Origin: Okamejei kenojei
Lineage: Eukaryota
NCBI GenBank assembly: GCA_035221665.1
Contig: CM069132.1
Coordinates: forward strand, 63,178,001 to 63,242,000
DNA: 64,000 nt
Reading direction: 5' to 3'
Position numbers and translations under genes: made by a program. Below are positions 1 through 64,000 of this stretch, in pieces (position 1 is the first letter of the stretch; every line of letters begins with the position of its first letter). The notes below the pieces were generated by a model. That model worked only from the letters and a program-made list of their open reading frames with translations. It ran no database searches and was not told the origin of the DNA.

Positions 1-309
1 TCCTCCGCTGAAATTGCCTGGATCTAATGACTGATATTCCTGGGACTGGGCAATTCCTGAGCATGGGCAGTTTTCCACTGAGTGGGGTCTGACTCACGAC
101 ACCGGCACTGTGATCATGGACCAATTTACATCAATTTGGGATTAAAAACTGGGATAAAAAAGAGAACATGCCTTTGCAGATCAGACAGGTTAATCTACTT
201 GCTAAACCTATGGCAGTTTAGACCTGGAATGTATACTAATTCCTTTTCATCCACTGACTTCCATCTGCAGATCCATGCAATTGCAAGGTTCAGCAATTCC
301 AACACACCA

Positions 310-480
310 GAATGAAAAAGGCTGCAGAGAATGGTGGACCAGCCTAATCCATCACAGCCCTCCCCTCCATCAAAAACAACTCCGTGACTGTGCCACTAGA
401 AGGTTGCATGTATCATCAAAATCCGGCACCATCCCGGCTCTGCCCTCTTCTTGCTGCTAACACTGGGAAGGAGGTAGACT
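310..480 (+). mobile_element. Degraded Rex1/Babar-type LINE ORF2 3' fragment
   Basis: Resembles the end of the Rex1/Babar ORF2 at 60516-60800 (IIKDPHHPGH..LLPSGRRYRS-like); heavily mutated. Confidence 0.55.
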
Positions 481-1083
481 CAGAATACTATCTACAATAA
501 TACATCTGTAGAAGTTTGTGAGTGCAGTTGGTACCAACCATGTGCAGGGGCCATGACAGGCCATCCGAGATATTAACACCCAGGTGGGTTCCAGAACCCG
601 GTGGTGTGGGATTTCAGGCCTGTACTTCCTGGGCACACTCCAAATCTATGGAAAACTATTTGCCCTATTATGGATTCATTTTCCAATTGTATTTTTACAC
701 AAATCTCTTGCCTTTGCGCCGTCGTTTTAGTTTTCGTTTCACAATCTTGCATAATTGATGTTTTTGTCTGTGAGCGCCTATGATGCTGCTGCAAGCGGGA
801 TTTTCACGCGTGCACCTGTATCTCACCTTCCTTGTGTATAATCTGACAATAAACTTGACCCGTCACCCGAGCAGACTGTATCCGCCCAGAGACTCGCCGG
901 GGCTCGGGAGACATGTGAGAGGCATTGCGTGGCTCCTTGACAATCTATCCAGTCATTTAAACTCATTACGTGCTGAGCGTGAGGACGTTAGTGATAACGA
1001 GCAAGCTGCTCCGTTCCGCAGCCGGCACAATAAGTGGGGAATGTCGTTTATCCCAGGACAAAACAAGCCTTGCTGACAATCTT

Positions 1084-1223
1084 GGGTACAAAAGGCTGGA
1101 GAAACTCGGCGGGTGCAGCAGCATCTAAGGAGCGAAGGAGATGGGCGACGTTTCTTCAGACGTTTCTCCAGCCTTTTGTGCACCCTCGATTTTGCAGCAT
1201 CTGCAGTTCCTTCTTTAACACAG
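1084..1223. mobile_element. Miniature PLE-terminus insertion with inverted halves, HHR core deleted
   Basis: Antisense block ggtacaaaaggctggagaaactcggcgggtgcagcagc followed by sense tail cagcatctgcagttccttcttta; flanked by tgacaatctt at 1074-1083 and 1227-1236. Confidence 0.8.
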
Positions 1224-1239
1224 TGGTGACAATCTTCCC

Positions 1240-1450
1240 GTCTTTGCCACGTTTCCGTGAAGTCGGGAGCGCCACCAAGGCCAGTAGTGTGCAGCGGGCG
1301 AGCCGACACCCGCCTCCCCGCCTCCCCTCGTCCCCAGCCGGCGAGCGCTCCGAGCAGAGCGGGCGCCATCCTCTGTCCGCTCGAAGTACCGACCGCAGCG
1401 CAGAGCACAGCTACACAGGCCAGTGCAATCTGGGACGGCTGCTAGCCTTG
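1240..1450. promoter_or_regulatory. Small CpG-rich element with GC boxes
   Basis: High CpG density and cccgcctccccgcctcccc GC boxes near 1309-1328; not recognisably a TE. Confidence 0.35.
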
Positions 1451-2837
1451 CTGAGCTGCTTCCAACACTTGGCGTTCAATTTCAACACACTACCTTTTGT
1501 GGCAGCTTCATTGCTGTAATTTCTAAATAATACAAGTATTTTGAGTAAGCAATAATAGTTCAACCCCACCAAAGGGACTGGGTTGCATCAGCCAGAACCG
1601 TTAAGATACCAACTCTTCACAATACCAAGTTTAAATATAACTGGTGCTTACATTTTCAGGTAAAATTAGTTAATCTAATGCTGCCGATGGAAAATTATTA
1701 TCCGCCACGTATCCACAAGAATGTAAGCATGCATGGTTATTAATGTGGGACTGAATAAAATCCAAAGGGTTTGATTTGTCTGACCTAATTAATTTAGGAT
1801 TTTGCTGCAATGTTTATGTTTAATCTAAAATAACAAGTACATTTTGAAGAAACATTGAGGTGTCTTCCCAAGCCATTAAACTTACAAAACACGATCCTTT
1901 ACTTGCACCATAAATTAATGGAGGAATATTTCAAGTCAAGATTATTTAATTGTTATTTCAAGTGTTGAAGTAATTTTCCACTATTTACATACATAAATTC
2001 CAGATGTATTATTAATTATTATTATTAAAAGAATCATGTAAAGACATGCAAACCAAGTTATTTAGTAAAACCCTTTCATTTTGTAGAAGGCATTTTAACT
2101 GGTGAGATATTTAACAGGTGGCAAATACTGGGTCAGTAATTGAGTTATTTATTTGATTATCTAACACAAACACATTTAAAAAGCTGAGAGGAGGCAATCA
2201 AGTAACCTGCTGCTTAAGTGTGCTTTCTGTTTATAGACTGCAAAACTATATGTTTTCACTATCATAGGCTTTAATAGAATGGGTTTCCATATAAATTAAT
2301 GGGGTTGAAAACAGTTCTTAAAAAACTATATACTTAATTGGACCAGACTGCTTTTTCTAATGAAAATTGAATCCAGGGACCACTCTAGGTAGTGATAAAA
2401 GTCTCTTAGTCTTTAACAAAGACTTATTATCAATACAAAGACATTGACATCCACTGCTATCTTGCTCATTCTCCCAGTCTCCCTGTTCCACCTGCATTGT
2501 ACAAGAGTACCTTCCACTTCTTATATGCACTTCCCTTTCCCAATGGAAGACTCCATCTCACTGTGGTTGAGGCTCCCGCTGTGTCTGTTAATCTCCTGCA
2601 CCTCTCCTTTCACGCCTATTCTTTTATCCCAGAGCTGCAACATGGTACTTCTTGATCCCATCTCACAGCCCAGTCAACCAGTTTTTTTGGTTTATGTTCA
2701 GGTTTATTATTGTCGCTTGTACCGAGGTCCAGTGAAAAGCGTTATTTTGCATGCTATCCAATCAAATCGGATAATACTGTACATAAATCCAATTGAGTCA
2801 AAGTCAAGTGCAACAGGTAAAACAAAGGGGAAGGTAC

Positions 2838-3920
2838 ATTATTTTTTATTATTAAATCGTGAAAACATTAGCGACACAGTGGTGCGTGCTTCCGATGGGC
2901 ACGATGACGGATGCACCACACATCTCTGTCCTCCATGCAGCTGGCAAGCTCCTCTTTTGTCTCTACAAATGAGTCTTCCATCAACATCTTCAGCACCGTC
3001 TTGATTGGCCGTCCCGGGTCACGTCTTCCATGGGTGGGTTCCCGCAGCACAACCATGTTTGCTGGCATTTCTTGGTGGCGGTGGCAGTGACTAGCGAATC
3101 TCATCCTTCTCAACCTGATCTTCTAGGTCAGAGGTGGAATCTCCCCGTAGGGCGTTGGTGCTGTGGTCCCTCCAACGGACATTTTGAACTTTTCTGAGCA
3201 TTTGGGTGTAATTACCATCGAGAGACTTGGACAGTGCTTGAGTGAGAGTCCATGCCTCACACCTGCACAATAATATGGTCTTTACAGTTGCATGGAAGAA
3301 TCTCAGTTTGAGACCCTTGGACATCCAAGATGTCCAGAGTTTCCCCCTGTTATTGAGGGCTTTCCATGCAAGCGCTTTCCGGACCTTGATGTCATTCTCC
3401 GAGCTCTGCAGCCTTGCTCCCATGTACTTAAAGTCCTCCACTTTCTTGAGAGATGAACTGCTACTGGTCTTGAGAGGCTCATGGTCACCAACGTTGAACA
3501 TCATGTACTCTGTCTTCTTGGCATTGAGGTGGAGGCCCACTTTCCTGCACTCCGTCTCGACCCTGCCGAGCAACTCGTGTGTCTACCTAATCTGGTCTGA
3601 CAGCAGGACGATGTCATCAGTGAAGTCAAGGTCTGACAAGTTGACTAGCCCGATTCTTCTCGAACGCCTTGGGGTGACTGCGAAGCCGAGGTCCTCATGT
3701 TCCTTGAGTGCCTGCCTCATGGCATAATCAAGGACAATGACGAAGAGAAAGGGTGCCATCATGTCTCCCTGTAGGATCTCCGCGAGGATCTCGAGCACTT
3801 TGCCCTTGCCATCCGGCGTGACAACCTTGGCCATGGTGCCCAAGTGCATATCCTCAACGGCTCTCAGGAGACGAGGAGGGATACAGCAAGCCTTCAAAAT
3901 CCTCATCATTTTGCATCGAG
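2838..3920 (-). mobile_element. 5'-truncated RTE-clade LINE (reverse transcriptase pseudogene)
   Basis: ORFs 3583-3909 (ILQGDMMAPFLFVIVLDY..DLDFTDDIVLLSD), 3091-3573 (VGLHLNAKKTEYM..VEDFKYMG..ILLCRCEAWTL) and 2868-3113 (GRRDPGRP..MEDRDVW) are consecutive frameshifted RTE RT/C-terminal motifs; (TAA)n-like tail near 2838-2854. Confidence 0.9.
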
Positions 3921-3929
3921 ACCAGAGAG

Positions 3930-5150
3930 CAGAATATAGTAGTTAGTGTTGAAGTATAACAGTTCCAGAGACAACGTTCAATGTCCACAAGGAGGTAGAT
4001 AATTGGACTGTTACCTTGCTTATGGAAGGGCTGTTCCGAAGCCTGATAGCAGTGGCAAATAAGTGTTCCAGAGGTCTGGAGGTGTGCGCTTTTAAGATTC
4101 AGTATTTTCTGCTCCACATTATATGGATCATGCTTTGCCATTTCCCTCAGCTCCAGGGTGATGACATAATTCAGTGTCTCTTTCATATCCTTGCCCCATC
4201 AGTCTTCTGAAGAGACCACTCTGGGAACACACTTTCCGAGAGTGTCACCAATCCATTCCTGGTTCACACCATTCCCTGCTTCCCATTACCCGCTTCCTGT
4301 GCCACCACCCTGTCCAAAGGTAGGAGATGTGCTGCCTTGCAGAAGATCTACCTTCACATTGTGCAGACCACGACATTCTTTCAAACAATGACAGATAAAT
4401 CTAACTGGCTTCTGATAATGGGGTTGTGGACCACGGTGAGATTAATGACTGCTATGTGCTTCTGTCAGGCTGCAAACCCAAATCAAAGCTTCAGCTCACT
4501 TACCAAGCCATTTTTCCCACTCTTATCTCCGTATCCTTTGTCTCCTGCGCTGGTCCAATGAGACTCAACTTTAACTTGAGAAGTAGTCAAGCACAATGCG
4601 TTCTAAAATGGACACGAAGTGCTGGAGTAAGGTCAGGCTGCATCTCGAGTGAACATGGATAGGTGGTGTTTCGGGTGGGGACCCTTCTTCATACTGATTT
4701 ACCAATCAGTCTGACCCGAAACATCACCGATCCATGTTCTCCAGAGATGCTGCCTGATGTGCTGAGTTACTCCGGCACTTTGTGTATTTTTGTGTAAACC
4801 AGCACTTGCAGCGCTTTAGTTCCACATAATGCATTTTTATTGATTCTGCTAATGATATTCGTACCTCCTCTGAACCTTGTTCTATTATCTCTCTTCGTCC
4901 GGCGGTATCACTCCGTTATCATTTAATCTCTCCTCCCTCCATTTTATGATGCACCTCTGCTGTTCTTTCCTCTTGGCCTCTTTTCTCTAGATCCTAAAAC
5001 TTGTTTATCTCTAATGTTCCACACTTCCGAGGAAAGAGCATGGTGCTGAGTTTCTGTCTCGTCCTTCTCAGATGCTGCCTCACCCGATGAGCACCTACAG
5101 CCATTGTCGATTATATGTCAATATCTGCAGCACTTTGCTTTCCTGTCAAG
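3930..5150 (+). mobile_element. Old degraded Penelope-like element remnant (contains a younger insertion)
   Basis: Weak resemblance to the PLE ORF end and terminus (cagatgctgcctcacccgatgagc near 5068-5092). Confidence 0.35.
4610..4825. mobile_element. Miniature PLE-terminus insertion, inverted halves
   Basis: Antisense ...tttcgggtggggacccttcttcatactga then sense cagtctgacccgaaacatcacc...gagttactccggcactttgtgt. Confidence 0.75.
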
Positions 5151-5409
5151 AACAGCGAGCTGCTGTGAGGTAGAAACCAGGCATAACAGGGTAGATGGCC
5201 CACTATGATGAACTAACTTTGGTTTTACATGAAAACACCAACAATTTCTCAATCTACTGCAGAGAAGCACAGACAAAAATCTGGTCGTTGGATTTATTTA
5301 TCTGGTGGCGTCTTGGTTCGTCCCAAGTGACCGATGATGACTAACTTCATCAATATACCATGTAGCACACACTCAATGACATGTGGGCAAACTGATACAG
5401 TGACAATGT

Positions 5410-5585
5410 TGTGTGTGAGCGCGCGTGAGTGTGTGTATGAAAATATGAGTGTGTATATAAGTGTGTATGAGATAATATGAGTGTGTGTTTGTGAGTGTGT
5501 GTGTATGTGAGCGTGGGTGTGTGCTTGTATGTGAGAGTGAGTGTGTAAGCGTGAGTTGTGTGTGAGCGTGTGTAAGAGTGTGTGG
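5410..5585. repeat. Imperfect (TG)n-rich microsatellite
   Basis: gtgtgtgagcgcgcgtgagtgtgtgtatg... visible directly. Confidence 0.9.
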
Positions 5586-5854
5586 GGGAAGTGGTTGTTA
5601 CACGGAGATACATTTAGTGTATCAGAGATTTTTATCTCTTGGTTTTCATTTTACAGATGTTTTTTTTCTCGCATTCTCCGTACACTGAGGTCTTCAGAAC
5701 TGAGCTTGCTGTTTAAAGATGCGCATATCTTATCTTTTTTAACGGGGGATAAAACGAATTGTAGCTTTTTACAGATCAGTGCATTTACGAACCTTTTTTG
5801 GCAGCGATAAATGTAAAAACAAGCGTCTGCAATGGGAATATACACAAAATGCTG

Positions 5855-7190
5855 GGGTAAGGTAGACAAAAATGCTGGAGAAACTCAGCGGGTGCAGCAG
5901 CATCTATGGAGCGAAGGAAATAGGCAACGTTTCGGGCTGAAACCCTTCTTCAGACTGATGGAGAGTGGGGGCGGGGAGAAGAAAGGAAAAAGGAGGAGGA
6001 GGAGCCCGAGGGCTGAGGGAGTGCTAGGAAGTGGAGGAGACAGCAAGGGCTAACGAAATTGGGAGAATTCAATATTCAGGCCACCGGGATGCAGACTGCC
6101 CAAGCGGAATATGAGGTGCTGGTCCTCCAATTTCCGGTGTTGCTCACTCTGGCCATGGAAGAGGCCCAGGACAGAGAGGAATGGGAGGGGGAGTTGAAGT
6201 CAAGAGCGAAACTCACTATCAAAACATGGAGGGGACCGGGGGACAGAATATTTTGGCAGCCGCGCACACTCACACACACATGCGCGAGGCTTTGGAGGCT
6301 CAATGCAGCACTAAATGCAGCTCAACTCTGCCTGTCTCACCGGGTTAACCTACAGCCCTGACTGGACTGACGGGACACCAGCACTGCTGCTTCACGCTGG
6401 CCATATTTCCCGCAAGCCCAGGCAGGTTAACCAGGCACAGTTGAGCTGGGTTTAGCGCTGTTTCTCTGCGCTGGCTGTGGGCCTGGGAGTGCAGCTCACG
6501 TCTGACTCCCGACCTCTCTGGCCCCCCGTGGGGGTGGGGTGGGCACTCGGGTGGGGACGGGACAGCGCCGGAGACCCGGGATCGATCCTGGCTGTGGATG
6601 AGAAGTGCTCAGCCACCGGGAGGTCAGGTTGGTTAATGCGGACCGAGCGGAGGTGTTCGGCGAAACGATCGCCAACACCGATATAGATCAGCTGACATCT
6701 AGAGCAGCGGATGCAATAGATGAGGTTGGAGGAGATGCAGGTGAACCTCTGTCGCACCTGGAACGACTGCTTGGGTCCTTGAATGGAGTCGAGGGGGGAG
6801 GTAAAGTGACAAGTGTAGCATCTCTTGCGGTTGCAAGGGAAAGTGTCCGGGGAGGGGGTGGTGCGGGGGGAAGGGAAGAATTGACAAGGAAGTTACAGAG
6901 GGAGCGGTCTTTGCGGAAAGCAGACGGGGGGGGGGGGGGGGGGGGGGGGGAGATGGGAAGATGTGGCGAGTGGTGGGGTCACGTTGGAGGTGGCGAAACT
7001 GACGGAGGACTATTTGTTGTATGTGAAGGCTAGTGAGGTGAAAGGTGAGGACTAGGAGGACTCTGCCCTTGTTGCGAGTGGGGGATGGGGAGAGAGAGCA
7101 GTGTTACGGGGTATGGAAGAGACCCTGGTTCGCGCCTCATCTATAGTAGGGGAGGGGAACCCCTGTTCCCTGAAGAATGAGGACAGGGGG
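5855..7190 (-). mobile_element. Neptune-type Penelope-like retroelement 3' fragment (GIY-YIG endonuclease, 3' UTR, HHR-bearing terminus), interrupted at ~6200-6590
   Basis: ORF 6452-6757 gives FTCISSNLIYCIRCSRCQLIYIG..DRFAEHLRSV..PVAEHF (GIY-YIG with CxxC); 6805-6847 (-) translates DTFPCNRKRCYTCHF, a Cys-rich linker typical of the Neptune group; HHR motif on the same strand at 5926-5953. Confidence 0.85.
5926..5953 (-). ncRNA. Minimal hammerhead ribozyme motif in PLE terminus (GUU triplet)
   Basis: Minus strand reads CUGAAGA-A-GGGU-UUCA-GCCC-GAAAC-GUU. Confidence 0.6.
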
Positions 7191-7191
7191 A

Positions 7192-7415
7192 CAGGACAAA
7201 TACTGGAGTAACACCACTGGTCAGCCAGCATCTCTGGAGAAGGAATAGGTGACGTTTCGGGTCCAGACCCTCAGGGGTCTCAGTTTGAAGAAGGGTCTCA
7301 ACGCGAAACGTCACCCATTCCTTCTCTCCAGAGATGCTGCCTGGCCGGCTGAGTTAGTCCAGCATTCTGTGTCCATCTTCGGTGTAAACCAGCATCTGCA
7401 GTTCCTTCCTGCACA
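7192..7415. mobile_element. Miniature PLE-terminus insertion, inverted halves, mutated HHR
   Basis: Antisense ...gtgacgtttcgggtccagaccct then sense cagtttgaagaagggtctcaacgcgaaacgtcacccattcc...cagcatctgcagttccttcc. Confidence 0.8.
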
Positions 7416-8659
7416 TTTTGGCTGCAGCGAGCATCACTGGATTGTCACAAGCCCCGGCAGCGCAAGGGTTACTGCGCTGCTCCGCCTCGGAGCAAGTCAT
7501 ACGCGGTGTTAGAGAGACCCCTAGCGCTCCTTCTGCGAACCAGCAACCACCCACGTCCCCGGCAAAACACAGGGGGCTGCGGGATCCCGTCCCCAGCAAG
7601 GGCCCGCCCAGCTTTCCATTTTCTTCAATTCAATTACAGTTGCTTGAACACTTATTGATTATTTTATTTCAGAAATGCAATTCTCTGTGATGGAAGAAAA
7701 ATGGGGCAATTGTAAGCAAACGTTTATTAAATTGCTGGCATCTTTGTCAAGGTGCGAATTAATCATCACAATTACAAGAAATTAGGATTTCGTTAAGGTC
7801 TGTATATATAACCCGAGTTATTAGATGTCAGATGTTACTTTAATAGTTGCTCTTTGACAAGAACTCGCTCCATACAAGGCATGATCTGCTGTCCGGTAGA
7901 TAAAGTGATTGCTCTCCAAACAGGTGGTCTTGCGCCCGAGACCTGGGGCAGGCAGGCAGGCAGTTATTTGAGCTTGTCGGCATTTTGTAGTTGGAATTAA
8001 CGACCCTGTATTTTTCTCATGGTAATTAGAGAAGGCAATGCAATAAAACCCGGAATCCGGCTCGGGGCATATTGGAGACAGGTAAAGTTGAATTTTAAAC
8101 ACATCCCTTTCAATTATAGAGTAGCGACTGCAGGTGTGGATCTGGATTTTAAAGACCAAGCATGCATTTTACTGTCTCCACCGCCACACCCTCGACCATC
8201 AAAGTTTATACATTTTGCATTTTTTAACTTTCACCTAGTTTAATTTTCTTTCTTTATTTTATCCCGAAAACAACCACTTAATTGAAAGTGTAATTCTGGG
8301 AACAGGCCCATGTCAAATGGTCGTTCCGTTTGGAAATCGAGCTGTTTTAGAGTTAATTTACAGTTGGTATCTGGGTGGGGGAGGGACTGTCTGCATGTAT
8401 TTGCACATAGAAGGCAGGGGATAGAAGCAGGCAAAATATTCGTACTAAAGAAGAAGATATTAATGAGGGTGATGCTAACTAATTGTAAGGAGAGTATGAA
8501 GGAGGACGGGGAGTTGGAGGGCAGAGTAGTAAGAATATGAAGTCCCAGGATGAGGTGAACCCCTTTATTTGAAGACACTGGCCAGGTGTCAGGACAATGG
8601 ATTTTCAAGATGCCACAATTAGAGTGACAATCTGGAGTCGTGAGTATTACATCGAAGAA

Positions 8660-8860
8660 CACAAGAAAAAATGGAGCAGGTGTAGGCCACCTGGCCCCTC
8701 AAGCCTGCCCCACCATTCACTGTGATCATGGTTGATTTGACCCGGACTCCTTGTCCCACTTTCCTAGTGCGATCTTGCAAAAATGTATCCATCTCCAGTA
8801 CCTCCACAACTCCCTGCACTGATAATCCCAGAAATTCACACCTCTGTAAGAAGTAATCTC
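8660..8860 (-). mobile_element. CR1-type LINE 3' UTR fragment
   Basis: ggagcaggtgtaggccacctggcccctcaagcctg..cattcactgtgatcatgg matches the CR1 3' ends at 10649 and 14379. Confidence 0.65.
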
Positions 8861-8994
8861 ACTAGGTAGGGGGAAATTCATCAGATACTTGTATTTAAGA
8901 GTAGGATTTTCAAAATGGAGCTGTTGGAGGACAGGGAGCCAATGTAAAGGACCAAGGGTGCAGATGATGGGTAAGGAGACAGAAATATTTGGAT

Positions 8995-9550
8995 TCTGAT
9001 TCAGATGAATTTGTTGTCACTTCCACAAGGATGCAATGAAATTCTTTGTCCGCATGAAGTTCACAGACTAAATAGTGTACATGGTAATGATTAATACAAC
9101 AATAAATACAACAACCGGTGCAAAACAGCAGAATGGTTCAAAGATTGCAGTGAAATTTGAAACTGCAAAAATAACTAAAGTGCATTAAAGATGCAACTCT
9201 TAGTTAAGAGTAGGATTTCAGTGAAAGAGTTGAATAGTTCAGCAGTTTGGTAGCAGTGGGGAAGAAGCTGTTATTATGTTTGGATGTCAAGACTTTCAAG
9301 TTCCTGTATCTTCTCCAAGAAGGTAAAGGAGAGAAAAGGGATTGGCCAGGGTGGCAGGCACCCTTGACGATACTTCTAACCTTCCTGATGCAATGCACAG
9401 TGAAGTTGGACTAGACGGAAGGCAGTGATGAGCATGTGATGGATGGAGCAGTGTTCACCACTCTCTGCAGATTCAGGTGGTCAAGAGCAGAACAGTAGCC
9501 ATACCAGGCTGAGATCCATCTCTCAGAATACTTATTCTTGTGCATCTGTA
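8995..9550 (-). mobile_element. Rex1/Babar-type LINE 3' fragment
   Basis: ORF 9204-9398 (SIVKGACHPGQSLFSPLPSWRRYR..NSFFP) and 9411-9632 (SAWYG..LQRVVNTA). Confidence 0.75.
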
Positions 9551-10648
9551 ATGTAGATACTGAAATGTAGGCAATAAGATTAAGTATGAGGATTAAAATA
9601 GAAGGGTTGTTTCCTATTGTTGAATAGTTCATTGCTCTTTGTTGCTTCTTTCATTGACACCCGTGGAACTATAATCCAGCTGAAATCAACACTAATTTGA
9701 GAGGAAATTGGGGAAAAAATGGGAGGGAACCAAAATAAAGTATTTGGTTAGAACTCTGAATAGACAAGGGCATCCAGCATTGCTGGGTCTAGGCCCTAGA
9801 ACTTCCAAACCAGCAACATAGGAAATGCCTTCAACAGATGGACCTTGGGAAGGTGGCTCACCATTACCCATTCAATTGTAATTTGGGATGGGCAATAAAT
9901 GCTGTTCTTGCCAGTGAAAAATCAATTTGCAAAATCTGTTTTAGAAAAAAACAAACAAAAAAAAATCAAGGGATCTGGATATTTAAATTTCTCTGCAATA
10001 TTTCACTTAACACTTAGCCCCATCTGGCTTCATCTATGAGCCAAGTGAGTAATTTTTGTCAGGCCATTTAACATAAGCAACCATCGCAACTTTTGCAGCA
10101 CTTCATTTCTGGACAGATAAGTTCCAGATCTTATCCATGGCACACATTGCATCCTTTAACTCCATACAAAACCATGGCAATTGCTCCAAGGCAACATTTC
10201 ATGCTATTGGAACAGGTACAAGCTTCTCATATTAGAGAGTGATTTTTTTTACAGGAGAGGAGGACTTCCACGAATAGTTTATTACTAATTTGCTTGCTTC
10301 CCTTTGAACGTATCATTGCAGTAATTCCTGGTAAATACACAAGAGTTTGCTCCAATCTATCCTGAAGATATCTACTTTGCTAATATCTACAGCAGCCAAA
10401 TAGTTTAATGTGGGAATTCCTTTGGAAAGAACAGCAATGTTTCTAAACCAAGTGAGAGAAAGATCTTTATCCTGCAGAATAGATTATAGCTTCTACGAAA
10501 ATGCCGTTTATATATCTGCTATTAGTCACAATGAATGAGAAGTAGTGGAAGAAAGCTTTCAGTGCCTAAGCAAATTACCGGTCACCATGCCTCTCAACTC
10601 ATCATTGGAGACACACCTGTCCATATTCCCCAGAAATGCTGCCTGACC

Positions 10649-10970
10649 TAGAAACATAGAAACATAGAAAATAGGTGCAGGAGGAGGCCATTTGGCCCTT
10701 CGAGCCAGCACCTCCATTCATTGTGATCATGGCTGATCGTCCCCTATCAATAATCCGTGCCTGCCTTCTCCCCACATCCCTTGACTCCACTAGCCCCTAG
10801 AGCTCTATCTAACTCTCTTTTAAATACATTCAGTGATTTGGCCTCCACTGCCCTATGTGGCAGGGAATTCCATAAATTCACAACTCTCTGGGTGAAAACA
10901 TTTTTTTCTCACCTCAGTCTTAAATGACCTCTCCTTTATTCTAAGACTGTGGTCCCCGGTTCTGGACTCG
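10649..10970 (-). mobile_element. CR1-type LINE 3' end inserted into a PLE-terminus fragment
   Basis: (TAGAAACA)n tail plus ataggtgcaggaggaggccatttggcccttcgagcc; nearly identical to 14379-14700. Confidence 0.9.
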
Positions 10971-12354
10971 TGGCACTTTGTGTTTTATCTTAAATCTCAT
11001 TTTTTGCCTCTAGGAGCATAGCAATGACTGTTAATGCCACTGGGCTTTCTCAAAGAGTTACTGAGAAAAATGAACAGTTCCCAATAATCTGAGCACAGAT
11101 ACAGCAATGGCAGAATCCTTATTTGACTGGGAAATGCATGCATGGTTTTGTCCGTGAAAGGAGAAACAAATGCCAATGAACTGGACATCTTTATCCAATG
11201 GGACTTCTCTACCTTGTGTCTCCTGATGCCAGTAGAAATGTGATCTCAATCATTAAGTTGAAATAATGTTTTATTTACTGTGGTGGATCTGTAAGTGCAT
11301 AAACCCGCATACTAATCTGTGTGATTACGTTGATCAATTGTGTGACAAGAAAGGTAGCCTTGCATTTAGATAGAAATGTCCATGTAAATTCATACACAAT
11401 TAAAACAAAATTGCTGGAAATACTCAGGTGGTAGGTAGCATCTGCAGAGAGACAGGAGCAACATTTCAGATTGATGATCTTTCAGTGGAACTGGCTTTAG
11501 AATCTGGTGTTGCTTGTTTCGCCTTTGCAGTTACAGAATTACTTTCAGGACATCTCAATGCTAATAATGGAACTCATGAAGTCATTGGTGACAGGTAGGA
11601 AACATGGCAGGCATTTAATTTACAATCTACAAGCTTCTTCAAATGAATTATGATAATGAAGAATTGAGCTGCCCTCTGGTATTGCTGCAGGGATGTACTA
11701 TTCTGCTTTCTTTAAAATGGAGCCATGACGTTCAATTAGTAGAATTCTCCAATTCCATACTTCCTTGGAAGGACAAGACTGCTGATTGTGTTGATGTGGA
11801 ATTTTATTGTGGGCAAGTGGTGAAACAGATTGAAGGGCAACATTTTGTAGCCGGCTCGGTTAGTTGTTGTATGTTACCGAATTACTTAACCTGTGTGGTG
11901 TCCATTTGTTGGAATTGAGTGCCAACTTTCAGATGTATACCAAAACTCTCATGCTATGCTCTGAATACGCAAACACACAGCTCTCTGTAGAGTCATGCCC
12001 ATTCAGTGCATTGTTCATGTTACTAGGGAGCACCCCGATCTGGTATCAGCTGTCTTTGCAGAGTTATGTTGGTAGCTCTGTATCATTGTACAGAGAAGCA
12101 GATATGTTGATGCAAATATGTTGATGCAAACTATTTGGGCGTCATTCTTCACAAGCTTATCTTAATCAGCTGTTCATATACTGTGCTACATGATAGCACA
12201 TCCAAAATCTCAACCCTCAAAGGGATCAAATGAGCAACTGACTTGGAAATATATTGGCACTTCTTTATTGTTGCTGCCCATTCAAATTCATTGGGCAGTA
12301 CCTTCACCAGCAGAGTTGCAGCTGTTCAAAGAGGCAGCTCAACAACTTATTCTA

Positions 12355-13410
12355 ATGAGAGACACAAGAAATTGCAGATGCTGGAACTCAGTAGGCCAGG
12401 TAGCATGAGGAAGGGAATGGACAGATGATGTTTTGATTTGGGACTCTTCTTCAGATTGATTAGAGTAGGGGGAGAAGGCTGAAAAAGAGGTGGGAGTAGG
12501 ACAAAGCCTAGACAATTATAGTTAAATACAGGTGAGGGCAGTTTGACGAGCAGGTGGGTGGAGGAAGGAAAAAAGGCTAGAGGTGAAAAGAAGACAAAAA
12601 GGTGTCAGATAAGTAGAGAAGGAGCGAAATGTAAGTCCGGAGAGAGTGATATGAGTAGAAGAGGGCAAGGAGAATGGGAAAGTTTGGATAGAAGGGAATT
12701 AGGGACTTGGGGAGTGGACCTGTACATAGTAGGCTCCCCTCGGTCATGACTGACCATGGGTGATGCATCCTAGTTTGCAGGTGATGTGTGGTTGGATGCA
12801 AGCCTGGGCGATGTCATATGGACGACAGGCTGTTGCCCATGCAGCACGTTCCCCCCTCTCCATGTCGCTGATGGATCCAAAGTAACAACAGGGCCATTAC
12901 AGTTTGGCACCAGTGCCGTTGCAGGAGCTGCCAGAGCGAGGTTGTAGACAACGACGAACTGCCTTAGGGGCTCCGACTCCGGATTTTCTTGAGTTACTCC
13001 AGGAACCTTTTCCATGACTGGATATGGCCACAAGGCAGTAGAGGTTTTAAATCAGAGTTTTCCTTCTCCTAGATGGACTGCCTTCCCAGGCTGACGAGCC
13101 CCATCTGCCCGAGACTCATGGGGGCGGGAGCGTCTACCTTCCCGTGCAGGTCTATAGCACCTGCCCACTGCCCGCTGTGCATACAAAGGGTGGAAAAGGA
13201 GCAGGGTGACTGGGGGACCTGGGGGTGGGGGGGGGGGGGGGGGCATTGGTGGGTGGGAGATAGTAGGAGAAATGAGAATGCATTGGGGTGGAGATGGAAG
13301 GTATGGGAAAGAAAGAGGAGGTAGGGGGGGTATTACTTGAATTTGGAGAACGCAATGTTCATACTGCGGGGTTGTAAGCTGCTCAAATAGAATATGATGT
13401 TTAGCTGGTT
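12355..13410 (-). mobile_element. Degraded PLE terminus and 3' region, split by the 12729-13174 insertion
   Basis: cacaagaaattgcagatgctggaactcag..ggactcttcttcagattgat (antisense terminus), purine-rich 3' UTR, and ttacttgaatttggagaacgcaatgttcatactgcggggttgtaagctg matching 6055-6110. Confidence 0.65.
12729..13174 (-). mobile_element. Short non-autonomous RTE-derived element (~446 bp)
   Basis: Minus strand contains gggcagatggggctcgtcagcctgggaaggcagtccatctaggagaaggaaaactctgat, which I recall as typical of RTE 5' regions; CpG-rich; flanks ctgtacata (12720-12728) and ctgtgcata (13175-13183). Confidence 0.55.
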
Positions 13411-13500
13411 TGCAATTACCATCTTCTCAAGGGTGGTTATGGTAATAAATGGTGACCAGTAACACCCAATTCCACGTGAAGTCAACAGAAGTGTAGAGAG

Positions 13501-13620
13501 GGTACACAAAATGCTGGAGAAACTCGGCGGGTGCAGCAGCATCTATGGAGCGAAGGAGATAGGCAACGTTTCGGGCCGAAACCCTCGATTTTCCAGCATC
13601 TGCAGTTCCTTCTTTAACTT
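13501..13620. mobile_element. Miniature PLE-terminus insertion with 14-bp TSD
   Basis: agaagtgtagagag at 13487-13500 and 13621-13634; antisense body followed by sense tail cgattttccagcatctgcagttccttcttta. Confidence 0.9.
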
Positions 13621-14378
13621 AGAAGTGTAGAGAGAATGGGTAACTCCTCTCTTTGTTCCTCAAACCTTTTTTTCTTCTTCTGTTCAGCATACTGTGGGTG
13701 TGAAGGGATACTCTGTGCTTAACTGGATGTGTGCAGCTCCGGCAACATATAGGTAACTTCATACTACTCGGGAAAGAGGAATCCTTGATATAGGCACTGG
13801 GGTGCATCATCTCCAAAATGTTCTGTTGCAATGTGTAATCTTGTTGGCAACACCCTTAACAACACCTCCCAAAATGCCTCTCCTTCCTAGCTGATTAAAG
13901 AAGAACAGCAGACCAACTCTCCCTCCAATTCACATGCCCTCTTGACTTTCAATATCATCCTGATGTTCCTTTATTCCTGGATAACAATCCAGGAACCTAA
14001 CAGTAGAGTCGGAGCACCTACAGAGTGGCTCAATATGTATTTCTCGTAGGCATCCAAGGACAGGCATTGAGCTACAATAAAAGGCTTTGAGTACTGCACC
14101 AATCTTTGTTAAACAGGGCACTGATGAATTGTTTCAGATCAGCTACATACAGTGGTGGCACAGGGACGCAGCGATAGAAAGCCAGCACAGTGATACAATG
14201 GTATCAGTACCTTCCAGTAAACGCAATTGGAGTGTAGGTGGCTGGGTGCTTGTTTTGTTTTAGAGATGAAGTTTAAGAAGATAGCTGAGCACTGGCTGGT
14301 TGCTTATGACTTGCTGGGCTCACACATGGCACATGAAGAGATGGTGGAAAGCTACCAGTATCCGCGGCAGCCACCACC

Positions 14379-15297
14379 ATAGAAACATAGAAACATAGAA
14401 AATAGGTGCAGGAGGAGGCCATTTGGCCCTTCGAGCCAGCACCGCCATTCATTATGATCATGGCTGATCGTCCCCAATCAATAACCCGTACCTGCCTTCT
14501 CCCCATATACCTTCATTCCACTAGCCCCTAGAGCTCTATCTAACTCTCTCTTAAATCCACCCAGTGATTTGGCCTCCACTACCCTCCGTGGCAGGGAATT
14601 CCACAAATTCACAACTCTCTGGGTGAAAAGGTTTTTTTCTCACAACAATTTTAAATGGCCTCCCCTTTATTCTAAGATTGTGGCCCCTGGTTCTTGACTC
14701 GCCCAACATTGGGAACATTTTTCCTGCATCTAGCTTGTTCAGTCCTTAAAAAAAATAAATGTTTCTATAAGATACCCCCTCAGCCTTCTAAACTCTAGTG
14801 AATATAAGCCTAGTCTTTTCGATATTTCCTCGTATGACAGTCCCGCCATCCCAGGGATCAATCTTGTGAACCTACGCTGCACTGCCTCAATCACAAGGAT
14901 GTCCTTCCTCAAATTAGGAGACCAAAACTGTACACAATACTCCAGATGTGGTCTTACCAGAGCCCTATACAACTGCAGAAGAACCTCTTTACTCCTATAT
15001 TGAAATCCTCTTGATATGAAGGCCAACATTCCATTAGCTTTCTTCACTGCCTGCTGTACCTGCACGCCAACTTTCAGTGACTGGTGTACAAGGACACCCA
15101 GGTCTCGCTTACCTAACCTAACCCCATTGAGATAATAATCTGCCCCCTTGTTTTTGCTGCCAAAGTGGATAACTTCACATTTATCTATATTATACTGCAT
15201 CTGCTACGCATCTGCCCACTCACTCAACCTGTCCAGGTCACCCTACAACCTCCTAACATCCTCTTCACAGTTCACACTGTCACCCAGCTTTGTCACA
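14379..15297 (-). mobile_element. 5'-truncated CR1-type LINE
   Basis: ORF 14739-15200 (KCEVIHFG..RDLGVLVH..LYRALVRPHLEYCVQFWSP..VQRRFTRLIPG..LGLYSLEFRRLRG); (TAGAAACA)n tail. Confidence 0.95.
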
Positions 15298-15739
15298 CAA
15301 GAGAGAAGAGATCAAATTGGTGTTTCTATTAAAAATTGTGTGCGCTTTTTATTTGGGAAAGGAATGGTGTTTGTAATTTCTGCTGCCATGCTGCATCCAG
15401 ACAATTTTTCATAGTTTATGATTTTGAACTGCTGGCCAGTTTGCACCAACTGTCTGCAATGTGAAGTAGGGAATGCACCCCCCTTCCTGAAAGAAGATCC
15501 TGGTTATTTAATTTAAATTGCCTGGCCTGTGTCCATTCAATCCCAGCTGGGAAGTCGCAGAACTGCGCACGGATTCCAGGCCACCCATTGAGTCGAAGCA
15601 GATAGCCAAATTGCCTGCCGAAACTTTCCCATGGGAATTGTAAACAAGGAAAAGTCGATGGAAGTGACCTGTAGGGAAGGTCTGAGCCACTATTGCATCC
15701 TACAAAGGAAGGACGGCGCAATTTGGGCCTCCACAGGCC

Positions 15740-16140
15740 CCCCCTTCTATTCTTTGCTGTGGAAGAGAAGGAGGTTCACCCTGGTGGTCAGGGTTTTGCA
15801 GTGCGGTTCAAGAGACTGATGGTTGATGGAGCCGTGATGATCTTGATCCTGGTGGTAATAGTTCTTTGGCTCCTGTGCCTTCTCAACGATGGTAGCAGCA
15901 AGATGACAGTGTGGCCAGGGTGATTTAGGTCTTTGATGATTTTAGCTGCCTTCTTGAGGCAGTGCTTCCTACAGATCCGTTCAATAGTGGGGAGGTTTAT
16001 ACCTGTGTTGGACTGGACAGTGCACACCACTTTCCGCAGCCTTCTTCATTCCTGAGCATTTGCATTGCGGAACCAAGCTGTGATGCAACCAACAATGTGT
16101 CTCCATTATACACATGTAGAAGTGGATTACATCCCAGCTT
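15740..16140 (-). mobile_element. Rex1/Babar-type LINE fragment
   Basis: ORF 15788-16030 (LPTIERI..CLKKAAKIIKDLNHPGH..LLPSLRR). Confidence 0.8.
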
Positions 16141-16219
16141 CTGATGGTTAGGTAGCTTTTCAGTTCCATAATTTTATTTGGTTTTAATCTTACAAATATA
16201 TGTTAATATTATTGAAATC

Positions 16220-16355
16220 ATGGGGCGGGAGATTGCAATCTTCACGTGGTCCGCCCTGTTTCGTCTAATGCAATCATCCCGACCTGCACAAAAAAATCAA
16301 ATAGAACAAGTTGACCTACAACTTTAGGCTGTGCACGAAATATGCAAGAAGAAGA
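16220..16355 (+). repeat. Dispersed repeat 3' end with (GAA)n tail, shared with 40843-40950
   Basis: aatgcaatc..tgcaca..atcaaatagaacaagttgacctacaactttaggctgtgcacg..gcaagaagaaga matches the reverse complement of 40843-40950. Confidence 0.7.
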
Positions 16356-17539
16356 TTAAAATCATAATCAATAAAATATGTTGAATAAATATTATTTAAA
16401 AATGGAAAATCCTAAATTATTTTGTTATGTCAATTTTCTTCAAATAGGAAAGCTTTGCTAACACTTAGTGAATGAACATTTATTGATAATTTGTTGAGTA
16501 GTGTTTAAAACTGAATAAACCAAACCATCATCTGCAGCACAAATGTAGTCAATTAGATTTTCTTTGAACCAAATAACCATGTATTAGTACATTAAAAGTT
16601 ACAAACCATTCTATTTCAAAGCTACTTATTAAAATCCTATGTAACAATTTGCAATGATAGGTTTACATTTGACTGCAACATTTTTGATGTTCGCAAAATA
16701 TTTAGTGGATAGTTTATTCACGAAAGCATTAATGAGTAGGATGATTAGAGGCTTTCTGGGTTATTTATATTCTGGTTGGAATGGTATTACAGATTTACAA
16801 GCACTTCCCAAGCTTTGAATGGAGAATCAGTTGAGCTTCCTGCCCCTGATTGATTTTCAGTGACAGTTACCAGAAAATCCATACATGAACCAGATAATCC
16901 ACTCAATAATTGAACAGCCTGGTGACGCTCATAATCCTGGCCTGCACATCATGTACATTGTGAGGAAGTAATGTCAGAAGAGAACGGGTGGTACCTACAG
17001 TGTGGGGGAGAAAGAGAAAAGGAACTGACTGTGTATGGCAGTGGAGAATAAGCAATTGCTGTAATTGAATCTAAGGTTTCAGATATCATCTTTGTGGTTT
17101 ATTACCTGTGAACACTTCAATTAAAATATGACAGCCTTAATTAAATTGTTTAACTCCCAAAGTTCCCTAATATGATATCTTATTTCTCTAGTGTAAAATA
17201 TCATGGGTAGAAGATGGATCCGAAAATAATTAATGTCTGGAATAAATTGCAGCAGCTTCCAGGCGGTGCTGTCATGAAGTATGAAAGCAATACTTTCAGA
17301 TTAGTCCTTCGTTGAAGTTAAAGGTTGGATGCAACAACCCCACTACTTAGCTGAATGCAAAACTGACTTGCCACGGTTACACACATTTTTTTAGAATACT
17401 TTTTACTGTAAATGGACATTCTTTCACACGGTTAATATGTTCAATATTTAAATATTTCAATTTGAAGTGTATATTTATCTAATAGCCACAAATGTCAAAG
17501 GGGAAAATAGATTCAAGGGAAGTAGTTCTCCAAATTATC

Positions 17540-17690
17540 TAGGAAGGAACTGCAGATGCTGGTTTACACTGAAGATAGACATAAAATGCTGGAGTATTTC
17601 TCCGGAAAAGGTGATGTTACGGGTAGAGACCTTTCTTCAGACTGAGAGTCAGGGGAGAGGGAAACTGGAGGTATGAGATACAAAGAACAA
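17540..17690 (-). mobile_element. PLE-terminus fragment
   Basis: aggaaggaactgcagatgctggtttacactgaagatagac..gacctttcttcagactga. Confidence 0.75.
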
Positions 17691-17699
17691 AAGAAAAGA

Positions 17700-18750
17700 A
17701 TGTCTCCCAATTGTCTGCTGTAGTTTTGGGGATGTCATGCTGAGGTGGGTGATGGCTGGGAAAGCATTGTTGCAGTTTGACCCTACGAAGGGTATGGTGA
17801 TGTTCCCACCTGGCAGATTTGTCAAGTGAGGGTTAGAAAATACATTCCTACAAACTCCCAGCCACCCAACCCCCCCCCATCATCACCTGGCTAAAACCGG
17901 CCACAAGACATCCTCAAATCAGTGGAGCTCCTGTATGCAGGATCACATTCTTTTTTTTGCTGAAGATGCTCCCTCAGGGGTGTCCAATGACATTGAACCT
18001 CATGTGTCGATGAAGCTGCACTCATGCAGGCAATTGGAGACTATTCTGATACACACCTGACCTGTGCCTTGTCAATGATAGAACGACTTTGGCATGTCTG
18101 CAGTCAAGTCATTCACGACAGGGTACCAGGTTCGGACCTGCTTTTGGGTACATACTGTAGCTTTACTGAGAGGTATGAAGCAGAAGGAATCCATTTGGCT
18201 CATTGTCTCTGTACTGGTTGAAAAAGAGTCTCAACATTGCCAAAGAAAAACAGTTAACATTGTCCTTTGTTGACCGCCACCATTTTTAGACTACTGGTCC
18301 AGGTGAATGTATGGTTAGAGTCTTCCCCCCCCCCCCCCCCCCCCCCCCCCACCCTCCCCCGGATGCTGATAGTCGGGGCCTCAGTGATGGGAATACTGTT
18401 GAAAATCACATGTTTGAAATTAGATTCTATAGAATCTAACAACGCATTCAAGTTATGTGAATGTTACTTGCCTCTTATCTGCTGGTGCTCAAAAGTTGTT
18501 TAGGTTGCTGCACAGAGATGAGGACTGCTTCATTTTCTGAGCGGTTTTAAGGAATTGATCATTGTACAATCATCAGTGAATATCCCCACCTCTGACCTCT
18601 GACCTCTGACCTTGTGGGAGAAAGTTAATTTATTATAGCTGACAATAATTGGGCTAGGCCACTGATCTGAGCATGTGCTGCAGTGATGTCCTGGCTGAGG
18701 TGATTGCCCTCTAACAACCACAGCTTTTTGCAGGTGTGACTTCAGCCATT
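17700..18750 (-). mobile_element. Old L2/CR1-group LINE remnant
   Basis: ORF 18530-18928 retains RSEVGIFTDDCTM (degenerate FADD RT motif); related 3' fragments near 9790-9920, 13860-14060 and 56450-56815. Confidence 0.55.
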
Positions 18751-18938
18751 GCAGTTTGTTCATTAACTTCAGATTTACTTTCAGTTTCAGGTCAAATGCT
18801 GCCTTGTATCCCGCTCCCACAAAAGGCATTACAATGATGACTTGATAATCTGTGATGGTGCTTGTGGGATGTACATTGGCTAGTTCATTGGGGGTAACTC
18901 CTCTGCTCTTTGTGATGGTGCTGTGCAATCCTTTTCAG

Positions 18939-19029
18939 TCTGAAGAAGAGTCTCAACCCAAAACGCCACACATTCCTTTTATTCAAAGACGCTGCCTGTC
19001 CCACTGAGTTACCCCAGCATTTTGTGTCT
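18939..19029 (+). mobile_element. Miniature PLE-terminus insertion with 11-bp TSD, mutated HHR
   Basis: atccttttcag at 18928-18938 and 19030-19040; tctgaagaagagtctcaacccaaaacgcc. Confidence 0.8.
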
Positions 19030-19073
19030 ATCCTTTTCAGCTACCCGAGGGAGTCAATAAGTCCTTGGTTTAT

Positions 19074-19269
19074 ATATGTTGGAAGGAGCGGCAGATGCTG
19101 GTTTAAACCAAAGGTAGTCACAAAATGCTGGAGTGGGTCAGACAGCATCTCTGGAGAAAAGGAATAGGTGATGTTTTGGCTCAAGACCTTTCTCAACCTG
19201 AAACGTTACATATTCCTTTTCTCCAGAGATGCTGTCTGACCCGATGAGTTTCTCCAGCTTTTTGTGTCT
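19074..19269. mobile_element. Miniature PLE-terminus insertion, inverted halves, 13-bp TSD
   Basis: gtccttggtttat at 19061-19073 and 19270-19282. Confidence 0.85.
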
Positions 19270-20119
19270 GTCCTTGGTTTATGGTCTTGTTTGAAAGACT
19301 GTACCTCCTATCGGGTATCATCCTGACATCCTAACAGTGCAGTGTTTTCTCAGTATTGCACTGGAGAGATAGCCCTGAGTTTTTACACATAAGTCTCTTG
19401 GACCAAGATTTGAACCTCAATTCCCTGCAGGTATGCTAAGACTTGGTTTGAATACTTCCCAAAATGAATTTATAGCCCAAGTTGATCGAAGTATGATTCC
19501 AAAACCAGCTGAAGAAATCCAATCATTTCTAAAATTCTGAATTGTATTCCACTTCTTTCTCAGTTTTGTCTTCCCTTCTGAATTTCAAATTTGGTGATTT
19601 ACTGTATAATTTGTAGAGATCTTTTCAAAATTTCCTTTCTACTGACTTTTTTTAATGGCAGCATTAATCTCAGACATGAACTATGCAAAATTAAGTTAAT
19701 TTGTGTTTCTGCAGTATATTTCCACTGAGACACAGCAGACACAAATAATTTCATTCATATAAATTAAATATAGATCAACTAAATATGCCTACAAAATTAA
19801 TACTTTTCTCCATGGCAAGTTAAGTTTATATTCAACTAAGTTAAGTTTATATACATTTTTTTTAACTGTTTTACATTTCGTGTAAGCAATTTGGAATGGG
19901 AATGACCCCCTATAACTACTTATAAAGTCCCCTTCCCTACAAGTCTTTCTCACAAACGTTGCTCATTTGTTGACTTCAAATGTCTGGAATCATTCCTGTG
20001 GGTCTGTTGGTGTCTGGACAACCCCACTCCCTTGAATTTTCCCGACATGCCTATGAACTTTGGTCAGATTAAAAATAGATAAGGAATGGGAATAGATGCA
20101 AAGGGAAATCAATGTAATA

Positions 20120-20660
20120 CTGTTAGAGCATTGGTCATGGAAGCATTTCCATTCTGCCCCTCAGGCCAGTTCCATCATTCACTGGCATCATTCATTATCA
20201 ACATGCTGATCTTTTAATTCGGCATCAATTTCCTGCGCACACTACATTTCCTTTGATTTCATTAAATCCGAAAATCTATTGATTTATGTCTTGTACATAT
20301 CGTATATAACTCTCAAATATGTCTCAAATATATAGCTGAACTTCCACGACCTTGTGTGCTTTTTCCAGGGGAAGAAATTTCTTCTCATCTCACTCCTGAA
20401 TGGCTGAGCACCTAATTTGAGCTGTTGGTCATTGCATGTGAAACCTCCAATTTGTTTTGAAGTTTCGTTGCCTTTTTTTCTCATTCTGCTAAACTATTGA
20501 GATCGCTGGTCCAGTTTGCGTAATCTGTCCTGGTGGGACAATTTCTCCATCCCAGGAATGATCCTAGAGGACTTCTGTTGTTCTACTTTAATTACAAATA
20601 TATCCTTCGTTGGTGAAGAAAATCCGACCTGTTTTGCAGAATTTTCCAAGTGCTTTTTTG
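20120..20660 (-). mobile_element. Old CR1-type LINE 3' remnant
   Basis: ORFs 20494-20682 (RIIPGMEKLSHQDRLRKL) and 20284-20484 (FRSEMRRNFF). Confidence 0.65.
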
Positions 20661-21119
20661 AAATGAATGTAATCAAAAACATTTCTTCAAAACTCTTACC
20701 AACTCGCAGATTTGAGATTATGTTTGGAGTTCATAAGTATTAATTCCACGAATTGTTTACGTAATAAACACGCTTAATTTACTTGTAATTGTCTTGTTGA
20801 AATAACGATAAGAATGTATGTCAAGGTTGTTCTAACATTATAATCCGAACGTGGATGGAAAATTGCAATCGGAATATATGTAGGATGAAGAGGGCGTGCT
20901 GTTGCTTAGAATGATTTATGTATTTTCTCCGATTTATTGCAGAACGACTTGTGTTAAGTAATTGTGCATGCAATTCGTTCAATTGCATTCATATTAATCA
21001 ATGAATGAGATTAAACTATGTGCTATGCCGCGACTGTATTCAATGTGGCGGTGCAAAGTCTGGAATTTATTCTAGGGGTAATGAGCAAACATTAACAGGA
21101 ATGAGCGTAAGTCAATAGC

Positions 21120-21720
21120 TAGTGGGAAGCAGCGAGGCGGGAGGGAGAGGTGGCAGCGCGGCGGTGGGAGGGAGAAAGCAGCGCGGACGCGAAGGGAAGT
21201 GGGGACAACGCCGACGCGGGAGGGAGAAAGGACAGCGCGGAGGCGGACGTAGGCGGAGCCCGTGTTCTAGTGTGGTACGCATGCGCAGCTATGGATTTAC
21301 ATACTTAACTCTGATTGGCCATCGCTGTCGCATCCTTGCCTCGTTTGATTGGTGGATGCGGGGAAGGGCGGAGGCCGTGACGCCCTTGCTGACGTATGAA
21401 TCCCGCCCCTCGCTCCCCTGCGCACGCCCTGCTCCCGGGTTGGTTAATGTTGGTTTACGTCATAATGAGAAGCGAGGGCCTGATTATAATATACGTCACA
21501 GAGCGGACTCCGCCTCCTATAGGCCGCCCTCTACCGGCCAACAACCAATAGCAAGGCGAGGCAACGTTAAACGTTGCTAGCTACCCAATCACAGCGCGGA
21601 CGTCCCCCGGAAGTTGCATATTCATGAGCGGCCTCCAGAGTTTAGAGCCAATGAGAAGGATGTTTGACGCACCTCCCAGATCCCCCGCAGCGCATCCTGC
21701 TGGTGCAGGCAGAGCAGATA
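21120..21720. promoter_or_regulatory. CpG island, probable bidirectional promoter
   Basis: ATTGG at 21314 and 21348; CCAAT at 21545, 21585 and 21648; NRF1-like cgcatgcgca near 21278; GC boxes; CRE-like tgacgt/acgtca; ETS ccggaagt near 21607; POU-like ttgcatattcat near 21614. Confidence 0.75.
21523..21540 (-). promoter_or_regulatory. CTCF motif, leftward
   Basis: Minus strand TGGCCGGTAGAGGGCGGC versus consensus TGGCCASYAGRKGGCRS. Confidence 0.55.
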
Positions 21721-24700
21721 TTATCCACATTATCCATTATCACATTTAAACATTTTATTCGGGGAAATATTTCCTCTCTTGACTATTCTGTAACATCTTG
21801 GATTAGCAGTAAAACGAAGTTTCGATTTCATTTCCAGTAATGTCTTCAGTCACTATTTAATCGTTTTTCACGAAAAAGCAATGGGTTTAATGAAATAAAT
21901 TGCACAGAAAAATAGTTTCAAAAATGTTAGAGGGAATAGTTTGTTTTTAAAAATTTCGACATCGTTATCAAACATCAATGTTTTTTTTAATCATTCACAG
22001 ATTTAATTTTCTGCATATGAAATGTTATTAACTTTTGACACTACGGTTCATCAAAGTCACCGCGACATGCCACTGTAGTGGGACTGATAGGATTTAATAA
22101 ACGATTTATCCTTTAGGTCAGTGTTAATTGAACATGGGGTTAAAACACTGAATATTTCGAAATGTTTCCAAAACGTGTAGCGCAAGGTGGAATTTTCTTT
22201 ATGTTTACACGTATTGAATCTGAATCCCTGTCAGCTAACATTGTATAAGAAATATATTTGTTAAAATTACAACGAATTAATTTATTCGTTGCACTGCAAT
22301 ATCCGATAATAGTATCGAAATAATTGGCATGAATTTTTCGTACAAAAAGAGTATACGACAAAGATTCATGAAATTATAAATGTATTTCACAAGTACTTTA
22401 TAAAGTCAACAAACATATCGAACGAAAGGGAATTTAATAACTTCATTGGTTCTACGAGTACTTGGATTTTAGCAGAAAGATATTTTCCTGATTTTTCCCC
22501 ACAAATATATCTCATACAAGAACGAAATAAGCATTGATTAGCATGTTGGTATTCGCCGCTGACATGCTAAGTATAAAAATAGCATTAACGAAGTTCATCT
22601 AATTATTATAACATATCCAGAAATTACTACTAACTTTCTTACTTCCAGAATTCGTTTTTGTTTTATGCACATTTTTCTAACAAATTAATTATTATACTAT
22701 TAGAAATATAATCTGTTTACATTTCAAATCCTGGTTAATTTAAAACATTGGATTTTGTTGGAAAATGCTAGCTAAATGGGATGTGAGATCGTTTGTGGTC
22801 ATTGTAACGCTAAAATGTTAGTTTGCTCATTTGCAATCTGCAGCCTGAAATGACTGCATTTTCTCCGCAGTCGAAGGGAAATACACGGCTTCATTGAATT
22901 AGAAAAAAATCATATGTTACTGAGTAGCGAACTATAATATTAACTAATTGCATTGCTCATAAATGTTTTTGTACACGTTTAGGTGTGCATTCGGCGTTGA
23001 TACTGATTGGAACTAAACATGTTAGAAGGTAGACAAATCAATTTTGGGATGGAGAACGAGGTCACGGACACAGGGCGAATCAAGATCACGGCGCAAGAGC
23101 TTAAGTTTAATGGTCCTTGTTGGTTTTGCAAGTTATCTTGCCAAAAAAAAGTCGAAATAATCAAATAAATAACACGCGGCTGGTGCAGAGTTGCCGGTTT
23201 TTCGGGCGTGGTGTCATTCATAGTTTACAATGTCTATAAAATGTTCAGATCATTAAAGGCAGCTTGGGGGCACAGCCAGGAGTCTTGAATAACCCTTATT
23301 AATGGGATTGACATTCGAACATGAAAGCTTAAAATTCGCTATTGATTTGAAGGTGTGTGGTATTACATGAGATCGATCGAACCACTCCACACCGTGTTAC
23401 AGCTAATGCAATTCAAAGCTTGCAAACAGGAGTGAAGCGGCAGCTTGTCGCGTTTCTCGCCCTCCCGGCTTTACATCAAATATCTGATAACGCCATTCGC
23501 AGTTTTGGAAATCTCATCTTGCAAGTTTTGGTGTCGTGTTTAAAAATAAATAAATGATACTGTTAGGAAGTGATTAGCCACGGTCCTCAGAAGAAACGAT
23601 GCGGGTGAAATATCACCTCATGTTGCCGTCCTGTTCCCAGATTAATTGGGTAAACATCGCAAGGAACTTGTTGATTTATGTGGAAGGGGCGTCGTGTGTT
23701 TTAGGCTTAGTTGATAGCTGTAAAGTATAGTTACTTTGATTGGAGCGACTTGACTCATGCCGCCGCGCAAGGTAAATGTTATGCCTTTTACCCAGCAGGT
23801 TCGGCGATGGGGTCTCGCGTTGATTTATCAGTTTTGGCACTGCTCCAGAAACTAAAACGGTTAAAAAAGTATGTTTTTTTTTCTTTTTCTATTGATGTAC
23901 CCCAGTGTGAAATTAATATATCATTCTACGGCTGGCTGACTACCACATCATTAACCTCTGAGGATGACGCCGAGAAGTGGTGCGGCCTTAACTTTCATGA
24001 GTGTTTTCAGACTTCACGTGTAATCGAAGGGAGCAGGTTCGATCCCTATCGGTTTCTAGTAATTGTTTTTATTAAAGAAAGAGTGAAAGAACATTTCCTT
24101 CCGGGGGATCACTTGCAACAAATAGGAGTCTACCTCTCTCGACGACATAAGCCAAATAAAGGGTTGGCGCGCAACAACACCGGGTGCTGTCTGACTTCAG
24201 TCAATCCACCTTTAAACCCGAAAACGAACAACTCACCAGTTTGAAGAAAATAACAAATGGAAAATTCACCATATCTGGGGTATAGAGATGTATGGCAGGC
24301 TAGATCAACGGATAAATTAAACTTGTGTGATTATTCAACACAACATTCTACGTTGAATTTTCTGCAACCTTGTGGGATGCTGTAAATTCGATGCATGACT
24401 CAACCATCGCATAAAGGCATATCTGTGTTCAAAACTTGACAATAAATGAGCCAATTGGTAAAAAGTAATTGATCTTGATCTGTTCCCTTTCTCTCTACAG
24501 ATGCTGCCTGACTTGCAGTCTTTTTCAAATAATGTATTTATGCGGCGCAATGAAATTTAGCGGCAAAATTGTGTACGTTCATAAAACTGACAGTAATTTA
24601 ACGTGCCCATTCAAGATCAATCTTGTTTACCCATGATTTATAACTTTGAGGTTGGATTTCCGTATTGGATAGATTTTAAACAACGACAGCAGCATGGTTC

Positions 24701-24866
24701 CCTGCTTGCACATGTCACAGACGCGGGCATCTGTATGGGTTTGGAGAGGACTGTGTGTCATGCTCGAGTGCGAGTGTTCTCCATCATGCTTTCAATGATC
24801 GCGCCACACTTGATTTGCAGTAAGAAGCGACCACCCGGAACTATGGGTGCAAGCAGTACAATCTAC

Positions 24867-24994
24867 AGAGTGCCAGAGGAACTCAGCCGGTCACACGGCA
24901 TGCAATGGACAGATGATGTTTCGGGACGGGTCCCTTCAGTCTAAAGACATTTTGGGGTCAAGATTCCAACATCTGCAATCTCCTGTCAGCAATT
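24867..24994. mobile_element. Degraded miniature PLE-terminus insertion
   Basis: ggaactcagccggtcacacggca..tgtttcgggacgggtcccttcag..ccaacatctgcaatc; caatctac flanks both sides. Confidence 0.65.
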
Positions 24995-25800
24995 CAATCT
25001 ACTCAGATCAAATGCACAATCCTTACCAAATATCTAGGCAGACCCATGGAGTTGACTCCCCTTTGCCAGAGATGATCTCTTTATCTCCATGCGTAGGCAT
25101 CCTACTGGTGTTAGTGAGAGATATGTGTTATTGCCTCTCCAACACACGCAAAGGAAATGTCAAGGTGCGGATAGAAGTAAGGAGCGACAGTTTGCAAATA
25201 ACAACAAACAGTGCCCGCACTGCCATGACGAGCCAGATACCATTTTATATTTGAGTGTTATATTGATTGTAGTCGAACAATATTTTTGAGTGCATCCAGT
25301 CGAATGCCCGCAGATTGTGAAATATTTTCACGATCCATCTCTACGACACTCAGTCACTGCATTAAAACGGCATATGTTCTCTGTTTGAATGGTCACCCGT
25401 TGTATGGTCCACACTTAGGCACCAACTGATTACAAGTGTTTAATTTCCTAAATCGAGTAAAAACAATTGAACAAAGTACACGGTGTCAATTGTATTACTG
25501 CCACAAAGGCCAATTTGAATATCGGCACATATTCTCAGCTCTTAAACGGATAAATATAAAAAGGCATCCGTTCCTTTTACGTGGTTAACCGATATGTGAC
25601 AGCAAAAACAATGTATCAGCAAGGGTATTTTTAATAAGACCATATGCAGCTCACTCACCAATGGAATATGAGTGCACTAGACAGGTACAAACTGCTAAAG
25701 GAACGCATGGAAGACGACGTTTCGGGTCGGAACCCTTCAGACTATGTATTAGTAAAAGAGGATGGTTTTGTTCATCGAAAGATCCTCTTATTGAAACTGT

Positions 25801-25947
25801 GTAGGAAGGAACTGCAGTTGCTGGTTTAAACTGAAGATAGACAGGAAATCAGTCTGAAGAAGGGTCTCGATCCGAAACGCCACCCATGCCTTCTCTCTAG
25901 AGTTGCTGCCTGTCCCGCTGAGTTACTCTAGCATTTTGTGTCTATCC
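25801..25947. mobile_element. Miniature PLE-terminus insertion with 12-bp TSD; HHR core with GCC triplet
   Basis: tattgaaactgt at 25789-25800 and 25948-25959; ctgaagaagggtctcgatccgaaacgcc at 25854-25881. Confidence 0.9.
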
Positions 25948-27439
25948 TATTGAAACTGTCATTGTGGAAACGTGGATTATCATCTTGATTTTGTTTTTCG
26001 GAAAGGGGAAAACCAAATTCAATCCAGAATGATGCCAGGCCGTGCACAGTATGGTGATGATTCAAAAGGCCACAATCACTCTGCGTGACATGAGGAGATA
26101 GGGCTCAACACGTCAAATAAAAAATACTCAGCAAAATACCTATAACCCAGGAGAACAAGGGGCAAATAAATCGTGCTAAAATATTGAGAATGAGATTGTA
26201 ATATATAGATAAAGAAATAGTAACTGCGATCGTTTCAAGCTATACATCATTGAAATACTGTACATGGGTCGCGCATGTTTAAAGAAGACATGAGAATGAT
26301 TGGTGAGTTTTCGGTGATCTCAGCTATGACGGGGGCTTTAGGAAACGTTGCAGGGATTTGATGCTGAATTCTAATCTCAAGAGAAGTACCCATCCCTCCA
26401 ATCCTTCATCGGATTCGATGTCCTGCAATTATTTCAACATCTGCGCAGCGCTCGGTCTCTGATTTGACATACAGTATTTGTATCATCTATTTACTTTCAC
26501 AGAGGATCGTTGGCTGCAATCCATCCAAGAACTGCCAGGTCATCCGCTTGTTTTGACGGGTGCAGCTGGCAGCAGCATCGCGTTTTCTGTCTTCTTTAGT
26601 TGGGTGACGCGACGGCTGGCTCTGGAAGAGCTCTTACCGCAGACGGTTCACGATGCACTGATTTGGGACATAATAAGTGGAAGAAGCAGCGCTTCAGTTC
26701 AGCGAGTTTGCGGACAGCTCTTTTCAGTTGCTAAAGATGTTTCAAAAGAGAAAACATCAAAATCACCATTTATAATAGAGCGTTTACGGCGATCTAAATG
26801 ACATGTCCGGGATGAGAGGGTGAAGATTTATTTTACGATTGCGCACTCGCATTATTTACATAAATGAGCATTCAGTCAACGACATGTATCGTGAACCCTC
26901 GGGTCCACTCCCGGGGACACGTCTAGCGTTTGTTATTGTTTCCCATATTTCAAATATCCTTGTGTCATAGAGAGGCCCTTCTGCCCACAGAGTGTCTCCC
27001 AGCTTTCCAGACCAATCTTATCAATTTCAAGTCCTCATTATTCCCCGCAATCTACTCTCTCACACGCATCCATCACCACTCAACAATACTCCAACTTCTC
27101 CTACCGTAAATCTACACCATTAATCCTGCATTAATATCATTTGGTGTGTTTTGCTTTATGAATTCTATCCAACGTTGTATATGATTTACGTAACCTCACT
27201 ATATTTACATTTTATTTTTACGCATGCCGATTAGACTTTTGTTTTCAATAAATCACATTGCACGATGTAAAATTAGTGCCGATTGATGAGTACTTTGTGC
27301 ATTTTGAAAGGTATTATTTTAGCTGTCGGCGATGCTGCCCCTCTTCATATGTATGCCATGAGTTAACTACTGTGGATTAATGCAACAACATCCAGCCAAG
27401 TCTCCATTGCAACATTCATCATGCATTAGTTGATGTGTT

Positions 27440-27870
27440 TCGCTTTGGGCTCCCCGGTGCTGGAGGCAATGAGGTGCGGCGGCAGCGTCTGATCGCGCCG
27501 CCTCGTCGCTGCCCCTGCGCACACGTCACTGCGACTTCTCCGGGCGGAAGTGAGCCGGCTCCCCGAGTCACGTGGGCTTCCCTCGACGCCTGCGCATTAA
27601 TCATGGCCTTTTGGGGACGTGTCAATCATTCCCTGTGACAGATGACCAATCACCAGTCGCAACGTCAGCCGACCAGTTGGATTGGCTGAAGCCTTGGTGT
27701 CGTCACGCACTGGAGGGCGTGGCTTCGCTGGCGCAGTCTCACTGCCGTCGGCCGAATGAGGGCGAGCGCCCCACCGTGTCCACAGCAGGTAGCACAGCGA
27801 GTCAATTCTTTTCTTTGCCCCGCTTCGAGCAGCGATTGAGACCAGCAAGCGGCAGAGTCCATCTCACCAA
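27440..27870. promoter_or_regulatory. Second CpG island, promoter-like
   Basis: ETS/GABP CGGAAGTG 27545-27552, E-box GTCACGTG 27567-27574, CCAAT 27646-27650, ATTGG 27681-27685, dense CpG. Confidence 0.65.
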
Positions 27871-30295
27871 CTTACTGTCATTGCTTACACTGTAATACAA
27901 TTAATTTGGATTGCTTTATTTAAGGGATAATAATTGTTCAAATTTGCACATTTACCGAAAATAAAAGTTAACGAGCTTGAAAGATACTGCACGTTCTTTC
28001 CAAAGTCAGCTGATCATCTAAACACCGAAAATCGGAAAATGAAAGATTTGCGTTTCAATGGTTCAAACAGCCATTTGAAGTTCGCATGATTCATGGTAGA
28101 CTGCAGTACAAAATACTGCGTTCCCAATTTTTTTAAAAAAGGTATAACATAGAGGGCCTCCGAAATCTTAAAACAAGTGAAAATTGACAAAAAATAAAAT
28201 TGCCCCAATGTTTTTGGAACTCTTAATAAAGAGTATATTGTTGAGTTTTCAAAATAATAATTTTTAAAAACGTTTTTTCGGAAATAAAATTATTTTGGAA
28301 ATAATATTATACTTAAATTAGTCCTGGTCGTTTTCAAAAGTATGATTTGAAATGCTGAAAATCCAATTCCTTTGAATTATTTAAAAAAAATGCTTAATAT
28401 GTAAAGAAGTACAGAACTCACTAAATACCCACTGAAGCATTAGTCCGGCCTGTGTGTTTCAGCATTCTCTGTTAAAATATTCCTCATCATTTTAATTTCT
28501 GAAGCAGGAATTAATTGATTCTTCGGCTCTTTACATTTGTAGCTTTTTACACAAAAGGACTCGTCCATCTCTTGTATTCCCTTAATATTACATCGTCCTC
28601 CAATTACGCGCTGGTTTCAGACCCGAGATAGTTCGCTCATCTGCCCCATCTCCCGCCCCCCACAAATAAGTATCTTTCAGTCAACCGTTCATTTTAAACA
28701 GAGGACTCTAACAACCAGATTACTACCGTGTTTGCTGCGAAGAATTGTGTTTATTTCATAAATCAAGCATTGAAAGCTTTGTTTTTCCTTTAATGAATAT
28801 TGTTTGATTTCCTTTCAATCATCCAGGTTATATTATGTTAAATGTGCCGAGGGTAGGACCACGTGATAATCCATCTTGCAGCACAAGCAACTGTTTCTTA
28901 CTTAGTTTCTTATAAAACTTGTTCAGTTTGGTAGGGTGTGCGGCTCAAGTTGCTATCATTGATTTCCATATTGAAGCTGCCCAGTGCAATGGTTTTCTCG
29001 TGTTCAACACATATGGTAGTGATTTAAAGATGTTTTGCTAAACACTACTTGCATTATTTTATTAATGCGGATAATCGTAATTTGTGAGATAGATATTCAA
29101 TTGGTAGGAACTTGCTAAATCTAGTTACGCCTCGAAAAATACTTTAAATAAAGAACAAACAGATAAACCTTTTTTGAAATGTTACTGTATTGAATAATGT
29201 AATTACAATATGCGCACCTCTGACATATCTCTACAATTTGAGACGGGTTTGTATATGACAACCCAATTACAACTGTGACATTCGGATTAAGCATCTATTT
29301 AAATTGATTTCAAGTGTTTGTTGCATTTATTTGCTTCCCATTTGAGTGTCTGGATGACAAGATGCAGACAGAAAATTCCTTGCCTGCTCTAGTTTTCGAC
29401 ATTGCAGTCATTAGGTGCAGAGAACAGACAGAGACCCCACATGTAACTTAGTGCAAATACACTTAAGGGTATCTTTGAAGTTTTGTCAGAGTGCATTTGG
29501 TGTTACAGTAGCATTAGGTTGAGTGGGTTTTGTTCAGTAGCTGGCGAGAGATGGAGACCAGGTCTCTCAGTGACTGCTGATTGACACGTCCAATGCGGGA
29601 GGTGCCCTTCATACCTACAGCACCAAGTATAAAAAAAAAACTTCCAATAGTAATTATATATAGAAAGAAACAGCTCATAACAGCGTGCGGAAAACGCACA
29701 AAATGCGGGTTTGAACGCCTATTAACAACTTGAATTGACTTTATATACTGGGACGAAACCCGAAAGCAGTTCGGTGCCAGTTGAGAAATTTGAATGAAAT
29801 TCTGATGAAACAAAATCAAATAAACTAACCATCACACGAACAGGTTCAGCGTTCACTGATATATCTTTCAAAGTTGTAATGAAGTACTTTTCGTATTTTA
29901 AAACATTAAGCTCACTGTTAGTCGAAAAAGTTAATAACGTGCCCAACTTTATTTCTTTGCGAATTACACGTGAAAGTTCTCTATTAGAATGCTCAATTAC
30001 ATATCTCCAAAGCTGAACAACTTATGATTCGTGGGTCGGATGCCGAACTCCTCGTTGTGTAGGTTTTTGTTTTAGCAATGACATGGTTTCCAAAAACATT
30101 CGCGCTTTCTGTTGAATACATTTCATGTTAATACTTTTAGGACTGGAAATGTTATATATTTTTCATTCAACCTGCACCCATATATTTTAGAAAAAATGTT
30201 TTCCAGAATCAAAATGCTTTAATTTAATGCTCGAATTAGTAAAAGTTTACCGTGCAAGATAAAAGTTAAAACCAAGAATCAGCGATCAGCGATGG

Positions 30296-30322
30296 TGCAG
30301 TCATCTCCACCAGAGGGCGGTA
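30296..30322 (+). promoter_or_regulatory. Strong CTCF motif with upstream module, rightward
   Basis: TGCAG (30296-30300), 6-bp spacer, then CCACCAGAGGGCGG (30307-30320). Confidence 0.75.
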
Positions 30323-32552
30323 GACACCAGAGGCAGCTCCAACCTGTGAAAAGAGACCACGTCTTGTTTAAAATGACAGATTTCTAAACTCTGCCCACAG
30401 TTGCAGTAGCTTTGGGTCAAAAACTTTATGTTGACAGTTGAAATAAAATGTCCTGTGTGAAATTATCAGCAAGAATAGAAAATAGATTGTCCTGTAGTGT
30501 TCAGCTTATAGTAACGGTGGAAGTGTTGTCACTTTTAGCGCTGTTTATGTCTTGATTCTGCCTGAAATGGCTTTCACACCTCTTAAATAATGGAAAATAA
30601 TAGCTGAGTATGCCACACCTCGTGAAAATTAAAGTTTCATACCACCGTCCAATATTAACAATACGAAGGATGTAGCTTCTGTAATTTCTGTTCTACCTGA
30701 TTGTACCCATTCATTATGAAAAAAAGGTATCATCATTTGGCACCAAGGCACCACATCATGAATGCATGTCGTTGTTTACCAATGGCCCGGCTTCATCTCT
30801 CACCGTGTGAAATATGAAGCGGTTAACTCTGAAACCTCGACCCATAATTAACGCTGCACATTGTGGGAACGATGCGATCTCTCAGCACCGTGGCAGTGCA
30901 TAGACCATGAAGGGACCGCAGTTTGGTGGGATCCGTCACGCAACCGTGATTTTTATTCCAACCCCAAATGATGGCAGTGTGATATTCCAAAACAAAATAG
31001 CAATTGGCCACACTTCATGGCTGAGATGTCGGAGCGCCTGTGAGAACTGTTAAAATTGATCAAGATGTCCTCGAAGTGGCATTGACAGGTTCACATTAAC
31101 GTTTAAGCCAGCACGAGTTTGATTTTCGTGCCAAGCTACAGCACATGTCCCGCTGCTTTACCAGAGCGATGGTTATATTTAAAACCAAGAGAAAAGACTG
31201 AATAAATAAACACCTGGGAAGATATATAAATAAGCTGCAACGAGGCTGTGGGGAAGGGTGGAGTGCAGCGGCACACATGAAGTGGCCTACAGCATTGCTG
31301 GATATCAAGAGACAATGACTGAAATGTATTCCATAAAAACAGAAAGTGAGCGCCGCTGCCTGTGATTAATTGCCGATCACCGAGTAATGACAGACTCCGG
31401 GACTGAGTGCAGTGTACACAGCATAGCTCATTGCTGCTGTCTCCGCACTCGCTCCAACAGTCTGCAGCCCGCGTTCAGCTGATCAGTATATCATCGAAGC
31501 TGCACACATTTCCGTGCTTTTTATTCCATTTTTGATTCAAGTCCGCTCCATGCCCCCTTCTCACTATTTACAGTGCAACGTGGACATTTTGTTAGTGACC
31601 GCGCGGTGTTTGAGAAACCCCTTCAGATTTGTGAAACCGACGATTCATCAATGTTCTGGCGGCTTTAGCGCCTCATTGTTCTCACGACGAGACACACTGC
31701 AGCACTACTGAAGTGCTCTCAGTTACAGAGCAAACACATCAGAGCAGGGCACAAATTAAACGATGTTTCATTAAAAAAAAAAGTGTTTTGTTGTTGAGGA
31801 TATTTGATTTGCTATTCCGACTTGAGATGGACACTGTAACCATTGTAACACGGAAGGGGGGGGGGGGGGGGGGTGAGGTCAGTTTTCGACCTTGCCTGAA
31901 CTCGGAGACCCTGATACGGGACCCGTGCCTCTCCCCATGTATAACGGGGGGGGGGGGGGGGGGGGGCCGCCGCCGCAAGAACCTGCCTTTAAACAGGGCG
32001 CCGAGTGAGGACTCTTTAGGTCAAAGCAAACCGTGGATCTAATCTTAGCTTTTAAAAACTACAAATCTCGGTAAACTCGACCGGTCTTAGAAACTGGCAA
32101 GGTTCTTGATGGAAAATAACACAAAACAAAAACACCAGTTATGTCAACAGGGGAAGCGCTGTGGAGAGCATGGGATTACAAGGGACTCAAAGGCGGGGCT
32201 GTTCTCCAGTCTCTGCCTTCGTTCCTCAAGTGGCCTCAGGCAGGCTGCTTGCGGTTGATCGCTTGCTTAGTTCCCACAGAAAACCATTTCAAGTGCTCCA
32301 TCGCTTTTTGCAACATCTTCCCTCTATTTGGCTGCTGCTATTTTGATCAGCAGTGTTCCACGGGCCCCTGTTAACCTCTATATTTACAGCCTCCAATTAA
32401 CACATTATAAAAACACATCCACTCCAGACAACCCGTTGCTACTCGGAAGCAAGAAGTTTGCAATTCCATTGATAGTTTAAATACTTGGCCCGACTACATC
32501 GGAAAAGCAAATTCAAAAATACAAATCGAGCTGAGAATATCTAGACGACTAT

Positions 32553-33050
32553 GGAGACGCAAGGAAGTACAGATGCAGGAATCTTGAGCAAACCTAAAAA
32601 TGCTGCTGAAAGTCGGCAGATTTCACCCACGTCTTTTCCAGCTCCGCCCCTCCCCTCCCCTACTACAATCAACTGAAGAGGGCCCGACCCGAAAGGTCGT
32701 ATGTCCATTCCCTCCACATATGCTGCCCGACCCACTGAGTTCTTGTATTTTTGCTGAGTATCCAAAGGACTGTTCGGTGGCAGCATCTCCCCGGTAAAAC
32801 AGAGTGTAATTTTGTTGCACGTAAATATTATACCATGCAACACATTTAAACAGAAGACAGACACAAAAGGCTGGAGGAACTCACGGGTCAGGCAGCATCT
32901 TTGGAGAAAAGGAATACGTGACTTTTCGGGTCTGAAGAAGGGTCTCGAGCCGAAACGCCACCTATTCATTTTCTCCAAAGATACTGCCTGACCCGCTGAG
33001 TTACACCAGCTTTATGTGTCTGTCTTCGGTTTAAGTCAGCATCTGCAGCC
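32553..33050. mobile_element. Two adjacent PLE-terminus insertions with inverted halves
   Basis: ctgaagagggcccgacccgaaaggtc near 32673; ctgaagaagggtctcgagccgaaacgcc at 32932; flanking antisense blocks. Confidence 0.75.
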
Positions 33051-34214
33051 CCCCACACACACACACACATTTTAACATAATCCCATCCGATAATAAAGGC
33101 TGTAGGAATCTCAACAGCCAATTTATGCTCAGTGAGATCCCACGAAGCGCAGTGAGGTGGCTGACTATCAGGGACTGGATAACGTACACAGCAAAGAAAC
33201 GACAGCGCTTGCTTCTGACCTCGAGGAGAAGTGCATACCGAGGCTGAGCAGAGTTTGTGGCGTGGAGGGAAACCGGTGGCGCTGGACGTCTCGGAGCTCT
33301 GGTACTTAGCAGCAGACTTGACATCAAACTGTCTCTGAGCATGGAATCACATGAAAGCATGAAATGACATGGCAAGCCAGAATGTTTAATCAATAAAATA
33401 CTTCACAGAGCACTAAATAATCTGCGCAACATGCGCATTCAATTAAAGTAGCGCCCAACATTATATAAACGGGCGTTGTAACTGGGTTTATCATTAAAAT
33501 CCCCATTATATGTGTTATCCAAGCTGCACGTGGAATAATCATGATCCGCATGTATATTTTAGAGGCTCATATCTCAGGCGTTAACTGTGGTCTATTGCTC
33601 CATTACAATTTGTACCTCATGCAAAACAAATCTTTACATTGTCGGGGTATTTTATAGCATCAAACCAACTGATTTACCCTGCTTGTGGCGGCACTGGACT
33701 TGGAAGGAAGGCTGAACACGTGAGAGCAAAATAAGGGGGTTTCTACAGCATGTTCACGGGCCAGGACTCCCCAAACTGCTATCCGCTCCTCCGCATGTTT
33801 CAGCATCTTTGCACAGTCAAGCCTGGGTCAAAACTTTGTTTGGGGTAATAATAGAGAGCAGCGCTGTGGGGTGAAGGTTCCCCGCCACGGCATCTGTCCC
33901 GATGATTGGTGAGCAGGGTTATTGGACAGGTCTTGCCTTAAGCGGATACACCCAGAGAACCAGCCGTATCGCGGTGACATTATTGGCGGTAAATGCTATA
34001 GTGGAATGGACATTTCAAACAAGAATATGCTGTGATCATGATAAAGTTACATCTCTTTGAAAGCAATGCCTGCAATAGCTTTTAAGTGGATATTGAGTGA
34101 GCCCATCAGCTCCTGATGTAATTGCTGTTTTGATCCAATCTTGAAATCTACAACTAGAAGGGAATAGTGTAGGGGAAAGTACTTGTTCTTTCAACAATTT
34201 TCGACATCAGCAAT

Positions 34215-34800
34215 TTGTCCAGCGTCAAACAGTTTGAACTTACGGCCAAGAAAACATACCGTTGCCTCTACTTCCATAGAAGGCTAAGGACTTTCGCCAT
34301 ATCTTCAACAACTCTTACCAACGTCTGCAGATGCACAGTAGAAATAATTTTGTTAGGATGCATTACAACCAGTTTGGTAGCAATCCTGCCCAAGATTGCA
34401 AGATATTGTAGAGTTATAGATATAGCCCAGTCCATCACACAGACCAGCCTTCCCACCATCGACTCCAGTTAAACTGCTTTGTGAAAGCTGCCGACATAGC
34501 AAATACTTTCAAGCACGTAATACCAGATTCAGGAACAGCTTCTTCCCTGCTGTTATCAGACTACTGAACTGTTCTCCCACAAGTAGGCTGTAGTCTCCAT
34601 CTTCCAACCTCACTCACTGCAGACCTTGAACTTTTTTTCCCCATAAATGTAACAATATAATACTGAGACACTATATTCTCTGACATTTTTCTCCTTGCAC
34701 CATCTGTCGTGCTTGTAATGGTTGTACTCATGTATAGTATCATTTGACCGGATAGAACATAAACAATAACCTTTCACTGTGTCTGGATGAACCAATACCA
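34215..34800 (+). mobile_element. Rex1/Babar-type LINE 3' fragment
   Basis: ORF 34215-34472 (AKKTYRCLYFHRRLR..TLTNVCRCTVEIILLGCIT..AQSITQTSLPTIDS). Confidence 0.85.
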
Positions 34801-36769
34801 TTAAAATCAGCAGAATAATGACTCAAAGAAAAGGTCTAACTTCCTAAGCCTCAACTTAATACCTTTCCCTGATTTAAGGTGCTAAACTTTGATATTGGGC
34901 TACTTCTCAATAGTCAAAGGTGAGAATTGAGTTCCAGGCTATTAGGACTGTTGGAATTAGGGGTAAGAGGGAAAATTAAGATTGGAGTGGGGATGGGTTG
35001 GATATGGGCAGACCTGCCCTCTCCGGACTTGGTTTCTTACCTGATGGTTGGATTCAGCTCCCTTTACTGAAGGCTGGGTTGCATTCATTCACCTCCTGGT
35101 GTCCATCCTCACACAGCACTAGTACTGGGGCAAATCCCATGGCACAGACACCACACCTGTGCTATCTTCACCATTAACAGATTCAGAGTCACACCTTAAC
35201 TAATACTAGGGTGGGAATAATCAGGAATGCACTTGAGGCTGAAATTAGTGAGAAATTGTGATCTGAGCAATGGAGGAGGTTAGAGAGACAAGGGGAAGTT
35301 AGTGAAGAAATTCTAGCAAAAGGTCAGAGTTCAACATTATGACCCTGGATCTTTTTTATCAGAAAAGCACTTTTCATTAGACTATTAACAAATATTGATT
35401 TTCTATTATTGTTTGACAGTATAATTGAAACTGTGATTAAGTCATGATTAACCTTTTTTCCCTCTCAATTAATTGCAATCAATTGTTTTTAAATTGTGTG
35501 ACAATCCAAGTGCATATATCACATTGGTATTCAGGCTAAAGGTTCTGTCCTTGTCTTTTATCATCTTTTGCAAGTGAGATGAGTCAATTAAGAGCATATG
35601 ATCACTCAACCTCAGATATTTACTATTATTTTGGCTTGTTCAAATACTTTACAAAAGTTTATACTTTTTGACATTTTCAGAAAATGTGATTTAAAATGAG
35701 GCTGAAAGGAAATATAGCTACATTCTCTCTGACTTGGTAATACTCAATGAGGAGTGTGTGCGACATGATGGAGGTGACGGGTCAGCACCTTGAATACTCT
35801 TCAGTTGAAGCTTATCTGATTTTTTTGAGTGATATTTGAAAAACACTGATAATTGAAGGTATGCCTCTATCGACAAAATCACGTCACTTGTCTTTGTTGC
35901 CCAGAGGTCTCCTGGATGATAGCCCTAAACAAGCAATGTATGTGTGTCTGTGTGCTCTACTTTGCTGCTGAACCTCATTCCATCAAATTAAATGTCCTTG
36001 ATCTGACCCATGAAGTACGACTGAGCTGGGGATGATTTATTCAGGAGCTTTGACCATAATGAACTTGCAAGTGCGATGTTTCTTCTGGCACAGTTTTCCT
36101 ATCAAGCTGGGCTGTCACTCTATTTCCAGTGTACTTTCTACCCGAATCTCCAGTGATTGCATTCATTTCATTTCATTCAATTTTTAGGGCAGACTACTGT
36201 AAACTCCTTTATTGATCATTGACAATTAAGTTTTGAGACAGATTGAAGAAGATCTTCATACACCCTGTTCCCATCTCAGTCCTGGGTTAGATATTATTTT
36301 ATACTCTGCTTCTCCTCAACTATTTATCTTTTGGCCACTCCCTTTGTGACAATCAGCCAAGGACTGTCCTCCTCACTTGCAAACCTTTTAGAACTATGAG
36401 GACCCAATCTATTTGAGGCCCTCCAGTTTTGCCCCTTTGGCCATTTCTTTACTGTCCTTTTCTTGTTGCTGGCCTGTAGACATGATATCTGTGTAGACAT
36501 TCAGACATTGAGCTAGCACCAAGGGTCACTCATCTTCACTGCCACCTTTGAGCCTTGGCCCCCAACTCACCTACTCAGTGATCAGTATTAGATCCTCCTC
36601 TCTGTAACTCACCACTGCACCAGCCAATATTGACAAATGCCCAAAGTGAATTATCTTATATAAAAAAGTATTTAACTAGCTTAGCAGGTTAAACAACTGT
36701 GTTAGAAAGTGGTTCACAGGGCATCATATTCTTGTGTGTTTTGTTATTCAATTTCAATGGAAAGGAACA

Positions 36770-37015
36770 TGTACTTGAACTTTAGGTGGGGAAGCAAAGT
36801 TACAGTGGGCTGAGGGAGAGCTGAAAAGGGGAGGAGATAGTAAGGGAGAATCACGGGGGGGGGGGCAGTGAGAGAGGAGGTTGTTAAATTGTCTTGGGAG
36901 GGAGGAGGAGAACTTCTTCAAAGTAGGCATACCTTGAAGAGATTTTGCAGTGGAGTAGACAAAATGTTTAAGAAGGAGCTGCAGATGCTGGAAAATCGAA
37001 GGTAGACAAAAACCT
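36770..37015 (-). mobile_element. PLE fragment joining the terminus tail to a probable ORF start
   Basis: Minus strand: cttcgattttccagcatctgcagctccttctt tail followed by ..aggtATGcctactttgaagaag (MPTLKKFSSSLPRQF). Confidence 0.5.
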
Positions 37016-37599
37016 TCAATTTTGAAAATGGGATAGTAAGTTTGCTTCCCCACCTAAATGCATATCTTGTTGCACCTCCAATGAAGTTATAATGGTGGCG
37101 ACAAGTACTTCAAGGAAATTCTATGCCATTAACTGCAAATTAAGTACAGTAACTATGCCTTCACAGATGAAGCTTACATGTCTTATGGATATGCAAATGA
37201 CAGAGAGACTGCAGATTGGATCTTGTGACTAGAGTTTCAGCAAGTGAATTCACACTATACTATACTTTTTTTGTCACTAAATAGCATTCAACAATAGATG
37301 AATTCAAATCTTTTTTTCCCAATTAGTTGCACTATTGTAGATTCAGATCCTTCATAAGGTTTAAAATATCTCTGAAGATAGATGTGCCCCATGTGCTTTG
37401 TAGGAATATCATTATCAATGTCTTATTCATAATTTAAATGCATCAGCATCTACCCCTTTCTTCTACTGAAGATAATTTTTTAAGGGTGAGAGCTTCAAAA
37501 GAAGTCAAAAACAATTAATTTGATTTATGAGCCATCAAGAGAGTTTCAAACCACATGCCTTTTAATGATTTGTTGAGTCACCTATTTCGTTATTAGAAA

Positions 37600-38590
37600 A
37601 ATAGAAACATAGACATATAGACAGCACTGCCATCCTGATCATCTCAAATCAGTACCCCATTACTGCATTCCCCCATATCATAGAAACATAGAAACAGAAA
37701 ATAGGTGCAGTAGGCCATGCGGCCGCTCAAGCCAGCACTACCATTCAATATGATCATGGCTGATCATCCAAAATCAGTACCCCGTTCTGGCTTTTCCCCC
37801 ATATCCCTTGATTCCTTTAGCCCTAAGAGCTAAATCTAACTCCCTCTTGAAAACATCCAGTGAATTGGCCTCCACTGCCTTCTATGGCAGAGAATTCCAC
37901 AGATTCACAACTCTCTGGGTGAAAACAGTTTTCCTCATCTCAGTCGTAAATGGCCTACCCATTATTCTTAAACTGTGACCACCGGTTCTGGACTCCCCCA
38001 AGATTGGGAACATTTTTCCTGCATCTAGCCTGTCCAATCCTTCAAGAATTTTATATGTTTCTTATTATATCTTATAATCTCACATCCTTCTAAATTCTAG
38101 TGAATACAAGCCCAGTCAACCCATTCTTTCATCATATATCAGTCCCGCCGTCCCGGGAATTAACCTGGTGAACCTACGCTGCACTCCCTCAATAGCAATA
38201 ATGTCCTTCCTCGAACTAGGAGACCAAAATTGCACACAATACTCCATGTGCAGTCTCACCAGGGCCCTGTACAACTGCAGTAGGACCTCCTTGCTCCTAA
38301 ACTCAAATCCTCTCACAATGAAGGCCAACATGCCATTAGCTTTCTTCACTGCCTGCTGTACCTGCATGCTTACTTTCAGTGACTGATGTACAGGCACACC
38401 CAGGTCTCGTTGCACCCTCCCTTTCCCTAATCTGACACCATTCTAATAATAATCTGCCTTCATGTTCTTGCCACCAAAGTGGATAAGCTTACACTGCCAC
38501 CCAGCTCTGTGTCATCCGCAAACTTGGAGATGTCACATTTAATTCCCTCTTCTAAATCATTAATATATATTGTTAATAACTGTCCCAGCA
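37600..38590 (-). mobile_element. 5'-truncated CR1-type LINE (with a second short tail copy)
   Basis: ORF 38116-38415 (QRDLGVPVH..LYRALVRLHMEYCVQFWSP..VQRRFTRLIPG); tagaaacatagaaac tail. Confidence 0.92.
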
Positions 38591-38909
38591 CGGAGATATT
38601 CTGTTTATGCCTTATACAACCAAGTGGTGAAAATGATCAGTATTATTTTGTATCATTAATGAGAAAGAATTTGTTTGTTAAATGCTTCCCATCACATCCA
38701 GGGAGATTGGAATACACTGGGACACAAGATCAAGGTCCTCAATGAATGGCCATTATATTTTGAAGTAGGTAGGCTGAGACTACATTATGTTTTGTCATAT
38801 AAAGTATTTGGTTGAAAGATCCTGGAAGCTGTGGATTACATTGGCATCAGTCATTCTGCATGACAAATCTGGAGAAATTTAAGGCTTCCATATTATTGGG
38901 AATGAGACT

Positions 38910-39218
38910 TCACTTTACTTTAGACTTTAGAGATACTGCGCGGAAACAGGCCCTTTGGTCCACTGAGTCCGCACTGACCAACGATCAGCTCGTACTTGAT
39001 ACATTGGGGACAATTTACAAATGTTTTTCACTGAAACCAATTAACCTACAGACCTGTACGTCTTTGGAATGTGTGACTAAACCGGAGCCCCAGAGAAAAC
39101 TCATGAGGTCACAGTGAGAACGTACAAACTCCACACAGACAGCGTCCGTAGACAGGATTGAACCCGGGTCCCTGGCGCTGTAAGGCAGCAACACTACCGC
39201 TGCGCCACCGTGCTGCCT
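38910..39218 (-). mobile_element. tRNA-derived V-SINE (HE1-like)
   Basis: Minus-strand head ggcagcacggtggcgcagcggtag..gacccgggttcaatcc (A/B boxes), V-domain-like core, CR1-like tail and (CTAAA)n-like end; homologous to 55975-56268. Confidence 0.85.
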
Positions 39219-40842
39219 TAGTTACACTGAGACGCTAGTGTCCTGAAAACAGTACAAAATGACCAAGATATCCTATTCTACGTTTTCTGCCTGAGTTAAA
39301 GAGAAGATCTTTTGCTACCTGGACTGAGGTTCTATGGTGTGCAAAAGGCATTTTACAGCTTATGGCACTCAGCACTGAATGTGGACTATGTATGCTCTTT
39401 ACTGAAACATCTGACTTTTGCCACAGTGTAGTCTAGCTTTCTGTTGCTTCAGATCCATCCTCCTACGTTTACGCCTCCTTTCCATTGTCCTGACTTTGTT
39501 GTAAAGGTGCGTGGTATTGTTGTAGCCAGTGACTTGTCCTTGGGTTCAGTTTCTGTAGGCCAACTGCTATTGAGGCTCAACCTTCACTATGGATCAAACC
39601 TGTTCCAGGAACAGTTGCTTTCCTATACCTATAAGGTTTTTGAAGCAACCCGCACAACCCTAATCCAATCTCTACAACACAATGGACATCTCTTGCATTA
39701 CTGTGGACTGGTTGTTTCTAACTCTGTTTTTAACTCGCCAATCTTGTGCATGTGACAATCAGCTTGGTTTGTCTTGATTTGACGGAGAGAAGGGCATGAT
39801 GGGCAGCTCATGAAAACTCCAGAGAAATTTACAGTCGTAAAAGCTAACCTTTATGACGAAAAAAAGAAAACTTCCCATCCAATGCAGTATGCAAATTGCA
39901 ATTGTGTTTCTTCTCTGTGTTTCCAGCTTCAAATGGCAATCCCACTGATTCACTCGAAACACTCCCGGAACCGTCAGAAGGAACCATCTCCCAGGTACAT
40001 GGAAAGGATGCTAATTCTAAATTCAAATATAAAATATGAGAAACATACGACATATTACAGTTACTGTAAAGAGAACTGTACAATTTTGAAGACCGGATGC
40101 ACAAGATTTCATCATTTGTTCATTTTCTTTTAAAAAATGCCATGTAGTTTAACATTTCCTCCACGTTATTCTTTTACAGTGACGAGATGTATGTCTGAGC
40201 TATAGAGTTTACAAGGCATTTAATGGATCTGGCATACTGACTAAACTAAGGTCATAGACACAGGTCTTATTGTTTATGAGCATTTCAGTTTGAAAGCTGT
40301 TACTTATGTGCTCTTTGGTACAGCTTTCAATTTAGCAGACTAGGTTGAACATTGCTAAGGGGCCGTTATCTGCCTGGCTGGTTTGATGATTACTATGTGG
40401 AGTTGTCTGATTCACTATCACAGTGGTTGGCAAAATTGTTGAGAATTTTAAGGAGAGTGATGAGTAATTTCTGGGAACATAGGGGCACTAAGTAATAAAA
40501 ACTCAAATATTCTGCTTGATAGAGTGATTTTTCACTCAGATGAGAAGCCTATCAAACATTCTTGTATGAAAGGACACAGGTTAAGCAGGTGGTAAAAGGA
40601 AAAAGGTAGATAATTAGGCCAGGGAGCCCAGCTGATGTGTCAAAACTGTAAATCCCGATTTGCACGTTGACAAGACAAATGAAATAATTCTTTCTTCAGT
40701 TACTTAAATGTCTGGCCGCATTACCATGTTAGCTGACAAGTGACACCTCGAATAAAAACATATTCTGTGAGGATGTCTACACTGCAGGTGTAAACAGTCG
40801 TGTGCTGATCACCATAACGTGAGGTTTCTTTCAGCATTGCTA

Positions 40843-41250
40843 TCTTCTTCCTCTTGCCTATGGCGTGCACAGCCTAAAGTTGTAAGACAACTTGTTCTGT
40901 TTGATCTTCTGTTTGTGCACGGCAGGTTGATTGCATTTGTTGAAACAGGGTGTGATTTGTGGGGATTGCCGCTGCTGGAGGAGGTGGTTGTAGCCACTTC
41001 TTCCTTGCCTCCTGGTGGACTTGGCAATGTTCCTGGCCCCATCCACCACTTGCAAATCTCCCCACTCCCACCCTGGCCATGCACGATAGCTTCCTTTTGG
41101 CATATAATCCGTTGACCAGGACTTGCACGTTCTTTTGAATTATTGTGCAGTCTATCTCCCCGATCTCTGTAGTCTCTTATACCTCCGTTGCAGCCAGAAA
41201 ATGTCTTGCAAGCAAGTGTTCACTGCGTTACAAAATGACCAGAGATGCAC
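40843..41250 (-). mobile_element. Probable LINE 3' fragment ending in a (GAA)n tail
   Basis: 3' ~110 bp shared with 16245-16355; upstream extent uncertain. Confidence 0.45.
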
Positions 41251-42055
41251 AAAGCAGAGTGAGGTCCCATCTGAATAAATTGTATTTTCTGGATACTATT
41301 TCTTGAATAAAGTTTGTTTAAAAAAAAGAGGTCTGGAAACACTGTTTGAAATGGCTAATTTTCTAACTTTTCTCTAAGGGTGCTGACTTACATTTTCTCT
41401 CTAAAAACGTGCATCAAAAATAACTAATTCAGTCTTGGTATATATATTAAAAGGCATATGTGCTTCACATTGAATTATTTACCTTGCACATTTTTAATGT
41501 ATGGGGGATAAAATTTGAAATAATTTTATGTGCGCAGCAAGATGCAAATATCAATGAGCTGACTCTAAATCCTCTTTATGCCTGCTAGTTGACAAATTCC
41601 AACTAGGCCACTTCGGGAAAGATCGCATGGTGCCATGGTACAGGGGTGCGGACAATAGACTGGGCTTTGTGTTTACATGTGGTCTCTGGCCCATGGCGTG
41701 CTGTGGTCAGACAGAGCCATTCATTTCTGCACCTTGTGACTCTAGAGAAAAATTACCAAAACTTGTTTGAAGCAAAGGGATTAATGTCTATCTAAAATGG
41801 TCAGCCAGCAATATGAAGTTAATTAGCATCTCGAAGGCAGATGTGAGAAAGAGCAATTCCTTCCAATATTTACTCCTTCATTTTCCAGTATGTTTTTCCA
41901 GTTACACTTGGTACTTGACCTAGGTTTTCACATTGTTTGAATGATATGGTGCTGCAAAGTTGAAGGGGTAAATGTCACAAGTCTTTGTACCTCCAGGGAT
42001 CCAGGTGACAATGTTGCCTCATGTTAAGATATTGCCACACAGCCTGTAATTTTCT

Positions 42056-42652
42056 CAAGTCAAGTCAAGTTTATTTGTCACATTTCACTACAAGTGTAGT
42101 GAAATGAAAGTGGCAATGCCTGCAGATTGTGCAACAACAACAGAACAACGGAACAGAACAGAACCAGTATTTACATTTTAGAAAAAAAAGACACAACATC
42201 AAATTAGTCCCTGGTGAGATCAGAATTTACAGTCCTAATGGCCTGTGGGAAGAAACTCCGTCTTATACTCTCTGTTTTTGCAGCGTGACAGTAGAGGCTC
42301 TTGCCTGACCGTAGCAGCTGGAACAGTCCGTTGCTGGGGTGGTAGGGGTCCTTCATTATCTTGCTGGCTCTGGATCAGCACCTGCTGGTGTATAGGTCCT
42401 GCAGGGGGGTGAGTGTAGTTCCCATAGTGCGTTCGGCCAAACACACTACTCTCTGCAGAGCCTTCCTGTCCTGGGCTGAGCTGTTCCCAAACCTGATCAT
42501 GATGTTACCAGACAGGATGATTTCTACAGCTCCAGAGTAGAAGGACTGAAGGATCCTCAGAGAGACTCTGAATTTCCTCAGCTGCCTGAGGTGGTAAAAG
42601 TGTTGCCTTGTCTTTCTCGCCAGTGCAGCAGTGTGTGTTGTCCATGTCAGAG
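42056..42652 (-). mobile_element. Rex1/Babar-type LINE 3' fragment
   Basis: (CTTGA)n-type tail (tcaagtcaagtcaagt); tggcctgtgggaagaaactcc..cttgcctgaccgtagcagctggaacag..ggggtggtaggggtcc is the typical ORF2 end. Confidence 0.8.
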
Positions 42653-42662
42653 TTTTAACTTA

Positions 42663-45083
42663 AGGCTCTGTCTCACCAGCATGCAACTGCATGCGACTAG
42701 CCCGACAAAATCGGAAGCGGGGGTCGCGTGGAGGTCGGGCGTCCCCGAGCGAGTTGGCGCGAAGTTCGTGCGAAGTCCGAGGGAAGGTTGCGCGTGACGT
42801 CATTTTTCCTCATATAAACGGGACTGCAGGCTGCTTGCTATTCCACGATCATCATGGAAGAGACACAGAAACAGATACAGATTGCATTGCTGCAACAGCA
42901 AGAGAGGCTTCTGTTAGCAGCAGCCCTCATGCTGGCAGGTCAGCTGGGCAGGGGTTCAACAAGGAGTTCAACAAGGAAGGCTATGAAGAAACCCAGGAAG
43001 AGGTCTTTGTTCCGGATGAGACCCACTTTGGGCCAGTATGAGAACATGGTGACCGATCTGCAGCAGAAAGATGAGGCTGCCTTTAGAAATGTCACCAGGT
43101 TACCCCCTGACCTGTTTCAGGAGCTAAAGACACGAGTCGGACCTCTTCTGCAGAAAAGAGACACCGTCATGCGGAAGGCACTGGAACCAGGCCTGCGCCT
43201 AGCCATCACCCTCCGCTACCTTGCGTCAGGGGATTCCTACAAGAGCCTCTCGTGCAACTTCCGTGTGGCTCACAACACCATCAGGCTAAGGTCGTCCGAG
43301 AGACCTGTGATGCCATCAACAATGCATATGATGAAATGATTGACTGCCCTAGTACGCCTGACGAGTGGAGGATAGTGGCGCACGGCTTTCAAACCAGATG
43401 GAACTTCCTGCACACATGTGGGGCAGTTGACGGGAAGCATGTGGCCATCCGGTGTCCACCCAGGGGACGTTCTATGTACTTTAACTACAAGAAGTTCCAT
43501 TCCATCGTGCTGTAGCTGTGGTCGATGCAAACTACAACTTCCTGTTTGTGAATGTGGGCACACCTGGCAGTGCCGCAGATGGAGGGATCTGGAGAGAGAC
43601 CTCCCTTGGGCAAGCACTGGAAGAAGGGAAAGCAGGCCTTCCTGACCCAGTACCTCTACCGGGAGAAGACAATCCTGACATCCCCTACGCATCGGTTGGT
43701 GATGATGCCTTCGCACTCAGGCCATGGATGATGAAGCCATACCCTCACAGGCAGATGTCTAGGGAGCAAAGGATCTTTAATTACAGGCTGTCCAGGGCTA
43801 GGAGGGTCGTGGAAAACGCTTTTGGTATCCTTGCTAGCAGATTCAGATTCCTGCTGACTACAATGGAGCAGGAGCCCGAGAATGTGCAGACCATTGTCTA
43901 CGCGGCATGCGTCCTCCACAACCTGACCCGCACCAGAGGTGCAGCAGCAGCCATGGTGGAGGGTGACACGATGGACAAACAGACAGGAGAAGTCACACCA
44001 GGATCTTGGAGAGATGCAAGACAGGCTGCACCGATGGTGGCACTAGGTGCATTGCAAGGAAACACCAGCAACAAAAGAGCAGAGGGACCATCTCTGTGCT
44101 TACTACAACTCCGAGCGAGGTAGTGTACCCTGGCAGAACAATATGTGGCGAGGATCAAAAGCAAACATCCCACACCACAGAGGACCACCACTGCAGGAAC
44201 TGATCTAATAAAAGGAGGATCTATGTACGTTAATGGAAGGTTTTTGTATGTGAAATGAGTAATGAGTAATACTGTGATAATAATAATATCTCACACATCG
44301 CACATTGTACTTTCTTTGAAATGTCATCATTTTAAAAGCGGATAAATGCATTTGTCTGCTTTACATGATGTCTCATGACACTCTTTGCAATTCAATGCAG
44401 TTCAATGCCTGTGTGTGTTTCATTTATCTAATAAAGCGTGGACTTTATATGTGAGATGCATTCCAGTATTAGGCATGGTTTCCATATGAGAGATCTACTC
44501 CATGATTAACAACTGCTTTTCCCACTACACGAAAAGGTTACACTGAAGTTTAATAATCAAGTTGTGTGTGAGGTTATCTCCGATAAAGACAAAGACCCAT
44601 GACTTTATAAGAATCAATTCCTTTATTTACTGCAAACAAACATGATCCTGGGGTTCCTTGTTCTCCTCATGTTCTCTGGAGTTCGATGCAGCTGGGAAGG
44701 ACTCCGTTGCAAGAAATTGCAAGTGATGGTTTTTTTCAAAACGCGCGCGCATTTTATGTGTCAGGGTAAAGGCGGGCTGACTAACAATGCGTGTCGCATA
44801 GCGTCGGGCAGTGACGTCATCGCGCAATGCCATGCGGAAGACGCACGACATCGAGACGTTACTTGCGTCCTCGATGCGGCTGCGGCCCACAGGATTTTGC
44901 CACGTGGGATTTTTGAACAGTGTCGGTTTTTCGGAGCTCCGCGCGATGGCGGGACCAGCTCCGCACAACTCCACGCGGCTCCGGCGATCGAAGTGGGACC
45001 GGCCCCGCGACGCCGGACGGCTCAAACGACCATGTTATGTCGCGCTCATCGCAATGGAGTTGCATACTGCTGGGACAGGCCCT
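42663..45083 (+). mobile_element. PIF/Harbinger DNA transposon (~2.4 kb) with imperfect TIRs and TTA TSD
   Basis: Left end aggctctgtctcaccagcatgcaact; right end reverse complement agggcctgtcccagcagtatgcaact; TTA at 42660-42662 and 45084-45086; encloses the transposase. Confidence 0.88.
42854..44123 (+). pseudogene. Frameshifted Harbinger (DDE_Tnp_4 / HARBI1-like) transposase
   Basis: Three consecutive ORF pieces: LRLAITLRYLASGDSYKSL; WNFLHTCGAVDGKHVAIRCP..YFNYKKFHSIVL; VDANYNF..GSAADGGIW..VGDDAF..MMKPYP..FNYRLSRARRVVENAFGILASRFR..ACVLHN. Confidence 0.93.
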
Positions 45084-45464
45084 TTACGTTCCAGTGTTGG
45101 CACTTTATTTGGACTCTGCCTCTGTTTATTTTGGACCTTTCATAAAGTTAGTATTTGTCATGGATTATAAATTTTGACACAAGTCCTCAAGATCACTCAG
45201 AGAGCGTTGCATTTTACATTTGTTTTGATTCTCTTTTCCTGGCTGATGGCTTGCTGCAGCTGTGAGTCTAACTGGATTACTTGACTGGTTAATGACTATG
45301 GGTCAGAAGTTTATTTGAGGTTTGTTTGACTGTAATTTCACTGTCATAAAAATGAAATAAAGAGTCCATAAAGTTCAAATCAGTACTGACCAAGCTTTGC
45401 AATTTCATGGGGAAAACTATATTTAAATTATTTTATATTTATCACATTTCAAAGATTTGCTTAC

Positions 45465-45570
45465 TATCATGTAAAGACATGTATCATGTTACATTATATC
45501 ATGGCATACCATATCCTGTCTCATCATATCATCTTATATTATGTTGAATCATATCACATCATATCATATT
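45465..45570. repeat. Degenerate (ATCAT)n microsatellite
   Basis: tcatcatatcatcttatattatgttgaatcatatcacatcatatcatatt. Confidence 0.7.
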
Positions 45571-48500
45571 GCAAGCCTAGTGCTAATTGCCAACACTTCC
45601 TCCCTTGCTGATTTATATTGGCGCCCTGTGCTTCTTAATTTAAAGTTTGCATTTTTTTATGGGCTTTGCCACATCTGTTGAATCATCTATGGCAACATTT
45701 TGCTTCACTCGTTCCACAAATCCTTGCCCTATTGATAACTGTGTCTCCAACAGCCTTGCCTTCTTGGATTAGAATTCTCACCCCACGCATTTCAGCTTCC
45801 CTTTCTTTCCCTTTTCTCCTTTTTTTTCCTTAAGAAGGAGCTTTTATTGCATATTCACAGTTTACAAAGCATTGCAATAATCAACACTCCTATTCATGCA
45901 GATTGCAAACATCGACCATCGGATGACAACGTTGTCAGCCATATCCACAACACGCCTGAGCCCCCGCAATGATCTGTGTTCATGGATGGCCTGTAAAATC
46001 CCCGTAGATACTGTGTGTTCCCTCTTCAGGGACACGCAGGCATGGACCTAAGCCCGGAAAGGGGTTTGGGCAGTCGATTCAGATAGTCCCTCTTCTCCTT
46101 TAGGACTTTGACCAAGCGTTGGTTGGTTGACCTTCTAGTGATAACTGCTTCTTTCTTTTGGTGTCAAATTTTCTCAACCAGTAGCATTTCCCAATGATAC
46201 TGAATTTTATCACTTAAGGATATCACGATATAGCAGCACCCAAAACCAGCTGGCCTTTCTCCAAGGATAAGGCTTGAGGTTTGCCAGATGTTAACAAATG
46301 ACATTCTCCAAACACCCTGTATTCTTTTATATTTATACCCAGCTGTGATGCAATGCTTCATAAACTTTGTTAACTTTTTCTTGCCCCTTCCTTACTTTTC
46401 TTTCTTCATTCTACACACACAGACATTCAGCACTTTACAACAGTTAAGCCCTCTTGCTGGAAGTGTTAGTACAGGACTTGGATTACAGTGTTTCTGTGTA
46501 CACTTGCACATTGTGACATGATCCTTTCACTTCAGTCATCTGTGTGATGAGTTATTTTTCAAGAGTTCAGCTGTTGGCTTGATAGGGAGAGCCCCTGGTG
46601 ATAAGCTGACAAAGCTCATTTGGCAGCCAAAGAAAGGGGAATCCGCGCGCTGGTGTCAGCTCAGCAGGCTGTGAACATTCCCGCATGGCCAAAGGGTCAG
46701 CGTGGTCAAGGTCTATGACAGGCTGTGCTGCTGACTGCCTCTCCATCTGGAGTGCCACTAATCCAAATACTTGGATGCCTTTTAAATACTTACATTTGAG
46801 ACTGATCACTCTTTCAACCAGTTGGAATACCATCAACCAGAAGAGCAGAAGCCAATTTACAGGGGCTAAAATCTTTAAAGGTTTAATATTGAATGGTGTA
46901 GGTGATTATATTACTATTTTGAGCTGAAATCAACAGTCAGCAATACATATATTGGTGCACACAGAAATAGACAGTCATGTGTTAACACACTTTGAAGCCA
47001 GCATTCAGATGCTGACAAAATTGACCTATTTATTCAAGTTGCTCTTTTCCTTGGCTAGAAAGCAATATGGATCTAACTGTACAACTATAGTGCTAGATGC
47101 TGATAACTATAAACTGCAGAGCTTAGTTGGCAGGGTAACACATCTTAGTTAATGTTGCACCTCAGGTACTACTTTGAGACCGTTATTTGCTGGAACAATG
47201 AAAACCTGATAGATCCAAAGTTATTTTGTGATCTCCAGTTGCTAAAAGGTCTCAGCTTGAACAAAGCCAATGTAGCATGAAGTTTGCTTCTTGAGAGTCT
47301 GATGCCACTTGCTTTAAAGCAATTTAGATGCTTTTGTACCCATGTTGATTCTAGGTGTGTTGTAGGAGGTTGAATGTAGATCATTTGTTCTATTGCGGAT
47401 AGATTTGAAGCAAAGCACGCTCATTTATAATGGTGGTTCATTTCTCCAACACAATATTTTATTCTAAAAATATCACACTGTTCTTAAATGTATTTGAAAA
47501 TGTATATAACAAAGAACATTCATGCATTGCTGTACCAGTATAAATCATGTAATTCCATTGACTTTATGCCTTGTCACTTGTTTGAAAGTCCTGGTGATGA
47601 GGCATTCTGCAAAATAACTTTGAGAATGTGCTTGGGCGACCATCCCACAGGATCCACCTCCAGGAGGCCATTCCCAGCCAACCACTGCCAGACAGACTCA
47701 TGGTCAAAGGTGTTTTAATGCAGAAACCCTTTCTGTGAGAGACAGGTGGTGTGGCAACGTTCAACTGAATGAAGTATTGTGTACCAATGAGGCCAGGCTC
47801 ATTCTCTACAACAAGGGGAACAGGTAGAACGTCAGCACATGGTGATACGTGCATACTCAGGCTCTACACACATCTTTGTTCCTGATGGTGGCATTCAGAC
47901 ATGGGCCAGTAATTATTTGGTCAAATTACCAGTTATATGACCGTGGCCATCTCTTGTCACAAAGCAGTTAACACCAATTGCAGAGCAAGGTCCTATTAAT
48001 TGATAGTGAAAGTCGATCTATTGATGAGTAAGTTGTGAATATTTGATTTTTGTTGCATGTAGACCATGCTCTTTTTGGCTAAAATGACAAAAAAAAAAGA
48101 AGTAACTTTCCAGTGGAAATAACATCAGCAGTTTGATGCAGCTACCTGTAAGGTCATCATTTTGTCATTGAGAAGCACTTCCCCTGAGACCCTGACTGAG
48201 GAGAAGTGCCCCAGATAATGGCACTGCTTTGGCTTCTCACTGGCACTTGATGGCTTTGCAAACTCAATAAATCTCCTGAGAGCTGATTAAAATGTTTTGA
48301 TCCCGACATATTACCACTACTTTGTGAGAAGATTAATGTGGTATAGATTGTATCTGCTGTAAACCTGTAATGCCTGTAAAGCTGCTGCAAATAAGAATGT
48401 CATTGTTCTGGTTCATATCCAGTACAATATGACAAATACATGCACTCGATCTTGAACACTGTTGTGCAGGTTACAAAGCAGCAGGTACACATGCAAAGAT

Positions 48501-49150
48501 CCAAGTGGCATGTTGTTTCCTAATCAATACAGGTTCATGCAGGCTAGCAGCTGATTAAGTACTATCACTATTCATAGTGTCTTTGGGTAGTGTAGTAGTG
48601 ACAGCCAGTGAGTCTCCAACACTTGTTAATGTGTCTACTATTGACAGCAAACCTCTTTCAGTTGACGATGCAGTATGAATATGCTATTGACTGAGCACTG
48701 GCTGATGAAAGAGTAGAATTTGCAAAGTGAAGTAAGGTCATTGTAATTAGCCAATAGATATCTCAAGTAATGAGCTGTATTGTGTTTGTTTGCTCTTTAA
48801 AAGCAATGATACTAACTGAAAATCACGCAGTAATTATTTTTATAGTCATTTAATTAAAAAAAGGTAGCTACCATTAACATTGTTCTCATAGTGACTGCAG
48901 AAATTGAGAAGTTATGATGGATTATTCTTTGACTAGTCAATCATCATTCAGCTGGCTGCACTGAGAAATAATATTTTAAGGAAGCGTGCAGGTCTGTATG
49001 TATATGTGTGCTAATATGTGTTTCTCTGAGTGTGCATGTATGCACACATTTTCAAGTTGTTATGATTTGAGTTGTAGGGCTCGGGGCACTGGGATGCAGG
49101 TAAGCTGAGGTCATAGCGGGTGTGTGGAGAAAGCATTATTTCTGAATTAT

Positions 49151-49382
49151 TAGAAACAAGGAACTGTAGATGCTGGTTAATACACAAAAATCACAAAGTG
49201 CTGGAGTAACTCGGCAGGTTACACAGCATCTCTGGGGAACATGGATAGGTAACGTTTCAGGGTTTGGACTCCGGCGTTGTATCGGATCTAAAGAAGGGTC
49301 CTGACCTGAAATGCAACATCGATGTTCTTCAGAGAAGTTGCCTGACCTGCTGAGTTACTCCAGCATTTTGTGCCCTTTTATG
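49151..49382. mobile_element. Miniature PLE-terminus insertion, inverted halves
   Basis: aaacaaggaactgtagatgctgg..ggtaacgtttcaggg then tctaaagaagggtcctgacctgaaa..gagttactccagcattttgtg; near-TSD tctgaattat/tcagaattat. Confidence 0.8.
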
Positions 49383-52300
49383 TCAGAATTATGCCCAATT
49401 TTTGGTGTGCTCCAGATTCCAGGTCTAAGATATTACTATTGACGTTATAGTGAAAATACTGGAAAACAGCAATAAAATCTCCTCAGATGTAAACAACACC
49501 ACTTTGTGTCAAACAAAAGGATATTACGTGCTGCAAATAAGTTACTGCACAGTACTCCCAGTGTCACCTCGAAGTAGATTTCAATGAGGGAAACCATGTT
49601 TGGACCTGCAGACAGCAACCCTCACACCCAGCACCAAATATTCTGAAGGAAAGGTTGGGGAAAAAACAAATGCCTGGTGTCTGATGCAGCAATTCAACTA
49701 TCAGGCTTCAGCAGTCTTGGAACATTTGGAAAAAAAGAACAAAGGCTGGCTGTGGCTGATGTGACCATCTATATGCACAACTCCATTTTATAACTAGTCC
49801 TGGCTGTTAGTGTGGATAGACCAGTCAATCCAAAGGTGCATTATTACTCTTTGCCCTGACATTTTCAAGTACCTTCCAGAATATTTTCTCTGTTGGCCAT
49901 TAGACAGGTCAGAGAACCTGAAATTAAAACTGCGCCGATAGTTTTAACTCCAAAGGTTGTATGAAAGAATTGCCGAGCAAGATGCAACATAACAAGTTGT
50001 AAGTTGCAGTTTGCACCCACGATGGCCAAGGGCTGTGCCTCAGTTCCAGCCTGGAAGTTAACACTGGGAGAGAGACGGTCACTCGAGCTCTGAGTCAGGG
50101 ATGCAAGATTTCATAATCATTAAGAACCAGATTTGAATTTAAACAATCCCTCTGTGTACATAAGAACACATTCACCACAGGAGTAATGTTTTCTTTTGAC
50201 CCCAGGTTTCAAAGATGAAAGAATTCTGTAGTCAACAAAATGAAAATGTTGAGACCATGTTATATATTCTCATAAAATGGAAGGCTTTAATTAGGTTATA
50301 CATTTCTTGAGTTTCAAGGTTTGAGCATGTTTTAAACTCTAACACAGCAGCAAATGTATGCATTTGCAGCTTCATTCTATTCTCTCTAATATCCAGCAAT
50401 GCATGTAATATTATTAGGCAAATCTTTCAATACTTTATATTTTCTGAGAGGGATCTTGTTTGCCTCGATGGCTGATTCATACAATAAGATATGAACTTCA
50501 AGTGACAGGCAGAAATTTCTGGTTCGCAGAAACCTGCCTGAGTGAACATCAGTATAGCAGCTTTAAAATCTGCCCCTAATTACAGGCAAGAAAATAACTT
50601 TTGGATTGTGCTTTTAATTTTTGTGTCCAATAAGTGTAAAACTCTTCCATCAGGAACCTAAAGAATGCAAGGAACTATTTTAAAACTTTGAACTGTGCAT
50701 TCACAATGTATAGTATGTTAGGGAATTGGAAGGAGTGAGTCTGAGTGCAGAAAAAAATATATATGCACGCACATTTGTATCAGCTTTACAACATCAGGCA
50801 TCGGAGTAATGTGACAAACAAAGCAGGAATTGGAAAGATCTGTGCCATCTCTATGCAATGGTTCATTCTACTCTGTCACTCAAATTCTCCATCTGTAGCA
50901 AAAGAAGAGTTGGAAAAGTACATCCATTTACTACAGTCATAAAGTCACAATCATTATTTACATAGCATCGAACAATTAACCATTGAAAATAATCAGTTTT
51001 TAAAGCTGTGATTGCTGATTCTCCATTTGTTTGCTCGACGCTACTAAATGTACTTGTTAACATTAACAGAAAAGGCTGTTTTCTTCCTGTTGCTGCCTTG
51101 CAGTTGGTGGGATAATTATGTTAAACACAGAATTAGAAAGCTTAAACAGCACTTTCGTTTCTTCTCTTAATCTTTCAAGCAGGCCTGCTTGTGACCTCCC
51201 TTTTTCCTTGACGTTTTAAATTTGCACATCATAATGGCTGCTGCCAGTTAGCCGGGGATAATTAATGAGATCAGTGCAGCCTGGTGGCTTGCAAGGAGGG
51301 CAGGGCAGTGCTCCAAGTCCTCTTTGGCCTTAACTTAAACCATGGAACTACTGGCTTCCTGAGTCAATAGTGAACCTGCAATGCTAACAACAGGCCTCTA
51401 TTGATCATTGCCCCATGCTAATTAGTGGCAGTGCCTGAATGAGATATGGCCTCACAGAATATCACTCTTGCCTTACAGGCACTTTCTGGCAATCACTGCT
51501 TTTTTTCTAAAGAGCCTATATTTGCAATTCTAGAGAAAGGAATAGTTTATCCTTCTCAAATGCTTTTAGCTTCCTCATATTTTTTTTTTCATTTTAAGGC
51601 ATCAGGATTACACCCTGATTGTCATCTAAAAACTACAGTTGAACAGTTTCTGATTGCCACAATCAAACAGGCTGTCACCGTTCAGAAAAAAAAGGAACAG
51701 AGGATTTGTGGCAATGTAATAATGTAGTGAGGAAACCAAGAACAAATTATATTCTGGAAAAATACAGCACCAGAGTATGAAAAGGGAACAAATTGGGAAC
51801 AAATTAACTTGTGTAGCTTTAGGTTTTTCAACACTAGGACATTACAAGTGAGTCTGGTATCTGATGCGTTGAGACACCAATATTTGTTAGATTGTCACTT
51901 TATGATCAATAAACCATGCACAGATTTCCCATACATTTGGTCAATGTGTCATTTGCATAAACTAGTAAAGGTAAGAACAAATTTGCAGAAATTGTACAAT
52001 TTAGTATGTGCTTATCTTAGTCAAATCAATCCTATTGTAACTCCTGGAAGATTGGTGAAGATAATAGAAATTCATCCATGAGAAAATGTCTGCTTTTGCA
52101 ATGTAGGTTTAGAGCACTTTATTCACTCCAATAACAAAATGCTCATAGTTTATGAATCAGAAACTACAGCCTTTTTTCATTTTTACCAGTGGAGATTTTT
52201 ACCCGGGACATAGGGTTCATAGTTTACCAGTGGCCCTTGCACTCACTGATCATATCAAGCTGCTGTGGGAGATACAAATAGCAAAGTGCCTTTGTTTAGG

Positions 52301-52661
52301 TTGTTTCTGGATCAATTGTTCCACAGTAAATGCAGGAAATCTCTCCTGTTATCAGGAGTTTCTTTCAATCTCCAGCACAAGTTTCCGATAAAGCTCCTGG
52401 GAACAGTGGCCAAGAAATCTATTTGAACCCACAGAAGCATATTCATCTGTCATTTCATGCCATGCAAAGATGATATTTGTTATGAGCCTCCCTCTTAAAA
52501 CTTCAGGCACGTTACTGAAATGACCTGATAATGAAGGGAAGGACTTTCCCTTTGTGGCAAGCACCTTCCAGCTGGAGCTGAGCCTGGAGTGTCAAAAGGC
52601 AGAGAGGTCATGGGTAATGGGAGGATTCGGATCACACACAGTGTATTTGATTGTTCTACGA

Positions 52662-52756
52662 AAGACACAAAATGCCGGTGTAACCCAGCAGGCCAGGCAG
52701 CATCCCTGGAGAACATGGATCGATTACATTTCGGGTTGGGACCTTTTTTCAGACAG
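52662..52756 (-). mobile_element. PLE-terminus fragment
   Basis: agacacaaaatgccggtgtaacccagcaggccaggcagcatc..tttcgggttgggaccttttttcagac. Confidence 0.7.
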
Positions 52757-53059
52757 ATTATTCTATATTCTTAGATAATCAATCTGAGATTATTCTATAT
52801 TACTGATTAGTAAGGTGGGTAACAGAAATAGGACTTCTAATCAAACAACCCTTATCAAAGCTGAGCCTTCCTCAATGAATAGCAATGGCTGGTACAGCAA
52901 GTATTAAATGTGCTACTTGGTACATATGGTTTTTGAAGGTAGGTACATACACATATATGTAAGCAAACCTTCATATGTCAAACTATTCTCTCAAATAACC
53001 ATTTAAAAGTTAAATTTCCAATTAACTCATAATTTACAATCACAACATAGATAGGCGAA

Positions 53060-53360
53060 TGGTCAGTTTTTTTCCCAGGATAGAGTAGTCTAAAACTAGA
53101 GGGCATCGAATTATTTTGCGAGGGGAAGGATTAAAGGAGATCCGAGAGGTATCTCTTCCACAGAGTCTGCTGCATATATGGAACAAGTGCCAGAGGAAGT
53201 TGTAGAGGCGGGTACAATTATGATATTTAACTGACACCTGCGCAAGTACACGGATTGAAAAGGTTTAGAGAGTTATGGGCCAATCGCAGGCAAATGGGAG
53301 TAGCTCAGGTCAGCATGGGCAAGTTGGGCCGAAGGACCTGTTTCTGTTCTGTATGACACA
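53060..53360 (+). mobile_element. CR1-type LINE 3' fragment
   Basis: tttttcccagg..ctaaaactagagggcat..tggaacaagtgccagagga..gggccgaaggacctgtttctgttctgtatgac. Confidence 0.75.
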
Positions 53361-53580
53361 TATACACAGTCAATGGCTATAAAATTTGCTGCTCATTTTT
53401 TCGTTCCCTCAAAAAAAACTTAACAGCTCTACATTGTGAAACCCCTAACACAAATAACCCCAATGAATTACTTCTAATCGCATCACATATTAAAAAAACT
53501 TGCATCCTTTACTAAGGATTAAAGGCAGCAGGAAACGAAATGAGGAGGCATTATGGATCAGTCAAGTAGGCGTGAATGAT

Positions 53581-53815
53581 CTGAAGAAGGCTCGACCCGA
53601 AGCGTCACTTATTCCTTTTCTCTAGAGATGCTGTGCTGCTTGGCCCTCTGAGTTACTCCAGCATTTTGAAGAAGGGTCTGGACCCGAAACGTCACCCATT
53701 CCTTCTCTCCATAGATGCTGCCTCACCCGATGAGTTACTCCAGCATTTTGTGTCTACCTTCGATTTTACCAGCATCTGCAGTTCTTTATTTCACATCTGC
53801 AGTTCCTTCCTACAC
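53581..53815 (+). mobile_element. Direct tandem of two PLE termini, each with a mutated HHR core
   Basis: ctgaagaaggctcgacccgaagcgtc at 53581 and ttgaagaagggtctggacccgaaacgtc at 53666-53693. Confidence 0.8.
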
Positions 53816-55974
53816 AATTGTTAGTAGAAGTTGGTGTGCAACAGAATATGTTTAGAATTTTCAAGGAGTCAGTTCTTGTGATGCTATGAGCACAGAACTC
53901 TTTGTAATTTCTCGAAGCCTTCAGCTGACATTCCTGAACAATTTACAGATCCCCAAAATAACACGACTGACCACTTTTCACATAAAAGCTGCCAAATGAG
54001 GAGACTCAGCTGGAGAAATGGACTATGGCGTTCAGGGATGATGAGAGGTGAACAACTGTTGCCCCATGCGGCAGCTTGCTGAAGTTTGGCACCGATCCTA
54101 CTTCTGACAGCCATATTTTAAAGTAATTTATAGTTTCTCAATTGGAGTCCAACCACAAAAATTCAAAATATGGTCACACAGAAAAAAGTTAATGTGTGTG
54201 AATGATGAGTATAAGCCCAAGGGACAGGGTTTCTTGGATTAGATTTTTATGAAGTCTGAGGTTTATGGGTAAATCAACACTTGTGGGTTCATTATGTACA
54301 ATTAGGGTTGCCGTCTGCTTCACTGGTTAAACATTTTGCCCTGAGAGTCCTTGTCAGTTCTCATGATCTGTGTCTGAGATTATGGTGGGGGGTGGGGGGG
54401 GGGGTTACTTGCCAGCGTTTCATTTGTTGGCTGTTAGCTTCATCTGGAAATTCAGACAATGCTGCTCTTCTTGGAAAGTTCACCATAAACTTCCCCTCTT
54501 CAGATCCTTACAAAACGCAAGTCAGCAAGCCCTAATGCTTTGATTTAGCCCCGCTGAGTCTGATTTTGCTCCTTCCCCACACCAGTGCATTCCAAGGGAA
54601 GTCAGTTCCTTATGAATCCTGATCAAGTTATGTAAATAACTCTTCAGACATATACACATGGACACAGCCCACTCTATCTTAAATATTATCAGCTAGGTGG
54701 CTGTTTTACAAGGAACCTGATGGCATTTTCAGTCTTTAAATGCCTTTGAACAGATTTCAAACTCCTGGTTTTCAAATCAGCAATTCATCCAGTAAACTGA
54801 CCTTTAAGCTTGTCTCGGCTATTTTTAATCAGTAAAGATGAAACTACACATTTGATGCCTGTTGTCATTAATAGATCATACTCGGGAAAGAAACTGGTCC
54901 CAGTGACAGCTTTGAATGTTGTTATTATAACTCTTTAAAGGCAAAAAGAGTCAACAGAGTTAAAGGATACCTGGAGGGAAATGAAACAACCACAGGAATC
55001 CCTGTACAGTGTGAACATGCCACATAGGTCAGAGCTGCACTCACATTTAAAGAAACCCTCTGTGCTTCATGCAGCTTCATTTAAAAGACCCTCTTTTCTT
55101 CAAACTTCTATAGCTGTTGCCCATCTTGACCTCAGCCCATATAAAATTACACAAAATCGCACGTTGCAGGTTTCCAAATGTTGTGATTGAAAATAAACGG
55201 AATTGAAACTTCAGCTCACTGATGGAAACCCGAGAGGTGTTTAGCTTTTTTCACTTCGTGTTTTTAGTGTGACGTTAAAGAGACCATCAAAACTTCAAAT
55301 AAAATTGCCTTTAATAGTTGAATGATTCTTCTTGTGCACTACTGAAGACTTGCTGCGTTAAGTGTCACATTTGCAGTCAGTTGCTGAAAGGGCAGACTAC
55401 TCTCTTAAATGAGTGGGAAAAGCTGCATCATACAGATGCTTCAATTGTTCACCTGCAATTGGCAACAATTGTAGTTTCCAATCATGTCAGAGTATCGCAT
55501 ATGCTGACAATACTTATGTTTTCATGGAGACATCTTACCTCTTCCTCAGTTTTTGTGCACTGTGGACATGTTGTCCAAAGAGAAGGAAGGCACAAAATGC
55601 TGCTGTAACTTGGCGGGCCAGGCAGCATCTCTGGAGAGAAGGAATAACCAACATCTGCTGTTCTTTCCTATACATGATGTCCAAAGAGGATGGTGAAGAT
55701 TCTGCTCACTGTGAAAGCAGCTACGAGTAGACAGTCATGATGTTCTCCCAGCGAGTGCAATGAATTGTCAGCAGAGTTGGTAGAGTGGTTGGGGCTTGCC
55801 CTCCATTTATGTGGCAGCAGCGAAAGTTAGTAATTAGCAGATGTCCATGGAAATAAGCCGATTGCACCTCACCCACTCACTGTTCCCCACTTGACCTACA
55901 GTATATTATTGATTATTTCCTTGAGGCTCTTTGGCAGCACTCACAGAAATAAGGAGTGTCTTGGTTCAAGCCCA

Positions 55975-56268
55975 GGTGGCGTAGTGGCAGAGTTGCTGCC
56001 TTACAAAGCCATAGACCCGGGTTCGATCCCGTCTACGGGTGCTGTCTGTACAGTGTTTTTTTTTACGTTCTCCCCGTAACCTGTGTTGGTTTTCCCCGGG
56101 AGCTCCAGTTTCCTCCCACACTCCAAAGACATACAGGTTTGTAGGCTAATTGGCATGATATAATTGTAAATTATCCCAAATGTGTGTGGGATAGTGTTAG
56201 TGTGCAGGGATCGCTGATCGGCATGGACTCGGTGGGTTGAAGGGCCTGTTTCCGCTCTGTATATCTAA
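55975..56268 (+). mobile_element. tRNA-derived V-SINE (HE1-like)
   Basis: ggtggcgtagtggcagagttgctgcc..gacccgggttcgatccc (B box); core ggttttccccgggagctccagtttcctcccacactccaaagac; tail gggttgaagggcctgtttccgctctgta. Confidence 0.88.
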
Positions 56269-56420
56269 AGGGCCTGTCCCACTTGGCAGTTTGTTCAGAG
56301 ACTGCCGGCGTCATATCAGTGTATCACTGATATAAAATGTATTTTTAACATTTCAAAATCCAGCAGCGACAAAAAAAATGTTGCAACACTTGAAAAAACA
56401 CCGCACATCAATACGTCAAA
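56269..56420 (+). mobile_element. Truncated Harbinger-type MITE end
   Basis: TAA followed by agggcctgtcccact, the same TIR as 45083 and 62003. Confidence 0.6.
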
Positions 56421-59400
56421 TGTAGGTGCCATTCATTGAACACTCAGCAATCTGCTGATACCTCAAATAATCCCATTTAATATAAGGCAAAACTCAAGCA
56501 TGTGATGAAACACTCTCCACTTACCTGGATAAATGCAGAGCCAACACATTTCAAGAAGCTCCATAAAACGCAGGACCAAACAGGTTGCTTTGTTACCCCC
56601 ACAACTATCACCAACCATTTGAAACATTCATTCCCTCAAAATCCAGCACAATGTGATTATGATGTGGCTCAAGATGCCCAGAGGTAAGTCAGAAGATATT
56701 TTCTTCATTAGCATCTCCCACTCAATGACCAGCAACACCAGGTGGCCGAGGGCAGATGGGAATGTCAACAGCTGCAAATTCTGCACCTTGGTGTACTCTG
56801 CTCTGACCTGGATATATCAGGCAGGTACAATAGGAACATTTAAAAGACATTATGACAGATCCATGTAGTGGAAAGGTTCAGAGGGATCTGGGCCAAACAT
56901 GGGCAAATGAAATTAGCTTAGATGGAACTTAGAGTTTGGTCAGCATGATTGAGCCAAAGGGCTTGTTTCTGTGCTGTATGACAGTATGACTCTAACATTC
57001 TGGTTCAAAATCTTGCAATTCCAGATCCAGAAACACAGCCGAGTATGTTCAGTACAAGGAGAGCAATCTCGCACCCTAATTTCCCAAGGACAATTTGGGA
57101 ATGCGCTAATTGCTGGTTTTGAGAGCAACGTGTATATTTCTTTGAGTGTAAATTGAAGACAATAATGAGCTGATACTGCCGGGAAGAACTAATCAAATTT
57201 TACGATGTTGGAAAGAAAACAAAATAATAAAACAGATGGTAGAAATCATAAGGGGAAATTTCTATCTTCTTTAATTATAGCAATTAAGTCTGTTAGAAAA
57301 CAATCCTAGATTTTTGACTTAAATTTTATTTGCAATCTCTTGCTAAGTGAAGTGCCCAAGAATCTTCCTGCTGGGGTATGCATGGGTTTTAAAGTGACAT
57401 GCTTTGATTTGTGGCTGGTGAATTATTTACAAGGGTCGCTTCTGGGATGATAGAGGGGATGGGATGCAGCAAGCGACACTGGATCCACATGTATGAACTC
57501 AAGCCCACGCACACAGACAAGGTGAGCTTTTAAAAGCTGGACAGAGTTGTAGCCAATCTGAGCAACCTTCACTGGAGATGTTAGCTTCAGGCCATACAGG
57601 TGTGAGTGTTTACATCCCTGGGGGTCATAATTATCTCAGGGTGGTCTCGATGAAACAAAATAAATATAAAGCAAAACCTAACCAAAATAAAGAGACTCCA
57701 AAGGCACAGATTATATTTGTGACGATTACTCATTTCTGTACAGAACGGAAAAGAAGAGAGAACATAAGGATAGCAATGCCTAAAGCTTTATTTGACATTT
57801 AAAGAGACTATCCATACAAAGAAAAAAGTACCGTTAAGTCTCTCATAGGTTCGTAAAGAACTTAGAAATGATGTATCATTTACAAATGGTAAAATAATTG
57901 ATGATCCTTTTTTTCTATTAATGGCAGATCTTATTGTAAAGATGGTGCCATCAGCATCAGAAATTCTGCTGTTGAGTCTTATTTGTCGATAGTAAAAGAG
58001 GAAAGAGGGCAGAAGCAAGGAAAACCGTGTGGGGCTGCAGGAGCTTCCATGGTGCCCACGAATTGGAAAGTACTTGTTCGCCACAGGCCTCAGGTGTTTT
58101 GCACTTGTTTTTTGTGGCTTAGCATCAAATGCCTGCTATGTTGGTATGCTCGACATCTGTGTGAGATGACCCATGCTGATAAGGTTTGTATCTTACAATC
58201 TGCAAACAAAACACAAAGCCCAGCTGGCTAAAGAGCTTTCTCTGTCTCTGTGAGCCACTCAAAATCAGCATTAAAAAAAACCCTGCAAAAAGCATCAAAA
58301 AAGATGCAAAGACAGCACTGAAAGCCAGAGGCAACAAAGGAGCTGTCACAGAGTCGTGTCCCATTCAGTGTGCTGCCAGCTTGCCTGCTTCTCTTGCGCT
58401 GCTTTCTCAGCTGGTTGCAGCCCTTTTGCCCGAGGCGGGAGCTGCTTGATGGACAGGCCCCGGAGAGCTGGACATGGGCGAGGCAGTTGCTGCAAACACC
58501 TGAGAGAGAGAATGATGAAAGAAAGGCTCAAGGCCATGGCTCGGGGATGGAAGCAGCTCAGATCTGCAGCTGTGGCAGATGACAGCTGTGAAATGTGGTT
58601 TTGGTGAAAAGCAACACAAAATGATTTCTGGCACCAATTCAGGAAAAAATGACAGTGTGCACAAACCGCAGCGATTACAGCACGGAATATGGGCGTTGAC
58701 AGATTCCATTATAGATGCATATCCCATTAAACCAACTTGATTCCTTCGCTTTGCTGTTAGAAAATTCACATGACTTTTCACAAATAAGTTTGCAATACTT
58801 TTTTAAACATTTCCTCACAGTCAGGCAAAATCTTGAGACTTAGGGGCTTGGCTGAGCCTGCTTTGCAGGCCTAAAATGTAGCCTCACCGTGCAGTATGAA
58901 GAGAGGTATTGCAGTGGAGGTGTGAGAAACTAGTGGGACGTCCATAGCAGTGGATCTCTGAACTATTGGGAACCCGTTTATGCAGATTGGCACCACGTAC
59001 TACACATGCCACAATCAATTTCTTCAGGCCGTTAGCAAGCAAGCAGTGCGTCTTGATGGGGCCACTGGAGGCAGCTACAAGCAAAGTGATGTCTCAACCC
59101 TTTTAACTATCAGCTAGGTTTTGCTTATTTTAAACACTTGTTTGTCTTCCCTCTCCCTCAAAGCATGGAAGGCTATGGCCTGCAGCCTGGGTCCTGCAGA
59201 CTCAGCTGAGAACTGATGCTTTGTGTCTGGGGCCATGATGGCGGCCTGCAGCTCCCCGGCAGTAAGTAAAGAGGCATTGGGATCACTTTGCTTTAGTCCT
59301 CCCACTGTGTGCTGCACTGACACTGTAACCTGCCCAAACCATAAGGTCTTCTATCATGGATCAAGAATTTGGGGAAAAAATTGATTTGCTGCTTTGTCGG

Positions 59401-59894
59401 TAATTTGGCAGGCCAGGGTATCACTTAAAGGCTCAGACGTAGAATTGTAGAAACAAACAGCAGAGAAATGGACCTTTGGTTCACCTTTTTTGCTGACCCT
59501 ATCTACATTATGCCACATTCTGTCCCATTTCCCCATGTTAGCCCCTTATCCCTCTATGCCTTTCCTATCCAATTTCCTGTCCAAATGCCTTTTAACTGTC
59601 ATTATTGTATCTGCCTCCACCAATTTCCCTGACTGCTCATTCCAAATATTCACTACTTTGTGTGAAAAACATACCTTCAGTTCTGCCTTAAATTTCTCCC
59701 CTCTCATCTTAAATTCGTACCTCTGGTTTTAGAGTCCTGGGGGAAAAAAATTCTATCTACTCTATCTACGACCCTTTATAATTTTATACACCTCTATAAA
59801 ATCGCCCTCAGCATGCTATGTTTCAATGAGCATAACCCCAGCCTTTTGAATTTCTCATTAACAACAGCTCTTAATTCCAGGCAACATTCTGGTG

Positions 59895-60041
59895 TTTCCC
59901 TGATCCCTGACCAGTCTGAAGAAGGGTCTCGACCCGAAACGTCGCCTATCTCCTTCGCTCCTTAGATGCTGCTGCACCCGCTGAGTTTCTCCAGCTTTTT
60001 GTGTACCCTCGATTCTCCAGCATCTGCAGTTCCTTCTTTAA
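59895..60041 (+). mobile_element. Miniature PLE-terminus insertion with complete HHR core and 12-bp TSD
   Basis: aacattctggtg at 59883-59894 and 60042-60053. Confidence 0.9.
59916..59943 (+). ncRNA. Minimal type I hammerhead ribozyme motif
   Basis: CUGAAGA (59916-22), extra A, stem II GGGUC/GACCC, GAAAC (59936-40), GUC (59941-43); stem III is the palindromic ACGU; stem I only about 2 bp. Confidence 0.7.
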
Positions 60042-60325
60042 AACATTCTGGTGAATCTCTTTTAAACACTCTCTTTTGCAACCACATCCTTCTGTTAGTC
60101 TGGCGACCAGAAATGTATCAAATGCTTTAGATGTTGTCATAGTCATAGCGTCATAGAGTACAGCGTCCACATACAGTGTGGAAACAAGCCCTTTAGCCCA
60201 ACTTGCCCACACTGGCCAACATATCCCAGCTACACTAGTTCCACCTGCTTGCGTTTGGACCATATCCTTCCAAACCTATCCTGTTCATGTACTTGTCTAA
60301 ATGTTTCTTAAACGTTGGGATAATC

Positions 60326-61601
60326 AAAAAAGTCAAAGTCAAAAGAGTTTATTGTCATGTGTCCCTGACAGGACAATGAAATTCTTTCTTTGCATAGCAC
60401 AACAGAACAATAGTAGGCATTGACAATAGTAGGCATTGACTACAATTATATACGTAAATACATACGACTGAATAAATTGATAAAGTGCAAATAACAGATG
60501 GAGGGGTATTAATGTTCAGAGTTTTGTTCGAGCCAAGTTTAATAGCCTGATGGCTGTGGGGAAGTAGTTATTCCTGAACCGGGTCGTTGCAGTTCTCAGG
60601 CTCCTGTACCTTCTACCCGAAGGTAGCAGGGAGATGAGTGTGTGGCCAGGGTGGTGTGGGTCCTTGATGATGCTGCCAGCCTTTTTGAGGCAGCGACTGT
60701 GATAGATCCCCTCGATGGAAGGAAGGTCAGAGCCGATGATGGACTGGGCAGTGTTTACTACTTTTTGTACTCTTTTCCTCTCCAGGGCGCTCAAGTTGCC
60801 GAACCAAGCCACGATGCAACTGGTCAGCAAGCTCTCTACTGTGCACCTGTAGAAGTTAGAGAGAGTCCTCCTTGACAGACCGACTCTCCGTAATCTTCTC
60901 AGGAAGTAGAGGCGCTGATGAGCTTTCTTAATAATTGCATCTGTGTTCTCGGACCAGGAAAGATCTTCACAGATGTGCACGCCCAGGAATTTGAAGCTCT
61001 TGACCCTTTCAACCATCGACCCGTTGATATAAACAGGACTGTGGGTCCCCATCCTATTCCTTCCAGTCCACAATCAGTTCCTTGGTTTTGCTGGCGTTGA
61101 GGGCCAGGTTATTGTGCTGGCACCATATGGACAGTCGCTCGATCTCTCTTCTATACTCTGACTCATCCCCATCAGTGATACATCCCACAACAGTGTGTCG
61201 TCAGCGAACTTGATGATAGAGTTCGCACTATGACTGGCTACGCAGTCATGAGGATAGAATGAGTACAGCAGGGGGCTGAGCACGCAGCTCCCGTGCTGAT
61301 TGTTATTGAGTCTGACACATTTCCACCAATACGAACAGACTGTGGTCTGTGAATGAGGAAGTCAAGGATCCAATTGCAGAGGGATGCGCAGAGACCCAGT
61401 TCTGTGAGTTTGGTAACCAGCTTGGAATGGATGATTGTGTTAAATGCCGAGCTGTAATCGATGAATAACAGCCTGACATATAAGTTTTTGTTGTCCAAGT
61501 GGTCCAGAGCGGAGTGGAGGGCCAGCGAGATCGCATCCACCGTTGATCTGTTGTGGCGGTAAGCGAACTGCAGTGGGTCCAGTTTTTTGTCGAGGTGGAC
61601 A
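60326..61601 (-). mobile_element. 5'-truncated Rex1/Babar LINE (RT pseudogene)
   Basis: [39 protein letters not shown]; LSPLLYS..IIKFADDT; VERVKSFKFLGVHI..AHQRLYFLRRL..LLPSGRRYRS; frameshifted. Confidence 0.93.
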
Positions 61602-62002
61602 AATCCCAGCCTCAACTATCTCATCTGGCAGCTTGTTCCACACCTCCACCACCTTTTGTGTGAATAAGTTACCCCTCAGATTCCTATTAAATCTTTTCAA
61701 CTTCAACTCAAACCTATGTCCTCTCGTCCTCGATTCACCTATACCGGGCAAGAGACTGTGCATCTAGTGGATCAAATCCTCTCATGATTTTATACACCTT
61801 TATAAGATCACCCCTCATCCTCCTGCACTCCAAGGAATAAAGACCCAGCCTACTCAACCTCTTCCTATAGCTCAGACCCTCCAGTCCTGGCAAGATCCTC
61901 GTAACTCTTCTCTTTACCCTTTTCAGCTTGACAAAGTCTTTCCTGTAATATGGTGCCCAGAACTGAACACATTACTCTAAATGCGGCCTCACCAATGTCT
62001 TA

Positions 62003-62557
62003 AGGGGCTGTCCCACTGCAGCGGCCTAATCCGCGAGTTCTGGCAAGTTTGCCCTCGACTCATACTCGCAGCATGGTCGACACGAAGTCCTAGGAGGTCT
62101 TTGCAACTCTCCTTCATGCTCGAGAGTAGTCCCCGCGTACTCGAGGTCTCAGCTAGGTCGCGGCGTATTTTTCAACGTGGAAAAATGCCCGCGAGTAAAA
62201 AAAGGTCGCCATGGAAAAAATCGATACATTTTTTACTCTTAGGTTTAGTCGAAGTAGGTTGTAGTAGGTCGGCATGTTATTCGTAGGTAATTGAGGGCAG
62301 TCGAAGGTAATCGAAGGTAGTCGTAGATCGTCTTCAACATAGTCGAAAGGAGGTCGGAGGGAGGTTGACCGAGATCGAAGGAGGTCGTCTTCACTCTCCA
62401 CTTGTCCAATTTTCCCGAAGCTAGTCTTCAACATAGTCGAAGGAGGTCAAAGGAGGTCTTCTACACAGTCGAAGGAGGTCTTCAACATGATATTTTTTCA
62501 AACTCTCCTAAACTCTTCTAAACTCACTAATTAGGTCACCGCAGTGGGACAGCCCCT
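62003..62557. mobile_element. Harbinger-type MITE (555 bp)
   Basis: Perfect 17-bp TIR aggggctgtcccactgc / gcagtgggacagcccct; TTA TSD at 62000-62002 and 62558-62560; internal gtcgaaggag-type repeats. Confidence 0.92.
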
Positions 62558-62679
62558 TTATACAACAGCAACATAGCCTCCCAACTTTTATACTGAATAC
62601 TTTGACTGATGAAGGCCAATGTGCCAAAAGCCTTTTTGACCATCAACATTTGTCTAACTAATGTTTTTGTAAAACAATA

Positions 62680-62850
62680 TCTTACATTATATAAACATAA
62701 TATATATATGTGACTAACATGACTAACATGTCATCTATATATATTACATACATACATATATATTTATATATATTCACATGTGTGTGTGTATATGTGTGTG
62801 TGTAATGTATGTATATAATATGCGTGTGTGTGTAATATATATATAGATAA
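62680..62850. repeat. (TA)/(TG) microsatellite
   Basis: Visible directly. Confidence 0.85.
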
Positions 62851-62893
62851 TCTGATTATTAAGTTTGTAGATGATAAAAAAATTGGTGGTATC

Positions 62894-63195
62894 ATCCCCA
62901 GGGCCAGATAGGCTGCATCCCAGAGTACTAAATCCCCAGGGCCAGATAGGCTGCATCCCAGAGTACTAAATCCCCAGGGCCAGATAGGCTGCATCCCAGA
63001 GTACTAAATCCCCAGGGCCAGATAGGCTGCATCCCAGAGTACTAAATCCCCAGGGCCAGATAGGCTGCATCCCAGAGTACTAAATCCCCAGGGCCAGATA
63101 GGCTGCATCCCAGAGTACTAAATCCCCAGGGCCAGATAGGCTGCATCCCAGAGTACTAAATCCCCAGGGCCAGATAGGCTGCATCCCAGAGTACT
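62894..63195. repeat. 38-bp minisatellite, ~7.9 identical copies, CR1-derived
   Basis: Unit atccccagggccagataggctgcatcccagagtactaa starts at 62894, 62932, 62970, 63008, 63046, 63084, 63122 and 63160. Confidence 0.97.
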
Positions 63196-64000
63196 TGGGA
63201 TGTACAGAGCTACTTCCTTGCTCAGGAAATAGTGGATGCATTAGTGATACTCTTTCAAAACTCTTTTGATTCTGGAGTAGTTCCTGAGGATTGGCGGGTA
63301 GCAAGCGTAACCCCTCTTTTTAAGAAGGGAGGGAAAGAGAAAACGGGGAATTACAGACCAGTTAGTCTAACATCGGTAGTGGGGAAACTGCTAGAGTCAG
63401 TTATTAAAGATGGGATAGCAGCACATTTGGAAAGTGGTGAAATCATTGGACAAAGTCAGCATGGATTTACAAAAGGTAAATCATGTCTGATGAAACTTGT
63501 GGAATTTTTCGAGAATGTAAGTAGTAGCATGGATAAGGGAGAACCAGTGAATGTGGTATATCTGGACTTCCAGAAGGCTTTCAACAAGGTCCCACATAAG
63601 AGATTAGTATACAAACTTAAAGCATACGGCATTAGGGGTTCAGTATTGATGTGGATAGATACTAGTGGAGTACCGCAGGGCTCAGTGCTGGGACCCCAGC
63701 TATTTACAATATATATTAATGATCTGGATGAGGGAATTGAAGGCAATATCTCCAAGTTTGCGGATGACACTCAGCTGGGGGGCAGTGTTAGCTGTGAGGA
63801 GGATGCTAGGAGACTGCAAGGTGACTTGGATAGGCTGGGTGAGTGGGCAAATGTTTGGCAGATGCAGTATAATGTGGATAAATGTCAGGTTATCCACTTT
63901 GGTGGCAAAAACAGGAAAGCAGACTATTATTTAAATGGTGGCCGAATAGGAAAAGGGGAGATGCAGCGAGACCTGGGTGTCATGGTACACCAGTCATTGA
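63160..64000 (+). mobile_element. CR1-type LINE ORF2 (RT) fragment running off the window end
   Basis: EIVDALVILFQNS..VPEDWRVA..LFKKG..GNYRPVSLTSVVGKLLE..QHGF..YLDFQKAFNKVPH..SGVPQGSVLGP..ISKFADDT; internal deletion near 63660. Confidence 0.95.

Follow-up and report, generated by a model that had tools for sequence, protein, structure and literature searches.

Positions 59895–60041 of the window (the whole 64,000-nucleotide stretch of DNA analyzed) hold a 147-bp insert that lies between perfect target-site duplications (TSDs) inside an old CR1-like LINE. The 12-bp TSDs, 59883–59894 on the left and 60042–60053 on the right, agree at 12 of 12 bases and form the longest repeat at both insert junctions, as an earlier sequence-only reading of this DNA had described. 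Because the last G of the left TSD also fits the element, the 5′ junction of the insert is uncertain by one base.

The host, located by tblastn on the minus strand (59522–60133), is the decayed C-terminal ORF2 region of the LINE, split by the insert. Genomic LINE frames align from one side of the insert to the other with E values as low as 6e-25, minus-strand translation of the two flanks gives a single decayed ORF2 C-terminus, and the TSD bases code for the same three residues on either side. Insertion into an older CR1 fragment, as first proposed, is thus supported, CR1 being the name that we presume for this LINE from one of its motifs. The LINE assignment rests on the protein-level match; when uninterrupted relatives of the empty site were sought by blastn in a 1.4-Mb genome sample (140 segments of 10 kb each, placed at round coordinates on the larger contigs), 79 left-flank, two right-flank, and no contiguous matches were obtained. 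In a contig assembled from run X19, whose type is uncertain, the right flank is matched from exactly 60042 and preceded by 92 other letters; this contig may represent an empty site in another organism, and its joint is absent among the joints listed.

On the plus strand, the insert carries a minimal type I hammerhead (59914–59945), recognized from its sequence and from pattern counts, with a predicted cut 3′ of 59943. Stem I has two base pairs (59914–59915 with 59944–59945) and is followed by the core CUGAAGA (59916–59922), an extra A between positions 9 and 10.1 (59923), a 4-bp stem II with a 4-nt loop (59924–59927 with 59932–59935), GAAA (59936–59939), the palindrome ACGU (59939–59942), and the GUC triplet (59941–59943). 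Every minimal type I residue (CUGANGA, GAAA, NUH) is present, together with the extra base at 9/10.1, the G10.1-C11.1 pair, and a palindromic stem III. The earlier claims of a complete core, of a stem I of about 2 bp, and of the minimal hammerhead type of Penelope-like elements (PLEs), for which all four PLE traits were found, hold on this evidence; the 5-bp stem II with a 2-nt loop that had been drawn cannot close. Across the window no Rfam family reached its gathering score, and in 59700–60200 none of the Rfam hammerhead families matched at E values up to 10, as is to be expected for a hammerhead that lacks loop 3 and has a stem I of 2 bp. GAAACGUC is also retained in a copy at 53667 on the same strand.

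Minimal hammerheads have been described in the pLTRs of metazoan PLEs, including Xena, Poseidon, and Neptune of fish (Cervera and De la Pena 2014, PMC4209133). The present motif resembles those described there in its type I core, extra nucleotide between 9 and 10.1, G10.1-C11.1 pair, palindromic 15.2-16.2 positions, and lack of loop 3, and in its dispersal as thousands of single motifs from truncated PLEs. Its 4-bp stem II contrasts with the 7–8 bp given for the Schistosoma form, and its 2-bp stem I is like that of D. virilis, compared with 4–5 bp in Schistosoma (PMC4209133).

The probable source of the insert was reached via an RT search of the genome, at a locus designated L041 (G000:C6:42871200–42881199), where 7698–7552 on the minus strand is identical to the insert at 147 of 147 bases. 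These are the last 147 bases of the L041 pLTR plus its 32-nt tail. L041:3630–8078 (minus strand) is a full-length partial-tandem PLE with its own TSD of 12–14 bp and an intact, open frame of 1,197 codons, and is a candidate for a recently active copy. Its order on the minus strand is pLTR with tail, open frame, and second pLTR without tail, the pLTRs being two direct 495-bp repeats with 494 matches and a period of 3,954 bp. Two more long frames were seen, one of 803 codons (L042) about 15 kb from this element and one of 1,064 codons (L043).

The L041 frame encodes RT, a Cys-rich linker, and a GIY-YIG nuclease, and its first Met, 36 nt past the tail, opens a protein of 1,184 residues with a long proline-rich insert in the N-terminal third. 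Matches to RVT_1 (E 4.5e-6) and GIY-YIG (E 0.004) are both below the Pfam cut-offs, with motifs intact: YIDD in the RT, a CX4CX2C linker (residues 1064–1072, between RT and nuclease), and two Cys within the GIY-YIG core. The closest named relatives of the protein are in sharks and rays (65–73% identity over 54–80% of the query), which makes a cartilaginous fish the likely host of the element, and a sequence search of its RT against solved structures gave no match at E 0.1. The first Met also sits in a 5′ splice donor-like sequence (L041:7520–7510, minus strand), and no spliced joint matching it was found among the joints listed. The insert also contains an ATG (59966), but the short frame that it begins is not in register with the main ORF, and an indel behind this ATG in one subfamily led us not to take it as the start.

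Other loci connect the terminal sequence to the same coding region. The RT region is continuous with the hammerhead in 18 of 20 loci chosen by RT similarity, the other two having internal deletions, and 12 of 30 loci chosen by a 36-mer across the core extend more than 200 bp upstream into the element; longer copies continue into the GIY-YIG nuclease coding region and then RT. The family thus has the single ORF with RT and C-terminal GIY-YIG of EN+ PLEs, joined to the terminal sequence of the insert, as well as their partial tandem of two direct pLTRs (in L041), an optional 3′ tail of 30–40 bp (here 32 nt), and an inverted 5′-truncated partner with a TSD of variable length. A CX2-5CxxC linker between RT and nuclease is described as a mark of Neptune or Nematis (PMC8557442), and the vertebrate PLEs covered in a 2026 preprint are Neptune and Poseidon only (bioRxiv 10.64898/2026.07.22.740005). 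From the linker motif and these published taxon ranges, the element is likely of Neptune type.

We therefore read the insert, with a probability of about 0.9, as a young 5′-truncated pLTR-plus-tail copy of an intact PLE, likely of Neptune type, in which the hammerhead is inherited cargo and is predicted to be inactive at this site. Its TSD and the absence of any change from L041 over 147 bases agree with the comparatively recent retrotransposition first suggested, lack of change from the master implying youth. The same identity runs against the idea of a separate non-coding ribozyme-bearing unit, the insert being the 5′-truncated end of an autonomous, protein-coding PLE.

Features of this family have precedents in the EN+ PLEs described by Craig et al. 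(2021, PMC8557442): Neptune and Nematis share the RT, the CX2-5CxxC linker, and the C-terminal GIY-YIG with two internal Cys, and EN+ PLEs share the pLTR-forming partial tandem, the optional tail of 30–40 bp, the inverted 5′-truncated partner, and the variable TSD. The proline-rich insert of the 1,184-residue protein and the very high copy number set it apart from the elements described in that paper. PAc (Poseidon, Anolis carolinensis) is similar in that two RT start sites define the tail and targets are AT-rich, and in that its published account gives no sign of cleaved RNA as the insertion template (Frangieh et al. 2024, PMC11167929). The PAc ORF, however, starts in stem II and RT starts within the ORF (PMC11167929), whereas in the present family the first Met comes after the hammerhead and both start sites. 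The Cys linker, absent from PAc by clade, is present in L041. PLE hammerheads, tails, inversions, and mass truncation are already in print; we found no description of this PLE family in cartilaginous fish in the literature, and Repbase or Dfam may already list this one.

The intact core is common, contrary to the rarity initially attributed to it. Pattern searches of the 2.76-Gb genome gave 23,839 exact occurrences of the core 36-mer and 85,930 matches to the full-core hammerhead pattern, and a structure descriptor gave 43 matches in 1.4 Mb, with none in any of the three reversed controls. The claim that this is the only copy with every core residue plus GUC holds within the window, where a second intact core (5953, minus strand) has GUU in place of GUC, but fails genome-wide. 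These ∼86,000 intact cores of one lineage compare with ∼4,000–9,000 motifs reported for coelacanth and Xenopus (PMC4209133). In the 1.4-Mb sample, 439 matches overlap the unit, 40 of them young, which extrapolates to ∼860,000 related ends and ∼79,000 young ones, and the family fills about 5% of 600 kb sampled. The window itself contains 26 other fragments of the unit at E < 0.001. The insert is real, well explained, and ordinary, and as one of so many ends the locus is unimportant in itself.

Of 235 copies, 87 have an inverted partner no more than 80 bp upstream and 33 are tandem. Head-to-head fold-back pairs of the PLE end in the window (1071–1218, 13498–13617, 32861–33019, 7196–7408, and 19082–19267) are this usual inverted insertion form. 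Elsewhere, an insertion at L026:1400–1700 (G000:C1:2018405–2018527) has two direct tandem hammerhead cores 44 bp apart and an inverted third; it is a natural close dimer and a better substrate for cleavage tests than the 59895–60041 insert.

The abundance of short copies raises the alternative that the short unit is an independent non-autonomous element, SINE-like or a non-LTR retrozyme, driven by an internal promoter of its own and dependent on the PLE protein in trans for its copying. Short copies far outnumber the ORF region (161–167 matches to the hammerhead region vs 0–2 over most of the ORF in 600 kb), most share the same two ends, and some are the tandem copies counted above. The Penelope promoter is also reported to be internal, within the pLTR (PMC2377424), and animal non-LTR retrozymes, like the insert, are short type I hammerhead units described as derivatives of PLE pLTRs, with PLE-derived examples reported in the sole chondrichthyan sampled (bioRxiv 10.64898/2026.07.22.740005). 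Against these points, the insert and many young stubs are 98–100% identical to the autonomous pLTR with no private changes, and long copies of the same subfamilies run into coding sequence. Retrozymes are, moreover, defined as tandem repeats (bioRxiv 10.64898/2026.07.22.740005), with a hammerhead in each consecutive unit of the array; the insert is instead a single unit between TSDs, a monomer with a non-modal 5′ end, and identical to the autonomous element. We consider independence very improbable and retain truncation of the autonomous PLE as the origin of the insert.

Folding models bear on whether the hammerhead is active where it lies. The fold of the 147-mer is no more stable than shuffled sequences (z = −1.24). 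In the monomer, stem I has a probability of 0.0 and stem II one of 0.01–0.02, the latter because 59930–59933 pairs with 59941–59944 in a predicted competing hairpin (59930–59944, plus strand) that masks stem II and the GUC. Across 25 copies with G at the 59944 position, this hairpin has a median pair probability of 0.89 and stem II one of 0.01; in copies with A after the cut site (n = 12) the hairpin is weaker, with a median of 0.21. Together with the 2-bp stem I, a predicted hairpin over the cleavage triplet supports the doubt expressed earlier about monomer activity. The dimer form suggested in its place is not favored by the nearest-neighbor model (−6.7 kcal/mol for a double hammerhead vs −9.6 for two free stem II hairpins). 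The energies leave out core tertiary contacts and protein, and activity is compatible with these figures.

A different function for the locus, in which the insert's hammerhead is an active ribozyme retained because it cleaves a host transcript, appears extremely unlikely. All core residues and the GUC are intact, and the copy at 53667 could pair through the palindrome if co-transcribed. Intactness in the insert is, however, a consequence of youth, there being no change in 147 bases and 21 of 53 subfamily copies being intact as well, and the stem probabilities and dimer energy given above are unfavorable. Minimal PLE hammerheads are reported to be uncut as monomers and weakly cut as dimers (PMC4209133), and none of the 78 non-repeat frames tested (the longest or nearest of 414) was recognized as a host exon.

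Sequence comparisons among copies point to constraint elsewhere, in the elements that produce them. Among six subfamily majorities, the hammerhead region varies at 2 of 31 columns vs 17 of 61 downstream (P = 0.027), a difference suggestive of constraint on the master elements. Mismatches within copies amount to 63 of 1,350 (4.7%) at core positions vs 348 of 5,130 (6.8%) at other invariant positions; this deficit could reflect selection, but is confounded by the choice of copies on a matching region and by the A-rich core. The check for covariation of stems I and II that had been proposed gave pair changes across copies that are all one-sided and none double-sided (first pair of stem I, U-A in 92 and U-G in 40 of 135; last pair of stem II, U-A in 120 and U-G in 6). 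A structure-descriptor search of the 1.4 Mb for other hammerhead lineages able to show covariation recovered only the PLE lineage, in the 43 matches already mentioned.

The 3′ ends of young copies are bimodal, with 29 of 40 at the equivalents of 60003–60014 and 11 of 40 near 60041, thus with the tail; the two sites are ∼32 nt apart. In the insert, the rest of the pLTR beyond the cut (59946–60009, plus strand) runs to the first end point, where the 3′ pLTR of L041 also ends, and the 32-nt tail (60010–60041, plus strand), present in L041 and in young copies, runs to the second. PLE tails have been traced to two internal RT start sites (PMC11167929), and the two family end points probably correspond to two RT initiation sites, the first at ∼60008. 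TSDs of 9–16 bp with 34% GC were detected in 33 of 93 simple copies and in none of a swapped-flank control. An 8-bp stem (59964–59971 with 60018–60025) joins pLTR and tail and is unchanged in all six subfamilies; since it forms only in tail-containing RNA, it may be an RT recognition structure.

The 5′ ends of young copies also cluster. A family-wide hot spot with the initiator-like sequence YCAGT (59911–59915, plus strand) is where 19 of the 40 young copies begin, no more than 5 nt from the 5′ edge of the hammerhead (P = 5e-15 vs uniform starts). Another 13 copies begin within 39 nt downstream of the hot spot, and 8 begin upstream, beyond a 27-nt stretch adjoining the hot spot in which no copy starts. 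Among 213 non-extended copies of all ages, 102 have alignments that begin within the first 4 nt of the shared region, where short upstream extensions are indistinguishable. Few copies start within 2 nt of the cut site: none of the 40 young ones and 5 of the 213 of all ages, against 2.7 starts per nt just upstream. The insert itself runs through the hot spot and begins 16–20 nt further upstream, with a pyrimidine-rich remnant of the 3′ UTR/pLTR (59895–59910, plus strand; L041 7698–7683, minus strand) ahead of the hammerhead and its 5′ truncation point there.

YCAGT fits the Pol II initiator consensus and is common to subfamilies with differing upstream sequence. A rotifer PLE has been described with an initiator-like TCACT (PMC3846280). 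Most simply, and with somewhat better than even odds, the hot spot can be read as the putative RNA start: on transcripts of unit length, RT would begin close to the 5′ end and leave the template on reaching the cap. Loose ends at the hot spot in assembled run contigs (type uncertain) only mirror the genomic pattern. The ACGT motif was considered as a DPE-like element and rejected, as its spacing did not fit.

The main rival to an RNA start holds that the conserved YAG before the core is a 3′ splice site, with splicing giving stem I a new 5′ strand, activating the ribozyme, and explaining the pile-up. It contests the mechanism of stub formation, not the PLE identity, and we judge it unlikely. 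A pyrimidine tract and YAG do precede the core in all long copies shown, in four subfamilies with different upstream sequence, and in D. virilis Penelope the 3′ end of an intron maps to the 5′ end of helix I (PMC4209133). A common upstream exon, however, is missing from short copies, in which TSDs abut the hot-spot start or are separated from it by up to about 11 unrelated bases, and many starts retain 1–4 bases that splicing would remove. Several long copies also have a CTRAY-like motif, but its A precedes the AG by just 2–6 nt, a shorter distance than branch points usually have, and one subfamily lacks the motif. Among the joints listed (15 of 97), none joins a GT donor to this AG.

Under the preferred reading, the insertion can be outlined as follows. 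The GIY-YIG nuclease of the element would have cut AT-rich DNA with a 12-nt stagger, as expected from PLE biochemistry (PMC11167929), and RT would have begun internally on element RNA at the second of the two start sites, so that the insert carries the tail, copied 147 nt, and then stopped. As the insert reaches 16–20 nt beyond the usual 5′ start, it was likely copied from a read-through RNA originating in an upstream repeat. In most other stubs, RT would start near the 5′ end of a unit-length transcript and run off at its start, which coincides with the hammerhead edge. The lack of a pile-up of copies at the cut site makes uncut RNA the likely template for insertion, and the hammerhead probably acts in the RNA of the master element only, as a dimer or with help from PLE protein. 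In PAc, cleavage is reported to require protein and to be dispensable for insertion in vitro (PMC11167929).

A more speculative proposal, which we regard as unlikely, is that the hundreds of thousands of stubs are the footprint of the transcript's two copying ends, RT starting ∼95 or 128 nt past the cap and running off 3 nt before the core. In that case the mRNA would begin with the hammerhead as its first 31 nt, stem I would be limited to 2 bp by the start site, and binding of PLE protein or of a second transcript would trigger the hammerhead to remove the cap from the element's own mRNA; the A-to-G change of the youngest subfamily would tighten this switch through a stronger masking hairpin. 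If so, the hammerhead would be a translation feedback switch and not a tool for excising unit-length RNA. The family offers a test system for such questions, given the intact, presumably recently active ORF of L041 and copy ends that map two probable RT start sites and the likely RNA start within a few bases. This map makes the in vivo role of a PLE hammerhead testable with exact constructs and a clear prediction.

Other features of the window were also noted. A region of ∼13 kb (20000–33000) is nearly without common repeats and CpG-rich (observed/expected 0.7–1.26), resembles the regulatory domain of a developmental gene, and gave no Pfam match in the frames tested. A 212-codon frame at 43485–44120 (plus strand) matches DDE_Tnp_4 (E 4e-27), which identifies it at the sequence level as a putative Harbinger-type transposase or a domesticated relative. 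At 62894–63195 lies a perfect minisatellite of 7.9 copies of a 38-bp unit with 100% matches.
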